A stretch of 64,000 nucleotides of DNA from Parcubacteria bacterium C7867-005 (lineage in GTDB: Bacteria > Patescibacteriota > Minisyncoccia > Phycocordibacterales > Zambryskibacteraceae). This document shows positions 1-64,000 of this stretch, in pieces. The DNA lies in contig LFCO01000003.1 in assembly GCA_001189165.1 (NCBI GenBank), positions 190,984-254,983 on the forward strand. Reading direction: 5' to 3'. The notes under the pieces are model-generated. The model was not told where the DNA came from and did not search any database. It worked only from the letters and a program-made list of their open reading frames with translations. A program made the translations under genes and the position numbers. Positions within the stretch are counted from its first letter, which is position 1, and each line of letters starts with the position of its first letter.

Positions 1-42
1 CGGGCAACAGGCCGGTCACTTCACAGTGATCGGTCTCTTCTT

Positions 43-1449
43 TTATAAATTTATTGCTTTGGGCAGGTTCACACTCTGGAAATAATCCAATGTTTTTTCT
101 GAATCACCCTCACCAAGAACTTTTTTCGTATCAACTATTTCTGTATGTAGATTTTCTGGTTTACCGTTTAATAAATTCAAGAAGTGAGACAAGAAAGTGG
201 TGGCATATTCACCTTTACCCAAAGAGAAACTCACTATGATACCCTCGTTCACTACTTCGACACCGAATATTTCGGGTCTATCTTTGGTCATAATGTCCCT
301 CTTGGTGATGATGATACTGCGAAAGGGGCGTAGGTTATTCCAGTTTGGAGGGAAGATGCCGACACTCTCCATATCATCTGCATATGGGAGCCAGTCGTTC
401 TTATCGGCGCTTGTGAAGAGAGGTAGGCTTTTTGGAGGTTCTATACCAGCCATGATGTATGAGCTGATCTTTCTGTTGTATAGATAGGATGCGAGAGCGC
501 TCACCCATAGATTTACTTGCTCTTCGATCTTTAATAGTGCCCCGACAAAATCCTGTGGTTTGTCTACGAGGTGTTCTACTACTTTTATCTCACTGGGGAA
601 TATGAGAGGGAATTCGTTCAATCTCTCTAGAACCATACCCCAGTTGGGAGCGAGGCTTATGATCTCTTTTCTTCGTTCGATAAAGTAGGGGATTTCGCGC
701 AGACCAGCATCGGCTATGAGCCCCCTGATCGCTTTCTCATAATCGCCCTTGAGTATAGAGAGGGCCCATTTGTAGTTATTTAGTCTAGGAGCACCAAAAC
801 GCTGGAGGTAAAAGAAATTATAAAAACCATTTTGTTCTACACGCTTCACGGCCTCAAGGGCATTTTTCATCTTGGTCTCATCGTGTATATCTTCTCCGAT
901 GCGGAGCAGGATGGTGAATTTGTTGCCTTTCAGCGTGCCTTTTTGCATCACTCCTTTACCTGCATGTATATCTTTTAGGATGAAGTGCGGGGATTTGATG
1001 CTCAGCACTCTTTCCTTGGGTATTCCTCTAAAAGAAAGGATCTGTGCCGTAAGTGCGTCTTTGTCTTTGATCCCTGCATATTGGATTTTATCTTTGGTTG
1101 TTTCTAACAATTTGGACAGTTCTTCTACTGCTTCAATAGTAGACAAGCCACATTTGATCAAGGTGGCATATACGGTTCCACCCTCCTCATCACCAACTCC
1201 ATCTCCGATGATTGATATGTTGGTTTGTTTCCCGTCTAAAGAGGTTTCTTCTACTATAAAGTCACTGGGCATGAATTTCAGGAAGGCTCTGGGTAGATTG
1301 TCTTTGCCTGGTATATGAATACCCAGTTTTTCTAGGGTTTCTCTGTCATCCACCCAAGTCGTTTCAGGGAAAAGTTCTGGTTTAAGTGCTTTTTCTTTCG
1401 CCAATTTCTCCATCTCCAGAGCTTTGAGGTGTATGAGGTCTGATTTCAT
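43..1449 (-). CDS. truD: tRNA pseudouridine(13) synthase TruD
   Basis: 468 aa ORF; TruD-type motifs (FMPSDFIVEE; catalytic GxKD as YAGIKDKDA). Confidence 0.8.
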   Translation of the reverse strand: MKSDLIHLKALEMEKLAKEKALKPELFPETTWVDDRETLEKLGIHIPGKDNLPRAFLKFMPSDFIVEETSLDGKQTNISIIGDGVGDEEGGTVYATLIKCGLSTIEAVEELSKLLETTKDKIQYAGIKDKDALTAQILSFRGIPKERVLSIKSPHFILKDIHAGKGVMQKGTLKGNKFTILLRIGEDIHDETKMKNALEAVKRVEQNGFYNFFYLQRFGAPRLNNYKWALSILKGDYEKAIRGLIADAGLREIPYFIERRKEIISLAPNWGMVLERLNEFPLIFPSEIKVVEHLVDKPQDFVGALLKIEEQVNLWVSALASYLYNRKISSYIMAGIEPPKSLPLFTSADKNDWLPYADDMESVGIFPPNWNNLRPFRSIIITKRDIMTKDRPEIFGVEVVNEGIIVSFSLGKGEYATTFLSHFLNLLNGKPENLHTEIVDTKKVLGEGDSEKTLDYFQSVNLPKAINL

Positions 1450-1545
1450 GGGGTCATAATAACACGTAAACCGCCCTGGTTTGACATTACAGCCTGATTT
1501 ATATACTATATCTTCCTAAGCTCTCTCCGAGCTTCTTTATTTCTC

Positions 1546-1887
1546 ATGACCCGATCTTCGAAGAAAGGCCCATATGTTGACCCTCGTGTTTTGAAAAAGA
1601 TAGAGGGCAAGAAACCCAGTACTACTGGGGTTATTAAGACATGGGCCCGTGCCTGCCAGATCTCTCCGGAGATGCTCGGTTTCACCTTCGGAGTTCACAA
1701 CGGCAAGGACCATATAGAGGTTTTCGTCACTGAGGACATGATCGGCCACAGACTAGGTGAATTTTCTCTAACCAGGAAGTTCGTCAAACACGGTGGTAAG
1801 ATGCAAAAAGACCTAGAAATCAAGAAGAAGGAGTCAGAAATCGCCGCAGCTAAGGCAGTTAAAGGCGCCGACGCATCAAAGAAATAA
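1546..1887 (+). CDS. rpsS: 30S ribosomal protein S19
   Basis: N-terminal KKGPYVD...; conserved S19 core; position ahead of rplV. Confidence 0.95.
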
Positions 1888-1896
1888 TCCACTATC

Positions 1897-2289
1897 ATGG
1901 CCGAAGCAAAAGCAACACTCTCAGATTATCGTCAGTCACCCCGCAAGGTCCGCATAGTTGCTGATATGGTTCGTGGCAAGAAAGTCGAGGATGCGATCGT
2001 CACTTTGTCTTTTGTGCCAAAGCGTTCCGCTCTTCCTCTACAGAAACTCATCGCCTCCGCTCTGGCCAACGCCAAGAGCCTCTCTATCCCCGTAGAAAAC
2101 TTGGTCGTCAAAGAGATCAGAGTGGACGGAGGCAAAATCCTTTACAGGAGGATGGCCATGTCTCGTGGACGTGCATTCGTGATGAGAAAAAGGACAACCC
2201 ACGTCAATGTCACTTTGGCAGAAGGAGCACCAAAGAAAATAAAGAAAGCCAAGACTACTTCTAAAAAGGTAGCTAAAACCACTAAATAA
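1897..2289 (+). CDS. rplV: 50S ribosomal protein L22
   Basis: L22-like sequence, operon order. Confidence 0.9.
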   Translation: MAEAKATLSDYRQSPRKVRIVADMVRGKKVEDAIVTLSFVPKRSALPLQKLIASALANAKSLSIPVENLVVKEIRVDGGKILYRRMAMSRGRAFVMRKRTTHVNVTLAEGAPKKIKKAKTTSKKVAKTTK

Positions 2290-2290
2290 T

Positions 2291-2968
2291 ATGTCACACA
2301 CAGTTCACCCATACTCACATCGTTTAGGAATCCTCCGTGACTGGAAGTCTAGGTGGTTCTCGACTAAAGACAAATACAAAGAATTTCTCCGTGGAGATAT
2401 TTTGATCCGCGGATTTCTCGAGAAGAAGCTCAAGGGATTTTTCGTATCAGATATAGAAGTAGAGAGGAGTGAGAAGGCGGTCAGAGTTATCATCTCTACC
2501 TCACGTCCGGGTATGATCATCGGCAGATCAGGGGACGGTGCCACAAAACTACGAGAAAGTATCACTAAACTATTGAACAAGCACAAACTACTTGATCCAA
2601 AAGTAGAGATAAAGCTCGACATCAAAGAAATCCGCTCTCCAGAATCAAATGCAACCATAGTCTCTCAGATGGTGGTTGAAGGTCTCGAAAAGAGATTGCC
2701 TTTCCGTCGTGTGATGAAGTCCACCCTTGAGAAGGTCATGGCGAACAGGGATGTCTTGGGTGTTCGCGTTCTGTGTTCTGGTAGACTCGGAGGTGCGACT
2801 ATGTCTCGTTCAGAAGACAGAAAGCTCGGCCGTCTACCACTCCAGACATTTAGAGCAGATGTCGACTATGCATGCACCAAAGCGGTTATGCCTTATGGTA
2901 CTTTGGGTGTAAAGGTTTGGATCTACAAGGGAGACATTTTCGATAAGGATATTCTTCTCAAGAAATAA
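2291..2968 (+). CDS. rpsC: 30S ribosomal protein S3
   Basis: KH-like IGRSGDGATKLRE motif and S3 C-domain; operon order. Confidence 0.95.
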   Translation: MSHTVHPYSHRLGILRDWKSRWFSTKDKYKEFLRGDILIRGFLEKKLKGFFVSDIEVERSEKAVRVIISTSRPGMIIGRSGDGATKLRESITKLLNKHKLLDPKVEIKLDIKEIRSPESNATIVSQMVVEGLEKRLPFRRVMKSTLEKVMANRDVLGVRVLCSGRLGGATMSRSEDRKLGRLPLQTFRADVDYACTKAVMPYGTLGVKVWIYKGDIFDKDILLKK

Positions 2969-2979
2969 TTTTTAATATC

Positions 2980-3399
2980 ATGTTAGCTCCCAAAAAAGTT
3001 AAATACAGAAAGTGGCATACGATGAGGAAAAACCCTAAGAAGGTTGGTCCTGCTACGCGTGGTACGACAGTGTCGTTTGGTTCTTTTGGCATCAAAGCTA
3101 CAGCACCAATGCGCATCAAATCAAATCAGCTCGAAGCAGCTAGAAAAGTTCTATCCAAATCTATAGGCAAGTCTGGTCGTCTTTGGATTCGTATTTTCCC
3201 TGACATGCCTTATACTGCGAAGCCAGCAGAAGTGAAGCTCGGTAAGGGTAAGGGAGACCTCCAGGGGTATGTCGCTCCGGTTCGAGCGGGGACAGTGATC
3301 TTCGAGGTAGACGGAGTAGCAGAGGCGATAGCCAGAGAGGCCCTAAGAAAAGCGGGGACGAAACTTCCAGTAAAGACCAAGATCGTCTCACGCATATAA
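2980..3399 (+). CDS. rplP: 50S ribosomal protein L16
   Basis: MLAPKKVKYRK... typical L16 N-terminus. Confidence 0.95.
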   Translation: MLAPKKVKYRKWHTMRKNPKKVGPATRGTTVSFGSFGIKATAPMRIKSNQLEAARKVLSKSIGKSGRLWIRIFPDMPYTAKPAEVKLGKGKGDLQGYVAPVRAGTVIFEVDGVAEAIAREALRKAGTKLPVKTKIVSRI

Positions 3400-3403
3400 A
3401 TAT

Positions 3404-3589
3404 ATGAAAAAAATAAGCTACAAAGATAAAGATCAGAAGGATTTACAGAAAGCACTCTCAGAAAAGAGAGTGACTCTAAGAGACTTCAGATTTGCGGTGG
3501 CTGGTTCAAAGACGAGGAACGTCAAGGAAGGCAAGGCAGCCAAGAAAGATATCGCCCGAATCCTCACTGAGCTAAACCACAACAAGTAA
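3404..3589 (+). CDS. rpmC: 50S ribosomal protein L29
   Basis: 61 aa, L29-like, operon position. Confidence 0.85.
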   Translation: MKKISYKDKDQKDLQKALSEKRVTLRDFRFAVAGSKTRNVKEGKAAKKDIARILTELNHNK

Positions 3590-3593
3590 TACC

Positions 3594-3836
3594 ATGACCA
3601 AAAAAACCGAAACAAAGAAAAAAATTTTTGAAGGAATAGTCGTCTCTGACAAGATGAAAGACACTGTGGTTGTCCTTATCGAACGATACGAGAAGCATCC
3701 AAAGTACGGCAAATTCATCAAACACAAGAAAAAGTTCAAAGCTCATGATGCTGGTAACACCAAGAAGATCGGTGACAAGGTGAGGATCGCAGAAACCAAA
3801 CCGATATCGAAAGATAAGAAGTTTGTGATAGTATAA
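3594..3836 (+). CDS. rpsQ: 30S ribosomal protein S17
   Basis: 80 aa, S17-like (GxVVSDKMxKT...), operon position. Confidence 0.9.
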   Translation: MTKKTETKKKIFEGIVVSDKMKDTVVVLIERYEKHPKYGKFIKHKKKFKAHDAGNTKKIGDKVRIAETKPISKDKKFVIV

Positions 3837-3842
3837 TCCGCC

Positions 3843-4214
3843 ATGGTACAACCACAATCCATCGTCCAAATCGCAGACAACTCCGGAGGCAAGATCGGCA
3901 GAGTTTTCAAAGTGCTCGGCAGTTCAAAGAAGCGATACGCTTCGATCGGAGAGATCGTGGTTCTCTCAGTCCAGAAAGCAGAACCCAGAAAAGCGGTCAA
4001 GAAAAAGGACATCCTCTATGCAGTGGTGGTCCGCCAAAAGGCACCTTTCAGGCGAGCAGACGGTACCCACATTCGCTTTGATGAGAACGCGGTAGTGATC
4101 CTCGACAAAGCCAAAAAAGAGCCACAAGCAGGACGTGTGTTCGGTCCCATCCCTCGAGAAATAGGAGAGAAGGGTTTCCAGAAAATTATTTCTTTGGCTC
4201 AAGAAGTCGTATAA
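3843..4214 (+). CDS. rplN: 50S ribosomal protein L14
   Basis: MVQPQSIVQIADNSG... canonical L14. Confidence 0.95.
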   Translation: MVQPQSIVQIADNSGGKIGRVFKVLGSSKKRYASIGEIVVLSVQKAEPRKAVKKKDILYAVVVRQKAPFRRADGTHIRFDENAVVILDKAKKEPQAGRVFGPIPREIGEKGFQKIISLAQEVV

Positions 4215-4219
4215 AATTT

Positions 4220-4528
4220 ATGAAAATCAAGAAAAACGACACAGTATTCATACGCTCAGGCAAAGACAAAGGCAAGACTGGTAAGGTCTTGAAGTCCTTT
4301 CCTCGTGACGCCAAGGTTCTGGTCGAAGGCGTGAATCTCCGCAAGAGACACAACAAAGCCAAGAAGTCAGGGGGTAAGGGTGAGATAGTGGAACTCGCTT
4401 TCCCAATCCCTGTATCAACCGTTTCTCTACTTGATCCAAAGACCAAGAAGCCAACCCGTGTAGGGATGAAGATGGTCGGAGGTAAAAACGTTCGTGTGGC
4501 CAAGAAGTCTGGAGCAAGTATCGAATAG
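4220..4528 (+). CDS. rplX: 50S ribosomal protein L24
   Basis: KOW-type L24 sequence, operon order. Confidence 0.9.
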   Translation: MKIKKNDTVFIRSGKDKGKTGKVLKSFPRDAKVLVEGVNLRKRHNKAKKSGGKGEIVELAFPIPVSTVSLLDPKTKKPTRVGMKMVGGKNVRVAKKSGASIE

Positions 4529-4555
4529 TTCAAATCCTTCACTATAAATAAAATT

Positions 4556-5089
4556 ATGGAAACTCTAAAACACAAAACAGAAAAAGCGTTCGAAGTTCTG
4601 AAAACCAAAGCAGGTTATAAGAACAAGATGCAAGCACCCAAGGTCACCAAAGTAGTTATCTCTGTTGGTATTGGATCACTCAAGGATAAAGCCAAGATCA
4701 AATTGATCGACAACCGCCTAGCTTTGATCACCGGACAGAAAGCTGCTCCTCGTACAGCGAAGGTGGCTATCGCTAACTTCAAATCAAGAGAGGGTGACCA
4801 CATAGGTTACCAGGTGACTCTACGTGGTGCTCGTATGCACGACTTCCTCGAGAGGTTGATCCATATCGCCCTTCCTAGAACCAAAGACTTCCGTGGCATT
4901 TCTAAGAACTCCGCAGATGAGATGGGCAACTACACCCTAGGTATCAAAGAGCACACCATCTTCCCAGAGACAGCGGACGAAGAGCTCAAAGACGTATTCG
5001 GTATGGCTATCACCGTGGTCACCACAGCCAAATCCAAAACAGAAGTTCAAGATTTCCTCGAACACCTCGGTTTTCCTTTCAAGAAATAG
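4556..5089 (+). CDS. rplE: 50S ribosomal protein L5
   Basis: L5-like, operon order. Confidence 0.9.
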   Translation: METLKHKTEKAFEVLKTKAGYKNKMQAPKVTKVVISVGIGSLKDKAKIKLIDNRLALITGQKAAPRTAKVAIANFKSREGDHIGYQVTLRGARMHDFLERLIHIALPRTKDFRGISKNSADEMGNYTLGIKEHTIFPETADEELKDVFGMAITVVTTAKSKTEVQDFLEHLGFPFKK

Positions 5090-5117
5090 TCCAAAAAATT
5101 TATTACACACATCAAAA

Positions 5118-5141
5118 CCCCGCCAAAAGCGGGGATTTCTT
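5118..5141 (+). terminator. intrinsic terminator after rplE
   Basis: Stem CCCCGC/GCGGGG with loop CAAAA, followed by ATTTCTT. Confidence 0.6.
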
Positions 5142-5165
5142 GATAAGTGCAGTTTTTAAAGATAC

Positions 5166-5194
5166 TTGACAAAGTATACACTTATGACATTATT
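5166..5194 (+). promoter_or_regulatory. putative sigma70-like promoter for the GC-rich insert
   Basis: TTGACA, 17 nt spacer, ATTATT, upstream of CDS 5253. Confidence 0.35.
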
Positions 5195-5252
5195 ACGGGC
5201 GGAACATAGGCAGTAGTCCTTTACACCACCCAATCCATTCGAGGCACCGTAT

Positions 5253-5804
5253 ATGAGCAACTCTGTTGCGTTGGTCGCCATTGATCGTGTGGCGAAAGAT
5301 GTTCGCGGGGAGATCAGCGTCAGCGATCGACTGGTCACGCGAATCGCTGCAAAAAGGAATATCACGCCCGGCGAAGCGAGGGAACGAATCATCGCTTCTA
5401 CGGTGCGTTCGGCATTGAAGTTGTCGAACAACGACGAGAAGATCGCCACGACAGCGCTCGTGATCGTCCACGGAAAGTCGAATCGACTGCCGCAGTGCAC
5501 CAGGCTTCTTCGGAAGCATGATGCAAGTACGGTGTCCGTGGCGTATGAGGTGAAGGGCGAGCTCGCGATGTCGAATGTCTCACTCCGTGTGCTCTGTCAG
5601 TTCGTGGATTTCACTGACAGAGATATGGAGGGTGAGGTGTCCGAGCTTCGAGACGTGCTTGAAGAGATCGCGATGAAAGTGCCGTCGAAAGAGTACGAGT
5701 GGTCTCTCCATCATCGTCTGCGCGAAGGTCTTGAGCGGGGTCGCCCTCTCGCGGCCATGCGTGATGAGATCATGGATGAGATCGATCGCAGGATTTCTCC
5801 ATGA
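5253..5804 (+). CDS. hypothetical protein in the GC-rich insert
   Basis: 183 aa ORF, markedly higher GC than flanks; no recognisable domain. Confidence 0.55.
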   Translation: MSNSVALVAIDRVAKDVRGEISVSDRLVTRIAAKRNITPGEARERIIASTVRSALKLSNNDEKIATTALVIVHGKSNRLPQCTRLLRKHDASTVSVAYEVKGELAMSNVSLRVLCQFVDFTDRDMEGEVSELRDVLEEIAMKVPSKEYEWSLHHRLREGLERGRPLAAMRDEIMDEIDRRISP

Positions 5805-6793
5805 GGAATCCTATCGATGTCTTGTTTGGATCTCGTGTCATCTTCCATCTCAGGCGTCAACCAGCGGCGTTGAAACGCATCGCTGAGAGGATCAAGCCGT
5901 TGCTCATGGCGGCGGTTCATCCGGATCGCAACCATGACATCGGCCCAGAGGAAGCGGCTGAGATCAGTGAGGCGTATCAACGTCTCGTCTCTATGGCGCC
6001 GGAAGATCTTGAACCTCTCATCGCCGAGTTCTTGCGTCAGGATCGTGGAGAGGCGCTAAGGATCCAAATTCGAGATCTCCAGCAGTCAAAGGTTGGTCTT
6101 GAATTGGTTACAAGGAAGCAAGAAGCGAAGATCAAGGACCTTTCGGAAGAACTGTTTCGAGAGCGCGACGGGCGCAACAGATCCTTTGCCGCAGCGTTGC
6201 TCTGGTTCCAGTCCAGCTCAACATTCGAGCCAAGGGGTCTCGAGATGCTCGATGAAAATGCCATTCCTCGCGGGGCTATCCCCCGTGGGATGTTGCATCA
6301 TTATCGAGTTGTCGTCGAGCTAAATGACGGCAAGTTCAGATCTTACCAATTTGATCTTGCTGGCAGGGTTCGGCTCACAGTCTCTACGAGAAACATCCGT
6401 GATGCACGGGAAGCGTATCTTTTCCAAAACCACCCGCTTCCAAATAGCCGGATAAAGGTCAGTTCGAAGCGGGACAACCTTATCCTCATTGGATCTGCGA
6501 AGCGCCTTCCGAAGGGGATCGTTTTGTCACGTGCAATTGAAGATGGCTGGGCGAAGCCTTATGTCGAGAAGGGGATGCAGCCAGTTTTTGTATCCCTGAA
6601 TCGTCATGGCGTGCTCGAGATCGATCCGCTCAACAACCCTCTGTTGGATGGGGTTGGTACAATTGTTGACCTGATCGATCTGGATAGTGCCCGACGGAAA
6701 CTGGTCGGGCCGGGTGGTCGGGGGAGTGGAAATAGGGATAACCTTAAAACCCGTCTTGCAGAGCACAAGCAACGCAAGCGCCAGAAGAAGTAA
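5801..6793 (+). CDS. J-domain (DnaJ-like) protein, C-terminal region unknown
   Basis: LLMAAVHPDRNHDIGPEEAAEISEAYQRL matches the J-domain helix II-III region with HPD motif; overlaps the previous ORF by 4 nt (ATGA). Confidence 0.65.
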   Translation: MRNPIDVLFGSRVIFHLRRQPAALKRIAERIKPLLMAAVHPDRNHDIGPEEAAEISEAYQRLVSMAPEDLEPLIAEFLRQDRGEALRIQIRDLQQSKVGLELVTRKQEAKIKDLSEELFRERDGRNRSFAAALLWFQSSSTFEPRGLEMLDENAIPRGAIPRGMLHHYRVVVELNDGKFRSYQFDLAGRVRLTVSTRNIRDAREAYLFQNHPLPNSRIKVSSKRDNLILIGSAKRLPKGIVLSRAIEDGWAKPYVEKGMQPVFVSLNRHGVLEIDPLNNPLLDGVGTIVDLIDLDSARRKLVGPGGRGSGNRDNLKTRLAEHKQRKRQKK

Positions 6794-6807
6794 TCTGGCG
6801 CTTTTTT
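6778..6807 (+). terminator. intrinsic terminator after the J-domain gene
   Basis: GCGCCAG / CTGGCGC stem followed by TTTTTT; overlaps the stop codon. Confidence 0.7.
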
Positions 6808-6944
6808 AATATAAAACATGAGCAAGATCACCCTGCCATGACTATCGTGGTTATAGTGGGGAGGAGGGTAAGAGCCTTATTTGACAAGGGGGGACTGGGC
6901 TGATAAGCTGAATTACCAGCTTTTCGAAGCTATTTTTATTAAAT

Positions 6945-7130
6945 ATGGCAAAAACATCAGTAATCGCAAGGTCAAAAAAGATCCCCAAGTTCAGCACTCG
7001 GGCTACTCATCGTTGCTTCAAGTGTGGCCGTGGAAGGGGTTTTATGAGGGACTTTGATCTTTGCCGTATTTGTTTCAGAGAACTTGCGAACGAAGGCAAG
7101 ATTCCTGGAGTTAAAAAATCTTCCTGGTAA
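6945..7130 (+). CDS. rpsZ: 30S ribosomal protein S14 type Z (zinc-binding)
   Basis: 61 aa with CxxC...CxxC, S14-like. Confidence 0.9.
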
Positions 7131-7141
7131 TTTCATTTTCT

Positions 7142-7528
7142 ATGGATCCTATCGCAAACATGCTCGTACAGTTAACCAACGCAGGCTCAGCCGGCAGGGA
7201 TACTGTTTCTGTTCCTTACTCTCAAATCAAAGAAAATATCGCTAATGTTCTAAAAGCAGAAGGTTTTATAAAGGGCGTAGAAAAGAAAATGGAATCCAAG
7301 AAACCAGTTCTCTCCATAGAACTCATTCTTGAAAATCGTATTCCAAAGATCAAAGGGATCAAGAGACTTTCTAAAACATCCAAACGTGTCTACAAGAAAT
7401 CTGCAGAAATCCGCCCAGTGAAAAATGGATATGGCGCGATCGTTCTATCCACTCCAAAAGGAGTCATGTCAGGCAGAGATGCCAAGAAACAGAAACTTGG
7501 AGGCGAAGCGCTTTTCAATATCTGGTAG
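7142..7528 (+). CDS. rpsH: 30S ribosomal protein S8
   Basis: MDPIANMLVQLTNA... canonical S8. Confidence 0.95.
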   Translation: MDPIANMLVQLTNAGSAGRDTVSVPYSQIKENIANVLKAEGFIKGVEKKMESKKPVLSIELILENRIPKIKGIKRLSKTSKRVYKKSAEIRPVKNGYGAIVLSTPKGVMSGRDAKKQKLGGEALFNIW

Positions 7529-7552
7529 ACCGAGAAGCTCAAAAATAAATAT

Positions 7553-8086
7553 ATGTCACGTATAGGCAAACAAATCATCACCCTTCCAGAAAAAACCGAG
7601 ATCTCATTCTCAGGTTCTACTGTCTCAGTCAAAGGACCACTTGGAGATCTTTCCAAAATTTTCAATCCAATCATCGAAGTAAAGGTAGAAGGCAAAGAAG
7701 TCACTCTAAAACCAAAACGAGAAACTTTAGAATCCAGAGCATTGTGGGGATCATACGCTTCACATCTAAAGAACATGGTCTCAGGGGTAAACAAACCATT
7801 TGAGAAGAAACTCATCCTAGAAGGCATCGGTTATAAATCAGAAGTAAAAGGCGACACTATCGTACTCGCACTCGGATTTTCTCACCCAGTAAATGTTTCT
7901 GTACCAAAGGGACTAAAGGTCACCGCTGAAAAAAACATCATCACTGTATCTGGTATAGACAAAGAAGCGGTTGGAGAATTTACAGCCAAGCTCAGAGCCC
8001 TAAAGAAACCAGAACCTTATAAGGGTAAGGGCATGAGGTATGAGGGCGAAGTGATCAAACGCAAGCAGGGCAAGAAATCTGCATAG
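7553..8086 (+). CDS. rplF: 50S ribosomal protein L6
   Basis: MSRIGKQIITLP..., L6 two-domain pattern. Confidence 0.95.
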   Translation: MSRIGKQIITLPEKTEISFSGSTVSVKGPLGDLSKIFNPIIEVKVEGKEVTLKPKRETLESRALWGSYASHLKNMVSGVNKPFEKKLILEGIGYKSEVKGDTIVLALGFSHPVNVSVPKGLKVTAEKNIITVSGIDKEAVGEFTAKLRALKKPEPYKGKGMRYEGEVIKRKQGKKSA

Positions 8087-8110
8087 CTCAACAAGTTCAA
8101 TACAAATAAA

Positions 8111-8425
8111 ATGGCTACTACATCAGAAAAAAGAATACGCAATCACAGAAAAATCCGAACAACAGTTTCTGGTACTTCAGAACGCCCACGTCTTTCTGTT
8201 TTCAAGTCAAACACCACCATATACGCACAGCTCATCAATGATGATGCGGGCATTACTCTCGCAGCAGCCAAAGGTACTGATGCAATAAAGGTAGGCAAAG
8301 ACATAGCCAAGGCAGGAATGAGCAAGAAGGTAGAAGCAGTTGTTTTCGACAGAGGTGGATATGTGTACACAGGCAAAGTAAAAGCTTTGGCCGACAGCGC
8401 CAGGGAATCCGGACTTAAATTTTAA
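8111..8425 (+). CDS. rplR: 50S ribosomal protein L18
   Basis: L18-like ([10 protein letters not shown]...). Confidence 0.9.
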
Positions 8426-8430
8426 TTATC

Positions 8431-9075
8431 ATGGACGAAACACTAAACACAACAGAAGAGAAAGTTATCAGCACTGATACACCGGTGGTCTCTGATGTTG
8501 TACCCGGAGTTGTTCCTGCAGCAGCAGATAAGCCAGCTTTTAATCGAGGAGATAGAGGGGGAGACAGGGGTCGCGGTAAAAACAATAATCGCAGATCACC
8601 AAGGAGAGATGGTCAGAGGAGTAAACCAGAATTTGATCAGAAGATCGTCAGTCTTCGTCGAGTGACCCGTGTGACCTCCGGAGGACGCCGTTTCGCTTTC
8701 TCTGCTTGTGTTGTAGCTGGTAATAAGAAGGGTATGGTAGGCGTAGGACAAGGTAAGGCATCTGACACACCACTAGCTATAGAGAAGGCTTTCAGAGATG
8801 CTCGCAAGAATATGATAACCGTGAATATGACAAAAAATATGTCTATTCCCCACGAAGTAGATGCCAAGTATTCTGCCTCTGTGGTCAAGATCATGCCGGC
8901 TCCAGGCAAAGGTATCCTCGCAGGAAGTTCTGTCCGTACAGTGATCGAACTTGCAGGACTCAAAGAGATTTCTTCTAAACTACTTTCAAGATCCAAGAAC
9001 ACCGTGAACAATGCATATGTAGCTATCGCTGCTTTGAAAAAGCTCGATCATACTAAGATAAGACATTCCAAATAA
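8431..9075 (+). CDS. rpsE: 30S ribosomal protein S5 with low-complexity R/G/D-rich N-terminal extension
   Basis: S5 core (VTRVTSGGRRFAFSACVVAGNKKGMVGVG); N-terminal 70 aa repetitive RGDRGGDRGRG. Confidence 0.9.
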   Translation: MDETLNTTEEKVISTDTPVVSDVVPGVVPAAADKPAFNRGDRGGDRGRGKNNNRRSPRRDGQRSKPEFDQKIVSLRRVTRVTSGGRRFAFSACVVAGNKKGMVGVGQGKASDTPLAIEKAFRDARKNMITVNMTKNMSIPHEVDAKYSASVVKIMPAPGKGILAGSSVRTVIELAGLKEISSKLLSRSKNTVNNAYVAIAALKKLDHTKIRHSK

Positions 9076-9079
9076 ATTT

Positions 9080-9520
9080 ATGCAACTCCATACACTAAAA
9101 GCAAAGACAAAACGAGTCACATCACAGCAGGTTGGTCGTGGTGGTAAACGAGGTAAAACTTCTGGTAAAGGTACCAAGGGCCAGAACGCTCGTGCTGGAC
9201 GTAAGAAGCGCCCAGAGCTCAGAGACTTCATCAAACGATTTCCTAAACTTCGTGGACGTGGAGTTTCTCCCTTCAAGTCAAGACAAGTTAAACCCCTCGC
9301 AGTTAATCTGGGTTCAGTGGAGGCGATGTTTGCCCTCGGTGAAGTAGTGAACAAAGATTCGATTATCTCAAAAGGTATAGTTTCAGCTAAAAAAGCTAAG
9401 GGTTCCACAATAAAAATTCTAGGTAACGGAGATTTCACCAAAAAACTTTCTTTCGAAGGAGTTTTGGTTTCTGAATCAGCCAAAAAAGCTATAGAGGGAG
9501 CAGGGGGAAGTATAAAATAA
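9080..9520 (+). CDS. rplO: 50S ribosomal protein L15
   Basis: L15-like glycine/arginine-rich N-terminus; follows rpsE directly, with no L30 gene between. Confidence 0.9.
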   Translation: MQLHTLKAKTKRVTSQQVGRGGKRGKTSGKGTKGQNARAGRKKRPELRDFIKRFPKLRGRGVSPFKSRQVKPLAVNLGSVEAMFALGEVVNKDSIISKGIVSAKKAKGSTIKILGNGDFTKKLSFEGVLVSESAKKAIEGAGGSIK

Positions 9521-9524
9521 TACG

Positions 9525-10796
9525 ATGAAAGAGTTTGTACAAAAATTGCGTTTGATTTTCTCTGAACCAATTTTGAGAAAAAGGATTTTTATCACCTTAG
9601 CTATCTTGGTGACCTTCAGGATACTTGCCGCGATCCCCATTCCCGGCATAGATACACTCAGACTCGAAAGTTTGTTTGCAGATAATCAATTCCTCAGTCT
9701 CTTGAATGTGTTCTCAGGTGGGGGACTCTCTACTCTTTCTATAGTGATGCTCGGAGTCAGTCCATATATTACTGCTTCTATCATCATGCAGCTCCTTACG
9801 CTCATGGTCCCCAAATTTAAATCCATGTATCAAGAAGAAGGAGATGCAGGTAGAAGGAGATTTTCCCAATACTCTAGGATACTCGCTGTACCACTCGCGG
9901 TCATCCAAGCATATAGCTTCATCGTACTCTTCCAGAGACAGGGAGTATTGCCACCGTTGTCCCTCATCTCTTTCATCGTCGACATGTCGGTTATCGTAGC
10001 TGGTTCCATGCTTTTGGTCTGGATCGGTGAATTGGTCACAGAGTTTGGGGTTGGTAACGGAGTGTCACTTATTATCTTTGCTGGTATCGTCTCTGCACTC
10101 CCCGCAAGTATCGGCCAGCTCATTTTCACTTTCAGTGTTGCCCAGATACCTGTCTACCTAGTTTCTCTTGTTGTGGTGCTTTTGGTGATTTATGGAGTGG
10201 TGTTTGTTACAGAAGCAGAGAGACCTATACCGATCACTTACGCCAAACAGGCGAGAGGCGGAGCTTCTACTGGGGGCATCTCTACATACCTTCCCTTGAG
10301 GGTTAACCAAGCTGGAGTGATACCTATTATTTTTGCCTTGTCTATACTTCTGTTCCCACAGATGATTCTTCAGTTTTTGAATACTTCGAAGATTGCAGCC
10401 GTAGCGGACACAGCTTCAAAGCTTCTTGCTCTACTAGCAAACCAGTGGTTCTACGGTATAGCGTATTTCGTACTAGTATTTTTGTTCACTTACTTCTATA
10501 CCGCGGTTACCGTGGATCCAGATCAGATGTCTACAAACCTACAAAAATCCGGTGCTTTTATCCCCGGTATCCGTCCTGGTCAATCTACAGCCGAGTACCT
10601 TTCTAAAGTGATCACACGACTCACGCTGGTTGGAGCATTGTTCCTCAGCTTCGTCGCTGTTCTGCCTCTTATATTGCGAGGTATAACAGGTATCCAATCA
10701 TTGGCTATCGGTGGTACAGGACTCCTCATCGTCGTTTCTGTGGTTATTGATCTTATGAAGAAGATCAACGCTCAAGTTTCTGTGAGGGAATATTAG
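9525..10796 (+). CDS. secY: preprotein translocase SecY
   Basis: 423 aa, 10 TM pattern, SecY motifs. Confidence 0.95.
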   Translation: MKEFVQKLRLIFSEPILRKRIFITLAILVTFRILAAIPIPGIDTLRLESLFADNQFLSLLNVFSGGGLSTLSIVMLGVSPYITASIIMQLLTLMVPKFKSMYQEEGDAGRRRFSQYSRILAVPLAVIQAYSFIVLFQRQGVLPPLSLISFIVDMSVIVAGSMLLVWIGELVTEFGVGNGVSLIIFAGIVSALPASIGQLIFTFSVAQIPVYLVSLVVVLLVIYGVVFVTEAERPIPITYAKQARGGASTGGISTYLPLRVNQAGVIPIIFALSILLFPQMILQFLNTSKIAAVADTASKLLALLANQWFYGIAYFVLVFLFTYFYTAVTVDPDQMSTNLQKSGAFIPGIRPGQSTAEYLSKVITRLTLVGALFLSFVAVLPLILRGITGIQSLAIGGTGLLIVVSVVIDLMKKINAQVSVREY

Positions 10797-10810
10797 GGTA
10801 GAATAGGGGG

Positions 10811-11416
10811 GTGGATTTACAGACTTTTATTTTTATAGGACGCTCTGGTTGTGGCAAGGGCACACAAGCTACCTTGCTCAAGGACCGGATTCATAACCAC
10901 GATCTGGAGAAACGACAGATACTCTACATAGAGACCGGGGATAAGTTCAGAGAGTTTATCCGAGGTAGAGGTTTTTCTGCGCTCCTTTCAAAAGAAATTT
11001 ATGACAGGGACGACCGACAGCCGGATTTCCTTGCGTGTTTTATGTGGTCTAACATGCTCCTTGAAGAACTCGAGGACAACATGCATCTTGTTTTCGATGG
11101 AGCTCCACGATCTCTTTCGGAAGCGAGGTTGCTTACTACCGCATTAGCATTCTACAAAAGGAAAAACACGGTGGTTATACATTTGAATGTTAGTCGCAAA
11201 TGGTCCGAGGAGAGATTATTGTCCAGAGGTAGATCTGATGACGCGAGTCTCTCTAAGATAAACAAAAGATTGGATTGGTTTGATAAAGATGTAGTTCCTG
11301 CTTTAGATTTTTTTAAAAATACTCCAGGTTTCAAATTTATAGAAGTGAATGGAGAACAGAGTATAGAGAATGTGCATAGAGAGATTGTTTCAAAATACGA
11401 CAATGATAAAGCTTAA
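10811..11416 (+). CDS. adk: adenylate kinase (GTG start)
   Basis: P-loop GRSGCGKGTQA; position after secY. Confidence 0.8.
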   Translation: MDLQTFIFIGRSGCGKGTQATLLKDRIHNHDLEKRQILYIETGDKFREFIRGRGFSALLSKEIYDRDDRQPDFLACFMWSNMLLEELEDNMHLVFDGAPRSLSEARLLTTALAFYKRKNTVVIHLNVSRKWSEERLLSRGRSDDASLSKINKRLDWFDKDVVPALDFFKNTPGFKFIEVNGEQSIENVHREIVSKYDNDKA

Positions 11417-12170
11417 AACCAAAGAAGAAATAGAGACATTAAAGGCCGGAGGCAAGAGGCATGGAGAAATATTGCGGGAACTTTCGAAGATGGTTGCTCC
11501 AGGTGTTTCCACACTTATCCTAGAAGAGGAGGCCAGGCGCATGATCAGAGAAGGGGGAGATAAGCCTGCGTTTTTGGGCTATACACCAGCTGGGGCCGGC
11601 CGGGCATTCCCTGCTGCTCTTTGTGTTTCTATAAACCAAGAAATTGTCCACGGTATACCCAATGAGGCTTCTAGGATCATAAATGATGGAGACATCGTTT
11701 CTCTTGATTTGGGCTTAGTACACGGCGGTCTGATAACTGATGCGGCGATCACGGTTCCTGCTGGGGCCATAGATGATGAATCCAGAAAGTTAATCGAAGT
11801 GGCCCGTAACGCACTCGTCGCTGGTATAAACGAAGTACATCCTGGGGGATTTGTCGGAGATATCAGTCAGGCGATATCTGATGTGGTGAGGAAGTCAGGG
11901 TTTTCTTTGGCTGAAGATTTGGCTGGGCACGGAGTTGGTTATGCCGTGCACGAAGATCCATTTGTGCCAAATGTCGGACGAAGGGGTACTGGAGAACAGT
12001 TGGTCCCGGGGATGGTGATTGCCATAGAGCCGATGGTGAATGCAGGCAAGTCGGGGATCAAACTTTCTAAGGATGGTTACACGATTCGTACTAAAGATGG
12101 TTTACGTAGTGCACATTTTGAACACACAGTAGCTGTCACAGATGAAGGGTGTGTGATCCTCACGGCCTAA
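11403..12170 (+). CDS. map: methionine aminopeptidase type I
   Basis: MAP fold motifs (GIPNEASRIINDGDIVSLD; HGVGYAVHEDP); ATG at 11403 chosen over the longer 11370 ORF. Confidence 0.85.
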   Translation: MIKLKTKEEIETLKAGGKRHGEILRELSKMVAPGVSTLILEEEARRMIREGGDKPAFLGYTPAGAGRAFPAALCVSINQEIVHGIPNEASRIINDGDIVSLDLGLVHGGLITDAAITVPAGAIDDESRKLIEVARNALVAGINEVHPGGFVGDISQAISDVVRKSGFSLAEDLAGHGVGYAVHEDPFVPNVGRRGTGEQLVPGMVIAIEPMVNAGKSGIKLSKDGYTIRTKDGLRSAHFEHTVAVTDEGCVILTA

Positions 12171-12226
12171 ATTTGCTTTGGTTTCTATAATAATTTTCTA
12201 TGCTATACTCTTCTCACTTATAATTT

Positions 12227-12835
12227 TTGTATATGAATCATCCAAAAAAAGAAAGGAGTTTTGTAGCAGTTAAGCATGACGGAGTGCAGAGGACTCTGGT
12301 GGGAGAGGTTATTAAGCGCATAGAGAGGACTGGACTGAAGATCGTCGCTCTCAAGATGTTTGTACCAACAAGGGACAGGGCTATAGAGCATTACGGTAAG
12401 GACGATAAGTGGTGCGAGGAGAAAGGGTCTTACTTAATTGAAGGGATGAAGGCCAAGGGAGAGACTCCAAATAAACCTGCTCAAGAATATGGTCGAGAGA
12501 TTGTGGAGACTGTTATCAAGTACTTCACAATGGGTCCAGTGGTGGGGTTTGTGGTTGAGGGGGCTCATGCTGTAGACGTTGTAAAGAAGTTGGCCGGAAG
12601 TACCGAGCCAAGCAAATCGGACGTTGGTACTATTAGAGGAGATTACAACATAGACTCTTATCTTTCCGCTAATCTAAATGGTAGAGCAGTAAGAAATATC
12701 ATGCATTGCTCAGACAAACCAGAGGAGGCCGAGAGGGAAATAAAAATTTGGTTCAAAGACGAAGAAATCATAAACTACAAATCAATCCAAGAGGCGATGT
12801 TGTATGATGTGAATCTTGACGGTATTTTGGAGTAA
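12227..12835 (+). CDS. ndk: nucleoside diphosphate kinase (with internal insertion)
   Basis: ERSFVAVKHDGVQRTLVGEVIKRIERTGLKIVALKM and active-site HCSD (HGSD); about 50 aa insertion relative to canonical NDK. Confidence 0.75.
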   Translation: MYMNHPKKERSFVAVKHDGVQRTLVGEVIKRIERTGLKIVALKMFVPTRDRAIEHYGKDDKWCEEKGSYLIEGMKAKGETPNKPAQEYGREIVETVIKYFTMGPVVGFVVEGAHAVDVVKKLAGSTEPSKSDVGTIRGDYNIDSYLSANLNGRAVRNIMHCSDKPEEAEREIKIWFKDEEIINYKSIQEAMLYDVNLDGILE

Positions 12836-12935
12836 TGCTCGAGTTCGTGAGGTTTTAAGCCTCTTTTCAAAATATTTGGAGTAATCAACAGATTTTATTT
12901 GTGCAGTTTTTATTTATGAGGAGTATAATCTGTGA

Positions 12936-13093
12936 AGGGTTATTTGAGGTATTATCTAGCAAACAATTTTCAGGGAGCCTCACATTACTCGAGACCTTGG
13001 TCTCCAGTTGCGGGCACCCACCTAGTATCACTACTAGGGTATACTGAAAATAACCCTACCAAAGCTCCTGACCACGGTCAGGATTTTTGTTTC
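12936..13093 (+). ncRNA. candidate small RNA or small ORF (43 codons) with its own promoter and terminator
   Basis: TTGTGC(12899)-19nt-TATAAT(12924); internal perfect hairpins (CCTAGTA/TACTAGG; GAGACC/GGTCTC); terminator CCTGACC-ACG-GGTCAGG plus T-run at 13067-13093. Confidence 0.3.
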
Positions 13094-13125
13094 AAGAGCA
13101 TTTAACCGTCTGTTATAATAGATCA

Positions 13126-13521
13126 GTGGTACACAAAACTCTTTCACGCGCATTCGGACTCCTGATTCTGCTCCTCGCCCTACACCTTATGGGTAGTATT
13201 TTTTATTATTATTGGGAATTCTGGTGGTTTGATAACTTCATGCATTTCCTCGGGTCTTTCGCCCTCGGTTTATTTATCATTTGGTTTGTTTTCCTGTCGG
13301 AACTTTTTTGGAAGTCTGTGCCGAACAAGAAAACCATTTTCTTTGCAGTCATACTCTCCATGATCGTCATCGGTGGTGTTTGGGAGTTGTTCGAATATAC
13401 AAATAACCTTACAGAATCCACAGAGGGTTATACCAAAGATGTCGTGCATGACATGATCTCCGTGTTTGTCGGCGCAGTGCTCGCTGGATATGTCGGCAGT
13501 AGAGAAAATAAAAATGTCTAA
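13126..13521 (+). CDS. hypothetical small membrane protein
   Basis: Hydrophobic/aromatic-rich ORF; extended -10 TGTTATAAT at 13111-13119 then GTG 13126; alternative ATG at 13189. The TTG 13087 start is rejected because it overlaps the upstream terminator. Confidence 0.5.
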   Translation: MVHKTLSRAFGLLILLLALHLMGSIFYYYWEFWWFDNFMHFLGSFALGLFIIWFVFLSELFWKSVPNKKTIFFAVILSMIVIGGVWELFEYTNNLTESTEGYTKDVVHDMISVFVGAVLAGYVGSRENKNV

Positions 13522-14878
13522 GCCAACACTATCTTGTTTCGGTGGGGTTGGATATGTTACTGGTGCTAACTTTTTATTAGAGACAGAAACGAGCAAATCC
13601 CTAATCGATTGCGGTCTGCTCCAAGGAGTAGAGAATTCTGATGGTATAAATGCAGATAAGTTTGATTATGATCCAGCCACTATAGATTTTTTGTTTATAA
13701 CCCATGCGCACATAGACCACATCGGCAGAGTACCAAAATTAGTGAAGGATGGTTTTAAGGGGGTGATATATTCGACAAAGGAGACCAAGGAACTATCCCG
13801 CCTCATGCTAGAAGATATGGCCAGGATAAACGAGTCGAATGCGCAAGAGAGAGGGGTTGAACCGATCTATACCAACATACACGCTGAGCAGGCTCTTAAT
13901 CTATGGCAAGCAATCCCATATCATGAGTCCAAAAAATTTGCTGACTTTAGTCTAGATTTATTTGATGCGGGCCATATCCTCGGTTCTGCCATGTATAAAT
14001 TCACCTTCCCTAGTGGCAAGTCCATGCTGTTCACTGGAGATTTGGGTAATTCGCCCTCACCATTGCTCCGAGATACAGAGAAAATTGTTGGGGTTGATTA
14101 TATATTGATGGACTCCGTTTATGGAGATAGGAATCATGAGGACCACTCCGAGAGAGATCGCCGATTCAAGGAGATAGTTAATGAAGTCATAGCAAAAAAG
14201 GGGACACTACTCATCCCAGTTTTCTCTTTAGAGCGTACTCAGGTGCTTCTTTTTGAACTTGATAATCTACTCGAATCGAAACAGATTGCCCCTGTGTCTG
14301 TATTCCTTGATTCACCACTGGCTATTCGTATAACCGCGGTTTATGAGAGAACGGATAGTGAGTACAACAAAGATGTCCAAAAAGAACTTTCTGGCGGAGA
14401 TGATATTTTTAGGTTCCCCAAACTTCGCATGACGGGCAAAGTGAGGGATTCTATGCAGATCGCAAACGAAAATGGCCCAAAGATTATCCTCGCTGGTTCA
14501 GGGATGTCTACTGCTGGACGAATACTTGGGCACGAAGCAAATTTCCTCCCAGATCCGAATGCCACACTTTTGTTGGTTGGCTATCAGGCACCGGGAACTC
14601 TGGGTCGGGTGATAGAAGAGGGGGCCAAGCAAGTAACAATCAAAGGACAAAATATACCTGTCCGTGCTCGTATAGAAAAAATAGATGGCTTCTCCGCTCA
14701 TAAGGGGTCAGATGGTTTGGTAGACTTTGTGGCAGACACCAAAGATTCCGTCAAGAAAGTTTTTGTCACTATGGGTGAACCCAGGTCGTCTATCTTTCTA
14801 GCCCAACGCCTAAAGGATGAATTGGATGTAGATGCTCTGGTGCCAGAGAGGGGAAAGAGATATGAACTAGATCTATAA
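13514..14878 (+). CDS. MBL-fold (beta-CASP type) metallo-hydrolase, probable ribonuclease
   Basis: HAHIDHIG metallo-beta-lactamase motif, D/H-rich downstream region typical of the RNA-metabolising beta-CASP family. Confidence 0.7.
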   Translation: MSKPTLSCFGGVGYVTGANFLLETETSKSLIDCGLLQGVENSDGINADKFDYDPATIDFLFITHAHIDHIGRVPKLVKDGFKGVIYSTKETKELSRLMLEDMARINESNAQERGVEPIYTNIHAEQALNLWQAIPYHESKKFADFSLDLFDAGHILGSAMYKFTFPSGKSMLFTGDLGNSPSPLLRDTEKIVGVDYILMDSVYGDRNHEDHSERDRRFKEIVNEVIAKKGTLLIPVFSLERTQVLLFELDNLLESKQIAPVSVFLDSPLAIRITAVYERTDSEYNKDVQKELSGGDDIFRFPKLRMTGKVRDSMQIANENGPKIILAGSGMSTAGRILGHEANFLPDPNATLLLVGYQAPGTLGRVIEEGAKQVTIKGQNIPVRARIEKIDGFSAHKGSDGLVDFVADTKDSVKKVFVTMGEPRSSIFLAQRLKDELDVDALVPERGKRYELDL

Positions 14879-14880
14879 AA

Positions 14881-14910
14881 AAACTCCGGAGAGATCCGGA
14901 GTTTTTTTAT
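14881..14910. terminator. bidirectional intrinsic terminator between convergent genes
   Basis: AAACTCCGG-AGAGAT-CCGGAGTTTTTTTATTTT. Confidence 0.7.
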
Positions 14911-15272
14911 TTTGTTTTGATTGCAGATGCTACGGCTTTCTCTAGAACTTTCTTGAATATGGCTGGGTGATTCTCTGCGAGGTCAGCGAGGACTTTGCGG
15001 TCGAGGGCGATATCGTTTTTCTTGAGGTTTGCGATGAATTTAGAGTATGTAGTGCCGAGTTCACGGAGAGCGGCGTTCATGCGTACGTTCCAAAGTCTGC
15101 GGAAATCACCTTTCTTATCTTTCCTGTGAGCAAATGAGTAAGTACCAGCATGGAAGATAGCTTCATTTGCCTGGCGTTCCTTAGTTGATCTGCCGTGTCT
15201 GTAGCCCTTAACTTTGCGGAGGATATTCTTTCTGGATTTGAGGGCATTAACACCCTTTTTGACTCTGGTCAT
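14907..15272 (-). CDS. rplT: 50S ribosomal protein L20
   Basis: MTRVKKGVNALKSRKNILRKVKGY... canonical L20. Confidence 0.95.
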   Translation of the reverse strand: MTRVKKGVNALKSRKNILRKVKGYRHGRSTKERQANEAIFHAGTYSFAHRKDKKGDFRRLWNVRMNAALRELGTTYSKFIANLKKNDIALDRKVLADLAENHPAIFKKVLEKAVASAIKTK

Positions 15273-15276
15273 GGTT

Positions 15277-15468
15277 TTATAGGTTTACTAGGTATCTGCT
15301 CCTTTCTTTATTCGACATATGGAATTCTACTTTGCCCCCCTTACCACCCTTGGCAGCATGCCTCTCTTTGGAGTTGAAGTGGTTCTGACCGGTTTTACGT
15401 GCCAAAATCTTGCCATTTTTGGTGACCTTGAGGCGCTTTGAGTAGGATTTATTGGTCTTCATGGCCAT
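15277..15468 (-). CDS. rpmI: 50S ribosomal protein L35
   Basis: 63 aa basic protein, L35-like, between infC and rplT. Confidence 0.9.
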   Translation of the reverse strand: MAMKTNKSYSKRLKVTKNGKILARKTGQNHFNSKERHAAKGGKGGKVEFHMSNKERSRYLVNL

Positions 15469-15554
15469 AAATATGTGGGTTTGCCGAGTAGGCTAGGTGT
15501 CTTATATTACTTATTTATCAGAGAATGTCCAGCCTTGAGTCCGAGCTAGCCTGT

Positions 15555-16064
15555 CTAGGCCTTCTCCAAGATAGTGGTCATGCCTTTTGGGCTTTTTTTA
15601 GCTGGATCTGCAACTTTGTACTCGACGGTCACTAACTTGAGCATCCTTTCCAGGCGTTCCTTGAGGAATTTTTCATCTAGGTATTTAGCCCTACCAGGTA
15701 AGAATAGGTCGATTTTGACCCTATTTCCTTCACCGAGCCACTCAGATGTTTTCCTGGCCTTGAGGTTTAGGTCGTGGTCACCTGTACCTAGTTTGACCTG
15801 AACTGTCTTTACTTCCACGGAGTGAGACTTGGATTTGGCTTGCTTCTGCTTCTTGTTTTCCTCGTACTGATACTTACCAAAGTCGGCTATCTTGGCGACT
15901 GGGGGAGTTGCGTTGGGGGATATCTCTATTAAATCTAGATCAAGATCTCGGGCATTTTTTAAGGCTTCTTCGAGGGTGACTACACCAAAATTCTCTCCTT
16001 TTGGACCTATGACACGGAGTTCTCGTGCCCTGATCTGCATATTAACTCTGACTTGTGTACTCAA
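15555..16064 (-). CDS. infC: translation initiation factor IF-3
   Basis: IRARELRVIGPKGE... IF3 N-domain and C-domain; exact start uncertain (TTG 16064 or ATG 16040). Confidence 0.85.
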   Translation of the reverse strand: MSTQVRVNMQIRARELRVIGPKGENFGVVTLEEALKNARDLDLDLIEISPNATPPVAKIADFGKYQYEENKKQKQAKSKSHSVEVKTVQVKLGTGDHDLNLKARKTSEWLGEGNRVKIDLFLPGRAKYLDEKFLKERLERMLKLVTVEYKVADPAKKSPKGMTTILEKA

Positions 16065-16169
16065 AATCTTTATTCTGCGGTTTATTTCTAATTGGGCAAA
16101 TTATACCAGTGAGGAGGCCTTCCCACAAGGAAGGAGGGGATTCGAGTATTTGGTGTAGAGCAATTTTGC

Positions 16170-16640
16170 ATGTACAATTTTTGTATGGAACTAAAACACA
16201 AAACGCCAACCCTTGATGAAGTGAAGGAAAAGAGACCGATCCTCCGCAACCCCGTAAGAGAAACCAAGCTCTCTTTGCCGTACTTGGACGCATTCGCGCT
16301 TGTCATCACACGCAAGGTGGGTTCGATGGGTTTCTTTTTCTTGCTTTGTTTATGGACGGTTGCCTGGCTTCTGTGGAATGTTTATGCACCGATCGAATTG
16401 AGGTTTGATCCAGCGCCCGCATTTGTCATCTGGTTGTTTATTTCTAACCTCATACAGTTAGTACTTTTGCCTATGGTTATGGTGGCACAGAATATCGAAG
16501 GGAGGGTTGCTGATCAGAGAGCACAAGATGATTTTGAGATAAACAGTAGATCAGAAAAAGAAATAGAAGTTATCCTCGCTCACCTTGAAAATCAAAACGA
16601 ACTCCTCATGGAGCTTTCTAAGAAGATAGATAAAAAATAA
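16170..16640 (+). CDS. DUF1003-like membrane protein
   Basis: Two TM helices followed by conserved FDPAPAFVIWLFISNLIQLVLLPMVMVAQN, coiled-coil tail. Confidence 0.6.
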   Translation: MYNFCMELKHKTPTLDEVKEKRPILRNPVRETKLSLPYLDAFALVITRKVGSMGFFFLLCLWTVAWLLWNVYAPIELRFDPAPAFVIWLFISNLIQLVLLPMVMVAQNIEGRVADQRAQDDFEINSRSEKEIEVILAHLENQNELLMELSKKIDKK

Positions 16641-16705
16641 GATAGACAAAATAAACAAGAAAGTCGCACTACGTGCGACTGGTATCTATCCGGTATCCCA
16701 CTGAC

Positions 16706-16757
16706 CCCCGTGTCAACCTGCCAGGTTGACACGGGGGCTACTGTTTTTGCTTTTCCT
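16706..16757. terminator. strong hairpin/terminator (second hairpin at 16663-16681)
   Basis: Perfect 14-bp stem CCCCCGTGTCAACC/GGTTGACACGGGGG followed by CTACTGTTTTTGCTTTT; a second perfect hairpin AGTCGCAC-TAC-GTGCGACT lies upstream. Confidence 0.6.
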
Positions 16758-17013
16758 TTCCCAACACCTTGATTCTGAGATCGAGACCGATCGACTTGAG
16801 GTTTGCCTGAAGCTTGCCGAGAGCGGTGAACGATAGTCCAGTCGCCGTGCCGGTGATGGCTATCCATGGACCATCGTCTTTTTCGAACTCCGTGCCAAAG
16901 GCGGCGTCTATATCGCCCATGGGCCACTTACCTCTGCCGACGGTGACAGGCGCAAAGTCACGCTTTGCATCAAAGAACACAACTTCGAGGGGAAGGTTCA
17001 CCCGGTATCGCAT
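16738..17013 (-). CDS. hypothetical protein (GC-rich module, downstream partner)
   Basis: 91 aa ORF in a GC-rich segment; no domain recognised. Confidence 0.45.
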   Translation of the reverse strand: MRYRVNLPLEVVFFDAKRDFAPVTVGRGKWPMGDIDAAFGTEFEKDDGPWIAITGTATGLSFTALGKLQANLKSIGLDLRIKVLGKEKQKQ

Positions 17014-17108
17014 GTCGTTCTCTGGGTTGGAGTGGTCTATGTTCGATACTATGCTTGTGGTTAATCAGTGTCAATGAAGAAGCGCACACCGTGAGGTGTG
17101 CGCTGTTG

Positions 17109-17657
17109 CTACCGAGGAATCGGTGCTGAGTCGGGCATGGTGGACGTCTCGATTTGATCGAGGATCTTCTGCTCATCCTGCGGACCGATCTCACCTCGGT
17201 TCACCAGGCGATAGAGGGCTTCCCTCGCGCCGGCCTTGGTGTTGGCCTCAGTGCCCTCCACCACCTGGTCGTTCTTGAGGATCGCGCTTTTCGGCGGATC
17301 CCCATCAGCCATGAGGAATTCGTACGAGCTCTTCTGGGGGGAGACGGCCGGGGCCAAGATCACGATGATTGCCCTGATTCCCTTGACTTCATCGAGGGAT
17401 GTGCGGTGGGGGAGGCCGGACGAGCGGATGTCGTTCTCGATTGCCGCTTTGTCTTTCAGCGGGATTCTTCCGGCGCGGAGGTTCTTCTCAAGGTGTTCGA
17501 TGGCCTGGCTCTGGCTTGTGTATGGGCCAGAAGCGGGCATCCCCTCCGGATCGAAGTAGTGCCCGTGCCGTGTGTGCAGATTGCAGGGCTCGCATCGACG
17601 GAAGCTGTGCCTCCCGGTAAAATCGGTGCCGGCTGCTGCTATTGCCAAACTCGCCAT
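17109..17657 (-). CDS. hypothetical protein with Cys/His-rich motif (GC-rich module)
   Basis: ORF with GAGGAC RBS before ATG 17657; motif FRRCEPCNLHTRHGHYFDPEG; higher GC than flanks. The antisense ORF 17154..17687 is judged spurious. Confidence 0.5.
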   Translation of the reverse strand: MASLAIAAAGTDFTGRHSFRRCEPCNLHTRHGHYFDPEGMPASGPYTSQSQAIEHLEKNLRAGRIPLKDKAAIENDIRSSGLPHRTSLDEVKGIRAIIVILAPAVSPQKSSYEFLMADGDPPKSAILKNDQVVEGTEANTKAGAREALYRLVNRGEIGPQDEQKILDQIETSTMPDSAPIPR

Positions 17658-17753
17658 GGGCAGGTCCTCAGAGTAGGAGACGCGTGAGATTCTAATTAAG
17701 AGCTGGTTTGAGAATACGATAATATACTTTCGAAGATGTGTCAATTAAACAAA

Positions 17754-17777
17754 AACCACCATCTGGTGGTTTTTGTT
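17754..17777. terminator. bidirectional terminator downstream of ssrA
   Basis: AACCACC-ATCT-GGTGGTT flanked by an A-run and a T-run. Confidence 0.6.
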
Positions 17778-17801
17778 TAAGGTTGTTAGACCTTTATTCT
17801 G

Positions 17802-18202
17802 TGGAGGTGGTGGGATTGAACCCACGTCCATGAGGATATTTGAAACGGGTCTACAAGGCGTAGTTTAGCTTGGTGTTTAGATCTATGAACTAAAAGCTAG
17901 ACAAAACATTCATAGATCGAGCTCGATCTTAGATCCTGAAGTGAGCAGTTTCCGGATTGGAGTCAGGCAGATTATGCGCCCCCTAACTCATGCCTGGCAG
18001 TGAGGATAGAGAACGTTCGGTACGAAGAGTATTAAGCTCTTACGTATGCGAATGCGAAATCGTTTGCTCCATAAAATGGAGAAACTATTGACTTCGCCTG
18101 TGCAAGAGTTGATTTTGCACTTAGGGTTCCAACCTTTTAAAGAGTTGTTGGAGCTCTGCCTCGCACGGGTCAAAGATGTCTCGTGTCAAAACTGACACCC
18201 CC
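17802..18202 (-). ncRNA. ssrA: transfer-messenger RNA (tmRNA)
   Basis: Minus strand: 5' GGGGGUG pairs with 3' CACCUCC including the G3:U70 wobble; T-arm GGGUUCAAUCCCACC and discriminator A; lies immediately downstream of smpB; candidate tag reading frame ANDFAFAYVRA ending in TAA around 18032-18067. Confidence 0.75.
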
Positions 18203-18211
18203 ATATTTAAA

Positions 18212-18649
18212 TTACAACGATCGTTTCAGGTCCCTTTCGACATCGCGTTTTTTGATACTCTCCCGTTTGTCGAATTTCTTCTTTCCACGGGCGATAGCGA
18301 GGTCGAGCTTCAGGAACCTACCTTTATTATACACCGAAATAGGCACTATTGTCAATCCTCCTGTTCCCTCCGCATTTTTTAGTATTTCTATCTCTGGTTT
18401 GGATAATAGGAGTCTGCGGGCACGAAGTGGATCATAGTCCTTTGGAGCATTATTCGGTTGATGAGGTTCGATGTTCGCATTCAATAAATAAGCTTCATCT
18501 CCACGGATACCCACATAAGCCCCGGCCAGAGAGAGTTTACCTTCGCGGACAGACTTCACTTCGGTACCAGAAAGTTCGAGCCCTGCGTGCAGATGCTCGA
18601 GGATCTCATAGTTGAACTTGGCTTTGCGGTTTGTCGCATTCGTAGTCAT
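18212..18649 (-). CDS. smpB: SsrA-binding protein SmpB
   Basis: 145 aa; SmpB-like sequence (GTEVKSVREGKLSLAGAYV...). Confidence 0.9.
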   Translation of the reverse strand: MTTNATNRKAKFNYEILEHLHAGLELSGTEVKSVREGKLSLAGAYVGIRGDEAYLLNANIEPHQPNNAPKDYDPLRARRLLLSKPEIEILKNAEGTGGLTIVPISVYNKGRFLKLDLAIARGKKKFDKRESIKKRDVERDLKRSL

Positions 18650-18694
18650 ACGGCCATCATAGCAAAATCCAGATTTTTCGGTATAATACGGTCC

Positions 18695-20659
18695 ATGTCG
18701 AAGCCTAATCTCCCAGGTAAAGATTCCAAAAAGAACGGCAAGAAACTTTTCAAGGTTGTTATTAAAGAAGTCAAAGGCAAGAACCCGCTTGGAGGTATAG
18801 GTGGCGGTTTTTTGAACCAGGGCGTACTTTCGATTTTGATTTTCTTCTTGCTTATAACTTCATATTCGTATCTATCTGGTAATGCTGATAAAAAGGAATC
18901 TATCTCGCTCTCTGTTCTCTCACAGAATGTAAGTGCAGAACTCGTCACCTCTATCACTGTAAAGGGAGATGAACTCGAAGCTCTCTACAAAGATGGTTCA
19001 GTGAAAACTTCAAAGAAAGAAGAGGGCACTGCGCTCACTACTACGTTCAGCAACTACGAAGTGTCCAAAGAGGCTCTGTCTAAAGTAGAGATAGAAGTCA
19101 AAAATGACAGAGGTTTTATGTATTGGATACTTTCACTTGCACCAATACTCTTGCCGATCGCTTTTATAGTTTTCTTTATTTGGTTCCTTTCTAGGCAGAT
19201 GAAGGGTGCAGGTATGCAAGCGATGTCCTTTGGACAATCCAAGGCACGTATGACCTTGCCCGACGACAAGACAAACCTGGTGACATTCAAAGACGTGGCC
19301 GGTGCAAAGGAAGCCAAAGAAGAATTGTCAGAGATCGTGGATTTCTTGAAAAATCCTAAAAAGTTTTTGGACATAGGTGCACGCATACCTAAAGGAATAC
19401 TCCTCATGGGAGCACCTGGTACTGGTAAGACATTACTCGCACGTGCTGTTGCCGGAGAGGCTGGTGTAGCTTTCTTTTCTATCTCCGGATCAGAATTCGT
19501 AGAGATGTTCGTCGGTGTTGGTGCTTCTCGTGTAAGAGATTTATTTGATATAGCCAAGAAATCTTCTCCAGCGATTATTTTCGTGGATGAGATAGATGCG
19601 GTAGGTCGTGTTCGAGGAACGGGGGTCGGGGGAGGGAACGATGAGCGCGAACAGACTTTGAACCAGATTTTGGTAGAGATGGATGGGTTCGAGCCAAACG
19701 AGAAAGTGATAGTGATGGCAGCGACGAACAGGCCGGACGTACTCGACCCAGCGCTCTTGCGCCCAGGCCGTTTTGACAGACGAGTGACACTCGATCTTCC
19801 GGACCGCGCAGATCGTGAAGAGATTTTGAAAATACATGCACGCAAGAAACCATTTGCAGAAGATGTGCACCTCCCACTCATCGCAGAACGTACGCCCGGA
19901 TTTTCTGGCGCTGATCTGTATTCACTCATGAACGAAGCGGCGATTCTCGCCGCGAGAGAAGACAGAACCAAAGTCGGTCAGTTCGATCTTATCCGTTCTA
20001 TAGAGAAGGTGATGCTCGGACCAGAACGTCGTTCGCATATACTTTCTAAGACAGAAAAAGAATTAACCGCATATCACGAAGCTGGTCATGCTGTACTCGC
20101 ATCAGTGCTCCCATACGCAGATCCTGTCCACAAAATCTCTATCATTTCTCGAGGTAGGGCTGCTGGTTATGTCCTCAAACTTCCACTCGAAGATAGAAAG
20201 CTTCAATCCAAAAAGGAATTCATAGATGACATCACTGTCGCTCTCGGTGGATATGTAGTAGAGAAGATGGTTTATGGAGATTTGACCACTGGTCCATCCA
20301 ATGACTTGCAGGTTTCTACTGCACTCGCGAGAGACATGGTCACTAAATATGGGATGAGTGAAAAGCTTGGACCAATCGCCCTCGAATCCGCAGGCGGACG
20401 AGTTATCTATGGTGCTGGGGTTGAAGACAAAGGGTATTCAGAGAGAGTGAGTGCAGAGATCGACGCAGAGGTGTCGAAGATCATGAGCGAAGCGATGAAG
20501 AATGCGGAGAAGATTATCAAAGAGCACAAAAAACTTTTGGAAGTGATCGCTAAACGTCTGGTTGAAAAGGAATCAATAGAACAAAAAGAATTCGAAGAGA
20601 TACTCATAGCAAATGGTATCACTCCGAAAAAGAAAAAAGACATCGAGCATCAAATATAA
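18695..20659 (+). CDS. ftsH: ATP-dependent zinc metalloprotease FtsH
   Basis: AAA+ Walker [21 protein letters not shown], second region of homology, HEAGHA zinc motif; TATAAT at 18682 only 7 nt before ATG 18695. Confidence 0.95.
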
Positions 20660-20665
20660 ATAAGG

Positions 20666-20693
20666 TCCCCCGAGCGTTAGCTCGGGGGATTTG
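20666..20693 (+). terminator. intrinsic terminator after ftsH
   Basis: TCCCCCGAGC-GTTA-GCTCGGGGGA then TTTGA. Confidence 0.6.
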
Positions 20694-21108
20694 ATACCAC
20701 GTAGTGGTCGAAGATATCCTCGCCCACTCGGGCGAGGAACCATGGTCGGCGATTCGTCCGGCAGTCGTGAAGGTCGATGAATCCGGGTTGATCCGCGATC
20801 CTCCGCCACCACTGATCCTTCTTACCGACACGCACGAAGGCTCTCATGGCACCGTGGAAGTCGCTCCACTCGCTGAACTTGTACCAAGTCTGCATGTCTG
20901 TCGCCACAGAGATGAGCACGATGATCCGTGCCTTACCCTCTGGGGGACAACTCACTCTGACAAGCTCGACGAGCTCTCCGCCCCCATGACGGTAGGAGAA
21001 GATCATCTGTGGCCTGAAGCGCAGGTTCCCGGTCTTCTGCCCTCCATCGGTCAGATGGCTGACCGTTTCCACCGCCTGGACAGCCGACGTTTCCATGGTT
21101 TGGGGCAT
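20677..21108 (-). CDS. hypothetical protein (GC-rich mini-island next to a tRNA)
   Basis: 143 aa ORF in a GC-rich stretch; strand choice uncertain because the antisense ORF 20704..21237 is also open. Confidence 0.35.
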   Translation of the reverse strand: MPQTMETSAVQAVETVSHLTDGGQKTGNLRFRPQMIFSYRHGGGELVELVRVSCPPEGKARIIVLISVATDMQTWYKFSEWSDFHGAMRAFVRVGKKDQWWRRIADQPGFIDLHDCRTNRRPWFLARVGEDIFDHYVVSNPPS

Positions 21109-21196
21109 GTGGGTCTCGGTTCGAGTGGGTACATCTCTCCTCTGAACCTATCAAAAACAGGTATACATGTCCACTTCCAACCATCCACAATACGTG

Positions 21197-21270
21197 TCCA
21201 CCCTCTTGGATTCGAACCAAGGACCCCCGAGGTATAAGCTCGATGCTCTAACCAACTGAGCTAAGGGTGG
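21197..21270 (-). tRNA. tRNA-Ile (anticodon UAU)
   Basis: Cloverleaf: acceptor CCACCCU/AGGGUGG, D-arm UAGCUCAGUUGGUUAGAGC, anticodon stem UCGAG/CUCGG with loop CUUAUAC (UAU), T-arm CUUGG-UUCGAAU-CCAAG, discriminator A73; no encoded CCA. Confidence 0.8.
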
Positions 21271-21299
21271 AGATAGAGATACTATAACAAACCAGAGCT

Positions 21300-23456
21300 T
21301 TATTCAAAATGGATTTTTTGGCCCTTGGTTTCTATGTAGAGTTTTAGGTTTGGATGTTTGGAGAGTTTTGGGTCGGACTCTATGATTTTGGTCGCTTCTG
21401 TGCGGGCAGCTTCGACCATTTTGATATTCTTGATCGCTTCCATTGCGAGGTCGGAGATACCCCATTGTTTACGTCCATACAGTTCGCCACCACCACGCTG
21501 TTTCAAATCGAACTCTGCAAGTTCGAATCCGTTTTTGGCGGTTTTCAACGCCCTTAATCTTTCAAGAGTTTTATCTGTTTTTGTTTCTGCAAAGACGAAG
21601 CAGTATGGTTGATGTGTGCCTCGGAGCACTCGACCACGGAGTTGGTGTAGTTGGGCGAGCCCGAATCTCTCTGCACCTTCGATGATGATGAGCGAAGCAT
21701 TCTCCACATTCACTCCAACCTCGACAACAGATGTGGCCACGAGGATGTCGAGTTTCTTATCTTTGAATTCGAGCATGATTTTTTCTTTCTCTGATGGTTT
21801 CATTTTCGAATGTAAAATCCCTATCTCGTATTCAGGGAAGATTTTTTTCTTTACTCTCTTAGCCTCTTCTTTGACTGACTTGGCGAGGATAGCCGTCTCT
21901 TTATCTGGATCTGGTTCGTCTATGCGTGGACAGATGATGTAGAGTTGCCTACCGGCCTCCAATTCTTTTCTGATTTGTTCGTAAGTATTTTTTCTTTGTC
22001 CTGGTAAAACTATCTCGGTGATTATTTGTTTCCTGCCCTCGGGCATTTGGTCGAGGAGTGAGAGGTCGAGGTCGCCGTATAGTGTGAGTGCGAGTGTGCG
22101 GGGGATCGGGGTGGCGGTCATAGATAGTAGATGTGGTACGAGCGCGTCTTTTTGTACTAGCTTTTGTCTTTGGGCTGTGCCGAATCTGTGCTGTTCGTCT
22201 ATGATGGCAAAGGCGAGGTGTTTGAACTTCACTGATTTTTGGATGAGTGCGTGAGTGCCGATGAGGATAGAGATCTCTCCGCTCGCGACCCATTTGAGTA
22301 GTTGCGTGCGAGATATGTCTGTCCACCCATCTGGATTTACTTTGGAGGGGAACTTACGACAACCGCTCCCGGTGATGAGCGCGATGTTGATCGGCATGTG
22401 TTTAAAATATTTGATGAAGGATTCAAAATGTTGTTGGGCGAGGATTTCTGTGGGGACCATGTAGGCGGTTTGGAGTGTCCCAAAGTTTTGACCTTTCGGA
22501 CGAGAAGTGGTCGCCGCATAAGCCGTCGCTGCCGCGACGGCGGTTTTGCCAGAGCCTACGTCTCCTTCAAGCAGACGGGCCATCGGGTGACCTCGACGAA
22601 AATCTGTGAGGATGTCTTCGATAGTTTTTTTCTGTCCCTCGGTAGCTTTGAAAGGGAAACGGTCGATGAATTTGTTTATATCTTCAATGCTTTTGTCTAT
22701 GACGAAAGCATTGCTTTCTTTGAATTCGTATTTGGTTTTTTGTTTGTCTAGCTGGATGAAGAATATTTCTTCGAAGGCGAATCTTTTCCTCGCCGCTTCT
22801 GCATCAGATTCTTTTTGGGGTGTGTGTATCCAGACGAGAGCCGTACGGAGAGTGGGGAGGTTGTATTTGTCTCTGATTTCCTTGGGTATCGGATCCTCGA
22901 TCGTATCTAAAATTTTGGAAGAAAAGATAGTTTGAATTTTATGAAATATCCAATTCGAACTTACACCTCTTGTCTCTGGATAAACTGGATACAGGGTATG
23001 AACATCACTTCCTTCACCAAATAGTGAATCACCTACTCCGATGGGGAGTTTGGTCACCGGCTCTATCTTGGGGTTAGAGAAATACAGGTCACCTTTGCGG
23101 TCACTCACCTTACCCTCGACACGGACAAACGATCCTTCGACGAGCATCTTGGCCAAGTACGCTTGGTGGAACCAGACGATTTTCATCCGGCCCGTCTCAT
23201 CCTCTACGAATCCTTCGGACATGGGGATTTTGGATCTGTATCCCTTAGAAGTTTTTAGCCCGGAGATTTGTCCAAAGACTACTGCCTGGTCACCCTTGGA
23301 TAAGGTGCTGATGTGGGTGACTTTAGCCGTGTCTCCGTACCTCGTGGGGAAGTAGTAGAGCAGGTCCTCTATAGTATCCACGCCTATTTTCTTCAGCGCC
23401 ACGGCCTGTGCGGGTAGTATCCGGAAGGTGTCAGTCAGTCGGTCGGAGAGGTTCAT
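21300..23456 (-). CDS. recG: ATP-dependent DNA helicase RecG
   Basis: 718 aa; N-terminal wedge domain, helicase motifs GSGKTAVAA, DEQHRFG. Confidence 0.9.
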   Translation of the reverse strand: MNLSDRLTDTFRILPAQAVALKKIGVDTIEDLLYYFPTRYGDTAKVTHISTLSKGDQAVVFGQISGLKTSKGYRSKIPMSEGFVEDETGRMKIVWFHQAYLAKMLVEGSFVRVEGKVSDRKGDLYFSNPKIEPVTKLPIGVGDSLFGEGSDVHTLYPVYPETRGVSSNWIFHKIQTIFSSKILDTIEDPIPKEIRDKYNLPTLRTALVWIHTPQKESDAEAARKRFAFEEIFFIQLDKQKTKYEFKESNAFVIDKSIEDINKFIDRFPFKATEGQKKTIEDILTDFRRGHPMARLLEGDVGSGKTAVAAATAYAATTSRPKGQNFGTLQTAYMVPTEILAQQHFESFIKYFKHMPINIALITGSGCRKFPSKVNPDGWTDISRTQLLKWVASGEISILIGTHALIQKSVKFKHLAFAIIDEQHRFGTAQRQKLVQKDALVPHLLSMTATPIPRTLALTLYGDLDLSLLDQMPEGRKQIITEIVLPGQRKNTYEQIRKELEAGRQLYIICPRIDEPDPDKETAILAKSVKEEAKRVKKKIFPEYEIGILHSKMKPSEKEKIMLEFKDKKLDILVATSVVEVGVNVENASLIIIEGAERFGLAQLHQLRGRVLRGTHQPYCFVFAETKTDKTLERLRALKTAKNGFELAEFDLKQRGGGELYGRKQWGISDLAMEAIKNIKMVEAARTEATKIIESDPKLSKHPNLKLYIETKGQKIHFE

Positions 23457-23470
23457 TTACCCATTATATC

Positions 23471-24556
23471 CTAGAGGAACCTGAGTACGTCTTGTTCGGT
23501 CAGGTTTCTCCTCGTTGTTTCTTCTTTGGTTTTCTGTTTGTCCCATGGATAGTTTTCAAAATAGCTCGAGTGGTGGAGGTGTGACCTCAGTATGCTGAGC
23601 GAGACTATAACTTCACCGAGCTTTCTGTTTCCTTTTTTCTGATAGTATTCGATCAGTATTTTTTCTAGGGCCCTTTGATAAGTCTTACTTTTCCACGCTC
23701 TGGAGTGTAGGTTTCCAAAGTCAAAAACCATCGCGATCGCTTTGTTTGGATAGACGCCAACCCACTCGAGGTCGAGTAACTCTACATCACCAGAGTCAAA
23801 GACATACAGATTATTCGGAGCCATGTCTCCGTGGTACAGGCATGAACCCTTGTTCTCTTTGGTGTTTATGTATCCTGCGGATGATTTGAAAAGTTGGTTT
23901 ATTTTGTTTTTGATATCTGTGATCCCGAGTCTCTTCTCGATGATCTTATAGAACGCTTCTTTCCTTTTATTCTTGGCATCTAGGGGTAGAACCTTTTTAT
24001 TTAAATCTCTGATCAGGTGTTTTCTAAAATTATCCAGGTCAAATTTTTTCTTGACCAATATCTTTTTGAGTTTTTGTGGTAGCTGTCCAAACTGGATCTC
24101 GTGTATTTTGAGTAGCTCGCGCATGGTTGCCTCCGCCTCCTTTTCTCCGAGCAATTCTGCGCCATCGTTCCCCTCTATGAATCCAATCTTTGAATGATCA
24201 GTGGGGAAGGTTTCCATGATGACGAACGGCACCCCCTTCTTTGGATCAGCGTTGGATTCGATGATTCCTCGGGTGCTGATCACTTTGTTTTGTTTTACAT
24301 ATTTGGCGAATTCTATTTGTCGTTCGAATGGGAGGAGTAGTTTCTTGGTATTGTTCACAGGGATTTTGATGAAGCGGTCGACTACTTCACTACCTTCTTT
24401 TCTACGGCAGACCATGAAGAAATATCTGCGTCCGTTTGATATCCGTTTTTCTATAATTTCCTTTTCCTTTTCTCCTAAGACAAAATCGTTATCCAAGAGA
24501 ACTTTGTAGACTCTTTTTCTGTATTTATCTTTTTGTGTTTTGGTCAGCTCGCTCAT
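23471..24556 (-). CDS. phosphotransferase-family (APH/choline-kinase-like) protein
   Basis: Kinase-fold catalytic loop LYHGDMAPNNLYV and downstream D-x-E region. Confidence 0.6.
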   Translation of the reverse strand: MSELTKTQKDKYRKRVYKVLLDNDFVLGEKEKEIIEKRISNGRRYFFMVCRRKEGSEVVDRFIKIPVNNTKKLLLPFERQIEFAKYVKQNKVISTRGIIESNADPKKGVPFVIMETFPTDHSKIGFIEGNDGAELLGEKEAEATMRELLKIHEIQFGQLPQKLKKILVKKKFDLDNFRKHLIRDLNKKVLPLDAKNKRKEAFYKIIEKRLGITDIKNKINQLFKSSAGYINTKENKGSCLYHGDMAPNNLYVFDSGDVELLDLEWVGVYPNKAIAMVFDFGNLHSRAWKSKTYQRALEKILIEYYQKKGNRKLGEVIVSLSILRSHLHHSSYFENYPWDKQKTKEETTRRNLTEQDVLRFL

Positions 24557-24602
24557 GGCTCTAGTATACCCTGTGGTTCTGTGGCTGTACCTCGGTATTT
24601 GG

Positions 24603-25076
24603 TCAGATAATTTTTATTTCTTGTCCCAAGACAACATCTCCTTCACCGAATTTGAATCGTGCCTCTAGTAGTTTTCCTTCAAGTGTTTTAGGTAACCAAA
24701 ATATGTCATCGGGCCACATCTCGCTGAAGGGGATTGCACCTACTTTAAACCATTCGGGGCGCATCTCCTCGCTTTCTGTTGGTTCACCGGACCACTCCTC
24801 TGCAAAATAGACATGCACTACCTGGTCCCATGATGAGTTGTGGGGAAATATAAATTCTAGTTTGGCCACCTTGGATATTTTATCTAGGGTGACACCTATT
24901 TCTTCATCTGCTTCTCTTTTGGCCGCCTCTTCTATAGATTCACCTTCGGTCACCTTGCCACCCACCCCATTCCATCTATTCACACCAAAACCTCTTTTCT
25001 TCATCGCAAGACAGATATCTTCTATCCTCTGGGCCTCGTTTCTTTTTATCAGGAATACTAGAGTTGCGTCTCGCAT
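24603..25076 (-). CDS. NUDIX hydrolase
   Basis: Nudix box GGKVTEGESIEEAAKREADEEIGV. Confidence 0.85.
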   Translation of the reverse strand: MRDATLVFLIKRNEAQRIEDICLAMKKRGFGVNRWNGVGGKVTEGESIEEAAKREADEEIGVTLDKISKVAKLEFIFPHNSSWDQVVHVYFAEEWSGEPTESEEMRPEWFKVGAIPFSEMWPDDIFWLPKTLEGKLLEARFKFGEGDVVLGQEIKII

Positions 25077-25089
25077 ATTAGTAGTTTGT

Positions 25090-25383
25090 TTACCTAAATA
25101 AAGTGAGACCGAAGATGAGGGTGATGAATGCGAAGGTGCCGAGAGTCTTCAAGAAGAAGGTCACAGCTTCTTGCTTCCTGTTGTCGATGAAGAGTTGTAG
25201 TGGCTCGAAGACGAAGAGATAGAACATCACTCCAGCAGAGAGGGTGAAGAGTGAGATCATGGTGACAGGTGCGAAGAATGTGTCCGGCTTGTCGCCGAGT
25301 AACCTCGTGCCATAAAACATCCCCAGACCCAGGATAGTGATGTACAAGGATGCGCACACTGCATTTATGTATGGATTTTTCAT
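25090..25383 (-). CDS. hypothetical small membrane protein
   Basis: 97 aa, 3 predicted TM helices. Confidence 0.5.
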   Translation of the reverse strand: MKNPYINAVCASLYITILGLGMFYGTRLLGDKPDTFFAPVTMISLFTLSAGVMFYLFVFEPLQLFIDNRKQEAVTFFLKTLGTFAFITLIFGLTLFR

Positions 25384-25510
25384 GTAGCCATTATATCAGT
25401 AGTGGGGGATGTGCAACTTATATGAAATTAGCCCGGTTTTACCAACTTGACAGAGCCACTCAAGTATGATATGATGTAAAAAGGCTTAAGTCCCACACCC
25501 CATCTGGAGG

Positions 25511-25753
25511 TTGGCCATGAATGAATTTGTTGGCTTGCTCATCGTGAGCCTCGCCATGTGGCTCTCCGGATACGGAGCGGCCATGATGATGGGCCAGCAC
25601 GGGCGGTACGTCTCGTACAGCAAGAGGGTCGCCCGGTGGTTCGGCTCACAGGCCGTGTCGGCGACTCGCTTCATGTGGAGGCGCTATCCCACCCAGATAG
25701 TCTGGGCGACGATCGGATTCTTCCTTGCTCTTGTTCTCCTCGGGCCCCGCTGA
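25511..25753 (+). CDS. hypothetical small membrane protein (GC-rich)
   Basis: 80 aa, 2 TM helices, GC-rich; GC hairpin GGGCCCCGC...GCGGGGCCC overlaps the stop codon at 25742-25767. Confidence 0.4.
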   Translation: MAMNEFVGLLIVSLAMWLSGYGAAMMMGQHGRYVSYSKRVARWFGSQAVSATRFMWRRYPTQIVWATIGFFLALVLLGPR

Positions 25754-25783
25754 AACTAGCGGGGCCCAGTTCGTATCGTATTT

Positions 25784-26692
25784 TTATATCCCAGATGTAT
25801 TTATCAATTCTATAAATCTTCCTTCAGTTTCTGGTGTTATCCCCTGAAAGAATAATGTCATACCATTATCCATTCCTGTGTCATCAATATAGTGTGTTCG
25901 CGCATAATCTAGGTGCGCTTGAGTAAACTTCTCATCGGCTTTGAATCCAAAATAGTTTTTTAGCTGCGACATTCTTTCGGCAATCTCCATGCCGGTGAAT
26001 AGATAATGGTTCAAATATGTTTGCCTCATATCATCTAGTGATAATTCTAGTTCTGAATCTTCTGGCTTGTCCGTACGATTCTCACTGTTTCTTTTCAAGA
26101 GGTCGTAATACTCTTGAGTAAATTGGACTTTAGAAAGATCGAATCCCTGTTGCAGTGTGTCTGTGGCAGTATCATAAAACCGGGTCCGGTGTCCTTTTTC
26201 ATGAGCTTCGATAATACTCATTTGCTTTGGGGTAGCCCTCTCGCCGGTCCAAGGCACAGTCCAATTTAATGGTATGGAGCTAATCGTCGGTTCGTTAGTG
26301 GTGTAATCTACTTCCGTCACACTTTCTATCTGTCTGATGTCTTCGTCTAATTCCTTTTCGATTTTTTCTCTACTGGGGCCTGAACCTTGCTTCAATCTTT
26401 CTTCTAGGTCATCCGCGCTGATTATCTTTCCTGATGTTTTTCCTTTTAATAATTTGAACTTCTCTTCTCCAGTCCATCCATCTGGTAGGTGGGGGAGCCA
26501 CTCTTCATTTCTTATTTGGTTTAAATAATTAAGCTCCTGTTCATACAGTATGTTTATAATTTGCTGTCTAATCACCGGGTGTCGTAAGCGGCTAATCAGC
26601 ACCTCAGTATCATTACCTTCAAAATTCGCCTCACCCTCGACGGGGTTAGATTCCGATCCGCTCTCAGCTGAATGTGTAGAGAAATTGTTCAT
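25784..26692 (-). CDS. hypothetical protein with HExxH zinc-metallopeptidase motif
   Basis: ATG at 26692 (MNNFSTH...); motif SIIEAHEKGHRT. The longer ORF to 26863 is rejected because it runs through the tRNA and its repeat. Confidence 0.55.
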   Translation of the reverse strand: MNNFSTHSAESGSESNPVEGEANFEGNDTEVLISRLRHPVIRQQIINILYEQELNYLNQIRNEEWLPHLPDGWTGEEKFKLLKGKTSGKIISADDLEERLKQGSGPSREKIEKELDEDIRQIESVTEVDYTTNEPTISSIPLNWTVPWTGERATPKQMSIIEAHEKGHRTRFYDTATDTLQQGFDLSKVQFTQEYYDLLKRNSENRTDKPEDSELELSLDDMRQTYLNHYLFTGMEIAERMSQLKNYFGFKADEKFTQAHLDYARTHYIDDTGMDNGMTLFFQGITPETEGRFIELINTSGI

Positions 26693-26711
26693 ACAGTAAT
26701 AATAACTAAAA

Positions 26712-26733
26712 TTGCGGAGAGAGCGAGATTGAA
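26712..26733. repeat. direct repeat of the tRNA 3' end (copy distal to tRNA 26830-26916)
   Basis: TGCGGAGAGAGCGAGATTGAAC vs TGCGGAGAGAGCGAGATTCGAAC at 26828-26850. Confidence 0.85.
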
Positions 26734-26827
26734 CACTTGGGAAACCCACGGTTTTCCCAGTCCTTCCTCCACGGAAGAGGATGCTCCTCTCCCGACCCCA
26801 CTCCTGTTCGAATCTCGCCAAACACAG
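26734..26827 (-). ncRNA. conserved structured element, copy A (between tRNA and its 3'-end repeat)
   Basis: About 85% identical to 51252-51345 (copy B); shared hairpins, one with compensatory substitutions (A: CGGGAGAGGA-GCAU-UCCUCUUCCG; B: CGGGGAGA-AGCAGGGCG-UCUCCCCG). Confidence 0.4.
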
Positions 26828-26829
26828 AT

Positions 26830-26916
26830 GCGGAGAGAGCGAGATTCGAACTCGCGGTTCCAATTAAGGAACGACGGTTTAGTAAACCGTTGATTTAAAC
26901 CACTCATCCATCTCTC
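26830..26916 (-). tRNA. type II (long variable arm, Ser-like) tRNA with apparent anticodon ACU
   Basis: Acceptor GGAGAGA/UCUCUCC, discriminator G, D-arm UGGAUGAGUGGUUUAAAUC, anticodon stem ACGGU/ACCGU with loop UUACUAA, long variable arm, T-arm GCGAG-UUCGAAU-CUCGC; anticodon is one base from GCU. Confidence 0.6.
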
Positions 26917-26995
26917 CAAGGATTGGCCCTAATATCCTACCAGAATTTAGGCCCAAAATAAGCCCATCCTCATTTGTGCTATCCTGTATGAGAAA

Positions 26996-27235
26996 TTGAC
27001 CTTTCCCACACCCCACCTGCTGGAGGCCCTCGTGAAGTGGTTCGGCATGACAGCTATTGGTATCATCGTCTCCCTCGGTCTCATCTGGGCCAAGGTGAAG
27101 AGGGTCTTGCTTGTCGATTGGGATACCGTGTGGACGACACTCGGCGCGTGCCTCCTCATCTGCCTTGTCATCGATGGTGGGGTGTACCTGATTTATAGGG
27201 CGAGCAGGAAGCACGGCAACAGCCCGGACGCTTAG
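26996..27235 (+). CDS. hypothetical small membrane protein (GC-rich)
   Basis: 79 aa hydrophobic ORF in a GC-rich patch between two tRNAs; the opposing ORF 26879..27253 overlaps the tRNA and is rejected. Confidence 0.35.
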   Translation: MTFPTPHLLEALVKWFGMTAIGIIVSLGLIWAKVKRVLLVDWDTVWTTLGACLLICLVIDGGVYLIYRASRKHGNSPDA

Positions 27236-27312
27236 CACAAGCGACCGGGCCATCTTTTTGTCTATGCGCCATTAGAAAAAAGGGTCAAAACGTGTTAGTT
27301 TGGGCAAGATAT

Positions 27313-27404
27313 GGAGACGTGTCAGAGTGGTCTAACGTACCTCTTTGCTAAAGAGGCAGGTCCCTTAAAAGGCCTCGAGGGTTCGAATCCCTCCGTCTCC
27401 GCCA
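27313..27404 (+). tRNA. tRNA-Ser (anticodon GCU), CCA encoded
   Basis: GGAGACG...; anticodon stem CCUCU/AGAGG with loop UUGCUAA; long variable arm; T-arm GAGGG-UUCGAAU-CCCUC; 3' CGUCUCC-G-CCA. Confidence 0.9.
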
Positions 27405-27442
27405 GATGTCCAAGTTCGAACCGAAGCAAAATAAGGGTTTTT
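27398..27442 (+). repeat. att-like repeat, copy 1 (tRNA-Ser 3' end plus downstream leader); further copies at 31390-31436 and 33370-33402
   Basis: ccgccagatgtccaagttcgaaccgaagcaaaataagggttt vs caccgccagattggcaactttgaacccaagcaaaataagggttt (31390-31436); degenerate third copy ctccgcagtttgtgac at 33370-33402. Confidence 0.8.
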
Positions 27443-27460
27443 AGGCTAAAATAAGGCAAC

Positions 27461-28135
27461 ATGAAAATTATTAACACATATTCATTTAAAGGTGGAGAGA
27501 AATTCCTCAAGACCAAACACCCTAAAGAACTCAAGGAAGTTCAAGATGCTATCAAAGCATTGGATGCCACTCTTTGCTTAACCAAAGAGAGTAAAGAGAA
27601 AACTAAAAAAGGTCAGGTTTTGTTTTCTCCTGTAGATATGAATAATTATCTGAAACTGGTCTGTCATCAGAAAGGATGGACGACAAAAGCCGAGGAAGGC
27701 AAAAAGAGAAAGTTTGTAGAGCCACGTCACGCTTTTGGCAAAGGACGATTTCGTGAAATGGACGGTATCAAGAATAAAGTTGGTCTTGAGATTCAATTTG
27801 GGAAATACGCCTTCATGGGTTATGACATCTTTTCAAAGATGATCATTTTCAAAAACTTAAAATACATTGAGTGTGGTATAGAGATTGTTCCAAGTAATGA
27901 ATTGGTAAAATTCATGTCCACAGGAGTCTCATCTTTCGAGCAACTTCTTGTTGATTTTGAACACAGAGGAGAAAGTAATATTGATATCCCTGTTTTTGTA
28001 ATGAGTATTGGTCTTACAGATGAGGAAAAAACAAAGTCTCAAACTTTGAGAGAACTTTTCCGTACTGACAAGAAAGAAGCGCTCACGAAAATCAAGTTGC
28101 GTAAGTATAATGGATCAGCCCCTGGCCCCAAATAA
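27461..28135 (+). CDS. type II restriction endonuclease, BglII/BamHI family
   Basis: Similarity to the BamHI core (VGLEIQFGK ~ VGMEFETGN; GIEIVPS ~ LAIILMP; GVSSFEQLLVDFE ~ RVTNFEELEPYFE); catalytic spacing D-x8-E-x-Q (REMDGIKNKVGLEIQ) as in BglII; 3' end overlaps the MTase gene by 21 nt on opposite strands. Confidence 0.65.
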   Translation: MKIINTYSFKGGEKFLKTKHPKELKEVQDAIKALDATLCLTKESKEKTKKGQVLFSPVDMNNYLKLVCHQKGWTTKAEEGKKRKFVEPRHAFGKGRFREMDGIKNKVGLEIQFGKYAFMGYDIFSKMIIFKNLKYIECGIEIVPSNELVKFMSTGVSSFEQLLVDFEHRGESNIDIPVFVMSIGLTDEEKTKSQTLRELFRTDKKEALTKIKLRKYNGSAPGPK

Positions 28136-29707
28136 ACTCTCTCGAGCTTTTTTAAATTCGTCTGGCAACTCAGCAAGTTTTACACTACTGGTTGGTTGAT
28201 ACACCGGAGTCCCCATCATTCGACGGTTTAATGTTCCATCAGCGGCCGCTCTCACTCTTTCCTCAGCGATATCTAAATATTCTTTCATAATATCTGATCC
28301 ATATCCTTTGCGATCATGAATCACTGCTGCACAAACTGAGCTTCCTACGCCAAGATAGGGATCAAGTACTGCATCACCTGGGTTGGTCATGGATAACACC
28401 AATCGTTCAATAAGCTCGATCGGGAATTGACATGGATGGTCTGTTTTTTCCGGGTGATTATTTTTAACATTCGGAATATCCCAAACATCTTCGGGGTTTT
28501 TACCTAAAGGGTTACCGGACAAAGTTCCGTATTTTTCGTTTTTCTTAAAATTCTTTTTACCTGGGTACTTTTGGGGTACTCGTACAGGGTCAAGATTGAA
28601 GGTGTAATTGTCGCCTTTAGTGAACCAGACGATTGTTTCGTGTCGTCCTGAAAATCGCTTGGTGCAATGTAGACCATGGCCAAATCGCCAGATGATACGA
28701 TTGCGAAGCTTCAATCCATACTTTTTACCTATCTGATAAATCAAGGCATCTAGCGGAAAGACTTCGCCGTCTTTTGCGATATGGTTTCCGACCTGCCAGC
28801 AGATACTTCCGTCATCAGTAAGTATTCGAACTGCTTCTTCAAAGGTTTGCTCTTGTGCAGCCAGATATACATCTAAGCTTGTTCGTTTTTCGTACTCCTT
28901 ACCAATGTTATAGGGTGGTGATGTAACTATTAGTTTTACCGATTTATCTGGAATAGATTTCATTAAATCGAGGCGATCTCCTTGGAATAAAACCACATCC
29001 GCATCCGCGCTGTATTTATTTGCGATTTTAATTTTCTTCTTCCGATTGAACAGTGAGTGCTGATCTACAGCGATCACGGGTTTTTGTTTTTTTACCTCTT
29101 TTTGTTCAGTCTCCTCGCTAGTCTTTACAACATCTAAAACAATTCCCTGAATTGTTAAACGTGAAGGGTGAATAAACTTTGGCTGGAGGTCAGGATTAGC
29201 TGGCTGTAGTCTTATTTGCCCTTTTTCTTTATAGTATTTTTTGAGAGTAGCTTCGTTTTCATCTATCAAAGCAACAATTTTCTGCCCATTCTCAGCTGTT
29301 GATTGATTTCGTACAACTACCAAATCCCCATCATCAATATTTTCATCAATCATACTTGTACCTGATACACGAAGGGCATAAACTTCACCACCTTTTGGCA
29401 TTTTTGATTTTGGAATAGCTATAGTTTCTCTTTCTTGAATTGCCTCAATTGGCTCTCCTGCGGCTATAGTGCCAAGCAGAGGAATCTTTACCCAAGGTTC
29501 GTCGCTTGCAACACTGATCGCACGAGCTTTGTTATCCACCTTATCCAGATAACCCCCTTCTTTGAGCTTTGCTATGTGAAAATGTGCAGTGGAAACGGAG
29601 GCAAGCTTAAATTTCTTTTGGATATTTTCCAAAGAGGGAGCGTAACCCTTCTTTTCTAGGTAGTTTTTAATGAAGTCGAGGACTTCTTTTTGACGTTTTG
29701 TAAGCAT
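28115..29707 (-). CDS. LexA-like repressor/S24 peptidase fused to N4/N6 DNA methyltransferase (beta class)
   Basis: N-terminal 200 aa align along the whole of LexA (wHTH; cleavage-site-like IAAGEP; S24 motif GTSMIDENIDDGDLVVV; catalytic-Lys region ATLKKY). C-terminal 330 aa carry MTase motif IV LIVTSPPYNIG ahead of motif I DPYLGVGSS (beta order, SPPY). Confidence 0.75.
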   Translation of the reverse strand: MLTKRQKEVLDFIKNYLEKKGYAPSLENIQKKFKLASVSTAHFHIAKLKEGGYLDKVDNKARAISVASDEPWVKIPLLGTIAAGEPIEAIQERETIAIPKSKMPKGGEVYALRVSGTSMIDENIDDGDLVVVRNQSTAENGQKIVALIDENEATLKKYYKEKGQIRLQPANPDLQPKFIHPSRLTIQGIVLDVVKTSEETEQKEVKKQKPVIAVDQHSLFNRKKKIKIANKYSADADVVLFQGDRLDLMKSIPDKSVKLIVTSPPYNIGKEYEKRTSLDVYLAAQEQTFEEAVRILTDDGSICWQVGNHIAKDGEVFPLDALIYQIGKKYGLKLRNRIIWRFGHGLHCTKRFSGRHETIVWFTKGDNYTFNLDPVRVPQKYPGKKNFKKNEKYGTLSGNPLGKNPEDVWDIPNVKNNHPEKTDHPCQFPIELIERLVLSMTNPGDAVLDPYLGVGSSVCAAVIHDRKGYGSDIMKEYLDIAEERVRAAADGTLNRRMMGTPVYQPTSSVKLAELPDEFKKARESLFGARG

Positions 29708-29795
29708 ACTATTGACTTGATTATTGTACTTAGAGTATACTAGAAAGAAAATAGAAAATCAAAGTCGACTTATCCACAATTAATATTTAAACATT

Positions 29796-30008
29796 ATGCC
29801 CAAGTACATTAGGAACGCAGGTAAACAATGGACTTCTCAGGAAGAGAAAAGGCTTGTTCAATTAGCAAAAGAAAACACTCCGACCAGAGTAATCGGTTTA
29901 AAACTTGGAAGGCCAGCTGGTGGAGTGAGAGGAAAGGCTCAAGAATTAGATATTAGTTTGCGACCAACAAACCAATCCCCATACAATCGCACCAAGTCTG
30001 GGAAATAA
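29796..30008 (+). CDS. hypothetical small protein divergent from the LexA-MTase gene
   Basis: 70 aa basic ORF; shares the 88-bp intergenic region containing palindrome AGTATACT. Confidence 0.45.
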   Translation: MPKYIRNAGKQWTSQEEKRLVQLAKENTPTRVIGLKLGRPAGGVRGKAQELDISLRPTNQSPYNRTKSGK

Positions 30009-30019
30009 TTTAACAATCT

Positions 30020-31210
30020 ATGGAGCAAATTGAAGAATTAATTAAAAAAGCAAAAGACGACTCGGTTAACGTATCCAGCCTGCTCAGGGATATAAAGATG
30101 TTGCTCAGTGAACTTAATCAACCATTGCCAGAGTGGGTAGCTTCTGAGCTCGAAGGATATGGTAAGGCAAAGGTACCGAAGTACAGGCAGATAAAAGGAC
30201 AAATGAAAGCATGGAATCCTTTTTATGGATGGGTTCCTGTGATTCATAAGAGTTCTGAAATTGAAAATAAGGTATGTACTAGAGGTTCAGGCCAATCGAT
30301 TCGAGAATTAGAGGAATTACTTGCTGACAAATCTTCTAGTAGTTACGAGATGCCTTACCCAGCATCATTTGCAGATCAAATAATTGAAGGCGGCACGAGA
30401 ACAAAAGTGTCTCTATTTATTAGCCGCACCTCACTCACGCATATTTTAGAAACAGTAAGAAACAAGATTCTGGATTTGTTACTTGAGCTTAAGAAAAGTG
30501 ATGGTGCTGTTGAGAGAACGACAGGCGAGGTTCAGAAGGCTGTCGGAGGTATGAGATTGCCAGGTGGAATTGCACTCGGCCCATTGATGTTTAGTAAAGA
30601 TGGGAAGACAGCGAGCACAATAATGGGTCCAGCAATTATCCCATTTGATTACGGTATTACTAATTCACTCAACAATCTAAATAGAACTGATCTACCACAC
30701 GATGAGTTCCAATCAGCTTTTAATTCTCAAGTAGAAGATTTGATTGCCGAAACGCTTATATATTTTCAAAACCGACTGAAGCCTGTAGTCAAAGGAAACT
30801 CGGGGCAATTTAATAGTATCGATCGATGTATTAAGGAATATGAAAAATGCGAAATTGATGTAAAGAATTTGTGTGATGCCGAATTTCTTTTAAAAGTTGA
30901 TCAGGTACGTGGTAGAAAACACCATTCAGACAGGCGTTATGACGCTGATTACTCCATAGGTGAAGTCAGCTATGATTCAGTTGAAAAACTAAGAGAACTG
31001 AATCGTAAGGTACATACAATAATTCACGCCTTGAATGACAGTCTAGCTGTAACTCATAAAGACTACGACGTTAAGGTCACTCAGACAGCGAATAGCGTAT
31101 CAATCGAATTTACTGCAACAAGTCATGCTTTTGACTTAACTCGTGGCGGAAAGACTGTTCCTAAGAAGGAGAAGGACTCTGGTGACGAAGGGTTGGCTGG
31201 TAAGAGTTAA
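30020..31210 (+). CDS. hypothetical 396-aa protein in the R-M island (possible HEPN-like Abi protein)
   Basis: No recognisable family; weak Rx4H motif RGRKHH near the C-terminus; location next to the R-M pair. Confidence 0.5.
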   Translation: MEQIEELIKKAKDDSVNVSSLLRDIKMLLSELNQPLPEWVASELEGYGKAKVPKYRQIKGQMKAWNPFYGWVPVIHKSSEIENKVCTRGSGQSIRELEELLADKSSSSYEMPYPASFADQIIEGGTRTKVSLFISRTSLTHILETVRNKILDLLLELKKSDGAVERTTGEVQKAVGGMRLPGGIALGPLMFSKDGKTASTIMGPAIIPFDYGITNSLNNLNRTDLPHDEFQSAFNSQVEDLIAETLIYFQNRLKPVVKGNSGQFNSIDRCIKEYEKCEIDVKNLCDAEFLLKVDQVRGRKHHSDRRYDADYSIGEVSYDSVEKLRELNRKVHTIIHALNDSLAVTHKDYDVKVTQTANSVSIEFTATSHAFDLTRGGKTVPKKEKDSGDEGLAGKS

Positions 31211-31231
31211 ATCATTATAAGGCAGGTTTTT

Positions 31232-31404
31232 AGACAGAATAATCCACCGCATTCTGTCCTTTGTCCGACTTCGGTTTTGGTACCTCGAACCATTGAGGGT
31301 GAGCTTTGAATATAGCCCTCAATTCTTGTATACTTTTATCAATATCCTTGAATTTGAGCCACGTTTTCGGTTCAAACTTCGGGACATCGCCACCGCCAGA
31401 TTGG
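31232..31404 (-). repeat. about 170-bp repeat R1 (second copy R2 at 33236-33402) encoding on the minus strand the C-terminal ~45 codons of a lost or absent gene
   Basis: Minus-strand translation R1 ...TWLKFKDIDKSIQELRAIFKAHPQWFEVPKPKSDKGQNAVDYSV* vs R2 ...TAQIQDLDKSIQKLRAIYKVHPEWFEVSNLNSSKDKNEVEYPKL*; about 80% nt identity in the core. Confidence 0.75.
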
Positions 31405-31451
31405 CAACTTTGAACCCAAGCAAAATAAGGGTTTGTGCCAAAATTATCAAC

Positions 31452-31748
31452 ATGAAATTCAAGAACGACAAATTTCGCAAAAATAGAGGTGGCTATACGA
31501 GACTGCTGAAAATCAGTTGTGAAAAGTGTAGTTCTTCAATTTGCCTCTATCAGAAAGACGGCCCGGGTAACCTGCGCCGAATGTATATTGATCGAATGAT
31601 CGATCCGACAGTTTCCATTTTCCGAAAAGATCTTTCTTGTCCGAAAGGCCATCTGCTTGGAGTCAAAATAATTTACGAAAAGGAAAAGCGCCCAGCTTTT
31701 CGGCTCTTTGTGGATTCTGTAACAAAGAAGGTTGTTAAGAATAAATAA
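31452..31748 (+). CDS. hypothetical small Cys-containing protein
   Basis: 98 aa from ATG 31452 (the longer 31293 ORF runs through the repeat); the leader is shared with the REase gene leader (caacATGaaa). Confidence 0.45.
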   Translation: MKFKNDKFRKNRGGYTRLLKISCEKCSSSICLYQKDGPGNLRRMYIDRMIDPTVSIFRKDLSCPKGHLLGVKIIYEKEKRPAFRLFVDSVTKKVVKNK

Positions 31749-32298
31749 CATGTCAATCAAAATTACTTATTTCGTACACGGCACCACAACTGACAACGAA
31801 CAGCATATTTCTTCCGGTTGGAAGGATGTTGAGCTTTCCGAGCTCGGTGTACAGCAATCAATCGCACTCAAAGATCAGACTAAAGATCAAAAATTTGATG
31901 TTGTCTTTTGTTCTGACTTAAAGCGTGCTCACGACTCTGCAAAACTTGCATGGGAAGGAATATACGAAATTATTCCTGACGCTAGATTGCGTGAATGCAA
32001 CTACGGGAAACTGAATGGTGCGTCATCAGACATTGTCGAGCCGATGCAGGAAGAAGAATGTATTGAGAAGTCATTCCCTGAAGGCGAAAGTTACGAGGAT
32101 GTAAAAGCTCGCGTGGCTGATTTTCTTGAGTTTTTAAAGCAAGACTACGATGGCAAGCATATAGCTATTATCGCTCACAAGGCACCGCAATTGTCTCTTG
32201 ATGTGCTTCTTAAGGGTAAGGCTTGGGAAAAGGCTCTCGCAGAAGATTGGCGAAAGACCAAGACTTGGAAGCCTGGGTGGGAATATGAGTTGAAATAG
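31732..32298 (+). CDS. histidine phosphatase (phosphoglycerate mutase family) protein
   Basis: N-terminal ITYFVHGTTTDN (RHG-like motif) and downstream His-containing segment. Confidence 0.55.
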   Translation: MLRINNMSIKITYFVHGTTTDNEQHISSGWKDVELSELGVQQSIALKDQTKDQKFDVVFCSDLKRAHDSAKLAWEGIYEIIPDARLRECNYGKLNGASSDIVEPMQEEECIEKSFPEGESYEDVKARVADFLEFLKQDYDGKHIAIIAHKAPQLSLDVLLKGKAWEKALAEDWRKTKTWKPGWEYELK

Positions 32299-32299
32299 C

Positions 32300-33235
32300 A
32301 TGACAGAACACATTGAAAGTGAAGCAAATAAAAGACTTAGAGCGAAGTTTGATTTCGAGAAGAATGGGTTTTATGCCGTAACGCCGTACATTGACGCTCA
32401 AATTGGTTTTGGCTGTAAAAAGAAACTGAACGCACAAGACACGAAAAATGTATCGGGTATCGGGTTCTACATTTCCAATCAGACACTTAGCGACTCCAGC
32501 TCTACAAGAAAAACTTTTTACATAACGGCTACATATGGCGAGGAATTAGCCGAGGGTATTCGGATGCGAACCAAAAAGAATTTTTGCGAGCCACTCGACT
32601 TAGAGTTTCGAGATGAATTTTTCTATGATACGAAAACAGAAAAGATTTATAAGAAAGAAAAAGAGGTTGATACGAATAGTGTATTGCTAGAAGTTTACAG
32701 AAAGCATATCAAGACAACACGACCCATTATAGGTGTAATACTTCGTACCAGACTTAGATTTTGGAGAATGTGGCTGCCTTGGATTCCAAAATCACTATCC
32801 TTCTTGTCTCACTATTTCCTATGTCTAATTTCTGGTGACAGATATACCTATGAGTTTTTGTTTCAGGAAGAAACTCTAAATGGAGAAATTATTAGTTCAC
32901 AAATGGAGGGAAGGGTTGGGCGAGGAAAGAATTCGGCAAAAGTTAAAGAGGAAGATAAGGAGGCAAAACAAATTGACTTTTTTGGGAACAAAGTGCCCCA
33001 GTGGGCAATTGTATTTTACTCAATTTTACATTTGGGCGTTTGGTTCACCCTCAAGTATTTTAGTGTCAACACTGATAATTTCGAGAAATTTTTCGGTAAT
33101 AATTTCCTCTTGGTTTTGTACGTGATCGTGTCTTTTTGGATTGTTGGAACGGTTATTCCGTTTTTGCTTAAAAAGATGGTCAAATGGTTCTCAACTCTAG
33201 CTTTTCGCTCAGCCAGTAAAGCTGTCAAAGTTTAG
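32300..33235 (+). CDS. hypothetical membrane protein
   Basis: 311 aa, several TM helices in the C-terminal half. Confidence 0.5.
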   Translation: MTEHIESEANKRLRAKFDFEKNGFYAVTPYIDAQIGFGCKKKLNAQDTKNVSGIGFYISNQTLSDSSSTRKTFYITATYGEELAEGIRMRTKKNFCEPLDLEFRDEFFYDTKTEKIYKKEKEVDTNSVLLEVYRKHIKTTRPIIGVILRTRLRFWRMWLPWIPKSLSFLSHYFLCLISGDRYTYEFLFQEETLNGEIISSQMEGRVGRGKNSAKVKEEDKEAKQIDFFGNKVPQWAIVFYSILHLGVWFTLKYFSVNTDNFEKFFGNNFLLVLYVIVSFWIVGTVIPFLLKKMVKWFSTLAFRSASKAVKV

Positions 33236-33417
33236 GGTACTCCACCTCGTTCTTATCCTTGCTTGAATTCAAGTTGGACACTTCAAACCATTCAGGATGC
33301 ACTTTGTAGATAGCCCTTAGTTTCTGTATACTTTTATCAAGATCTTGAATTTGAGCCGTACTTTTGGGTCAAAGTTCCGTGCATTGTCTCCGCAGTTTGT
33401 GACTCTATAATATAGAA

Positions 33418-33660
33418 ATGAAAATATGGGTTAAGGCGCGGACGGGGGCGAAGGAGGATAAAGTGCTGGCACCACAGCCTAGGTTAATACCTGAGGAAGA
33501 GGAATGGTACATCGTGAGGACGAAGGCCTTGCCCGTGGAGGGGAAGGCGAACGAAGCCATCACAAAACTTTTGGCAGAGCATTTTAAAGTTTCTAGGTCA
33601 CAAGTAAGATTAATCCGTGGCGCCACATCCAAACAAAAAGTTTTTGATATAAAGATGTAA
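33418..33660 (+). CDS. DUF167 (YggU-like) protein
   Basis: [35 protein letters not shown] matches the DUF167 signature; TATAAT at 33406, 6 nt before the ATG. Confidence 0.7.
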
Positions 33661-33670
33661 AATAGAAGGA

Positions 33671-34159
33671 ATGAATAAAAAAATTGTACTAGCGGGTGGG
33701 TGCTTCTGGGGACTCGAAGATCTGATCAGGAAACAACCAGGAGTAGTGAATACCGAAGTGGGTTACACCGGCGGGGATAATACGGATCCAACATACGCGA
33801 ATCACTCCGGCCATGCGGAAGCGGTGGAGATAGAGTATGACCCGACTGTGACGACATACAAAAAGCTTTTGGATTTCTTCTTCCAGATACATAACCCTAC
33901 AACTCTAAATCAGCAGGGGAACGACATTGGTACCTCGTATAGGTCTGCAATATTTTATGCGAATGAGGAGGAGAGAGGGGAGGCGGAGAAATTTATAGAG
34001 ATCGTGAACGAGTCGAAGAGGTGGCCAAAGCCTGTGGTCACGAGTCTCGAGCCACTCACGAAGTTCTATAAAGCCGAGGATTATCACCAGGACTATCTGC
34101 AGAAGAATGTTGGAGGATATACCTGTCACGCCATATATTTCGATAGTTACCTAAAATAA
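33671..34159 (+). CDS. msrA: peptide methionine sulfoxide reductase MsrA
   Basis: Active-site GCFWG, conserved MsrA core. Confidence 0.9.
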
Positions 34160-34174
34160 TTTGGAGACTAAAAA

Positions 34175-34198
34175 GGTTGAGTGACGGATCACTCAACC
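34175..34198. terminator. terminator hairpin between convergent genes
   Basis: GGTTGAGTGA-CGGA-TCACTCAACC with an A-run upstream (a T-run on the minus strand). Confidence 0.55.
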
Positions 34199-34558
34199 TG
34201 TGGGGGCATCGAAGGGGGAAGGTTCCCTGCTCACCACTTCACCGCGGCGGAGCTTGGCGACGATCTCATTGATCATGTCGTGGCTGAGCATCGCCTCGTG
34301 GCCCGCTCCGTTCTCGAGCATACACACGGAGCACTCTTCGTAGATCGCTTCGAGTATTTCTCGGGTCTCGCCGACCGCGCTGTCGAAGTTGTCGGAGATA
34401 TCCGTTGCTTCCCAGATGCCCTTGAAATGACCAGACTTGCCGTGGCCGAAGTAGAGGGTGTAGTTCCTCTCACTTGGACTCTTGCCGATCCAGATCTCGA
34501 GCTCGCCTGTATTCAAAAAGATCACCTTCATCAACTCCTTACTGGGGCGCTGCATCAT
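34193..34558 (-). CDS. hypothetical protein (GC-rich mini-island)
   Basis: 121 aa; GC-rich; the antisense ORF 34181..34588 is also open, so the strand is uncertain. Confidence 0.35.
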   Translation of the reverse strand: MMQRPSKELMKVIFLNTGELEIWIGKSPSERNYTLYFGHGKSGHFKGIWEATDISDNFDSAVGETREILEAIYEECSVCMLENGAGHEAMLSHDMINEIVAKLRRGEVVSREPSPFDAPTG

Positions 34559-34647
34559 TCGCTCCTTGTACAGAGGGTTGCACTATGATCGATCCTATAC
34601 CTATAGTCTGAAATTGCAAGAATTCTTTGTGCTAAAATAATTAGGTC

Positions 34648-35073
34648 ATGAAATACACACAAAAACAAAAGAATCTTTTAATAGTTGGTGGTGCAGTTGT
34701 CGTCCTTATCCTCATTATTTTATTCGTCAAAGGGGGACCTGACGCTGCGGTGAATAGTTATCTAAAAGAATCCCAAGGCACTGTCGCCCTCGAAGGAGGC
34801 AAGATCAAAGTGACGGGCAAGTTCGACTGCCTCCCATACAAGAACGGCAAGGATGTGACCGAAGCGAACTGCGTACTCGGCCTAAAGAACAACGACGGAC
34901 TCTACTACGCTCTGAACACTTCCAAGGCCACATCAAATGCAGAAACCATGACCCCAGATGATTATGTAGTGATGACCGGTTCACTTGTCCGAGTAGAAGC
35001 AGCGGCCAATGTCATGTGGAAAGAATACAAGATCGAGGGGATACTCGCGGTTGACCTCATCTCTGCAGAATAG
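34648..35073 (+). CDS. hypothetical membrane-anchored protein
   Basis: N-terminal TM helix, 141 aa. Confidence 0.5.
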   Translation: MKYTQKQKNLLIVGGAVVVLILIILFVKGGPDAAVNSYLKESQGTVALEGGKIKVTGKFDCLPYKNGKDVTEANCVLGLKNNDGLYYALNTSKATSNAETMTPDDYVVMTGSLVRVEAAANVMWKEYKIEGILAVDLISAE

Positions 35074-35739
35074 TTAGTGGGCGACAGCCAAGCAAAGTAT
35101 TTTCTTTGCACCAGCTTTCTTTAGTGCACGTCTGGCTTCTCCAAACGTAGATCCAGAAGTAGTCACATCGTCGAGGACCACCACACATCTGCCTCTCACT
35201 CTTTCAGTGTTCAACACCACGATCGAGTTTACGAGGTTTTCTTCTCGCTCACGTTTGGTGGCGTGGCTCCGTGCCTGACTATCCGAATGTTTTGTTTTGG
35301 ACAATATGTCTTTGGAGTATTCAAACGCATCACTGTCTATATTTTGCATCACCTCGCCGAGCATCTCTGTTTGATTCCATCCCCGGTCCCTCCGTCGTTT
35401 GTTTGAGATGGGTATAGGGAGGAGGAGTGGGGTGTTGCTCCACAGAGATTCAAACAAAGCTTTGTCAGCTATCTCTGACTTCAAAACATCCACCAAGATA
35501 GAACCGAGTTTTAGAGCGATCTTTTTATTACCTTTGTACTTGAGTTCCCAGATTATTTCTTTGACCGTCTTGTCCTTGTAGCTCCATACGGCCAGGATAT
35601 TCTCATCTTTCAAATCTGTGGCGGGGGAGAGTGTCTCGAGGAGCATTTGGTTCGACATACCCTCTATCTCTATAAGTGATATTGTCTTTGGGAAAAGAAA
35701 ATCCAAGAAATACTCCACTGTTTCTCGGATAATGTGCAT
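35074..35739 (-). CDS. comFC: ComF-family protein (phosphoribosyltransferase domain)
   Basis: C-terminal PRTase motif VVLDDVTTSGSTFGEA; sits beside the T4P genes. Confidence 0.7.
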   Translation of the reverse strand: MHIIRETVEYFLDFLFPKTISLIEIEGMSNQMLLETLSPATDLKDENILAVWSYKDKTVKEIIWELKYKGNKKIALKLGSILVDVLKSEIADKALFESLWSNTPLLLPIPISNKRRRDRGWNQTEMLGEVMQNIDSDAFEYSKDILSKTKHSDSQARSHATKREREENLVNSIVVLNTERVRGRCVVVLDDVTTSGSTFGEARRALKKAGAKKILCLAVAH

Positions 35740-35783
35740 TCGTACATCATAAACAAATAAAGACGCATGTTATACTCATATAT

Positions 35784-36911
35784 ATGGGATTGTTCTCAAA
35801 ATTTTTCTCCAAAAGTGAGCCAAGTGTCTTGGGTATCGACATAGGTTCCTCTGCGATCAAGATAGTCCAGATCAAAAAACAGAACGGCCAAGCCGTTCTA
35901 GAGACATATGGTGAGCTAGCGCTCGGACCATACGCCGGGGGCAATGTCGGACAAGCGGTCGTCCTCCCACACGACAAGATATCCGTGGCCTTGGTGGACC
36001 TCATGTCTGAGAAGGAAGTAAATATCAGTACCAACAAATGTGGGATGTCGATCCCATTTGCTTCGAGTCTCATGTCAGTGATCGAGTTTCCACAAGTTTC
36101 TCCTAAGCAACTCGGGGTGATGGTGCCCATAGAAGCGCGCAAATATATCCCTGTTCCCATATCCGAAGTGATGCTCGACTGGTCCGTCATCCCTAAATCA
36201 GAAGTAAGACCAGAAAACACCGAAGAAAAGATGCTCGGACCTGATGGTAAAGAAGTCGTACCATCTGCACCAAAGATAGATGTGCTCGTCGTGGCGATCC
36301 ACAACGACACCATAGCCAAATACCAAGACATAGTCGCCAAGTCCGGACTCGAAGCAGGATTTTTTGAGATAGAAATATTCTCTACCATGCGTGCAGTACT
36401 CGACGAATCTCTAGCACCGGTGATGATCATGGACATGGGGGCTGCTTCGACCAAACTTTATCTGATTGAGCGGGGGATCATCAAAGCGTCTCACACCGTT
36501 AATCGTGGTTCACAGGACATAACTTCTACAATTTCCAAATCCCTGGGCCTCCCCATGGAGAGGTCAGAGGTGATGAAGCGCACAATCGGTGCAGACGGCT
36601 CGGACAAGACTCTGACCGAAGTGATCAGCCTCACCCTCGATTATATTTTCGAAGAAGCGAACAGGACCATCCTCGCCTTCGAGAAAAAATATAACAAAAC
36701 AGTTTCCAAAGTGATCTTGGTTGGAGGTGGGGCGGCTCTAAAGGGTCTACCAGCACTCGCCAAGGCGAGTTTCAAAACTGAAGCCGTCGCAGGTAACCCA
36801 TTTGGCAAGCTCGCCACTCCTGCATTCCTTGAAAATATTCTGAAAGAGACTGGCCCAGAGTTCGCAGTGGCTATAGGTGTGGCACTTCGAAAGTTGGCCG
36901 AGCAGGAATAG
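35784..36911 (+). CDS. pilM: type IV pilus assembly protein PilM
   Basis: Actin-like ATPase fold pattern, VLGIDIGSSAIKIVQI; first gene of the pilMNO block. Confidence 0.85.
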   Translation: MGLFSKFFSKSEPSVLGIDIGSSAIKIVQIKKQNGQAVLETYGELALGPYAGGNVGQAVVLPHDKISVALVDLMSEKEVNISTNKCGMSIPFASSLMSVIEFPQVSPKQLGVMVPIEARKYIPVPISEVMLDWSVIPKSEVRPENTEEKMLGPDGKEVVPSAPKIDVLVVAIHNDTIAKYQDIVAKSGLEAGFFEIEIFSTMRAVLDESLAPVMIMDMGAASTKLYLIERGIIKASHTVNRGSQDITSTISKSLGLPMERSEVMKRTIGADGSDKTLTEVISLTLDYIFEEANRTILAFEKKYNKTVSKVILVGGGAALKGLPALAKASFKTEAVAGNPFGKLATPAFLENILKETGPEFAVAIGVALRKLAEQE

Positions 36912-36978
36912 CTGTTATAAACACCTGAAGCAACAAATTTCTTTTAAAGCTACCATTTTTGTTCTATAATTTTCCCAG

Positions 36979-37692
36979 ATGGATCCTAAATTCCAATCAT
37001 CATTTATACCCAAAGGCCCCATAGCTACTTCGGCCACTCTCGGAAGAGAGAGAAGTGGTGAACGAGGTCTTTTCGGCAACATCGCCTTATTTGTTTTTGT
37101 CCTATCTCTCTTATCTGCGGGTGGTGTTTGGGCTTATGGTCAATACTTGGAGAACAATATCGCCAAGAAAGGCAAAGACCTCGAAGCCGCTCGTTCGACA
37201 CTCGAACCGGAGTCCATCAAAGAACTCACCAGACTGAACTCTAGACTCGTGTCAACACAGTCTATTTTGTCCAAGCACACTATCCTCTCACCACTCTTTG
37301 AATTCTTAGAAAGCTCAACATATAAAACCGTTCGCTTCACCGACTTTAGATATGAGATGACGAACAAAGGCCTCACTCTGGCCATGAAGGGTCAAGCTAG
37401 GGGTTATAGTGCTGTCGCTCTACAAGCAGATGAGTTTGCCAAGAGCAAATATATCAAAAACCCTATTTTCTCCGATCTTAACCTCGACGAACGCGGTAAC
37501 GTAGTATTTTCCTTTAGAGCAGACCTCGATCCATCTATCATCTCCTACAAGAGCAAGATAGAAGCTCAAGAAGCCATAGACAAAGCGAATGCACCAACAG
37601 TTGTCCCAGTCACACCTGTCGAGACCAAGCCAGCCACGAGCACAGCGACGACAACTACTACAACCGCCACTTCGTCTAAACCTTCAAATTAA
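36979..37692 (+). CDS. pilN: PilN-like fimbrial assembly protein
   Basis: Single TM, coiled-coil periplasmic domain; Thr-rich C-terminal tail. Confidence 0.6.
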   Translation: MDPKFQSSFIPKGPIATSATLGRERSGERGLFGNIALFVFVLSLLSAGGVWAYGQYLENNIAKKGKDLEAARSTLEPESIKELTRLNSRLVSTQSILSKHTILSPLFEFLESSTYKTVRFTDFRYEMTNKGLTLAMKGQARGYSAVALQADEFAKSKYIKNPIFSDLNLDERGNVVFSFRADLDPSIISYKSKIEAQEAIDKANAPTVVPVTPVETKPATSTATTTTTTATSSKPSN

Positions 37693-37697
37693 ATTTT

Positions 37698-38240
37698 ATG
37701 AAATCTACAACCTCACTCACGCTCCTTCTCATCTCCATCGGCATTTTCTATACATTTATCGATCCAAAGTATAAAGAAGTCAAAATCCTGCGTTCGAATG
37801 CAGAGCAGTTTGAAAGCATTCTCAGTAATGTAGAAGAATTGAAAGAGAAGAGGAGTGACTTGTTGATCAAATACCAATCCATACCCAGAGTAGAAGTAGA
37901 TCGTCTGGCCAAGATGTTACCAGACAACATAGACACGGTCAGACTGGCTATAGATTTTGATTCTATCGCTGCCCAGTACGGTATTTCGATCAAAGGTATT
38001 CAGGCAGACAGTTCTGGGGTAGATAATTCCGCAGCGATCATCCAGACGGGTAGTGGTGCACCATACGAAGAAGTGAGTGTTTCATTCAGATTCGTTGCTT
38101 CTTATGACAATTTTAGGAAATTCATGGAGGACATAGAGCAGAGCCTCCGAGTGATAGATGTAAAAAGTGTCACTTTCCAAGCTACAGATAACGGTTTGTA
38201 CGAATATAGCGTTGCCATCCAGACCTACTGGCTGAGATAA
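37698..38240 (+). CDS. pilO: PilO-like pilus assembly protein
   Basis: Single TM and periplasmic domain; gene order. Confidence 0.55.
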   Translation: MKSTTSLTLLLISIGIFYTFIDPKYKEVKILRSNAEQFESILSNVEELKEKRSDLLIKYQSIPRVEVDRLAKMLPDNIDTVRLAIDFDSIAAQYGISIKGIQADSSGVDNSAAIIQTGSGAPYEEVSVSFRFVASYDNFRKFMEDIEQSLRVIDVKSVTFQATDNGLYEYSVAIQTYWLR

Positions 38241-38250
38241 ACTGAAAAAT

Positions 38251-38547
38251 ATGAAATTACTTCAAAAAAACAAAGGGTTTCTGATCATCATCGCAGTTTT
38301 TATCTTGGTTATCTTTATTTATAAAAACTTCTTCCAAGCCCCGGGCGCAGGACTCGCCGGAGAGGAAATACCTACAGTCAATGTCGGCAGTGATGTTCTC
38401 GAATTAAACAATAGCTTGGAATCAGTTACTTTGGATCAATCAGTATTCGCTACCAGGGCTTATAGAAATCTCATAGATTTCAGTACAGAGGTGATGGAAC
38501 AACCAAAGGGCAGGAGAAATCCTTTTGGTTTGATCGGGGTGGAATAA
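38251..38547 (+). CDS. hypothetical pilus-cluster protein (PilP-like position)
   Basis: 98 aa, N-terminal TM; position between pilO and pilB. Confidence 0.45.
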   Translation: MKLLQKNKGFLIIIAVFILVIFIYKNFFQAPGAGLAGEEIPTVNVGSDVLELNNSLESVTLDQSVFATRAYRNLIDFSTEVMEQPKGRRNPFGLIGVE

Positions 38548-38559
38548 TTTAAATTACTC

Positions 38560-40284
38560 ATGAGCATACTCGATGTCCTTCGAGACAAAAAGATCATCAA
38601 AGCTGATGAAATACCAGCCATAGAAGCTGAAGCCAAAAGCTCTGGCATGTCTTTGGAGCAGGTACTGGTTGCTCGTGGTATCCCCCCAGAGAAAATCCTC
38701 GAAGGCAAGGGAACTGAACTCGACATCCCTACTAGGAGCCTCAAGAACGTAGACATCCCAGGCAAAATCCTTGAATACATCCCAGAAGAATCTGCTTCGC
38801 ACTATAGATTCATACCGATCGGAGTTAAGGACGGAGTGCTCGAGGTGGGCATAGTAGATCCACACGACATAGAAGCGAGGGATGCTTTGAATTTTATTTC
38901 TTCGCGTATCAGCATGCCTTACAAGTTGTTTTTAGTGAGTGAAGAAGATCTTTCGAGTGCCCTCGATCTGTACAAAGGTCTTTCTGGAGAGGTGACCAAA
39001 GCCCTTTCCGAACTGGAGACAGAACTCACTCAGAGCATCGCCGAACAAGAAGAAAAGAGTGGTAATGAATCAGGTGAAAAGAAAAAAGTAGAAACCAAAA
39101 TAGTCGAAGACGCTCCGGTGACCAAAATAGTCGCCACTATCCTCTCATATGCATCAGATGGTAATGCTTCGGACATCCACATCGAACCGATGCACGACAG
39201 TATCCGGGTTCGTTTCCGTGTGGACGGCACGCTCAACACATCCTTGGTTTTGCCGATCAAAGTTCATTCTGCTGTTGTCGCACGTATCAAAATCTTGTGC
39301 AACATGCGTTTGGATGAAAAACGAAAACCTCAGGACGGTCGTTTCTCTGCAAAGATAGAAGGCAGGAAAGTCGATTTCCGTGTCTCTACATTCCCAACAT
39401 ATTATGGAGAAAAGATCGTGATGAGAATTCTCGATCAGAATAAGGGCGTTAAAAAGCTGGATGATTTGGGTATTTCTGAAAAAAATCTCAAACTAATCAG
39501 AGCGGCGATAAAAAAACCATACGGTTTGATACTTATCTCAGGTCCTACTGGTTCGGGTAAATCTACTACTCTGTATTCGATGTTGAATGAAGTAGACAGG
39601 GATCATATGAACGTATTGTCCCTAGAAGATCCAGTCGAATACAACATGGAAGGGGTTTCTCAGTCCCAAGTTCATCCAGAGATCGACTACACATTTGCTA
39701 CAGGTTTGCGCACCACCCTTCGTCAGGACCCAGACATCATCATGGTTGGAGAGATTCGAGACAAAGAGACTGCACAGCTCGCTATCCAGGCTGCACTTAC
39801 AGGTCACTTGGTTTTCTCTACAATCCACACCAACAATGCCATCGGTGTTATCCCACGTCTGATAGACATGGGTGTTGATCCGTACCTCATCGCTCCAACT
39901 CTCGTTTTGGCTATGGCTCAGCGCTTGGTCAGAACATTGTGTCCAGGAGGGGGTAAGTCTGTGCCAGTAGAGGACAGTATCAAGATGATGATCGAAAGTC
40001 AGTTCTCTGATCTACCAGCCCAATACAGAAAAGACGTGGTCTTCGGCAAAGAGGTTTATGAGATAGAGCCCACTCCTACGTGCATAAACGGGACATCTGG
40101 TCGAGTGGCGGTGATGGAAGTGTTGGCCATGGAGAAGAATGTGGAGGCAGTTATCTTGAAAAACCCAACAGAGATAGAGCTCTTCAAGGCAGCAAGGTCG
40201 AACGGCATGCTCACTATGAAAGAAGACGCCATCCTCAAAGCCTTTGACCGTGTCATTCCATTTGAAGAGGTAAATACGCTATAA
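38560..40284 (+). CDS. pilB: type IV pilus assembly ATPase PilB (GspE family)
   Basis: N-terminal GSPII_E_N-like domain; Walker A GPTGSGKSTTLYSML; Asp/His boxes. Confidence 0.9.
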   Translation: MSILDVLRDKKIIKADEIPAIEAEAKSSGMSLEQVLVARGIPPEKILEGKGTELDIPTRSLKNVDIPGKILEYIPEESASHYRFIPIGVKDGVLEVGIVDPHDIEARDALNFISSRISMPYKLFLVSEEDLSSALDLYKGLSGEVTKALSELETELTQSIAEQEEKSGNESGEKKKVETKIVEDAPVTKIVATILSYASDGNASDIHIEPMHDSIRVRFRVDGTLNTSLVLPIKVHSAVVARIKILCNMRLDEKRKPQDGRFSAKIEGRKVDFRVSTFPTYYGEKIVMRILDQNKGVKKLDDLGISEKNLKLIRAAIKKPYGLILISGPTGSGKSTTLYSMLNEVDRDHMNVLSLEDPVEYNMEGVSQSQVHPEIDYTFATGLRTTLRQDPDIIMVGEIRDKETAQLAIQAALTGHLVFSTIHTNNAIGVIPRLIDMGVDPYLIAPTLVLAMAQRLVRTLCPGGGKSVPVEDSIKMMIESQFSDLPAQYRKDVVFGKEVYEIEPTPTCINGTSGRVAVMEVLAMEKNVEAVILKNPTEIELFKAARSNGMLTMKEDAILKAFDRVIPFEEVNTL

Positions 40285-40292
40285 TCAATACT

Positions 40293-40682
40293 ATGAAAAA
40301 GCAATATTCGATACTCATAGTAGATGATGACAAGTTTCTCCTGGACATGTATGTGAAAAAGTTTGAGAAGTTCGGCATCCAACCAGATCTATCAGTTGGT
40401 TCTGCAGGAGCCCTGGAGAAACTCAGAGGTGGGGTTACTCCAGATGTTATTGTTCTCGACATCATCATGCCGGGTATGGATGGTCTAGAACTCCTAGAGA
40501 CTATCCGCAAAGAAAACCTTTCTCCAAGCTCTATAGTGATTATGCTCACCAATGAAGGTGAGTCCCAGAAGATAGAAAAAGCAAAATCACTCGGCGTTGT
40601 TGGCTATATAGTCAAAGCGACCAGTATCCCATCTGAAGTAGCAGATGAGATTATCAGAATCGCGGATGAGAATATTAAATAA
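40293..40682 (+). CDS. response regulator receiver-domain protein
   Basis: CheY-like: DD at residues 11-12, phospho-acceptor D in VIVLDIIMPGMDG, conserved K in YIVK. Confidence 0.8.
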   Translation: MKKQYSILIVDDDKFLLDMYVKKFEKFGIQPDLSVGSAGALEKLRGGVTPDVIVLDIIMPGMDGLELLETIRKENLSPSSIVIMLTNEGESQKIEKAKSLGVVGYIVKATSIPSEVADEIIRIADENIK

Positions 40683-40691
40683 ATACAACCA

Positions 40692-41756
40692 ATGGCATCT
40701 TCAGAAAAACTTTTAAGCGAATTAGTAGACATCGTGTTCAAAGAAGGAGCTTCCGATCTCCATCTGTCCGAAGGTAGATCACCGGTCATCAGAGTTTCTG
40801 GTTTCTTGATCCCCCTTGTGAAAATCCCATCCCTTACAGCAGAAGATTTGGAGGGTTTTGTGTCTATTTTCCTCACAGCAGATGACAAGCTTGAATTTAA
40901 AGAACAAAAAGAAGCTAACTTTGCTTATGAACACAAAGATGTTGGGAGGTTCCGTGGCAATGTCTTTCAAGAATTAGGCAAAATCTCTATTGCCCTACGC
41001 CTGATTCCTTCTAAGGTTAAAACTCTTGAAGAACTTAATCTGCCTCCTATACTTTCTTCTTTCTCCAAACGACAACAAGGGTTTTTCCTCGTCGTCGGTC
41101 CAGCTGGGCAAGGTAAATCTACAACACTTGCTAGTTTGATCGAACTTATAAACCAGGAGAGACTCGAACACATCATCACTATCGAGGATCCTATCGAATT
41201 TATCTTTGAGCCAAAGAAAGCCCTCATAGATCAAAGAGAGGTGAAGACAGATACACCAGATTTCAAAACGGCCTTGCGTGGTGTTTTCAGACAGGATGCC
41301 GATGTGGTGATGGTTGGAGAAATGCGTGATGCAGAGACTATCTCTACTGCGGTTACCGCAGCGGAGACCGGTCACCTTATCATGTCTACTTTGCACACCA
41401 ACACAGCGTCTCAGACTGTCGATCGTATTATCGACTCATTCCCTCCATCCCAACAAGATCAGATCAGAATCCAGCTCTCAGGAAGTCTGCTCGGGATCTT
41501 TTCTCAGCGTTTGATCCCTCGCATTTCTGGTGGACTCATACCTGCATATGAATTACTCATCAACAACAATGCTGTCGGTAACCTCATCAGAGAGAAGAGA
41601 ACACATGAGATCAATACAGTTATAGAGACAGGATCAGAAGATGGGATGATCGATCTCAACAGATGTCTCGCTGCGCTCGTCAAAGCGGGGGAGATCACAG
41701 TAGAAAACGCATTCTTGTATTCAGCTAATCCTCGAACACTAGAGAGGATGATATAA
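40692..41756 (+). CDS. pilT: twitching motility ATPase PilT
   Basis: 354 aa; Walker A GPAGQGKSTT; PilT-length protein without the GspE N-domain. Confidence 0.85.
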   Translation: MASSEKLLSELVDIVFKEGASDLHLSEGRSPVIRVSGFLIPLVKIPSLTAEDLEGFVSIFLTADDKLEFKEQKEANFAYEHKDVGRFRGNVFQELGKISIALRLIPSKVKTLEELNLPPILSSFSKRQQGFFLVVGPAGQGKSTTLASLIELINQERLEHIITIEDPIEFIFEPKKALIDQREVKTDTPDFKTALRGVFRQDADVVMVGEMRDAETISTAVTAAETGHLIMSTLHTNTASQTVDRIIDSFPPSQQDQIRIQLSGSLLGIFSQRLIPRISGGLIPAYELLINNNAVGNLIREKRTHEINTVIETGSEDGMIDLNRCLAALVKAGEITVENAFLYSANPRTLERMI

Positions 41757-41760
41757 AACC

Positions 41761-42969
41761 ATGCTCTATCTCTATAAAGCACTCGAAAGCTCTGGCGCAA
41801 GGAAAGAAGGCTCTATCGAAGCTGTTTCTATAGACATAGCCATAGATAGTCTCCAGAAAAGGGGGCTGATCATCGCAGAGATAGAGCCAGCAGAAAAAGA
41901 AGCTTGGTACAACCAATTTTCAATAGGTACTGGAGTGTCCAACAAAGAGATCGTCATCCTATCAAGGCAGATGGCAACACTTTTTGATGCTCAAATCAGT
42001 GCCCTCAAGATATTTTCTCTTCTATCTGCGGAGGTAGAGAATGATACCTTGCGCAAAAAGCTCGCGGTGATCACTGATGATTTGCAAGCGGGTAGTTCTA
42101 TCTCCAAATCACTTTCTAGGCATCCAGAAATCTTCTCTGAATTTTATGTGAACATGGTTAAGTCAGGTGAAGAGACGGGTAAGTTGAACGAAACCTTCAA
42201 TTACCTAGCAGATTATCTGGATAGGAGTTATGAAGTTGTGTCCAAGGCCAAAAACGCACTGATTTACCCAGCCTTTGTCATTTCTGTGTTCATCGCAGTT
42301 ATGGTGCTCATGTTCACTTTCATTATCCCTAAAATCAGTGTGATCTTGGTTGATTCTGGTCAGCCTGTACCTTTCTATACCCAAATTGTTTTTGGGATAT
42401 CTGATTTCTTTTTGAACTACGGGGTCCTACTCCTGGCCGGTCTTGTGGTAGCTGTCTTTTTGTTCATTCGGTACATAAGAACAGAGGCTGGAGCCAGGGC
42501 CTTTGCCAAATTTAAACTGGAGGTCCCTTATGTTGGTGATCTTTATAAAAAGCTCTACCTTTCCATCATCGCAGATAACATGAACACTATGGTTTATTCA
42601 GGAATTCCCATGGTTAGAGCCATAGAAGTCACCGCGTCAGTGGTAGGGAACGATGTTTATAAGGATATTTTGCTCGAGAGTCTGACTGCGGTGAAGGGGG
42701 GGAGCTCGTTCTCTCAGTCCCTGTCTCAGTATGAAGAGATGCCGGGGATGCTCATCCAGATGATCCGTGTGGGTGAAGAGACTGGGGAGCTCGGCAGTAT
42801 CCTCAAAACTATGGCCAAATTTTATCAAAGAGAGGTCGTAAATGCCGTGGATACCATGGTTAGCTTGATCGAGCCTATCATGATCGTGATGCTCGGTTTG
42901 GGTGTGGGTACACTGCTCGCTTCTGTGCTCATCCCTATATACAATATTGCTAACTCGGCTGGGGCCTGA
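41761..42969 (+). CDS. pilC: type IV pilus platform protein PilC (GspF family)
   Basis: 402 aa, two T2SSF repeats, 3 TM. Confidence 0.85.
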   Translation: MLYLYKALESSGARKEGSIEAVSIDIAIDSLQKRGLIIAEIEPAEKEAWYNQFSIGTGVSNKEIVILSRQMATLFDAQISALKIFSLLSAEVENDTLRKKLAVITDDLQAGSSISKSLSRHPEIFSEFYVNMVKSGEETGKLNETFNYLADYLDRSYEVVSKAKNALIYPAFVISVFIAVMVLMFTFIIPKISVILVDSGQPVPFYTQIVFGISDFFLNYGVLLLAGLVVAVFLFIRYIRTEAGARAFAKFKLEVPYVGDLYKKLYLSIIADNMNTMVYSGIPMVRAIEVTASVVGNDVYKDILLESLTAVKGGSSFSQSLSQYEEMPGMLIQMIRVGEETGELGSILKTMAKFYQREVVNAVDTMVSLIEPIMIVMLGLGVGTLLASVLIPIYNIANSAGA

Positions 42970-43060
42970 TTCGGACCGAGGAAGACAGTTATCCACAAGC
43001 TTATTTAAAAAGGCTAGCTATGGGTATATAATCAATAGGTAACTAAAAGTAATAATAATT

Positions 43061-43513
43061 ATGTCAAAAAGGTTAAATAACAAAAAGGGTTTTACCCTCA
43101 TCGAACTTCTGGTCGTCATCGCTATCATCGGTATTCTTTCTTCTGTTGTGCTTGCATCTTTGAACACAGCTCGAGGCAAGGGTAATGATGCCAAGGTCAA
43201 AGCTCAGCTTTCTGGACTTCGCGCAGCAGCCGAGATTTACTATGACAACCAAACTCCAAATAGCTACGGAGCAGCTGGAGTCGCGTGTGGAGCAGGTATG
43301 TTTGCAGATGCAGTCATGCTTCCTTACACAACACAAGCTAACTATCCTTCAGGAGCAACTCTTGAATGTATCTCAACAGGTACAGGATACGCAGTGTCAG
43401 CTCTACTTCCAGGAGCAGGAGGCACAATTAACTGGTGTGTGGACAGTGCGGGTGCTTCAAAGCAGAATGCAACTGACCTCATCGGTGCAGGTGGTACAGA
43501 CATCACTTGTTAG
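43061..43513 (+). CDS. pilA: type IV pilin (major pilin candidate)
   Basis: Class III signal: KKGFTLIELLVVIAIIGILSS; Cys pair near the C-terminus. Confidence 0.85.
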   Translation: MSKRLNNKKGFTLIELLVVIAIIGILSSVVLASLNTARGKGNDAKVKAQLSGLRAAAEIYYDNQTPNSYGAAGVACGAGMFADAVMLPYTTQANYPSGATLECISTGTGYAVSALLPGAGGTINWCVDSAGASKQNATDLIGAGGTDITC

Positions 43514-43534
43514 TATCTTAGTTTGATTCTACTC

Positions 43535-43562
43535 AAAAAACCGCCTTCTGGGCGGTTTTTTT
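43535..43562 (+). terminator. intrinsic terminator after the pilin gene
   Basis: AAAAAACCGCC-TTCTG-GGCGGTTTTTTT. Confidence 0.75.
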
Positions 43563-43578
43563 GTTATACTTAAACATA

Positions 43579-44373
43579 ATGTTTATATTGATTTGTCTTT
43601 TTATCCTCGGTGCGATAGTCGGTAGTTTCTTAAATGTAGTTGGTCTGCGTCTTAACTCTGGACTAACTTTAGGAGGGAGGTCGTTTTGCCCAGTTTGTCA
43701 TAAACAACTCTCCTGGCACGAACTTATCCCTATAGTGAGCTACCTATTGCTCGTTGGTAGGTGCAGTAAATGTAAGTGTGCTATCTCTGCACAGTATCCA
43801 CTCATTGAATTCTTTACTGGCCTCGTGTTTGTTACCGTGTATCAATCTATCCTGGTTCCCATTACTCCGATCGTGGTTGCTCTGTATGCACTTTTGTTAA
43901 TAGTTTTCTGTCTATACATCGCTATCCTCATTTATGATTCTAGGCACAAGATAATCCCAGATCAGCTAGTGTATGCATCCATTATATTCGCATTGATCTA
44001 CAGATTTATAAACGGAGGTACCCTTTTTGATTGGCTCGCTGGGCCGATTATGTTTATGTTCTTTGCTGCGATCTGGTATTTTTCCCTTGGCCGGGCGATG
44101 GGTTTCGGAGACGCGAAGCTCGCACTCTCTATCGGGCTCCTCCTCGGTGCCCCCATGGGGTTTTCTGCGTTCGCTCTTTCGTTTTGGATAGGGACTCTCT
44201 GTGTCCTGTCTATCATGATTTTGTCTAGGATGGGTTATTCTTTGTTTGGTAAAGCAAAAAGACTTACAATGAGTAGCGAGATCCCATTTGCACCATTCCT
44301 TATTTTTGGTTCTTGGATAAGTCTTATCTATAAACTCGACCTTTTTCATGTCATCAGTCTCACTATCAAATAA
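43579..44373 (+). CDS. pilD: prepilin peptidase PilD (A24 family)
   Basis: N-terminal CxxC...CxxC zinc motif (CPVCHKQ...CSKCKC), multi-TM peptidase domain; ATG 43579 preferred over TTG 43561. Confidence 0.85.
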   Translation: MFILICLFILGAIVGSFLNVVGLRLNSGLTLGGRSFCPVCHKQLSWHELIPIVSYLLLVGRCSKCKCAISAQYPLIEFFTGLVFVTVYQSILVPITPIVVALYALLLIVFCLYIAILIYDSRHKIIPDQLVYASIIFALIYRFINGGTLFDWLAGPIMFMFFAAIWYFSLGRAMGFGDAKLALSIGLLLGAPMGFSAFALSFWIGTLCVLSIMILSRMGYSLFGKAKRLTMSSEIPFAPFLIFGSWISLIYKLDLFHVISLTIK

Positions 44374-44983
44374 AAAAGGATTTACACTAGTTGAGTTGGT
44401 GGTCTCTATAGGGATCATGGTGATAGTTATCGGCATCATCGCGTTGAATCAAAGCAAGTATTCTTCTGGTGCTGGTTTAAAAAACATGGCCAATAATCTG
44501 AGCCTCTCTCTCCGGCAGGCACAAGTGTACGGCGTTAGTGTCAAAGAATTTTCTCCAGGGTCGAGTGACTTCAGTGCTGCTTATGGTGTAGCTTTTGATA
44601 AATCCGTGAATGGCAGTAATAACTCTTATATATTCTTTGCTGACAGGGATCTCCCAATCCTCGACGGAGTTTATAATGGAACTTGGGCCTGCGCAGGCGG
44701 TACTCCGCCTGAATGCATAGAGAAGATAACCCTAACCCAGGGAGCTACTATAAATAGAATCTGTGCAGTCAGTAATACAAACATTGAGTTCGACTGCACT
44801 CTGGCTAAGGCTTACATCACCTTCACTAGACCGTCGAACGATGCGAGGATTCTCCTCTACGAAGCTTCTGGTTCACAAGTAGATGTTGATGCTGTTAAAG
44901 CAGTGAGGCTAGAATTAACCATGACAAACGGAGAGATAAATTCGGTAGTGGTAAACAAGAGCGGCCAAATATCCGTCAGATAA
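44348..44983 (+). CDS. minor pilin / pseudopilin
   Basis: Prepilin N-terminus NKKGFTLVELVVSIGIMV. Confidence 0.7.
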   Translation: MSSVSLSNKKGFTLVELVVSIGIMVIVIGIIALNQSKYSSGAGLKNMANNLSLSLRQAQVYGVSVKEFSPGSSDFSAAYGVAFDKSVNGSNNSYIFFADRDLPILDGVYNGTWACAGGTPPECIEKITLTQGATINRICAVSNTNIEFDCTLAKAYITFTRPSNDARILLYEASGSQVDVDAVKAVRLELTMTNGEINSVVVNKSGQISVR

Positions 44984-44985
44984 AT

Positions 44986-45549
44986 ATGTTTAGAAAACAA
45001 AAAACAAATCGAGGATTTACCCTGATAGAGATCATGACCTCTCTTTCTGTTTTTCTGATAGTCATGACTATCAGTATGGGAGCTATCTTGGGTATCTTTG
45101 ATGCGAATCGCAAATCAGAATCATTGAAGGAAGTCATGGATAACCTGAATTTTGCTCTAGATTCTATGTCCAGAGAGATAAGATTCGGTGAGAACTATCA
45201 CTGTGGCGAAGATGTAGATGTCACCGGCCCACAGAATTGTCCTGGTGGAGATAGCTTCATCAGTTTCCTTTCGAGTGATGGATTACAAATATCTTATAAA
45301 TTAGAGAGTGGTGCCATCAAGAAAACAACAAACGGAGCCAATGAGAACCCTACGTTCGTTGAAGTAACTGCACCGGAGATGCTCATAGAGAGTTTGGATT
45401 TCTATGTCATAGGTACTGGTGTTGTGCCTTCTAATACACTCCAGCCCAAGGTCCATATAAAACTTACAGGTAGAGCGGGCTCTAAAGCAAAAACTCAAAG
45501 TACTTTCACCATTCAAACACTTGTCTCTCAGAGGTTACTAGATATCTGA
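44986..45549 (+). CDS. minor pilin / pseudopilin
   Basis: NRGFTLIEIMTSLSVFLIV prepilin signal. Confidence 0.7.
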   Translation: MFRKQKTNRGFTLIEIMTSLSVFLIVMTISMGAILGIFDANRKSESLKEVMDNLNFALDSMSREIRFGENYHCGEDVDVTGPQNCPGGDSFISFLSSDGLQISYKLESGAIKKTTNGANENPTFVEVTAPEMLIESLDFYVIGTGVVPSNTLQPKVHIKLTGRAGSKAKTQSTFTIQTLVSQRLLDI

Positions 45550-45550
45550 T

Positions 45551-46080
45551 ATGAAAAAAAATATATACAAAAAAGGATTCACGCTTGTAGAAACATTGGT
45601 TGCTATAGGTATTTTGGTTTTGGCCGTAAGTGGTGCGTTCAGCGCTGCTCAAAGTGGACTTTCATCTTCGGTGTTTTCTAAAGATCAGGTGATCGCTTTT
45701 TACTTGGCTGCAGAAGGGGTAGAACAGATTAGAAATATCAGAGACAATAATGGTTTGGCAGATCAACCATGGCTGACGGGGCTCACCGCTTGCTATCCGA
45801 ACAGAACATGTACTGTGGACACAGTTAATACTGTGAGTGATCAGCCAGTGATAACCAACTGCGCCGGTGGACAGAACTCTTGTCCGAATCTGAGGCAAGA
45901 TACTACAAATGGATACTACGGTTATGAACCTAGCTGGCCCGTATCGAACTTTAAAAGGGAGATAACCATGGCTCCAGTGGGTGGTGGTGGAAATGAAGTC
46001 TCTATCTCTGTGCGAGTTATCTGGTCCAAGGGTTTGGTCACCAGGCAGTTTAATGTGAGGGAGAATATAATGGACTGGCA

Positions 46081-46084
<4 letters not shown>
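45551..46084 (+). CDS. minor pilin / pseudopilin
   Basis: KKGFTLVETLVAIGILVLAV prepilin signal. Confidence 0.7.
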
Positions 46085-48556
<2,472 letters not shown>

Positions 48557-48560
48557 GTTT

Positions 48561-48851
48561 ATGGACAGAGAAAAAGTCATAGCCCTATCTAAGCTCGCCA
48601 GAGTTGATATAAGTCAGGAAGAAGCAGAGAACCTCGCCGGTGAGTTCGAGGCGATTTTGGGTTATGTAGGTGAGGTAAAACAAGCATATAAAGGTGAAGA
48701 TATGGGTACACCACAAAGTGATATGGCTTTGAAAAATATTCTTCGAGAAGATGCAGAACCACACGAAAGTGGCCTGTATACCAAAAACCTCTTGGCACAA
48801 GCGCCAGAAACAGAGGGTGAGTATATTAAGGTAAAGAAAATACTCGGATGA
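48561..48851 (+). CDS. gatC: aspartyl/glutamyl-tRNA amidotransferase subunit C
   Basis: 96 aa; GatC-like; directly upstream of gatA and overlapping it. Confidence 0.8.
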   Translation: MDREKVIALSKLARVDISQEEAENLAGEFEAILGYVGEVKQAYKGEDMGTPQSDMALKNILREDAEPHESGLYTKNLLAQAPETEGEYIKVKKILG

Positions 48852-50272
48852 TTGATTTAAATTCACTTACTATTTCTTCTGCTAGAGAAGCTTTGAAGGC
48901 GCGGAAGTTTTCTGCGCGTGAATTGATGGAAGCCTCTATCCAAACAATCAAAGATAAAGATTCGGATATTCATGCATTTCTTGAGGTATTTGAAGATGCT
49001 CTAGGTCTAGCAGATGAAGCAGATAAAAAAATAAAAGAAGGGGTAGATCTACCTTTGCTTGGCGTACCTATCGCTCTCAAAGACAACATGCTTGTTTCTG
49101 GACATAAGGTGTCTGCTGGATCGAAAATTTTGGAAAATTTTACTGCACCGATAGACAGCACTGCTGTTCGTAAATTAAAGGACGCGGGGGCCATCATCAT
49201 CGGTAGGACAAACATGGATGAGTTTGCTATGGGTAGCTCCACAGAGAATTCTTCGTATGGTCCAACCAAGAACCCGATCGATCCTACCCGTGTTCCTGGG
49301 GGTTCTTCTGGTGGCTCTGCTGCAGCAGTAGCTTCTGGGATGGTGATCGGCGCTCTCGGGTCAGACACGGGCGGTTCTATCAGGCAACCCGCTGCCTTTT
49401 GTGGACTCGTGGGTTTAAAGCCTACTTATGGTCGAGTGTCCCGCTCTGGCTTGATCGCTTATGGCTCGTCGCTTGATCAGATCGGGCCATTGGTCAAAAC
49501 TGTTTCTGATGCAGAGATTTTATATGACGTGTTGAAAGGGCAGGATCCCATGGACAGTACGACGATAGGTGATCAGTCTTATCCTAAGAAAAAAGATTTC
49601 AAAAAGATAATTGGAGTGCCCAGAAGTTTTGTAGAGAGTGAAGGGGTGAGTCCAGAGATTAAGAAAAATTTCCAAGAAACAGAAAAAAGATTTCGCGACC
49701 TTGGTTATGAGGTTCGTGACATAGAATTGGAGCATTTGAGATTTTCATTGTCCGTTTATTATATTGTCGCCTTGGCTGAATCTTCTTCAAACCTGGCGCG
49801 TTTCGATGGGGTTAAATACGGACTCCATGTAGATGGCGATAATGGTATTGATGATTATTTTAAAACGCGCGGGGCTGGTTTTGGTCAAGAGGTTCGGAGG
49901 AGAATCATCCTAGGTACCTACGTACTTTCTTCTGGATACTATGATGAGTACTACAATACGGCTCTGAAGGTTCGAAAACTTATAACTGATGAGTTTAGAA
50001 AAGTGTTTATGGAAGTCGATTTGATACTCACGCCAACCACTCCAACTTCAGCATGGAAGATGGGTGAGAAAAGTACCAGCCCACTGGAGATGTATCTTGA
50101 AGATATTTTTACTGTGCCTGCTAACACCACTGGTTGTCCGGCGATATCGCTCCCATCAGGTCATGAGGAGATTAACCAAATAAAACTGCCATTAGGTATC
50201 GAGCTAACTGCTGATCTAGGCAGAGAGGATAATCTACTAAAAGCAGGTAAAGAATTTTTGGGAGAGAAGTAG
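48848..50272 (+). CDS. gatA: aspartyl/glutamyl-tRNA amidotransferase subunit A (amidase)
   Basis: Amidase signature GGSSGGSAAAVA; 474 aa. Confidence 0.9.
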   Translation: MIDLNSLTISSAREALKARKFSARELMEASIQTIKDKDSDIHAFLEVFEDALGLADEADKKIKEGVDLPLLGVPIALKDNMLVSGHKVSAGSKILENFTAPIDSTAVRKLKDAGAIIIGRTNMDEFAMGSSTENSSYGPTKNPIDPTRVPGGSSGGSAAAVASGMVIGALGSDTGGSIRQPAAFCGLVGLKPTYGRVSRSGLIAYGSSLDQIGPLVKTVSDAEILYDVLKGQDPMDSTTIGDQSYPKKKDFKKIIGVPRSFVESEGVSPEIKKNFQETEKRFRDLGYEVRDIELEHLRFSLSVYYIVALAESSSNLARFDGVKYGLHVDGDNGIDDYFKTRGAGFGQEVRRRIILGTYVLSSGYYDEYYNTALKVRKLITDEFRKVFMEVDLILTPTTPTSAWKMGEKSTSPLEMYLEDIFTVPANTTGCPAISLPSGHEEINQIKLPLGIELTADLGREDNLLKAGKEFLGEK

Positions 50273-50288
50273 GCTGTATAATAATACT

Positions 50289-50972
50289 ATGGCAGATTTC
50301 AAAAAAGAGGCACCAAAGATGAATCTCTTTACTGAGCTTGTATTTTTCCTTGTAGCTATTTATTTTCTTTTGATCGTAGTCTACAGACTGTATGACTATG
50401 TGCTGTATTGGGGAGTAGATAATTTTTGGGCGGCAGTCGTCGTGTTCTTTGTAGAGAATCTATGGCCGGCCATAAGGCTGCTTGGAGCGGGGATGGTGAT
50501 TGCTTCAGTATTTGGGATAGTATATAACCAAGGACGTTTAAAAAAGTTGGTTAAAGAAGAACAGGCGATTTATAACCCCATAGCATCAAGCCGGGTGAAT
50601 GAGGAGGTTTTGATCCGAACGAATCCAAAGTGGGAAACAGTTCTAAAACATATTAACTCAGTGAATGTTTCAGATTGGAAGCTGGCTATTATTGAAGCGG
50701 ACATCATGCTTGATGAGCTTTTGCAGGTATCTGGTTACCATGGAGACAGTTTGGGGGAAATGTTGAAATCGGTAGAGAAGAGTGATTTCTTAACTATCGA
50801 ATCTGCGTGGGAGGCACATAAGATAAGAAACCAAATCACACACCAAGGAGCTGATTTTAACTTGAGCGAGAGAGAGGCGAAGAGGATTGTAGCACTTTAC
50901 GAATCAGTTTTTAGAGAATTTAGAATTATTGACTCGAGTGAGCCATTGCAAAATCCTATAAAAGGTGTATAA
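50289..50972 (+). CDS. hypothetical membrane-anchored protein
   Basis: 227 aa, 2-3 N-terminal TM helices. Confidence 0.5.
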   Translation: MADFKKEAPKMNLFTELVFFLVAIYFLLIVVYRLYDYVLYWGVDNFWAAVVVFFVENLWPAIRLLGAGMVIASVFGIVYNQGRLKKLVKEEQAIYNPIASSRVNEEVLIRTNPKWETVLKHINSVNVSDWKLAIIEADIMLDELLQVSGYHGDSLGEMLKSVEKSDFLTIESAWEAHKIRNQITHQGADFNLSEREAKRIVALYESVFREFRIIDSSEPLQNPIKGV

Positions 50973-50981
50973 TTCAGGAAA

Positions 50982-51052
50982 TAGCGGGTTGGAGGAGTAG
51001 TACCTCGACAGGCTCATAACCTGTAGGCATCCGTGCAAATCGGGTACCCGCA
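50982..51052 (+). tRNA. probable initiator tRNA-fMet (anticodon CAU), non-canonical D-loop
   Basis: Cloverleaf with A1:A72 mismatch over six G-C/A-U pairs, U8, A11:U24, anticodon arm ACAGG-CUCAUAA-CCUGU, T-arm AUCCG-UGCAAAU-CGGGU, discriminator A73; D-loop lacks GG; CCA not fully encoded. Confidence 0.5.
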
Positions 51053-51126
51053 ACATTTCTGTCCTCGTTTTTGCTCCCTCGTTGAATAAAGGTGGTTTTC
51101 GTACTATAGTATTTTGGTTTTAACAC

Positions 51127-51203
51127 GTCGGCGTAGCTCAGTTGGTTAGAGCGTGGGACTCATAAGCCCAAGGTCGGAGGTTCGATCCCCCCCGCCGACA
51201 CCA
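51127..51203 (+). tRNA. tRNA-Met (anticodon CAU, elongator-type acceptor), CCA encoded
   Basis: GUCGGCG/CGCCGAC acceptor (G1-C72), D-arm UAGCUCAGUUGGUUAGAGC, loop CUCAUAA, T-loop UUCGAUC, A73-CCA; could alternatively be tRNA-Ile2 if lysidinylated. Confidence 0.8.
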
Positions 51204-51251
51204 AACATAAAATACCTCGCTTTATGTGGGTTGTTTTATGTTTGATTTTGG

Positions 51252-51345
51252 GAGATCGAACAGGAGAGGGGGTCGGGGAGAAGCAGGGCGTCTCCCCGTG
51301 GAGGAAGGTCTGGAAAAACCGTGGGTTTCCCAAGAGTGAGATCAG
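51252..51345 (+). ncRNA. conserved structured element, copy B (3' of tRNA-Met), followed by repeat of the tRNA 3' end at 51346-51359
   Basis: About 85% identity to copy A (26734-26827, minus strand); the distal repeat CCCCCGCCGACACC duplicates 51187-51202. Confidence 0.4.
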
Positions 51346-51403
51346 CCCCCGCCGACACCCCAGATTGATTTAGGGCCATAAGTCTGCTATTTTATAGACC
51401 ATT

Positions 51404-51475
51404 GCGGCTGTAGCTCAACGGTAGAGCACTCCCCTGTCACGGGAGAGGCCGTGGGGTCAGCACCCATCAGCCGCG
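51404..51475 (+). tRNA. tRNA-Asp (anticodon GUC)
   Basis: GCGGCUG/CAGCCGC acceptor, G73, anticodon stem CUCCC/GGGAG loop CUGUCAC; unusual T-loop GUCAGCA; no encoded CCA; followed by hairpin AAAGAGTCC...GGACTCTTT. Confidence 0.75.
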
Positions 51476-51536
51476 CTAGCGAAAAGAGTCCTAGAAATGG
51501 GACTCTTTCCTGTGCGGGTCTATAAGACATGGAGCT

Positions 51537-51545
51537 GGTATAATT
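51537..51545 (+). promoter_or_regulatory. extended -10 promoter TGGTATAAT (leaderless arrangement); identical element at 52325-52333
   Basis: TGGTATAAT ends 6 nt before ATG 51552; the second copy ends 6 nt before ATG 52340. Confidence 0.5.
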
Positions 51546-51551
51546 TTTTGT

Positions 51552-51914
51552 ATGAGAGACTATAAAGAGTTAATTTTTGAGCTAGAAAATAAGCTTCAGC
51601 ATCCAGAGGTTCGGAAATCTGTGCAGGAGCTTGATGGGTTAATATCAAATGATCTAATTGAGTTTGGAAGTTCTGGGCAAGTCTATACGAAGAAAGATGT
51701 GCTTGTGAATCTTCCAAGCTCTACAGAGATCAAATTTAACATGACTGATTTCGATGTTATTGCTCTGGGTCCAGACATTGTTCAGTCGCGTTTCAAGACC
51801 GAAAAGACAAATTTGCAGACAGGAGAAATTACCAGATCGCAGAGAAGTTCTCTTTGGCGAAATGAGAATGGAAAATGGAAAATGATATTTCACCAAGGCA
51901 CACCCACGAAGTGA
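51552..51914 (+). CDS. NTF2-like/SnoaL-like (DUF4440 family) protein
   Basis: C-terminal NGKWKMIFHQGT motif typical of DUF4440. Confidence 0.55.
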   Translation: MRDYKELIFELENKLQHPEVRKSVQELDGLISNDLIEFGSSGQVYTKKDVLVNLPSSTEIKFNMTDFDVIALGPDIVQSRFKTEKTNLQTGEITRSQRSSLWRNENGKWKMIFHQGTPTK

Positions 51915-51968
51915 CTATCGGATGATTGAGTATCACCGTAATCCTATCCATCTGTTACAATTAAACAA

Positions 51969-52268
51969 ATGCCTGAAGGAACACCAGACCAAGAAAGTAC
52001 AGAATCGCTCAGACAAAGAGTGGTCGAAGCACTTAGGCAGAGTACAGAAGATCTGTCTTTGTTGAATGAATTCCTTGATAGACGACAACTTGAAGTGGGG
52101 GACAGCAGACAGGGTATGATGCTGAATGTTGAGGTTGCTCATATGTATAAAGAAGCAGGTTTAAAAGAATTAGCTAAAGAGGCTTTCCTGGATGCAGCAG
52201 AACAAGCATGGCATGAAAGAGACGATGATCTGTTTGAGAAATTAACCGAAGAGGCAAACGCACTTTAA
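51969..52268 (+). CDS. hypothetical acidic protein
   Basis: 99 aa ORF; no domain recognised. Confidence 0.4.
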   Translation: MPEGTPDQESTESLRQRVVEALRQSTEDLSLLNEFLDRRQLEVGDSRQGMMLNVEVAHMYKEAGLKELAKEAFLDAAEQAWHERDDDLFEKLTEEANAL

Positions 52269-52339
52269 CTACCACAGGTATCGCTAGGCCTTGTCTAATA
52301 CATTAGATTTACGAGGTCTGGAACTGGTATAATTTGTGT

Positions 52340-52921
52340 ATGAAGAAAGTTATTTTGGTTCATGGATGGGATGGCTCGCCACAAAATGATTGGTTTCCTT
52401 GGGCAGCAAAAGAATTAAATAAAATGGGGTATGACGTGGTTGTACCTCTTATGCCTAACCCAGCGCGGCCCGAGATAGAATCTTGGTTAAACAAGTTATC
52501 TGACGTCGTGGGCGATGTTGATGAGGAAACTGTTTTTATTGGACACAGTATAGGTTGTCAGGCTGTATTGAGGTTTATGGAAAGATTGGAAAAACATAAA
52601 AAAGTTTCCAAGATAATTTTGGTGGCTCCGTGGATGGCTTTGGACGAGGAAACAATCAAAGAGGAAGGAGAGGAATCAATAGAGATTTCTAAGCCCTGGA
52701 TAGAAACACCAATTGATTTTAATAAGGTAAAAATTCATGCGGACAAATTTGTCGCTTTGTTTTCAGATGATGATCCGTTTGTTCCTCTCAATCAAAAAGA
52801 TGTATTTGATAAAGCGTTGTCGGCTAAAATAATGGTTCAGCACGGTATGGGACATTTTACTCAGTCAGATAACGTATATGATCTGCCTATAATCTTGGAT
52901 TTAGTCTCAGTTCAGGGATAA
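52340..52921 (+). CDS. alpha/beta-fold serine hydrolase (YdeN/RBBP9-like)
   Basis: Nucleophile elbow GHSIGC, HGW at the N-terminus; ATG 52340 preferred over TTG 52334. Confidence 0.65.
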   Translation: MKKVILVHGWDGSPQNDWFPWAAKELNKMGYDVVVPLMPNPARPEIESWLNKLSDVVGDVDEETVFIGHSIGCQAVLRFMERLEKHKKVSKIILVAPWMALDEETIKEEGEESIEISKPWIETPIDFNKVKIHADKFVALFSDDDPFVPLNQKDVFDKALSAKIMVQHGMGHFTQSDNVYDLPIILDLVSVQG

Positions 52922-52979
52922 TTTATTATTTTTAGTTCTAAATTATCCACTAGCTCTACTCATTTGCTATAATGAATAG

Positions 52980-53684
52980 ATGACACATACAAAGAAGCCG
53001 CAGTGGTCGCTTATCTCCATGCTCGTTATTTTGGCTGTAGGCGTAGTGATATTCTTTAGACCAGGAGGCATAGAAGATAGTTACCCAGTAGCCACATCTA
53101 CTCCGTCTGTCGTAGGACAGAGCACAAATACTTTTCCAACCAAGGAACCTCTTTATGGGGCGATAGCTTTACGAATTGGTGAAGTCGGAGTGTTTAGGAA
53201 TCTATCTATCACCCCCAAAGTAGTTGTAGAAGATAGCAGGTGCCCTATGGATGCTCAGTGTATTTGGTCCGGTAGGTTTAGGGTTGCTGTAGAGGTGGTG
53301 TCGGCTATGGGTACGAGTACCCAGACGATGGAAGTTGGTGATTCTATGACCACGGAAGCAGAGGAAATAAAATTTGTGAATGTGATACCTGGAAATAAAT
53401 CTGCCTCAGGAATCTCTCTTGGCGAATACCGTATGACATTTGAGGTGTCCAAAAAAGAGATAAGTACAAAACCTACTCCGGCACCTATAAGTAAGAAGTG
53501 TTTTGTGGGTGGATGCTCTGGGCAGATATGTTCGGACAGAACCGACATGGTGTCTACGTGTGAATGGAGGTCAGATTATGCTTGCTATCAAACAGCGAAA
53601 TGTGAAGTACAGGCGGGAGGTCAGTGTGGTTGGACACAGACAAATGAGCTTCAAATGTGTTTAGAGAATCCGCCCGCACTTTGA
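52980..53684 (+). CDS. hypothetical secreted/membrane-anchored protein with C-terminal eight-Cys module
   Basis: N-terminal TM/signal anchor; C-terminal CFVGGCSGQICSD...C..C..C...C..C. Confidence 0.5.
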   Translation: MTHTKKPQWSLISMLVILAVGVVIFFRPGGIEDSYPVATSTPSVVGQSTNTFPTKEPLYGAIALRIGEVGVFRNLSITPKVVVEDSRCPMDAQCIWSGRFRVAVEVVSAMGTSTQTMEVGDSMTTEAEEIKFVNVIPGNKSASGISLGEYRMTFEVSKKEISTKPTPAPISKKCFVGGCSGQICSDRTDMVSTCEWRSDYACYQTAKCEVQAGGQCGWTQTNELQMCLENPPAL

Positions 53685-53722
53685 TAAGAGGTCGGTTTTA
53701 TAATAGTATATGACCTGTCTTG

Positions 53723-53798
53723 GCCAAGATAGCTCAGTCGGTAGAGCACTTCCATGGTAAGGAAGAGGTCCCCGGTTCGATCCCGGGTCTTGGCTCCA
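53723..53798 (+). tRNA. tRNA-Thr (anticodon GGU), CCA encoded
   Basis: GCCAAGA/UCUUGGC acceptor, loop AUGGUAA, T-arm CCCGG-UUCGAUC-CCGGG, U73-CCA. Confidence 0.9.
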
Positions 53799-53821
53799 CT
53801 GATAACAAGTTGGTCAATACT

Positions 53822-53894
53822 GCCAAAGTAGCTCAGTTGGTAGAGCAACCCCTTCGTAAGGGGTAGGTCGTGAGTTCGATTCTCACCTTTGGCT
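53822..53894 (+). tRNA. tRNA-Thr (anticodon CGU)
   Basis: GCCAAAG/CUUUGGC acceptor, loop UUCGUAA, T-arm GUGAG-UUCGAUU-CUCAC, U73. Confidence 0.9.
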
Positions 53895-53900
53895 CCGTAT

Positions 53901-54779
53901 ATGAATACAAAAGAAGAAATACAAAATAGAATAAATGCCATAGAAGAGAGGATGACTCGTCCAGATTTTTGGAACGATAAGGACGCAGCACAGGGTGCCA
54001 TAAAGGAACTGCAGAGCTTGAAGGATGAACTTGAGGGGGTGGGTAAGTACGACAAGGGGGATGCGGTGGTGACCATTTTCTCTGGAGCTGGTGGAGATGA
54101 TGCAGAAGATTTCTCCGGGATTCTGTTACAGATGTATCTAAAATTTTTCGATAGAAAAGGTTGGAATTATTTTGTGTTGCATAAAAATGAGAATGACCAC
54201 GGAGGCTACAGGAACATCACCTTGGAGGTTGGGGGTAAGGGTGTATACGGCACTTTGAAAAACGAATCCGGCGTGCATCGCTTGGTCCGCATCTCTCCAT
54301 TCAATGCCAAACAACTCCGTCACACTTCTTTCTCTATGGTAGAGGTCATCCCCAAATTCGAAAAACCAGATGAGATAGATATCCCCCCAGACGACATCCG
54401 CGTCGAGTATTCCAAATCTTCTGGTCCAGGAGGACAAAATGTGAACAAGAGAGAGACGGCTGTGAGGGTTGTGCATATACCCACTAACCTCGCTGTTCAT
54501 GTGGAGACAGAGAGGTCCCAAGCACAAAATAAGGAGAGGGCTCTTGCGATGTTGTCTGCAAAACTCTACAAGCTTCAAGACGAAGAGCGCAAAGCCAAAG
54601 AGAGGGGCATGTATGTATCCAAAACTACCCAGATAGAATGGGGGAGTCAAATTCGTTCGTATGTACTCCATCCGTACAAGATGGTGAAGGACCACCGTAC
54701 TGATGTAGAAGTAAGGGATGTGGAGAAAGTTTTGGACGGTAACCTCGATGAGTTCATCGAAGCAGAAAAGAATCTATAG
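53901..54779 (+). CDS. prfB: peptide chain release factor 2 (no programmed frameshift, short N-terminal domain)
   Basis: SPF tripeptide (RISPFNAK) and GGQ (SGPGGQNVNK); ATG 53901 (the ORF-track TTG 53889 lies inside the tRNA). Confidence 0.85.
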   Translation: MNTKEEIQNRINAIEERMTRPDFWNDKDAAQGAIKELQSLKDELEGVGKYDKGDAVVTIFSGAGGDDAEDFSGILLQMYLKFFDRKGWNYFVLHKNENDHGGYRNITLEVGGKGVYGTLKNESGVHRLVRISPFNAKQLRHTSFSMVEVIPKFEKPDEIDIPPDDIRVEYSKSSGPGGQNVNKRETAVRVVHIPTNLAVHVETERSQAQNKERALAMLSAKLYKLQDEERKAKERGMYVSKTTQIEWGSQIRSYVLHPYKMVKDHRTDVEVRDVEKVLDGNLDEFIEAEKNL

Positions 54780-54818
54780 GAACTTGGCCCATCTCTCTTT
54801 GGATGATAAAATAGAAGG

Positions 54819-55499
54819 ATGATTTTCTTTGACCGAGTAAGTAAGGTTTACCCGGATAGTTCGATAGCTCTTGAAAATGTCACTTTCTCTATAGAGCCGA
54901 GTGAGTTTGTCTCTATCGTGGGTCAATCTGGAGCGGGCAAGACCACTCTCCTGAAGATGTTCTTGGCTGAAGAGAAACCGAGTCAGGGCAAGGTATTTTA
55001 TGAATCTACAGATGTTCATACTCTGAGGAAAAATGAGATAAACAAGTTTCGACGCAAGGTGGGGATGATATTTCAAGATTTCAGACTGCTTCCAGACAAA
55101 ACTGTTTATGAGAACATCGCCTTCACCATGGAAGCAGCGGGCAGACCAGATCATGAGATAGAAGCAGACGTGCCATACGTCCTCGAGTTAGTAGACCTTT
55201 CGTCCAAAATCTGGAATTTCCCCAGCGAGCTTTCAGGTGGGGAGAAACAACGCGTGGCCATCGCTCGTGCTCTGGTGAACAATCCGGACATCATCATCGC
55301 CGATGAACCTACAGGGAACCTCGATCCGATGAATACTTATGATATCGTCCAGATCCTAAAGAAAATAAACGACCTCGGCACCACAGTCATACTGACTACC
55401 CACAACAAGGGGATCATAGATTCACTCGGCAAACGTGTTATTGCCATAGAAAAGGGTAAAATAATAAGGGACGACAAAGACGGCAAATATTTTGCCTAA
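54819..55499 (+). CDS. ftsE: cell division ATP-binding protein FtsE
   Basis: ABC ATPase: Walker [10 protein letters not shown], signature [15 protein letters not shown]; adjacent to ftsX. Confidence 0.85.
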
Positions 55500-55513
55500 T
55501 TTATTTTAAAAAG

Positions 55514-56440
55514 ATGTTTTGGACAAATATCAAAAGAATAATCAGGACCGGTTTCTTTAACTTCTGGAGGAATGGGACAGTCTCCCTCGCCTCTGTTTTG
55601 GTCATGATGGTTACTTTGTTAGTCATTGGTTTTTTGATTTTTGGTAGTGCTATTTTGAATACATCACTTTCTGAACTTAGGGATAAAGTAGATATCAATG
55701 TCACTTTCGTACCCGAAGCAGTCGAATCAGACATATTAAACATCGAACATTCCCTCGAAGGTTTACCCGCCGTATCTATGGTCACTTATGTTTCTAGAGA
55801 ACAAGCTCTAGAGGATTTCAAGATCAGGCACGCAAATGACCAGTCAATCCTCGCCGCCTTGGATGAACTTCGGGATAACCCGCTTGGTGCCACACTAAAT
55901 ATAAAAGCCAAAGATCCATCACAATACGAATCCATTGCTTTATTCCTTGAGGGCAAGAACACACTGTCTTCTTCTGGAGTTACCATCGTCGACCATGTAA
56001 ATTATTATCAGAACAAAATAGCCATAGATAAACTCACCAAGATAATAGATTCTACAAACAGATTAGGATTTGCGGTCACTATCGCATTCATTATCCTATC
56101 TGTTCTGATCGCATTTAATACAATTCGTCTCACTATCTATATAGCCAAGGAAGAAATCGCCGTGATGCGTCTTGTCGGTGCCTCGAATCTATACATTCAA
56201 GGTCCATTTGTGGTTCTCGGGGTTATTTATGGCCTGGTGGCGGGGATTACTACCTTGTTTGTTTTCCTCCCTATAACTTATTGGATAGGGCAGATAACTA
56301 CGAATTTCTTCGTCGGATTTAACCTTTTCCACTACTACCTCAAGGAGTTTCCACAGATATTCGTTCTGATCCTCCTGTCTGGGGTGTTCGTGGGTGCCCT
56401 GTCGAGTATCTTGGCTATTCGTAGGTATTTGAGGGTATAA
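55514..56440 (+). CDS. ftsX: cell division permease FtsX
   Basis: 4-TM FtsX topology with a large first periplasmic loop. Confidence 0.85.
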   Translation: MFWTNIKRIIRTGFFNFWRNGTVSLASVLVMMVTLLVIGFLIFGSAILNTSLSELRDKVDINVTFVPEAVESDILNIEHSLEGLPAVSMVTYVSREQALEDFKIRHANDQSILAALDELRDNPLGATLNIKAKDPSQYESIALFLEGKNTLSSSGVTIVDHVNYYQNKIAIDKLTKIIDSTNRLGFAVTIAFIILSVLIAFNTIRLTIYIAKEEIAVMRLVGASNLYIQGPFVVLGVIYGLVAGITTLFVFLPITYWIGQITTNFFVGFNLFHYYLKEFPQIFVLILLSGVFVGALSSILAIRRYLRV

Positions 56441-56481
56441 TAAGTAGGTATTAAATTTATATTAAATTCTAAAGTTAAAGT

Positions 56482-56937
56482 ATGAAAAAGAACAAAGCCG
56501 GATTCACCCTTATTGAACTTTTAGTGGTTATAGCTATCATCGGGATATTATCATCTGTAGTTCTCTCTTCTTTAAATCAGGCGCGCGCGAAGGGTAAGGA
56601 TGGTGCAGCCAAGGCAGATTTGGCCAGTATCAGATCTCAAGCAGCTCTTTATTTTGATGATAACAACCAGAGTTATGGAACCGCGGGTATCGCCTGTGAC
56701 ACGGCCGGCAGTGTGTTCGATCCACTTGCCACAAGTAACCTGAACGGCATAATCCTCGATGCAGAGGGCAAGGTGAATGCGACAGCAACCTGTGCAAACG
56801 ACGATGTTTCTTATGTAGTCGCCCTACCGCTCTTGAGTGGGGATGTGTGGTGTGTAGACTCTACTGGGGTGGCCAGTACAACCTCTCTTGCCCTTACAGG
56901 CACTGGAAGTGTCGAGGAGTTGATTGCTTGCCAGTAG
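56482..56937 (+). CDS. type IV pilin paralog
   Basis: NKAGFTLIELLVVIAIIGILSS prepilin signal. Confidence 0.8.
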   Translation: MKKNKAGFTLIELLVVIAIIGILSSVVLSSLNQARAKGKDGAAKADLASIRSQAALYFDDNNQSYGTAGIACDTAGSVFDPLATSNLNGIILDAEGKVNATATCANDDVSYVVALPLLSGDVWCVDSTGVASTTSLALTGTGSVEELIACQ

Positions 56938-57008
56938 GCTCTAATTCTTGAAATAGAGGCCGATTTGGGCTATTGTTTCTTCGTATTGGCCTAGTTCGCC
57001 TTTATTAT

Positions 57009-57079
57009 TGCCGATTCGTCTAATGGTAGGACGACCGCCTCTGGAGCGGTTAATTGGGGTTCGAGTCCCTGATCGGCAG
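57009..57079 (+). tRNA. tRNA-Gln (anticodon CUG)
   Basis: UGCCGAU/AUCGGCA acceptor, D-arm GUC-UAAUGGUAG-GAC, anticodon arm ACCGC-CUCUGGA-GCGGU, T-loop UUCGAGU, G73; no CCA. Confidence 0.8.
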
Positions 57080-57092
57080 CTCGTGATATTCT
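57079..57092 (+). repeat. leader/att-like motif GCTCGTGATATTCT, copy 1; longer and degenerate copies of the tRNA-Gln 3' half at 57799-57837, 58625-58661, 59641-59670, 60130-60152 and 60447-60475
   Basis: Exact 14-mer repeated at 58648-58661 and 60139-60152, each 6-7 nt before an ATG; copy 2 (aaattcgaacatcgtaccagacgggcagctcgtgatattct) resembles the tRNA 3' half ggttcgagtccctgatcggcagctcgtgatattct. Confidence 0.8.
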
Positions 57093-57098
57093 GAGTAT

Positions 57099-57782
57099 AT
57101 GGAGGACGTAGATTTAGCATTAATAGATGCTTGTGAATATTTTAAAGATCGTGGGGTGGTTTCTGCGTATCGATGGGGTTCTTCTGTTCGGAATGATTAT
57201 CGTCCGGGGATCAGTGATTTTGATAACCTCATAATTGTTGATGATGTTAAACGCCCCCCAACAGAAACAGAGTTCAAGGAATATATTGATAGAAACTACC
57301 CCCAATTGTTTCGTTTTCATGTTAACTATCTTTCGCTCGATGAGATAGAAGGTAACACACCACATAATAAGCTTATTAAATTATTTCCTGTCGATTATCT
57401 TCTTGATCAATTTCACACCTGGAAATATGTTTGGGGAAGGAGATTTAGTAGAGAAGATTTTAAAATTAATCCGTGGAATACTGAAGAAATTATTCAATAC
57501 CACAAGAAATTCGCCCTGGATCAATTTAAGGACATTGAATCAAAATACTCCACGGGCCTCCACTATCTTCCAGTAAAAAGCTGTATCGTTCTCTGTTACC
57601 ATCTTCATAAGAAAATTAAAGGAGATCATGAATATAATTATTTAACCATATTAAACAACGTAACTGACCAAACCAAAGATATGTTACCGCTTCTTATGGA
57701 TCTTCGGGCAGAGCAGTATCCTGTAGAGAAGGTCAGGGTTTCAGTGTCGGCGATTATAGAGTGGTTAGAGAAAAAAGTTTAA
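57099..57782 (+). CDS. nucleotidyltransferase-fold protein (ANT/Lnu-like)
   Basis: Pol-beta-type NTase motif GSSVRNDYRPGISDFDNLIIVDD. Confidence 0.6.
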   Translation: MEDVDLALIDACEYFKDRGVVSAYRWGSSVRNDYRPGISDFDNLIIVDDVKRPPTETEFKEYIDRNYPQLFRFHVNYLSLDEIEGNTPHNKLIKLFPVDYLLDQFHTWKYVWGRRFSREDFKINPWNTEEIIQYHKKFALDQFKDIESKYSTGLHYLPVKSCIVLCYHLHKKIKGDHEYNYLTILNNVTDQTKDMLPLLMDLRAEQYPVEKVRVSVSAIIEWLEKKV

Positions 57783-57865
57783 GCTTTTTTGAATAAGGGT
57801 TCCCAACTTCGTACCATGAGGTCAGTTAGCTTGACAGGGATTAAGTTTAAATGTAAACCAGATAT

Positions 57866-58621
57866 GTGAACAAATCGGAACTAAAAGTGGTTTTAATCTG
57901 CGGGGGGAAGGGGACCAGAGTCTCTGAGCTTACAGGTGCTGTAAGCCCTAAATCGTTAATCAGGTTAAGTAAAAAGGTGTCTAGGCCTCTTGTTGCGTAT
58001 CAACTAGACCAACTAAAGAGGGCCGGAGTTAAGAGTGTTCTACTCGTACTCGAGAATGATTGGCAGGTTCCAATTTTCAAACACTCGATAAGATCGGGAG
58101 AGTTTCCTGGTATGAACTACTCTTTTAGCACCTGTTTTACTCTCCATCCTTTTTCTATCTTTTCCCATCCAGACATAACAAAATTTATAGGCCGATCTAA
58201 TTTCCTGGTCTCCTACGGGGATATCTACTACTCTCTAGACATTCTAGGAAAAATGAAAAAATTGTTATCAAGGAACAACACTTCAGTCGCATGTGGTATG
58301 TATTCAAAAAGTAAGCGCTGGAGAAAGGGTAAAAAATTTATAACCTTCTCTAAAAATAATAAAGGAGAAGTGGTCAATATAGGGTATTCGGACAAGGCAG
58401 ATTTTACAATCCACGCCCCCTTTTTATTCAAACACAAAGCACTGGGGACAATTTTAAGACGGGCAAAGCTTAACTCGGCCAGAACTATTCCGATCCTTTC
58501 CGACCTCATAGGAACGAGTAATTTGTCTGTGGTTACCCCACGGCGGTTGGTTAATTTAACTACTTTGCAGGATGCTAAAAATGTTGAAGGAGCAATAAGA
58601 GAAGGGCATTTAAACCAATAA
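57866..58621 (+). CDS. sugar-phosphate nucleotidyltransferase-family protein (GTG start)
   Basis: N-terminal LICGGKGTRV (GGxGTRL motif). Confidence 0.55.
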   Translation: MNKSELKVVLICGGKGTRVSELTGAVSPKSLIRLSKKVSRPLVAYQLDQLKRAGVKSVLLVLENDWQVPIFKHSIRSGEFPGMNYSFSTCFTLHPFSIFSHPDITKFIGRSNFLVSYGDIYYSLDILGKMKKLLSRNNTSVACGMYSKSKRWRKGKKFITFSKNNKGEVVNIGYSDKADFTIHAPFLFKHKALGTILRRAKLNSARTIPILSDLIGTSNLSVVTPRRLVNLTTLQDAKNVEGAIREGHLNQ

Positions 58622-58668
58622 AATTCGAACATCGTACCAGACGGGCAGCTCGTGATATTCTAGAGATA

Positions 58669-59631
58669 ATGGAAAAAACCAAATTTCAACTCATTATTGA
58701 AGCCACGAAAGAAATAGATGATCTATTTGAAAATACCTCAACAATGAATGAGAAGTTTTCTCTTGTGTTTCCAGTTCCCAAAAGTGGAAACCATAGAGAG
58801 ACAATAGATTCTTACCTATATCGCTCCAGTGAGATAGAAAACCTGGATCTTGGTAATTCTTTTGTAATCTGCGACGAGAATCTTAAAAATACTTTTGTTA
58901 ATGAAGTATTAAATGGTAAAGATATTTACTATATAAATTCTGCAGAGGGGGATATAAAAGAAATTGGAACCTTGGGTAAATTTATCGACGGTCACCAAAA
59001 TGAAATTGTTGATAAGAGCAGAATTGTAGCCATGGGTGGTGGAATTATTTTAAATATCACTGCATATATTGCGGAAAAGTTTACCAAAGATTTGGTATAT
59101 ATACCCACAACAATAATATCAATGTCTGATGGAAGCATGGGTGGAAAAGTAAGAGTGAATAAAATTGAAGGTAACATATTCATTAAACACTTCTATAAAA
59201 GCTTTTATGAGCCCAATGAAATTTTAATCGATAAGAGGTTTCTTAACTCTCTGTCTGAAGAGGGAATAAGGGTGGGCGTGGCTGAAGTTGTTAAACACGG
59301 GGTATACCAATCAGCAAAACTCTTAGAGTACCTGAATTCACAGAAATTTAACCCCCATGAAGATAAAGATAGTTTATGGAAAGCGATTCTGTGGACGGCC
59401 TCATTGAAAAAAGTTTGCTTAGATATTGATTACGAAGAAACAAAAGAAGGGTCGAATATTATTCTAAGGGGTGGGCATGATATCTCGGATAAGATTGAGG
59501 AGGAGTCTCGTTTTACTATTCACCACGGCAGGGCGGTAACTATGGGAATGTGGCAAGATTTAGAGTCAGCTAACTCGATTACTCCAGCTATTGAAGCGAT
59601 TTATTCTAAATTAGGTCTCGCCAAGGCCTAG
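58669..59631 (+). CDS. 3-dehydroquinate synthase-like sugar phosphate cyclase
   Basis: IVAMGGGIILNITAYIA and VYIPTTIISMSDGSMGGKVRVN match DHQS-family NAD/metal-binding motifs. Confidence 0.6.
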   Translation: MEKTKFQLIIEATKEIDDLFENTSTMNEKFSLVFPVPKSGNHRETIDSYLYRSSEIENLDLGNSFVICDENLKNTFVNEVLNGKDIYYINSAEGDIKEIGTLGKFIDGHQNEIVDKSRIVAMGGGIILNITAYIAEKFTKDLVYIPTTIISMSDGSMGGKVRVNKIEGNIFIKHFYKSFYEPNEILIDKRFLNSLSEEGIRVGVAEVVKHGVYQSAKLLEYLNSQKFNPHEDKDSLWKAILWTASLKKVCLDIDYEETKEGSNIILRGGHDISDKIEEESRFTIHHGRAVTMGMWQDLESANSITPAIEAIYSKLGLAKA

Positions 59632-59736
59632 AAAAGTTTCAACTTCGTATTACAATGTCATTAAATTGACTTCTATCTTTTTGTGTGATTTTATCTTGAA
59701 AGAGTACGGTTAAGTCACCCTTACCGCCAAGGTTCT

Positions 59737-60075
59737 ATGCCGAATACCAAGAAGAGGAGACCGTCCGTTCGAAGTAAGAGGAAGATCGAATTCGTGAGCC
59801 ATGAATACAAGCTCTGTGACCCCATGTCCTCCGATGGCCCCATTTTCGGGGAGGTGACAACGGTCAGGGTTCGTGAGGGAACTATCCTCTACCTTCAATG
59901 CTGGAATGGCGAAAGGTCTAGTGAGTACGGGCTAGTGCCTGGCTTCATCGCTTCTCCCTGGTACAAAAGGGGGAGCAGGAGAGCCGCGCTAGTGAACCCG
60001 CTCACAGAAGCCGGCAGGAAGAAGTACGCGAAGAAGTTCGGCAAGCTTCTCAGGGGGAATGTCAATTTCTGGTAA
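59737..60075 (+). CDS. hypothetical basic protein (GC-rich cassette)
   Basis: 112 aa, markedly GC-rich relative to neighbours. Confidence 0.4.
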   Translation: MPNTKKRRPSVRSKRKIEFVSHEYKLCDPMSSDGPIFGEVTTVRVREGTILYLQCWNGERSSEYGLVPGFIASPWYKRGSRRAALVNPLTEAGRKKYAKKFGKLLRGNVNFW

Positions 60076-60158
60076 TCCGCCCGGCATAATGCTGGCGGTT
60101 CTTTTTAAAATAAGCCACAGGCTCATTCTAAGTGGTAGGCTCGTGATATTCTTAAAAT

Positions 60159-60440
60159 ATGAACAAAGAAAATCTTACCAAGAAGCTGAAAGAGGAAGGG
60201 TTTGTAAATGTGTACGAGTGGCATGATGAACCCGATACTGAGTACCCCGAACATGCTCACAAAGGAGCTGCCGCACTTTATATTCTTGAAGGGGGTGTAG
60301 CACTCGACATTGGAGATGAAAAAATAGAATTAAGAGAAGGTGACCGTTTCGATGTCCCTGCAGGGAAAAGTCATACTGCTAAGGTAGGGTCTACCGGATG
60401 TATCTTTCTTGTTGGGGAGATGATCGAGGGTGATTCATGA
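60159..60440 (+). CDS. cupin-domain protein
   Basis: Cupin motifs HAHKGAAALYILEGG and DRFDVPAGKSH. Confidence 0.65.
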   Translation: MNKENLTKKLKEEGFVNVYEWHDEPDTEYPEHAHKGAAALYILEGGVALDIGDEKIELREGDRFDVPAGKSHTAKVGSTGCIFLVGEMIEGDS

Positions 60441-60501
60441 ATGGATTTCAACTTTGTATCAGACAGCCGATCTTTAAATCTATTTCTGATAATATAAATC
60501 T

Positions 60502-60939
60502 ATGGACATTAAACCAAAAATACTTGAAGTTTTGGACAAAGGTCATCTCATGAGTTTGGCTACCGTTGGAGCAGTTGGAGTTTGGGTTTCTGACGTTGTT
60601 TATATTTATGATGAAGATCTAAATATTTATTGGATGTCAGATCCAGATGTTAGACATTCGGGTGCCATCAAAGAAAACAAAAACGTGGCTGGGTCGATCA
60701 CTATCAGTAATAAAAGCAAAGAATTGAATCTCGGTATTCAATTTTCTGGAGTTGCAGAAAAAATAGATGGTCCGAGGTTTGATTTGGCCAAGAAACATCT
60801 AAGGAAACGAAGCCATCCAGAACCCAAGGAAGAGGACGACGTGCTTCAGGGTGATTCTTGGTACATGCTGAGACCCTCCAGAATCGACCTGATTGATGAG
60901 GAGAACTGGGGTTATGAGAAGAAGAGCCTGGATCTATAA
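60502..60939 (+). CDS. pyridoxamine 5'-phosphate oxidase-family (FMN-binding split-barrel) protein
   Basis: N-terminal GHLMSLATVGAVGVWVSDVVYIYDEDLNIYWMS pattern. Confidence 0.55.
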   Translation: MDIKPKILEVLDKGHLMSLATVGAVGVWVSDVVYIYDEDLNIYWMSDPDVRHSGAIKENKNVAGSITISNKSKELNLGIQFSGVAEKIDGPRFDLAKKHLRKRSHPEPKEEDDVLQGDSWYMLRPSRIDLIDEENWGYEKKSLDL

Positions 60940-61003
60940 AAACTAAAACCCCTATATTTGATCGCATACTCGCAAAATTTCGTCATTTCTGTAGTATTGA
61001 TTT

Positions 61004-61630
61004 ATGGATAAAATAATTGACCTTATTAACCTTCTTCAAGTTTCACGTATCCAGCCTCAGTATGGCTATGCCGTGGCTGGTGGGAACGAAAGGATTGGCG
61101 ATCTTGCTCAGCATCATTATTTAGTTACTATGCTTGGGTGGCAACTTTCTGAATTAGTAAATAGTAAGGGGGCAAGTATAGATATTTCAAAAGTCATCAA
61201 ATTTTGCTTGATACATGACATCGGGGAACTATTCGGAGGAGATATTGGAATGTATTATGCCAAGGCAAATCCAGCCGCTCGTAATTTTGCAAAACGTTTT
61301 GAAGAAGAAAATCAAAAATTCCTCGGGAGTTATTTCAGTAATCAAGAAGAATACACGGAACTGACGAGAGAGATAATGGGCTCTGAGTCAAACGAGGCCC
61401 ACATATCAAAAATAGCTGACTATCTGGAGGTTACTCACTACAAGTTATTTAGCGGGCAATTAAAAAGGAAAGATGTAGAGCTAATTGCACCAAAGCTTGC
61501 TGAAAAGATTGAAAAGCTAACTGACAGAGTGGCCAAAGAAGAGTTGTTTAAGTTTGTGGAGACGTGGAAAGAGAAAATGGTCAAGTACGACTCTTTCTTA
61601 GATGCTTCTACAGATGCCCTTAGGGTTTAG
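61004..61630 (+). CDS. HD-domain phosphohydrolase (YfbR-like)
   Basis: LAQHHYLVTMLGW ... LIHDIGE HD motif. Confidence 0.65.
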   Translation: MDKIIDLINLLQVSRIQPQYGYAVAGGNERIGDLAQHHYLVTMLGWQLSELVNSKGASIDISKVIKFCLIHDIGELFGGDIGMYYAKANPAARNFAKRFEEENQKFLGSYFSNQEEYTELTREIMGSESNEAHISKIADYLEVTHYKLFSGQLKRKDVELIAPKLAEKIEKLTDRVAKEELFKFVETWKEKMVKYDSFLDASTDALRV

Positions 61631-61812
61631 ATTTTAGGGTTTCAACTAAGTGGTTTTTGATAAGGAGACGATGGGTGAACCATACGAATCAACCTGGAAG
61701 GAAGAAGTAGAAAGGGTTAAGGATCAGAATCTATAAAAATTCCAATTCTGGGTCCGCCACGCCGATTCCTGTCGGTGAATTGGGAAGGAGTAAACTTTTT
61801 AGTATTTCTATT

Positions 61813-62838
61813 TTATTTGGTTATTTCTTCGTAAATTGTAAGAGATATTTTGGCTATAATTGATCTCAGATCGTCGAAGTCTTGTCCTTCGGTCATGATG
61901 CAGAAAGTATATGGCTCCATGCCGTCTTTGGCATATACGATCCCACAGTCATGTAATTGTTTTGTCACTGTTCGTCCAGTTTGCTCGTCCACTAGTGAGC
62001 GTTCGCCAAATTTGTGGGCGACCACAACATCCTTAGGTATGTTTTTTCTAGCACCATCACTAAAGATACTTTTTGAAAGTATATCCAACATCTCATTTGA
62101 AAGCTCTCTGTTTAGGAATGAGGAGTTATAAAGTGTTCGAAATACAGATGCATATGATCTGGCGGTCACCAGGTTCTCTGTGATGTTACCGCTCCTTAGT
62201 TGGAGGCCCAAAGCCTGTAGTATTTTTTGTAGATAATCAAAAGAGACAAAATTTTCTGACAATATTTCAGCGGCAGCATTGTCAGAATAAGCCAATGACC
62301 TAAATATCAGATCTCTTATGGTGTATTCATTACCATTGACGAGCTTTTCTGGTGATACGATGCTTTGGATAGAATAGTCATCTGAGCCACGGCTGTATTT
62401 AACCTTTTGGTCTAAAATATCCGGTGTTATTTCAGAAAGTCTAAAATAAGCTATGGCCAGTGGTACTTTGAGTAGGCTAGCCATAAAAAAGGTGTCGGCG
62501 TCGTTCACTCCGACATACCTAAGACTTGATAGGTCACGGGCGAATGCTGATATTCTCTCTGCTCTACCACTACTTAAATAAGCCTCGATTTCAAGATCAA
62601 GTCTTTTTTGTAGGGCACTCATCTGGCTTAGTTTTTGTTCGAATAATTCGCACCCCGGGTTTGGGTTGATGAATTCCAGGTTTGATAGACAGGGCTTGTT
62701 CCTATCCCCAAAATCTTTAGAGACGCCCCTTCCTGATAGAAATCCAATAGAAAAAAGAATAACCACTAAAGTGGAGAAAAATAGTATCTGTTTTTTATTA
62801 TATATACCCTTCAGCATGTTTATTAAATAGTAGCACAA
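61813..62838 (-). CDS. class A beta-lactamase-family serine hydrolase
   Basis: SxxK (MASLLK), SDN (YSDNAAA), K[ST]G-like AHKFGE; N-terminal TM anchor. Confidence 0.6.
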   Translation of the reverse strand: MCYYLINMLKGIYNKKQILFFSTLVVILFSIGFLSGRGVSKDFGDRNKPCLSNLEFINPNPGCELFEQKLSQMSALQKRLDLEIEAYLSSGRAERISAFARDLSSLRYVGVNDADTFFMASLLKVPLAIAYFRLSEITPDILDQKVKYSRGSDDYSIQSIVSPEKLVNGNEYTIRDLIFRSLAYSDNAAAEILSENFVSFDYLQKILQALGLQLRSGNITENLVTARSYASVFRTLYNSSFLNRELSNEMLDILSKSIFSDGARKNIPKDVVVAHKFGERSLVDEQTGRTVTKQLHDCGIVYAKDGMEPYTFCIMTEGQDFDDLRSIIAKISLTIYEEITK

Positions 62839-62898
62839 AACTTTATCATTATGTCAAAAGTGGTCAAACATTTTTTAAGTAGTATAATTATCTTTGAT

Positions 62899-63396
62899 AT
62901 GAAAAAAAGAGGTTTTACCTTGATTGAACTTTTGGTCGTGATAGCCATTATCGGACTTCTCTCTTCTGTGGTCCTTGCCAGCCTAAGCATTGCCAGGACT
63001 AAATCTCGAGATGCAAGTATTGTATCCGGCGTACTAGAATTCAGGAAACTCATGGAGCTTGAGTATAGCAATGTAGGTAGTTACACGAACTTAAACCAGG
63101 GTTGGGTGGGCACAACAGTAAACCCAACCTGTGCATTAAGGGGTTATTCTGGTGTAAACGCTGCTCAAGCCGTATCTATGTGTGGAGAGATCCAAAAAAA
63201 CATAACAAGCAAAAGTGCTAACGATTTCCACACAGGAGTAGATATCAGTTTGGGCTTCAGTAACTCTAGGCAGTATTCAATCATGGCCCGCCTATCCACT
63301 GGCCAATATTTCTGTGCTGGTTCTAGTGGCAAGACAAGCAAACAAGGGAATAGTGGGAACGGTTGGACAGGTACAGGTTGTTACGGCAATCCATAA
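62899..63396 (+). CDS. type IV pilin paralog
   Basis: KKRGFTLIELLVVIAIIGLLSS prepilin signal; ATG 62899 preferred over 62851. Confidence 0.75.
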   Translation: MKKRGFTLIELLVVIAIIGLLSSVVLASLSIARTKSRDASIVSGVLEFRKLMELEYSNVGSYTNLNQGWVGTTVNPTCALRGYSGVNAAQAVSMCGEIQKNITSKSANDFHTGVDISLGFSNSRQYSIMARLSTGQYFCAGSSGKTSKQGNSGNGWTGTGCYGNP

Positions 63397-63413
63397 ACTG
63401 CAAGAGAAAGTTC

Positions 63414-64000
63414 ATGAGCATCGTATTCATCACTATTCCAGGAGATATTAAAAGGCACTTTGCCAACACCTTATATGAGGAGACGGGAGGTGCTCTCAAG
63501 GTTGTGATAGTGCAAAGACCCAAGAAACTTTCCTTTTTTATGCGCCTCAAAAGACTTTTTAGGAGAGTGGGTCTTTTAAATTTACCAAAAGAATTTTTTT
63601 ATGGAGTTTTGCTTCGGATTAATCGTGCGAGGCATGCCTTAGAATATTTTAGGACTTATTCCGATCGACACGTTGGTGATCATTTGTCTGAAGTAATAGA
63701 AGTAGATTCGGTTAATGATGATGAGGTTTTTAATATTTTAAAAAAAATCTCTCCAGATCTACTGGTTATCTGGGGGAGTACCGTACTTGAACCACGTATC
63801 TATACAGTGGCCAAAAAAGCTATTAACCTCCACATGGGCTATTGTCCACACTACAGAGGGGCTTTAGCTAATCACACTGCGGTACTAATGGATGACTTTT
63901 CTAATATCGGTGCCACTATCCACTATGTGGCAGAAAAGGTTGACGCAGGTGAAATACTCCTCTCATTAAGAGGTAATACTGATTTGGGCCCCAAAAGAAT
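63414..64000 (+). CDS. formyltransferase-domain protein (partial, runs off the window end)
   Basis: Open frame to the window end; formyl-transferase motif LHMGYCPHYRGALANHTAVL (HxxxLPxxRG-like). Confidence 0.5.
   Translation, partial: MSIVFITIPGDIKRHFANTLYEETGGALKVVIVQRPKKLSFFMRLKRLFRRVGLLNLPKEFFYGVLLRINRARHALEYFRTYSDRHVGDHLSEVIEVDSVNDDEVFNILKKISPDLLVIWGSTVLEPRIYTVAKKAINLHMGYCPHYRGALANHTAVLMDDFSNIGATIHYVAEKVDAGEILLSLRGNTDLGPKR

What the first reader, a model, noticed from the sequence alone, without database searches (positions are those of the whole stretch)
27461..29795. Restriction-modification pair in which the methyltransferase is fused to a complete LexA-like repressor/S24 autopeptidase
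The 530-aa minus-strand protein aligns in its first 200 residues to LexA along its whole length: winged-helix DNA-binding part, Ala-Gly-type cleavage site IAAGEP, Ser-nucleophile motif GTSMIDENIDDGDLVVV, Lys region ATLKKY. It continues into a beta-class N4C/N6A methyltransferase (motif IV TSPPYNIG before motif I DPYLGVGSS). Its convergent, 3'-overlapping partner is a BglII/BamHI-family endonuclease with D-x8-E-x-Q catalytic spacing. BamHI/BglII-type systems normally use a small HTH C-protein for control; here a self-cleaving SOS-type repressor domain is covalently attached to the modification enzyme. This would allow RecA-stimulated or auto-catalytic cleavage to change MTase activity or operon repression and so couple restriction-modification to DNA damage. 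I do not recognise this architecture from described systems.
Basis: partly seen in the sequence, partly recalled or inferred. Interest (0 to 1): 0.85.

Follow-up and report, generated by a model that had tools for sequence, protein, structure and literature searches.

The report
LexA repressor fused to restriction-modification methyltransferase
A candidate-phyla-radiation bacterium has welded a complete, apparently self-cleaving SOS repressor (LexA) onto the protective methyltransferase of a BstYI-like restriction-modification system, and the same design recurs across many unrelated restriction systems of this group, which suggests that these bacteria wire restriction control to the DNA-damage signal.

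Summary
ORF 28115-29707(-) encodes 530 aa: a full-length LexA (NCBIfam equivalog 193.8 bits, cutoff 110.95), a disordered linker of about 25 residues, and a beta-class N6_N4 DNA methyltransferase. The convergent partner, overlapping by 21 bp, is a BstYI/BglII-family endonuclease. The fusion is not an assembly artefact: at least 88 protein clusters from independent assemblies share it. The Ala-Gly cleavage site and Ser/Lys dyad are invariant in 89/89 family members and in 83/83 modules across all fusion groups. The fusion's promoter carries an 11-bp-period direct repeat (TTTCTA-N5-TTTCTA) between -35 and -10. The repeat's sequence covaries with a DNA-contacting residue of the recognition helix, so autorepression is well supported. 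Unfused relatives use a classical C-protein; the window has none. The pattern is wider than the finding. The same LexA clade is fused to at least 14 beta-class methyltransferase lineages with different endonuclease partners, and also to gamma-class and C5 methyltransferases. In addition, 5/5 standalone lexA genes examined head an operon with a DpnI- or NmeDI-type endonuclease. RecA-triggered cleavage and its effect remain inference. No publication describing this was found. Verdict: real, a new variant of the 'regulatory methyltransferase' class, high interest.

The parts
27313..27404 (+). tRNA-Ser(GCT) immediately upstream of R in the same orientation; likely source of read-through transcription of R, and marks the border of the islet
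   Evidence: ARAGORN. No sigma70-like promoter lies between it and R. The same tRNA-then-R arrangement, with a conserved junction of about 35 nt, occurs in L004 and L166-168.
27461..28135 (+). Restriction endonuclease, 224 aa, BstYI/BglII family
   Evidence: Pfam Endonuc-BglII 4.5e-19; BstYI 1SDO 1.3e-31 over its full length, BglII 6e-3; PADLOC REase_II 5e-34.
27761..27796 (+). Catalytic motif D101-x8-E110-x-Q112 (DGIKNKVGLEIQ)
   Evidence: Located; aligns with BstYI TDFVKDRVAIEVQ.
28115..28135 (.). 21-bp overlap of the 3' ends of the convergent R and M genes, with no room for a terminator between them
   Evidence: Exactly 21 bp in every fused locus examined and in unfused L003.
28115..29707 (-). 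LexA-methyltransferase fusion ORF, 530 aa
   Evidence: AF2 model and fold search; at least 88 homologous clusters with the same architecture.
29513..29707 (-). LexA winged-helix DNA-binding domain (residues 1-65); recognition helix S39-T-A-H-F43-H
   Evidence: Pfam LexA_DNA_bind. Ungapped alignment to E. coli LexA puts F43 at Glu45, a DNA-contacting residue (PMC3091678).
29456..29461 (-). Ala83-Gly84 autocleavage site
   Evidence: Invariant in 89/89 family members and 83/83 modules of all groups.
29120..29482 (-). S24 autopeptidase/dimerisation domain (residues 76-196) with Ser118 (29354-29356) and Lys156 (29240-29242)
   Evidence: Pfam Peptidase_S24 5e-29; Ser and Lys invariant; LexA C-terminal-domain fold matches.
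28997..29119 (-). Linker (residues 197-237), poorly conserved, predicted disordered in 197-222
   Evidence: AF2 pLDDT about 30 for residues 197-222; low conservation.
28238..28996 (-). Beta-class amino-methyltransferase core (residues 238-490): motif IV TSPPY (28910-28924) precedes motif I DPYLGVGSS (28337-28363)
   Evidence: Pfam N6_N4_Mtase 7e-51; PDB M.BceJIV, M.RsrI, CcrM, M.PvuII; PADLOC MTase_II 5e-81.
29741..29757 (-). Candidate LexA operator: direct repeat TTTCTA-N5-TTTCTA (period 11 bp) filling the -35/-10 spacer
   Evidence: Perfect match. Conserved position in about 80 loci of all groups. Its sequence covaries with recognition-helix residue 43. It occurs only once per long locus.
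29734..29762 (-). Promoter of the fusion gene: -35 TTGATT (29762-29757), 17-nt spacer, -10 TATACT (29739-29734)
   Evidence: A forward promoter scoring at least 9/12 is present in 77/84 related upstream regions.
29770..29778 (+). DnaA-box consensus 9-mer TTATCCACA, 8 nt upstream of the -35
   Evidence: One of only two copies in 64 kb. Exact in 53/84 related upstream regions and one mismatch in 18 more, against about 0.001 expected per region.
29712..29741 (+). Opposite-facing promoter (TTGACT-18-TATACT) sharing the palindromic -10 AGTATACT; it points at the 70-aa ORF and AbiTii (tentative part)
   Evidence: 10/12 match. An overlapping reverse promoter is present in 35/84 loci against 3.9% of shuffled controls.
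29796..31210 (+). Divergent neighbours: 70-aa ORF (29796-30008, no family) and AbiTii abortive-infection gene (30020-31210); possibly co-controlled through the shared control region (tentative)
   Evidence: Pfam AbiTii 2e-32; PADLOC AbiTii. Analogous divergent defence genes lie 76-92 nt upstream in L166 (AbiU2) and L001 (Cap4-NACHT).

Best explanation
This is a BstYI-like Type II restriction-modification system of a CPR (Patescibacteria) bacterium. The protective beta-class methyltransferase (probably N4-cytosine, from its SPPY motif) is translationally fused, through a flexible linker, to a complete LexA repressor. The proposed mechanism has four steps. (1) The LexA part dimerises and binds the direct repeat TTTCTA-N5-TTTCTA between the -35 and -10 of its own promoter. 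The methyltransferase therefore represses its own synthesis, taking over the timing and homeostasis role that a C-protein plays in unfused relatives. (2) The endonuclease gene has no operator and no C gene. It is probably transcribed by read-through from the adjacent tRNA-Ser gene, and it is opposed by convergent transcription from the methyltransferase promoter across the 21-bp gene overlap. (3) When single-stranded DNA and RecA filaments appear, the LexA part cleaves itself at Ala83-Gly84. Such filaments arise from ordinary DNA damage and also from cuts the endonuclease makes at under-methylated sites. (4) The DNA-binding domain is lost, the promoter opens, and more methyltransferase is made, while convergent transcription dampens R. 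The outcome is a damage-triggered feedback loop that restores protection, in effect a form of restriction alleviation. Shown: the architecture, intact and invariant catalytic residues, operator position, and protein-operator covariation. Inferred: operator binding, RecA dependence, the direction of the effect on methylation, and the route of R transcription.
For: Full-length LexA equivalog plus methyltransferase in one ORF. Ala-Gly, Ser and Lys are invariant in 89/89 and 83/83 sequences, while the DNA-binding domain varies. The operator sits inside the promoter spacer in the window and in about 80 related loci. The repeat core tracks residue 43: F/Y/H goes with TTTC(T/G)A, Q with TTTCGG, E with TT(C/A)GG and K with TTTCGC. 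The Q and E types lie at several separate places on the LexA tree and in several MTase groups. Residue 43 aligns with E. coli Glu45, a DNA-contacting residue. Patescibacteria LexA is reported to use a direct-repeat motif (PMC7739468). Unfused relatives have M -> <- R <- C, whereas the window clade lacks C. The operator is absent upstream of R and no promoter precedes R. LexA has been fused independently to beta-class, gamma-class and C5 methyltransferases, which argues that the fusion itself is selected. Unbalanced R-M activity is known to induce SOS (PMC3874152).
Against: No experiment exists: DNA binding, self-cleavage and RecA dependence are all inferred. Neither recA nor any other operator-bearing promoter lies in the 64-kb window. 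Some fused loci keep an HTH C-like gene (L007, L010, L015), so the LexA part is not simply a C-protein substitute. If cleavage fragments are degraded, as they are in E. coli, cleavage could lower rather than raise methyltransferase levels. Conservation of the catalytic residues could instead reflect a host SOS role, if this protein is the cell's only LexA. The AF2 model is only moderate (mean pLDDT 68.9).
Confidence: 0.55

Rival explanations
1. The fusion protein is the cell's one and only LexA, the SOS master regulator. The 3' end of the chromosomal lexA gene is a hotspot where restriction genes land, as a downstream cistron (DpnI, NmeDI) or fused in frame (methyltransferases). On this view the LexA part mainly serves the host SOS network, and the methyltransferase rides on a dependable, autoregulated, damage-inducible promoter. 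This overlaps with the best explanation and differs in who 'owns' the repressor.
For: Fused and standalone LexA modules are interleaved on the LexA tree: at least 45 label changes against a minimum of 14, and the window's nearest neighbours include standalone LexAs. Standalone and fused genes share the same promoter, operator and DnaA-box layout. 5/5 standalone lexA genes are followed within 5-20 nt by an endonuclease gene, in otherwise housekeeping neighbourhoods. No held locus has two lexA copies in 453 kb. Most standalone LexAs share the H-F-H helix.
Against: The fused gene sits among variable defence genes (AbiTii, AbiU2, Cap4-NACHT) in different places in different genomes, which looks mobile. 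Whole genomes could not be scanned for a second lexA. No other operator-bearing gene was found near any locus.
Confidence: 0.35
2. Suicide (abortive-infection) switch. Phage- or damage-induced cleavage exposes degradation signals, the methyltransferase is destroyed, and the stable endonuclease then cuts newly replicated unmethylated DNA, killing the infected cell.
For: E. coli LexA fragments are rapidly degraded after cleavage (general knowledge). The system sits beside abortive-infection genes (AbiTii in the window, AbiU2 in L166). R carries no operator and so would stay on.
Against: Cleavage also derepresses the gene's own promoter, which would replenish the full-length protein. Ordinary DNA damage would become lethal, a heavy cost for a design that is very widespread in this LexA clade (31 of the 40 best library representatives are long fusions). 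There is no evidence on degradation in CPR bacteria.
Confidence: 0.1
3. The LexA part serves only as a DNA-binding and dimerisation module, a large C-protein or SsoII-type N-terminal domain. Its self-cleavage is irrelevant to the restriction system.
For: Methyltransferases fused to plain HTH regulators work this way (SsoII/Ecl18kI; PMC12707154; PMC3978073 and PMC2760811). Operator covariation shows that DNA binding matters.
Against: The cleavage site and both catalytic residues are invariant in 83/83 modules spanning 50-70% identity and many independent fusions. A purely structural role would tolerate their loss, as happens in non-cleavable LexA-like repressors.
Confidence: 0.1
4. Artefact: two adjacent genes (lexA and M) merged by a sequencing frameshift or mis-assembly.
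For: Standalone lexA genes with a closely abutting downstream restriction gene do exist, so a single-base error could create a fusion.
Against: The same uninterrupted ORF of about 530 aa occurs in at least 88 clusters from independent projects at 65-94% identity. A variable linker stays in frame throughout.
Confidence: 0.01

Closest known systems
Regulatory (dual-function) methyltransferases: M.SsoII, M.Ecl18kI, M.EcoRII, M.MspI, M.ScrFIA
   Same: A sequence-specific DNA-binding domain is fused to the N-terminus of the methyltransferase through a flexible linker. It binds an operator in the enzyme's own promoter and autorepresses (PMC12707154; PMC3978073 and PMC2760811).
   Different: Those carry a small HTH of about 70 aa with no protease, are C5 methyltransferases, and act on overlapping promoters of adjacent R and M genes. 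Here the regulator is a complete 196-aa LexA with a self-cleavage apparatus, the enzyme is a beta-class amino-methyltransferase, and R and M are convergent with R outside the operator's reach.
C-protein-controlled Type II systems (BglII, BamHI, PvuII type)
   Same: Same endonuclease/methyltransferase family and the same convergent, 21-bp-overlapping gene layout as the unfused relatives (L003, L011-L014), which do have a C gene.
   Different: The window has no C gene. Control has moved from an activator-repressor of R to a repressor fused to M.
BstYI restriction-modification system (PDB 1SDO)
   Same: R aligns with BstYI over its whole length at 1.3e-31 with the D-x8-E-x-Q motif conserved. RGATCY is depleted in the window (66 against 90.6) and absent from a 7.5-kb stretch around the genes.
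   Different: Specificity is not determined. The described BstYI system has no LexA fusion (my own knowledge).
Canonical LexA (E. coli, T. maritima) and the Patescibacteria LexA with its direct-repeat box
   Same: End-to-end homology above the NCBIfam equivalog cutoff, matching positions of Ala-Gly, Ser and Lys, and autoregulation at its own promoter. A direct-repeat motif is reported for Patescibacteria (PMC7739468).
   Different: It carries a 330-aa enzyme on its C-terminus. No SOS regulon could be shown here.
SOS-controlled toxin-antitoxin modules (symE, tisB, yafNO, dinJ-yafQ) and damage-induced restriction alleviation of Type I systems
   Same: A link between the DNA-damage signal and a toxin/antitoxin-like pair (PMC3874152).
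   Different: In those cases LexA is a separate protein acting in trans, or alleviation is proteolytic (ClpXP). Here the sensor-repressor is covalently part of the 'antitoxin' enzyme.

Membership tests
LexA repressor (TIGR00498 / Peptidase S24) | Full-length match above the curated equivalog cutoff | tested here: met
   193.8 bits against 110.95, residues 2-196; PDB LexA hits over 2-196.
LexA repressor (TIGR00498 / Peptidase S24) | N-terminal winged-helix DNA-binding domain | tested here: met
   Pfam LexA_DNA_bind 3e-18; predicted helices H4-20, H26-32 and H38-50 followed by strands; fold matches 3K2Z and 3JSO.
LexA repressor (TIGR00498 / Peptidase S24) | Ala-Gly scissile bond plus Ser/Lys catalytic dyad | tested here: met
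   A83-G84, S118 and K156, invariant in 89/89 and 83/83 sequences.
LexA repressor (TIGR00498 / Peptidase S24) | Operator in its own promoter (autoregulation) | tested here: met
   Direct repeat within the -35/-10 spacer, conserved and covarying with a DNA-contacting residue. Binding itself was not measured.
LexA repressor (TIGR00498 / Peptidase S24) | RecA*-stimulated self-cleavage | not testable with these tools
   Needs biochemistry. No recA in the window.
LexA repressor (TIGR00498 / Peptidase S24) | Controls a regulon of DNA-repair genes | tested here: inconclusive
   The only other perfect operator in 64 kb lies inside a coding region. There are none elsewhere in loci of up to 21 kb. Whole genomes were not available.
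Type II R-M system, BstYI/BglII endonuclease family | Endonuclease fold-family match with the catalytic D-x8-E-x-Q | tested here: met
Type II R-M system, BstYI/BglII endonuclease family | Adjacent cognate DNA methyltransferase | tested here: met
   Convergent, with a 21-bp overlap; the pair is conserved in all loci with enough flank.
Type II R-M system, BstYI/BglII endonuclease family | Recognition sequence RGATCY and matching methylation | tested here: inconclusive
   Site depletion (z about -2.5) and a 7.5-kb site-free gap (P about 0.018) are suggestive only.
Beta-class N6/N4 amino-methyltransferase | Motif IV (S/D-P-P-Y) before motif I (FxGxG-like); Pfam N6_N4_Mtase | tested here: met
   TSPPY at 262-266, DPYLGVGSS at 449-457; Pfam 7e-51. 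The N4C against N6A assignment rests only on S-P-P-Y (inference).
C-protein-controlled R-M system | Small HTH C gene upstream of and co-oriented with R | tested here: not met
   A tRNA-Ser gene directly precedes R and there is no C homologue. C is present in the unfused relatives.
SsoII-type regulatory methyltransferase | N-terminal DNA-binding domain fused to the methyltransferase, autorepressing through an operator | tested here: met
SsoII-type regulatory methyltransferase | Homology to the SsoII N-terminal HTH region and C5-methyltransferase core, with an operator shared by the R and M promoters | tested here: not met
   The regulator is LexA and the enzyme is beta-class. R is convergent and lacks the operator. 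It works like this class but is not a homologous member.

The most novel reading that the evidence does not exclude
In CPR/Patescibacteria, LexA is above all a controller of restriction. The lineage's LexA is systematically coupled to restriction-modification genes, either fused to methyltransferases of at least three unrelated classes or heading operons with methyl-directed endonucleases. In genomes like this one the fusion is the only LexA. A single self-cleaving polypeptide would then unite the DNA-damage sensor, the SOS repressor and the genome-protecting methyltransferase. Through a bidirectional promoter it may also gate neighbouring abortive-infection genes, and through a conserved DnaA box it may tie all of this to replication initiation.
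Probability: 0.3. Interest if true: 0.9.

Novelty: new variant of a known kind. Interest (0 to 1): 0.75.

Why it matters
Type II restriction systems must keep methylation ahead of cleavage. The known solutions are C-proteins, antisense RNAs, promoter methylation and HTH-tagged methyltransferases. None of them senses the damage that a mis-balanced system causes. A methyltransferase carrying its own RecA-responsive, self-cleaving repressor would close that loop directly. That would amount to a built-in autoimmunity alarm, or damage-induced restriction alleviation for Type II systems. Independent fusion of LexA to beta-class, gamma-class and C5 methyltransferases, and the pairing of every standalone lexA examined with an endonuclease, suggest a general principle in a huge, uncultured part of the bacterial tree. 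It would also change how the SOS response of these reduced-genome organisms should be read. The protein-operator covariation (residue 43 against repeat positions 5-6) gives a ready-made specificity code that can be tested with simple swaps.

Tried and rejected
1. Frameshift or mis-assembly: rejected, because at least 88 independent clusters have the same ORF.
2. A wider LexA regulon in the window: the only other perfect operator (62737-62753) lies inside the coding sequence for the hydrophobic N-terminus of a beta-lactamase-family protein and is probably chance. The longer loci hold no further operators.
3. Operator upstream of R: none.
4. recA or a second lexA in the window: none. No locus has two lexA copies.
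5. Phage origin: only 2 close relatives in 2.9 million viral contigs.
6. One fusion event against many within the BstYI-type group: an NJ tree of the methyltransferase domain put 24 unfused sequences in one clade among the fused ones, plus 4 stragglers that may be truncated calls. Rooting is uncertain, so no firm conclusion was drawn.
7. Site avoidance as proof of specificity: suggestive only. AGATCT and GGATCC taken alone are not depleted.
8. AF2: moderate confidence only (mean pLDDT 68.9). It supports two modules plus a disordered linker, but not any inter-domain geometry.
9. Literature: ten full-text searches found no description of LexA-methyltransferase fusions. The key Patescibacteria SOS paper (Sanchez-Osuna et al. 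2017, Environ Microbiol 19:3465) is not held, so I cannot exclude that it mentions them.
10. PADLOC has no model beyond generic MTase_II, REase_II and AbiTii.
Full report
OBSERVATION. The two ORFs exist as described. ORF 28115-29707 on the minus strand encodes 530 aa. ORF 27461-28135 on the plus strand encodes 224 aa. They converge and overlap by 21 bp. Pfam finds LexA_DNA_bind (residues 2-63), Peptidase_S24 (76-190) and N6_N4_Mtase (257-483) in the long protein, and Endonuc-BglII in the short one. The NCBIfam lexA equivalog model matches residues 2-196 at 193.8 bits, against a cutoff of 110.95. Against solved structures, the N-terminal 196 residues align end to end with T. maritima and E. coli LexA, and residues 240-489 align with beta-class methyltransferases (M.BceJIV, M.RsrI, MboIIA, CcrM, M.PvuII). 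The endonuclease aligns over its whole length with BstYI (1.3e-31), including the D-x8-E-x-Q motif, but only weakly with BglII (6e-3). An AlphaFold model built from 57 family members has mean pLDDT 68.9. It gives a LexA module at pLDDT about 75-84, a disordered tether at residues 197-222 (pLDDT about 30) and a methyltransferase core reaching pLDDT 97. Foldseek recovers LexA and beta-class methyltransferase structures as the top hits.

NOT AN ARTEFACT. A search of about 5.8 billion protein clusters returned at least 88 clusters of about 530 aa at 65-94% identity with the same three Pfam domains. They come from NCBI, JGI, ENA and Logan assemblies; source names include Candidatus Uhrbacteria and a Parcubacteria group bacterium. 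Nine GTDB species representatives carry the full fusion, among them Paceibacterota, Saccharibacteria and Nomurabacteria. The window itself is ordinary CPR chromosome with type IV pilus genes, FtsH, LigA, RecG and GatA. The R-M pair lies in a slightly AT-richer stretch, between two tRNA-Ser genes and an AbiTii gene.

THE SELF-CLEAVAGE APPARATUS IS UNDER SELECTION. In 89 aligned family members Ala83, Gly84, Ser118 and Lys156 are all invariant, while the recognition-helix region varies. The same holds for 83/83 non-redundant LexA modules from all the other fusion groups and from standalone genes.

AN AUTOREGULATORY OPERATOR. The fusion gene has a sigma70-like promoter: TTGATT at 29762-29757, a 17-nt spacer, and TATACT at 29739-29734. 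The spacer is filled by a perfect direct repeat, TTTCTA-N5-TTTCTA, at 29741-29757. The same layout appears upstream of about 80 related genes. In a minority of loci the repeat is inverted and lies just downstream of the -10. The repeat core tracks the residue between two conserved histidines of the recognition helix. F, Y or H goes with TTTC(T/G)A in about 60 loci. Q goes with TTTCGG: six loci, plus L009, whose repeat lies further upstream. E goes with TT(C/A)GG, and K with TTTCGC. The Q and E types lie at several separate places on the LexA tree and in several methyltransferase groups. That residue (F43) aligns without gaps to E. coli LexA Glu45, which is one of the listed DNA-contacting residues of helix III (PMC3091678). 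Patescibacteria LexA is cited as one of the cases that evolved a direct-repeat motif (PMC7739468). I take this as good computational evidence that the LexA part binds its own promoter. In every long locus the operator occurs only once, and never upstream of R.

RELATION TO C-PROTEIN CONTROL. Methyltransferase-only relatives of about 320 aa, 81-88% identical in the enzyme part, have the classical layout M -> <- R <- C with a 70-aa HTH_3 C-protein. All five unfused loci carry that C gene. Among fused loci with enough flank, the window, L001, L004, L166 and L168 have none. L007 keeps the same C gene, and L010 and L015 have a different XRE-type HTH gene. In the window's clade, R directly follows a tRNA gene in the same orientation with a conserved junction, and no promoter-like site precedes R.

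THE PATTERN IS MUCH WIDER. I scanned metagenome contigs with the LexA-plus-linker part. Nearly all of the 80 loci returned are long ORFs of 470-613 aa. Their LexA parts are 50-71% identical to the window's, but their methyltransferase parts fall into at least 14 groups only 25-30% identical to it. All representatives tested have the three domains. Their downstream partners are unrelated endonucleases: TaqI, a His-Me finger/Endonuclease VII type, MamI, Tsp45I, R.Pab1 and HNH types, or a second methyltransferase. In a library of 1.84 billion representatives, 31 of the 40 best relatives of the LexA module are 390-825 aa long with LexA at the N-terminus. This count is biased towards fusions, because they split into more 50%-identity clusters than standalone LexAs do. 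All ten of the long representatives (596-890 aa) examined carry a DNA methyltransferase, including gamma-class N6_Mtase/Eco57I/TaqI_C types and a C5 cytosine methyltransferase. Standalone LexAs of about 210 aa at 60-72% identity also exist. All five whose context I could read are followed within 5-20 nt by an endonuclease gene, DpnI family four times and NmeDI-like once. On a tree of LexA modules, fused and standalone forms and the different methyltransferase groups are thoroughly interleaved: at least 45 label changes are needed where 14 would suffice, and shuffled labels need about 64. Only two close relatives occur in 2.9 million viral contigs.

MECHANISM (mostly inference). The fusion autorepresses its promoter. 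RecA filaments formed after DNA damage, including self-restriction at under-methylated sites, stimulate cleavage at Ala83-Gly84. The DNA-binding domain is lost, and methyltransferase synthesis rises. Stronger convergent transcription across the 21-bp overlap may also dampen R. It is established that unbalanced R-M activity induces SOS (PMC3874152), so this would be a damage-sensing feedback loop. The main rival is not exclusive with it: this protein may be the cell's only LexA, with restriction genes repeatedly landing at the 3' end of lexA. A suicide-switch reading and a 'mere DNA-binding tag' reading are less likely. The first carries a high cost under ordinary DNA damage, and the second does not account for the invariant catalytic residues.

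COMPARISON WITH KNOWN SYSTEMS. It works like the 'regulatory methyltransferases' of the SsoII/Ecl18kI type described in the 2025 EcoSal Plus review, which never mentions LexA. It is not homologous to them, and it adds an autoproteolytic switch. PADLOC holds only generic models for these proteins. Ten literature searches found no description. The 2017 Patescibacteria SOS paper could not be read, so prior mention there cannot be excluded.

SPECIFICITY. RGATCY is modestly depleted in the window: 66 observed against 90.6 +/- 9.6 expected. It is absent from 24094-31628, a 7,534-bp stretch that contains 24 GATC cores (about 7 RGATCY sites expected; simulated P about 0.018 for such a gap). This fits a BstYI-like site but does not prove it. 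The SPPY motif suggests N4-cytosine methylation (inference).

VERDICT. This is a new variant of a known kind, namely a regulatory methyltransferase whose regulator is a complete self-cleaving LexA. It is part of a previously undescribed, CPR-wide coupling of LexA to restriction genes. Interest 0.75.

Noticed in passing
window 29770-29778 (+); also 42989-42997 (+); upstream regions of L001-L171: A perfect DnaA-box consensus (TTATCCACA) lies 8 nt upstream of the -35 of the fusion gene. The exact 9-mer is present upstream of 53/84 related lexA or lexA-methyltransferase genes, and with one mismatch in 18 more, against about 0.001 expected per region. It is invariant while the LexA operator varies, so a different factor, presumably DnaA, should bind it. 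That would link LexA and methyltransferase expression to replication initiation. The only other copy in the window lies between a pilC-like gene and a pilin gene.
   Followed up: partly
window 29712-29762; L166 about 9925-10000; L001 about 7909-8000: The control region is a symmetric bidirectional promoter. An opposite-facing TTGACT-18-TATACT shares the palindromic -10 (AGTATACT) with the fusion's promoter. Such an overlapping reverse promoter occurs in 35/84 loci against 3.9% of shuffled controls, with an offset of exactly 2 bp in 32. It points at divergent defence genes only 76-92 nt away: the 70-aa ORF plus AbiTii here, AbiU2 in L166, and a 1975-aa Cap4-nuclease/NACHT protein in L001. The LexA operator would lie at the start of that transcript, so these genes may be damage-inducible.
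   Followed up: partly
L164/L165 6001-7412; L169 4001-5414; L171 4001-5435; L170 4001-5384; L116 664-2116: Every standalone CPR lexA gene whose context could be read (5/5) is followed within 5-20 nt by a restriction endonuclease gene: DpnI/Dam-replacing family four times, NmeDI_C once. This implies LexA-repressed, damage-inducible methyl-directed restriction.
   Followed up: partly
proteins P0269, P0270, P0297, P0299, P0259, P0334 (one search hits): Relatives of this LexA module (43-57% identical to it) are also fused to gamma-class N6_Mtase/Eco57I/TaqI_C methyltransferases (615-890 aa) and to a C5 cytosine methyltransferase (777 aa). These are independent fusions to unrelated methyltransferase classes.
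   Followed up: partly
window 24094-31628: A 7,534-bp stretch around the R-M genes has no RGATCY site, although it contains 24 GATC cores (about 7 RGATCY expected; simulated P about 0.018). Across the whole window RGATCY is at 66 against 90.6 +/- 9.6 expected.
   Followed up: yes
window 27405-27460; L004 and L166-L168 upstream of R: R is preceded directly by the 3' end of a tRNA gene in the same orientation. A conserved junction of about 35 nt (gatgtccaagttcgaaccgaagcaaaataagggtt) follows the tRNA, which suggests co-transcription with the tRNA or a tRNA-associated insertion border.
   Followed up: partly
window 26830-26917 (-): ARAGORN calls a tRNA-Ser with the unusual anticodon ACT, back to back with tRNA-Ser(GCT). 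It was not examined further.
   Followed up: no
window 29796-30008 (+), 25784-26863 (-), 31293-31748 (+), 32300-33235 (+), 23471-24556 (-): Several ORFs flanking the R-M/AbiTii islet have no Pfam match, and the four tested against PADLOC also have no match there (23471-24556 was not tested). They include a basic 70-aa protein just upstream of AbiTii that may form an operon with it.
   Followed up: no
window 62737-62753 (-): A second perfect TTTCTA-N5-TTTCTA lies inside the coding sequence for the hydrophobic N-terminus of a beta-lactamase-family protein. It is judged a chance match from T-rich codons.
   Followed up: yes
L008 (JBDRON010000007.1) and L010 (JAKANM010000004.1): Two genomes carrying the full fusion are not labelled as CPR: one is labelled Elusimicrobiota and one is an unclassified 'bacterium'. 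This could be mis-binning or transfer outside CPR; it was not resolved.
   Followed up: no

Follow-up and report, generated by a model that had tools for sequence, protein, structure and literature searches.

Probable build-up of foreign gene cassettes just 3' of a tRNA-Gln(CUG) gene in an uncultivated Paceibacteria bacterium

Elements of the Ralstonia phiRSM type are filamentous-phage-like and integrate at tRNA 3' ends by means of a serine recombinase; they are complete phages, and their recombinase is small and resolvase-like. Large serine recombinases (LSRs) are normally unidirectional, attL not being used. In LSR sites, the zinc-ribbon-domain motif is shifted by 5 bp between attP and attB, the model for the Listeria A118/LI integrase placing a recombinase-domain motif beside the crossover and the zinc-ribbon-domain motif beyond it, 5 bp further out in attP (PMC3783163). 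SCC units without a recombinase of their own exist (PMC5964201, PMC3026799, PMC12648241), and a minority of Prochlorococcus tycheposons use large serine recombinases (10.1101/2020.12.28.424599).

The window analysed here is a 64-kb stretch of DNA from an uncultivated CPR/Paceibacteria bacterium, in which seven small accessory genes (g1-g7) are stacked just 3' of a tRNA-Gln gene. The region from 57080 to about 61760 is probably a foreign cassette accretion at the 3' end of this tRNA-Gln(CUG), built most likely by an LSR. Its features are as follows, where E denotes a 27-nt element and bits are scores of the position matrix described below.

57009..57079, + strand: tRNA-Gln(CUG) (ARAGORN; Rfam, 55.8 bits)
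57079..57092, + strand: 14-mer copy 1, putative right half-site, with extended -10 box TGATATTCT, 6 nt before the g1 ATG
57099..57782, + strand: g1, NTP_transf_2 nucleotidyltransferase (Pfam, E=1.4e-5)
57797..57825, + strand: E1, putative attP-type element, GGGTTCCCAACTTCGTACCATGAGGTCAG, 15 nt past the g1 stop (17 bits, rank 2; also nhmmer)
57866..58621, + strand: g2, NTP_transferase-like sugar-1-P nucleotidylyltransferase (sub-threshold by a wide margin in Pfam as in NCBIfam)
58622..58648, + strand: E2, putative attP-type element, AATTCGAACATCGTACCAGACGGGCAG, 1 nt past the g2 stop (34 bits, rank 1)
58648..58661, + strand: 14-mer copy 2, putative right half-site and leaderless promoter, 7 nt before the g3 ATG
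58669..59631, + strand: g3, DHQS-like, AroB-related (Pfam DHQ_synthase, DHQS_C)
59632..59662, + strand: e3, decayed E, AAAAGTTTCAACTTCGTATTACAATGTCATT, abutting the g3 stop (8 bits, rank 3)
59737..60107, + strand: g4, 112 aa, GC-rich, then a terminator (from sequence)
60139..60152, + strand: 14-mer copy 3, putative right half-site and leaderless promoter, 6 nt before the g5 ATG
60159..60440, + strand: g5, cupin (Pfam Cupin_2)
60441..60471, + strand: e5, weak E, ATGGATTTCAACTTTGTATCAGACAGCCGAT, abutting the g5 stop (1.8 bits, rank 4)
60502..60939, + strand: g6, PNPOx-like, YhbP-like (Pfam, NCBIfam)
60980..60997, + strand: degenerate fourth flank/promoter copy, TCGTCATTTCTGTAGTAT, compare TCGTGATATTCTGAGTAT (local alignment score 19)
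61004..61630, + strand: g7, HD_3/YfbR-like phosphohydrolase (Pfam)
61761..61784, + strand: pseudo-tRNA-Gln remnant, GCCGATTC-CTGT-CGGTGAATTGGG

The gene families named in the first-pass annotation were borne out by Pfam, with g2 and g3 far below their family cut-offs (g3 reaches 130 bits against NCBIfam aroB, for which the cut-off is 305). No Pfam or NCBIfam family matched g4, which has a GC content of 0.50 versus 0.32-0.40 in adjacent genes and ends in a terminator read from the sequence as a hairpin and T-run at 60077-60106; overall, the array is a GC mosaic (0.32-0.50). An aminocyclitol-type chemistry, which had been suggested from the gene content, finds no support: g2 and g3 have only these sub-threshold matches, and the cassettes of other arrays are unrelated in content.

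The 14-mer GCTCGTGATATTCT was present, as first described, in exact copies at 57079, 58648 and 60139, each stopping 6-7 nt short of an ATG (57099, 58669 and 60159). These copies are confined to the array region, and no further match with fewer than three mismatches was found on either strand of the 64 kb, about six three-mismatch matches being expected by chance. Copies 1 and 2 share 18 exact nucleotides (GGCAGCTCGTGATATTCT), taking in the last 5 nt of tRNA-Gln, and are 86% identical over 28 nt; as 18-bp direct repeats they lie 1569 bp apart, start to start, and enclose g1, E1 and g2. Homologous flanks, CCA-ACTCGTGATAGG and TCGTAA..GGTATAAT, come after tRNA-Gln or E in other genomes, and the 14-mer is, on sequence grounds, the native 3' flank of tRNA-Gln (the right half-site) together with a leaderless promoter. 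In the window, TANNNT occurs exactly 6 nt before the start in 16 of 45 genes and SD-like motifs in 4 of 45, and by the same reckoning the normal leaderless promoter of the source genome is an extended -10 box placed 6-7 nt upstream of the ATG. Since each flank copy brings such a box at this distance, the cassettes would be expressed as leaderless mRNAs. The degenerate fourth copy places TGTAGTAT 6 nt before the g7 ATG, TGATAATAT at 60487-60495 lies behind e5 and 6 nt before the g6 ATG, and the GTG start of g2 is preceded by a possible promoter read from the sequence, TTGACA(57831)-17-TAAACC. The right half-sites are heterogeneous and their dyad symmetry with the left half is weak.

Element E (GTTCYAAC-N-TCGTMCCA...GGNCAGC) lies behind the stop codons of g1, g2, g3 and g5. 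When the whole window was scanned with a position matrix made solely from 182 foreign metagenomic copies, the top four sites, all on the + strand, were 58619, 57796, 59632 and 60441 (34, 17, 8 and 1.8 bits), shuffled sequences scoring mostly below 0. The previously noted consensus ttcgtaYYAnnnGRcag is thus real, and neither E nor the full 14-mer was found elsewhere in the window. It had been proposed that every ORF is preceded by a tRNA-derived element; instead, the elements end units, beginning 0-18 nt past the stop of the preceding gene, and are present at four boundaries only (two strong, one moderate, one weak). The g4/g5 boundary has the 14-mer alone, with no E to the left of copy 3; the g6/g7 boundary has nothing beyond the degenerate copy, and a putative copy behind g7 was not significant. 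Likeness to the tRNA 3' half was significant in direct alignment for the copies at 58622 and 60139 alone; in the remainder it emerged solely by way of the family consensus, with a gap of 5 nt.

E corresponds to the tRNA 3' half with 5 additional nt between two common motifs, the tRNA reading GGTTC-GA-GTCCCTGATCGGCAG (attB-type) versus GGTTC-CAACATC-GTCCCAGACGGCCAG in E (attP-type). The repeats would accordingly be attP-type half-sites of incoming DNA, imitating the tRNA end but with its two motifs 5 nt more widely spaced, the last 22 nt of tRNA-Gln (57058-57079, GGTTCGAGTCCCTGATCGGCAG) being the candidate attB-type left half-site and E2 with 14-mer copy 2 a putative attR-like site. The pseudo-tRNA-Gln remnant, in the order acceptor 5' strand, anticodon-stem 3' side, variable loop and T-stem 5' side, is the window's only other 12-mer match (at most one mismatch) and lies collinear with one of the three GCCGATTC 8-mers; the inserted array probably has its distal edge here. 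Tandem second tRNA-Gln-like genes are present at loci L028 and L139.

In 1.9 Mb of related DNA, E was seen, among the matches listed, only 3' of tRNA-Gln or tRNA-Asp and in the same orientation as these genes, the latter being followed by its own Asp-specific variant, with the same 5-nt spacing difference from its tRNA. An nhmmer search over 1.26 Mb from FtsX-anchored relatives gave the same picture, its 28 best hits all being 3' of, and on the same strand as, one of these two genes. The end of E matches the tRNA type (..CAGC after tRNA-Gln, ..CGCGC after tRNA-Asp), and its final bases vary together with the discriminator at the locus (CAA in 5/6 versus CAG in 48/57). At least 254 copies were found in metagenomes; among the matches listed, copies on multi-E contigs shared one strand in 36 of 36 cases, all 45 copies with tRNA-Gln on the same contig were downstream and on its strand, and some contigs held arrays of 8-12 copies, the median spacing being 675 bp. 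E is widespread in related bacteria. The units measure 0.3-1.5 kb; 18-83 nt separate E from the start codon that follows, an interval free of integrase debris, and no cassette was common to different arrays at the DNA or protein level, identical contigs aside.

Individual loci show what such junctions look like. The right part of E at L026 is the exact last 15 nt of its own tRNA-Asp and, as read from this match, is a real recombinant junction. The L006 element is about 85% identical to E2 over 45 nt between unrelated flanking genes, and relative to the window this locus has one extra cassette precisely between ...CAGC and TCGTGATATTCT. At L139, a partial tRNA-Gln sits between E and the trailer, which a tandem tRNA, or a crossover lying further into the tRNA, could also explain. 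Homologues of g5 (61% identical, in L079, downstream of tRNA-Asp with Asp-type E elements on its flanks) and of g6 (36% identical, in L181, adjoining an E) occur elsewhere beside E.

The core of the interpretation, that the array is material inserted by site-specific recombination at the tRNA-Gln 3' end, is supported because E in relatives lies only behind tRNA-Gln and tRNA-Asp with an end specific to each tRNA type, because g1-g7 are absent from this locus in 80 related species, and because the extra L006 cassette sits exactly between ...CAGC and TCGTGATATTCT. The array includes two clean inserts bounded by direct repeats, with two genes in each. The locus is identical in all three of its available copies. 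The iterative tRNA integration proposed earlier largely stands, but the repeats themselves appear to be attP-type mimics, not decayed duplicates.

No recombinase gene was found in the 64-kb window, the array included. In relatives, LSR and Rep elements adjoin tRNA-Gln; their LSR (Resolvase+Recombinase+Zn_ribbon) touches or overlaps the tRNA gene and runs opposite to it, and E is at the far end of the element, 3-8 kb off and on the tRNA strand. Starting independently from the LSR recovered this geometry at 4/4 loci, of which three are distinct (L211 and L212 have the same LSR protein and E and were counted as one); at L210, the native tRNA trailer comes straight after E. The best NCBIfam matches of this enzyme were CcrB/CcrA, at about 100 bits versus cut-offs of 700-900, and its identity as a Ccr was ruled out on these scores. 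The 5-nt wider spacing of E matches the attP/attB rule for LSRs (PMC3783163) and supports an LSR as the enzyme. In place of the integron-like integrase first suggested, the enzyme is likely a large serine recombinase acting in trans. The repeats, the E family with its tie to tRNA-Gln and tRNA-Asp, the arrangement of LSR, tRNA, cargo and E in relatives and the 5-nt spacing are direct observations; we infer that the LSR was the catalyst and worked in trans at this locus, where exactly the crossover lies and in what order the events took place.

Under this model, an LSR family carried by small Rep+LSR integrative elements in Paceibacteria would be aimed at tRNA-Gln, with the last 22 nt of the tRNA as attB-type left half-site and the native flank CTCGTGATATTCT as right half-site. 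Incoming DNA would carry E directly behind its last gene, and recombination at the discriminator/3'-end position would leave the tRNA intact with the new DNA beside it, older material, then headed by E and the old flank, shifting downstream. Because the attB left half lies wholly inside the tRNA, the site would be regenerated each time and insertion could recur. We infer this re-use of the tRNA site, and LSR action on cassettes lacking a recombinase. The resulting order would be tRNA / g1 E1 / g2 E2+flank / g3 e3 g4 / flank g5 e5 / g6 / g7 / pseudo-tRNA remnant, the older units being more decayed.

The repeats could instead be expression signals, the 14-mer being a common promoter/operator that co-regulates g1, g3 and g5, and E acting at the RNA level as a conserved terminator, stabiliser or protein-binding site behind the genes of a tRNA-linked operon. 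The placement of TGATATTCT in the genome's standard leaderless geometry agrees with this, as do the many E copies that start 0-3 nt past a stop codon, always on the sense strand among the matches listed, and a conservation of E exceeding that due for neutral scars. It is nevertheless an unlikely reading, given the absence of E and the full 14-mer elsewhere in the window, the restriction of listed E matches in 1.9 Mb to tRNA-Gln and tRNA-Asp, flanking genes that are unrelated and absent in relatives, and the position of E at the far end of LSR elements, before native tRNA trailer. Further, E has no internal pairing or covariation, and an RNA signal would have no reason to track tRNA type and local discriminator at its 3' end.

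Quite unlikely, too, is an ordinary decayed phage- or tycheposon-like island, formed by successive integrations of tyrosine integrases whose genes were later deleted, with the repeats as displaced partial tRNAs (attR). Tandem integrations and tRNA-anchored islands with scattered partial tRNAs are well known (10.1101/2020.12.28.424599), and the clade also has true exact duplicates of tRNA 3' ends, adjoining a small non-coding element. However, no tyrosine recombinase was detected in the window or, with an approximate XerD query sequence and so as a weak negative, in the 1.9 Mb of loci, the recombinase recurring at the site is of the serine type, and E is a separate conserved family with wider spacing rather than a copy of the local tRNA end; the small units free of integrase debris also argue against it. 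That AT-rich intergenic regions resemble one another here by chance or low complexity is scarcely credible: short tRNA k-mers elsewhere in the window are at chance frequency and TTCAACTTCGTA (at most two mismatches) shows no window-wide enrichment, but this explanation is refuted by the 14-mer counts, by the matrix ranks and by hundreds of E copies elsewhere with strict position and strand.

Compared with described systems, the proposed cassette accretion by an LSR resembles SCC/SCCmec (CcrAB/CcrC) in its type of recombinase, in targeting the very 3' terminus of a conserved housekeeping gene and leaving that gene intact, in tandem units between repeated att sequences and in units lacking a recombinase. 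It differs in its target (a tRNA gene, not rlmH), its CPR host, its unit size (0.3-1.5 kb with one or two genes, versus tens of kb) and the rolling-circle Rep of the autonomous CPR elements. Integrons share the same-strand, small and diverse cassettes, mostly of one ORF, the recombination-site-like element right behind each ORF, the fixed recipient site at one end and, as in CALINs, arrays with no recombinase nearby; in contrast, IntI and other tyrosine recombinases are absent from the CPR array, E is a non-palindromic sequence motif and not a folded attC, the recipient is a tRNA 3' end, and many cassettes bring their own leaderless promoter. Prochlorococcus tycheposons likewise form variable islands 3' of a tRNA, with newer insertions pushing older ones outward and tRNA-like fragments scattered within, but are several kb long with their own integrase and replication genes and true partial tRNA copies, whereas the CPR arrays have attP-type mimics and single small genes with no recombinase. 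The CPR elements differ from the phiRSM type in carrying metabolic or defence cargo, no capsid genes being seen in them, and resemble it in combining a G2P/Phage_CRI-type rolling-circle Rep with a serine recombinase and a tRNA 3'-end att site. Relative to the A118/LI integrase, the right halves are heterogeneous and repeated use of a product site would be atypical, while the relation of E to the tRNA 3' half, in both the Gln and Asp types, follows exactly the spacing pattern of that model.

The seven small genes that follow tRNA-Gln(CUG) in the window (g1 to g7) share a single orientation (7/7 on the plus strand), and the array units differ in GC content, from 0.32 to 0.50:

57009-57079, tRNA-Gln(CUG)
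57099-57782, plus strand, g1, NTP_transf_2
57866-58621, plus strand, g2, NTP_transferase-like
58669-59631, plus strand, g3, DHQS-like
59737-60075, plus strand, g4, no known family, GC-rich
60159-60440, plus strand, g5, cupin
60502-60939, plus strand, g6, PNPOx/YhbP-like
61004-61630, plus strand, g7, HD_3

The families named for these cassette genes in the first-pass annotation (NTase, NTP-transferase, DHQS-like, cupin, PNPOx and HD) were borne out by family matches; the aminocyclitol- or aminoglycoside-type chemistry it had proposed for them was without support. The window comes from a Parcubacteria/Paceibacteria MAG (GCA_002396705.1, contig DGYO01000002.1), and the array locus is identical across three public copies. 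Type IV pilin-like genes lie on both sides of the array (56482-56937 and 62851-63396), and 4.7 kb downstream of the tRNA, in the same orientation, is a pseudo-tRNA-Gln remnant (GCCGATTC-CTGT-CGGTGAATTGGG, 61761-61784), from which the D and anticodon arms are deleted internally and which breaks exactly before GTTC. A second tRNA-Gln gene in tandem with the first, as at loci L028 and L139, may have left this remnant.

The first-pass annotation had described the genes as each headed by a degenerate copy of the tRNA 3' half. The underlying repeats are real but of two distinct kinds, namely a 14-mer and a 27-nt element, termed E, which is sited after stop codons rather than heading genes; under direct alignment, the likeness to the tRNA 3' half was significant where the 14-mer is present and not elsewhere. 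The 14-mer (GCTCGTGATATTCT) is exact at 57079, 58648 and 60139, as had been claimed, with all other matches in the 64 kb having at least three mismatches. Its first two copies extend to an 18-nt perfect repeat (GGCAGCTCGTGATATTCT) that includes the last 5 nt of the tRNA, and a degenerate fourth copy lies upstream of g7 (60980-60997). E starts 0-18 nt downstream of the stop codons of g1, g2, g3 and g5 (copies E1, E2, e3 and e5). A position matrix built from 182 copies in unrelated metagenome contigs, among the matches listed, placed its best four sites on both strands of the window at 58619, 57796, 59632 and 60441 (34, 17, 8 and 1.8 bits), and scored mostly below 0 on shuffled sequence. The order in the window would then read as the tRNA (half-site B); CTCGTGATATTCT-g1-E1; TTAGCTTGAC...g2-E2; CTCGTGATATTCT-g3-e3-g4-terminator; GCTCGTGATATTCT-g5-e5; g6; degenerate flank-g7; and the pseudo-tRNA-Gln remnant. 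Direct repeats of 18 bp, 1569 bp apart from start to start, bracket the g1-E1-g2 block, and direct repeats of 14 bp, spaced by 1491 bp, bracket the g3-e3-g4 block.

A generic promoter would account for part of the 14-mer. TGATATTCT is an extended -10 box whose distance to the ATG is 6 nt for g1, 7 nt for g3 and 6 nt for g5, and equivalent boxes precede g6 (TGATAATAT) and g7 (TGTAGTAT). Of the window genes, 45 have an upstream spacer of 40 nt or more; in 16 of these the distance from the end of TANNNT to the start codon is exactly 6 nt, in 9 more it is 7-8 nt, and a Shine-Dalgarno-like motif is present in 4/45. Given this peak and the rarity of such motifs, leaderless expression is apparently the default in the source genome. 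At the sequence level, g1, g3 and g5 have the layout of leaderless sigma-70-type promoters (-10 box 6-7 nt upstream, no Shine-Dalgarno motif), and the distance from 14-mer to ATG would arise because an ordinary leaderless promoter lies within the 14-mer. However, a promoter role does not explain why GCTCG, which precedes the box, is conserved exactly, and the full 14-mer occurs only in the array region. The 14-mer most probably represents the flank native to tRNA-Gln and its right half-site. In other lineages, homologous flanks (ACTCGTGATAGG, TCGTAAAATTGGTATAAT) come after tRNA-Gln or after the last E, and one metagenome or relative locus (L190) has a triple repetition of E plus promoter-bearing flank, as in the window.

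Across 80 related species collected via FtsX (1.26 Mb of FtsX-anchored loci), the gene order prfB-ftsE-ftsX...tRNA-Gln was conserved. There were no instances of g1-g7 after tRNA-Gln in any of the 80, the sole homologue being a cupin in L079 (61% identical to g5), which lies after tRNA-Asp with Asp-type E copies on its flanks, and the closest long relative (L085, FtsX 78% identical) carries different genes after tRNA-Gln. In 13 of about 60 related loci tRNA-Gln points the other way with respect to ftsX, suggesting that the surroundings of this tRNA are often inverted. An E profile gave 28 matches (E-value up to 2.7) in the 1.26 Mb, all 28 downstream of, and on the same strand as, tRNA-Gln(CUG) or tRNA-Asp(GUC), and the ORFs upstream of E are mutually unrelated. 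Gln-linked copies end in ...GGNCAGC and Asp-linked copies in ...CGCGC, as in the tRNA-Asp 3' end; one Asp-type E in L026 consists of GTTCTAACATCG and then the last 15 nt, without mismatch, of the tRNA-Asp of its own genome. L006 contains the full composite, GGTTCCAACATCGTACCACAGGGCCAG adjoining CTCGTGATATTCT, then 6 nt and ATG, about 85% identical to the window E2 region, amid unrelated genes, and its comparison with the window reveals one small extra cassette exactly between tRNA ...CAGC and TCGTGATATTCT.

An exact-pattern scan of JGI metagenomes for E returned at least 120 contigs, in which the profile found at least 254 E copies among the matches listed. Among these listed matches, E copies lie on one strand in 36/36 multi-E contigs, E is downstream of and on the same strand as tRNA-Gln (CUG or UUG) in all 45 cases in which the two share a contig, and arrays reach 8-12 copies (L090, L185, L197, L123) at a median spacing of 675 bp. 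E starts peak 0-3 nt after a stop codon, and about one-third of the copies have a -10 box downstream, at a median distance of 45 nt, with the start codon of an ORF 5-8 nt beyond the box, again among the matches listed. Conservation is sharply bounded to the 27 nt, with an A-rich stop-codon region just before. When 160 cassettes were compared all-versus-all as DNA and 141 ORFs as protein, among the matches listed, cassette sharing was confined to identical contigs, the 141 ORFs being essentially all different, and no direct sign of cassettes being exchanged emerged. The window array is a short, partly decayed example of this widespread array type. In L139, a partial tRNA lies between E and the trailer. 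A third E variant, ending ...CCGGAGC (GTTCTAACATCGTCCAGTTCCAGGAGC; L118 10880-12253 and L165 1011), forms its own short array beside Gln-type E; its target is presumably a different tRNA. L085 5997 and L082 4959 may be Met-type variants.

The 22-nt tRNA-Gln 3' half (GGTTC-GA-GTCCCTGATCGGCAG) and the 27-nt E consensus (GGTTC-CAACATC-GTCCCAGACGGCCAG) both run from GGTTC to GTCC..CAG, over 2 and 7 nt respectively, with 17-18/23 positions identical and one 5-nt gap; Asp-type E and the tRNA-Asp half likewise measure 27 and 22 nt. By the site rule for large serine integrases, attP half-sites measure about 25 bp, and the zinc-ribbon-domain motif is 5 bp closer to the crossover in attB sites than in attP sites (PMC3783163). 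Since E and the tRNA end differ, as sequences, by these same 5 nt, they would fit the attP-type (P) and attB-type (B) half-sites of one enzyme. E ends in CAA in 5/6 cases where the discriminator of the local tRNA-Gln is A and in CAG in 48/57 cases elsewhere, and the insert boundary between L006 and the window falls between CAG and C. Because insert boundaries lie here and the E terminus covaries with the discriminator, the crossover is inferred to be at the last bases of the tRNA. Left and right half-sites match at about 5/10 inner positions in dyad symmetry, and the right half-sites are heterogeneous.

The cognate integrase anticipated by the first-pass annotation was absent from the window, where a Pfam search of the 64 kb found no recombinase genes, but a candidate was found at the same tRNA in relatives. 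A large serine recombinase (LSR) with Resolvase, Recombinase and zinc-ribbon domains recurs at tRNA-Gln (L020, L035, L047, L080, L210-L213 and others), its best named relatives being CcrB and CcrA, with scores of about 100 bits where the cut-offs are 700-900. As the LSR is absent from the window and present at this tRNA in relatives, the window array would be a recombinase-less derivative. In L020, L035, L047 and L080 the LSR is on the strand opposite tRNA-Gln, with its last ~20 codons overlapping the tRNA gene, and at least five metagenome contigs, among the matches listed, have an LSR 3-5.5 kb from E on the opposite strand. Three independent look-ups from the LSR protein led to four loci, three of them distinct (L211 and L212 have the same LSR protein and E), all four with a common map of host genes, tRNA-Gln overlapping the LSR 3' end, a G2P/Phage_CRI-type rolling-circle Rep, cargo of 5.7-7.7 kb on the same strand as the tRNA (4/4) and E. 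In L210, E directly precedes the native tRNA-Gln trailer (CCA-ACTTGAGACAGGTTC...), which abuts the tRNA itself in insert-free genomes; together with the common map, this points to E as the probable far-end att site of Rep+LSR elements at tRNA-Gln. The element cargo (L211 1-9000, L213 700-8200, L210 1500-8800) takes the form of defence genes (among them DpnI, Mrr-STAND, ThsB TIR protein, BsaWI R-M, Zeta toxin, CD-NTase/SMODS) or runs of small enzymes (among them NUDIX, Ser_hydrolase, His_Phos_1, RibD_C, Lactamase_B).

Several other identities for E and its enzyme were considered and rejected. A folded, attC-like site is at odds with intergenic regions that hold neither R''/R' boxes nor hairpins and with 182 E copies that show no covariation; mutual information across these copies identified no paired columns, and E has no internal complementarity. 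AACTTCGTA resembles a loxP arm, as loxP/dif-like inverted arms would require, but the second arm is absent. A tRNA-like RNA processing signal would call for a T-stem or acceptor partner, neither of which E has, and E gave no Rfam match; an additional RNA-level role for E may nevertheless exist. An origin as a phage attP was not reflected in IMG/VR, where an exact-pattern scan returned no E. For a recombinase on the 5' side of the tRNA, the recurrent neighbours there are CTP synthase, DnaX and FtsX, all housekeeping, and a tblastn search of 1.9 Mb of related loci for an Xer-like tyrosine recombinase found none, a weak negative given that the query was an approximate XerD sequence.

A second type of tRNA-linked insertion was also observed, a non-coding element of 110-170 nt. 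It opens with the T-arm in reverse complement, has the conserved core GGGGTCGGGAGA-hairpin-TCTCCCGTGGAGGAAGGaCTGGGAAAACCGTGGGTTTCCCA, and closes by repeating, exactly or nearly so, the last ~17 nt of the tRNA that lies upstream of it (Met, Thr, Asp, Gln or Ser):

Window 51240-51365, plus strand, non-coding element after tRNA-Met (51127-51203)
Window about 26715-26860, minus strand, non-coding element after tRNA-Ser(ACU) (26830-26917)
Relatives, non-coding element at L006 7820 (minus), L033 134 (minus), L047 8135, L061 13054, L009 15614 (minus) and L056 9578 (minus)

With compensatory changes in two hairpins and no match in Rfam, this element is possibly a new structured RNA or a miniature integrative element. 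A second, smaller array (window 51404-53000) comprises tRNA-Asp(GUC) followed by DUF4440, a 99-aa protein without known family and a Ser_hydrolase, each of the three genes preceded by a TGGTATAAT-type leaderless promoter, and ends in a decayed Asp-type E (AGTTCTAAATTATCCACTAGCTCTAC) at 52934; the Gln arrays L100 and L123 include Ser_hydrolase homologues among their cassettes. A defence islet (27313-31210) with a BglII-type endonuclease, a LexA-fused N6/N4 methylase and AbiTii adjoins tRNA-Ser(GCU) (27313-27404) on its downstream side. The 3' sides of tRNAs appear to be general hotspots for accessory genes in the source genome. ARAGORN reported unusual anticodons for tRNA-Ile(UAU) (21196-21270, minus strand) and tRNA-Ser(ACU) (26830-26917, minus strand).

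For the proposed pairing of E with the tRNA end, the B half is contained in full within the tRNA; each insertion would thus rebuild the site, and stacking would become possible. The rebuilt site would also permit the LSR to act in trans on units without a recombinase. Re-use of the product site is atypical for LSRs. Our tentative reading, which we advance with rather less than even confidence, is that the E arrays represent a true Patescibacteria gene-capture system, an integron analogue of different parts, in which Rep+LSR elements provide the LSR in trans. This enzyme would move minicircles, each made up of a leaderless promoter, one ORF and E, into and out of the tRNA-Gln 3' end, and E variants of matching type would extend its range to tRNA-Asp and perhaps others; the window array would be a small, ageing member. 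Such gene capture would work because each event restores the half-site carried by the tRNA. Genomes of CPR/Patescibacteria are tiny, and to our knowledge little is known of how they acquire genes. If the reading is true, many of these bacteria keep a dedicated tRNA-Gln hotspot at which small accessory genes are stacked by a serine recombinase, among them enzymes that act as metabolic patches and, in the case of relatives, defence genes of restriction, CBASS and Thoeris-like types; E would be a simple sequence marker for the flexible gene pool in metagenomes, and the enzyme a natural large serine integrase with a regenerated target site, relevant to serine-integrase engineering. It would also mean that the task integrons perform, the gathering of single-gene cassettes, has been solved independently a second time.

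No description of an E-array system in CPR was found in the literature searched. The window array resembles an integron in its same-orientation run of small, diverse cassettes, but integrons carry a tyrosine recombinase, intI, beside attI, whereas the window array has no recombinase, and their attC sites are imperfect palindromes (R''/L''...L'/R') that fold single-stranded, whereas E is a sharply bounded 27-nt motif without pairing. A tyrosine-integrase tRNA island of the tycheposon-like kind would have a tyrosine recombinase by the tRNA and true partial tRNA copies, neither of which is seen here: the tRNA contributes only 5 nt to the 18-bp direct repeat, and E differs from the local tRNA end yet is conserved between genomes. 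SCC elements are composite islands formed by Ccr serine recombinases at the rlmH 3' end, whereas here the target is a tRNA and the LSR scores far below the Ccr cut-offs. With no IntI or attC, no tyrosine integrase, and neither Ccr nor rlmH, the E arrays fall outside the integron, tycheposon-type and SCC families. Among known mechanisms, the nearest to them are integron cassette arrays, tRNA-anchored tycheposon islands and SCC composite islands, the last of which they resemble in mechanism only.
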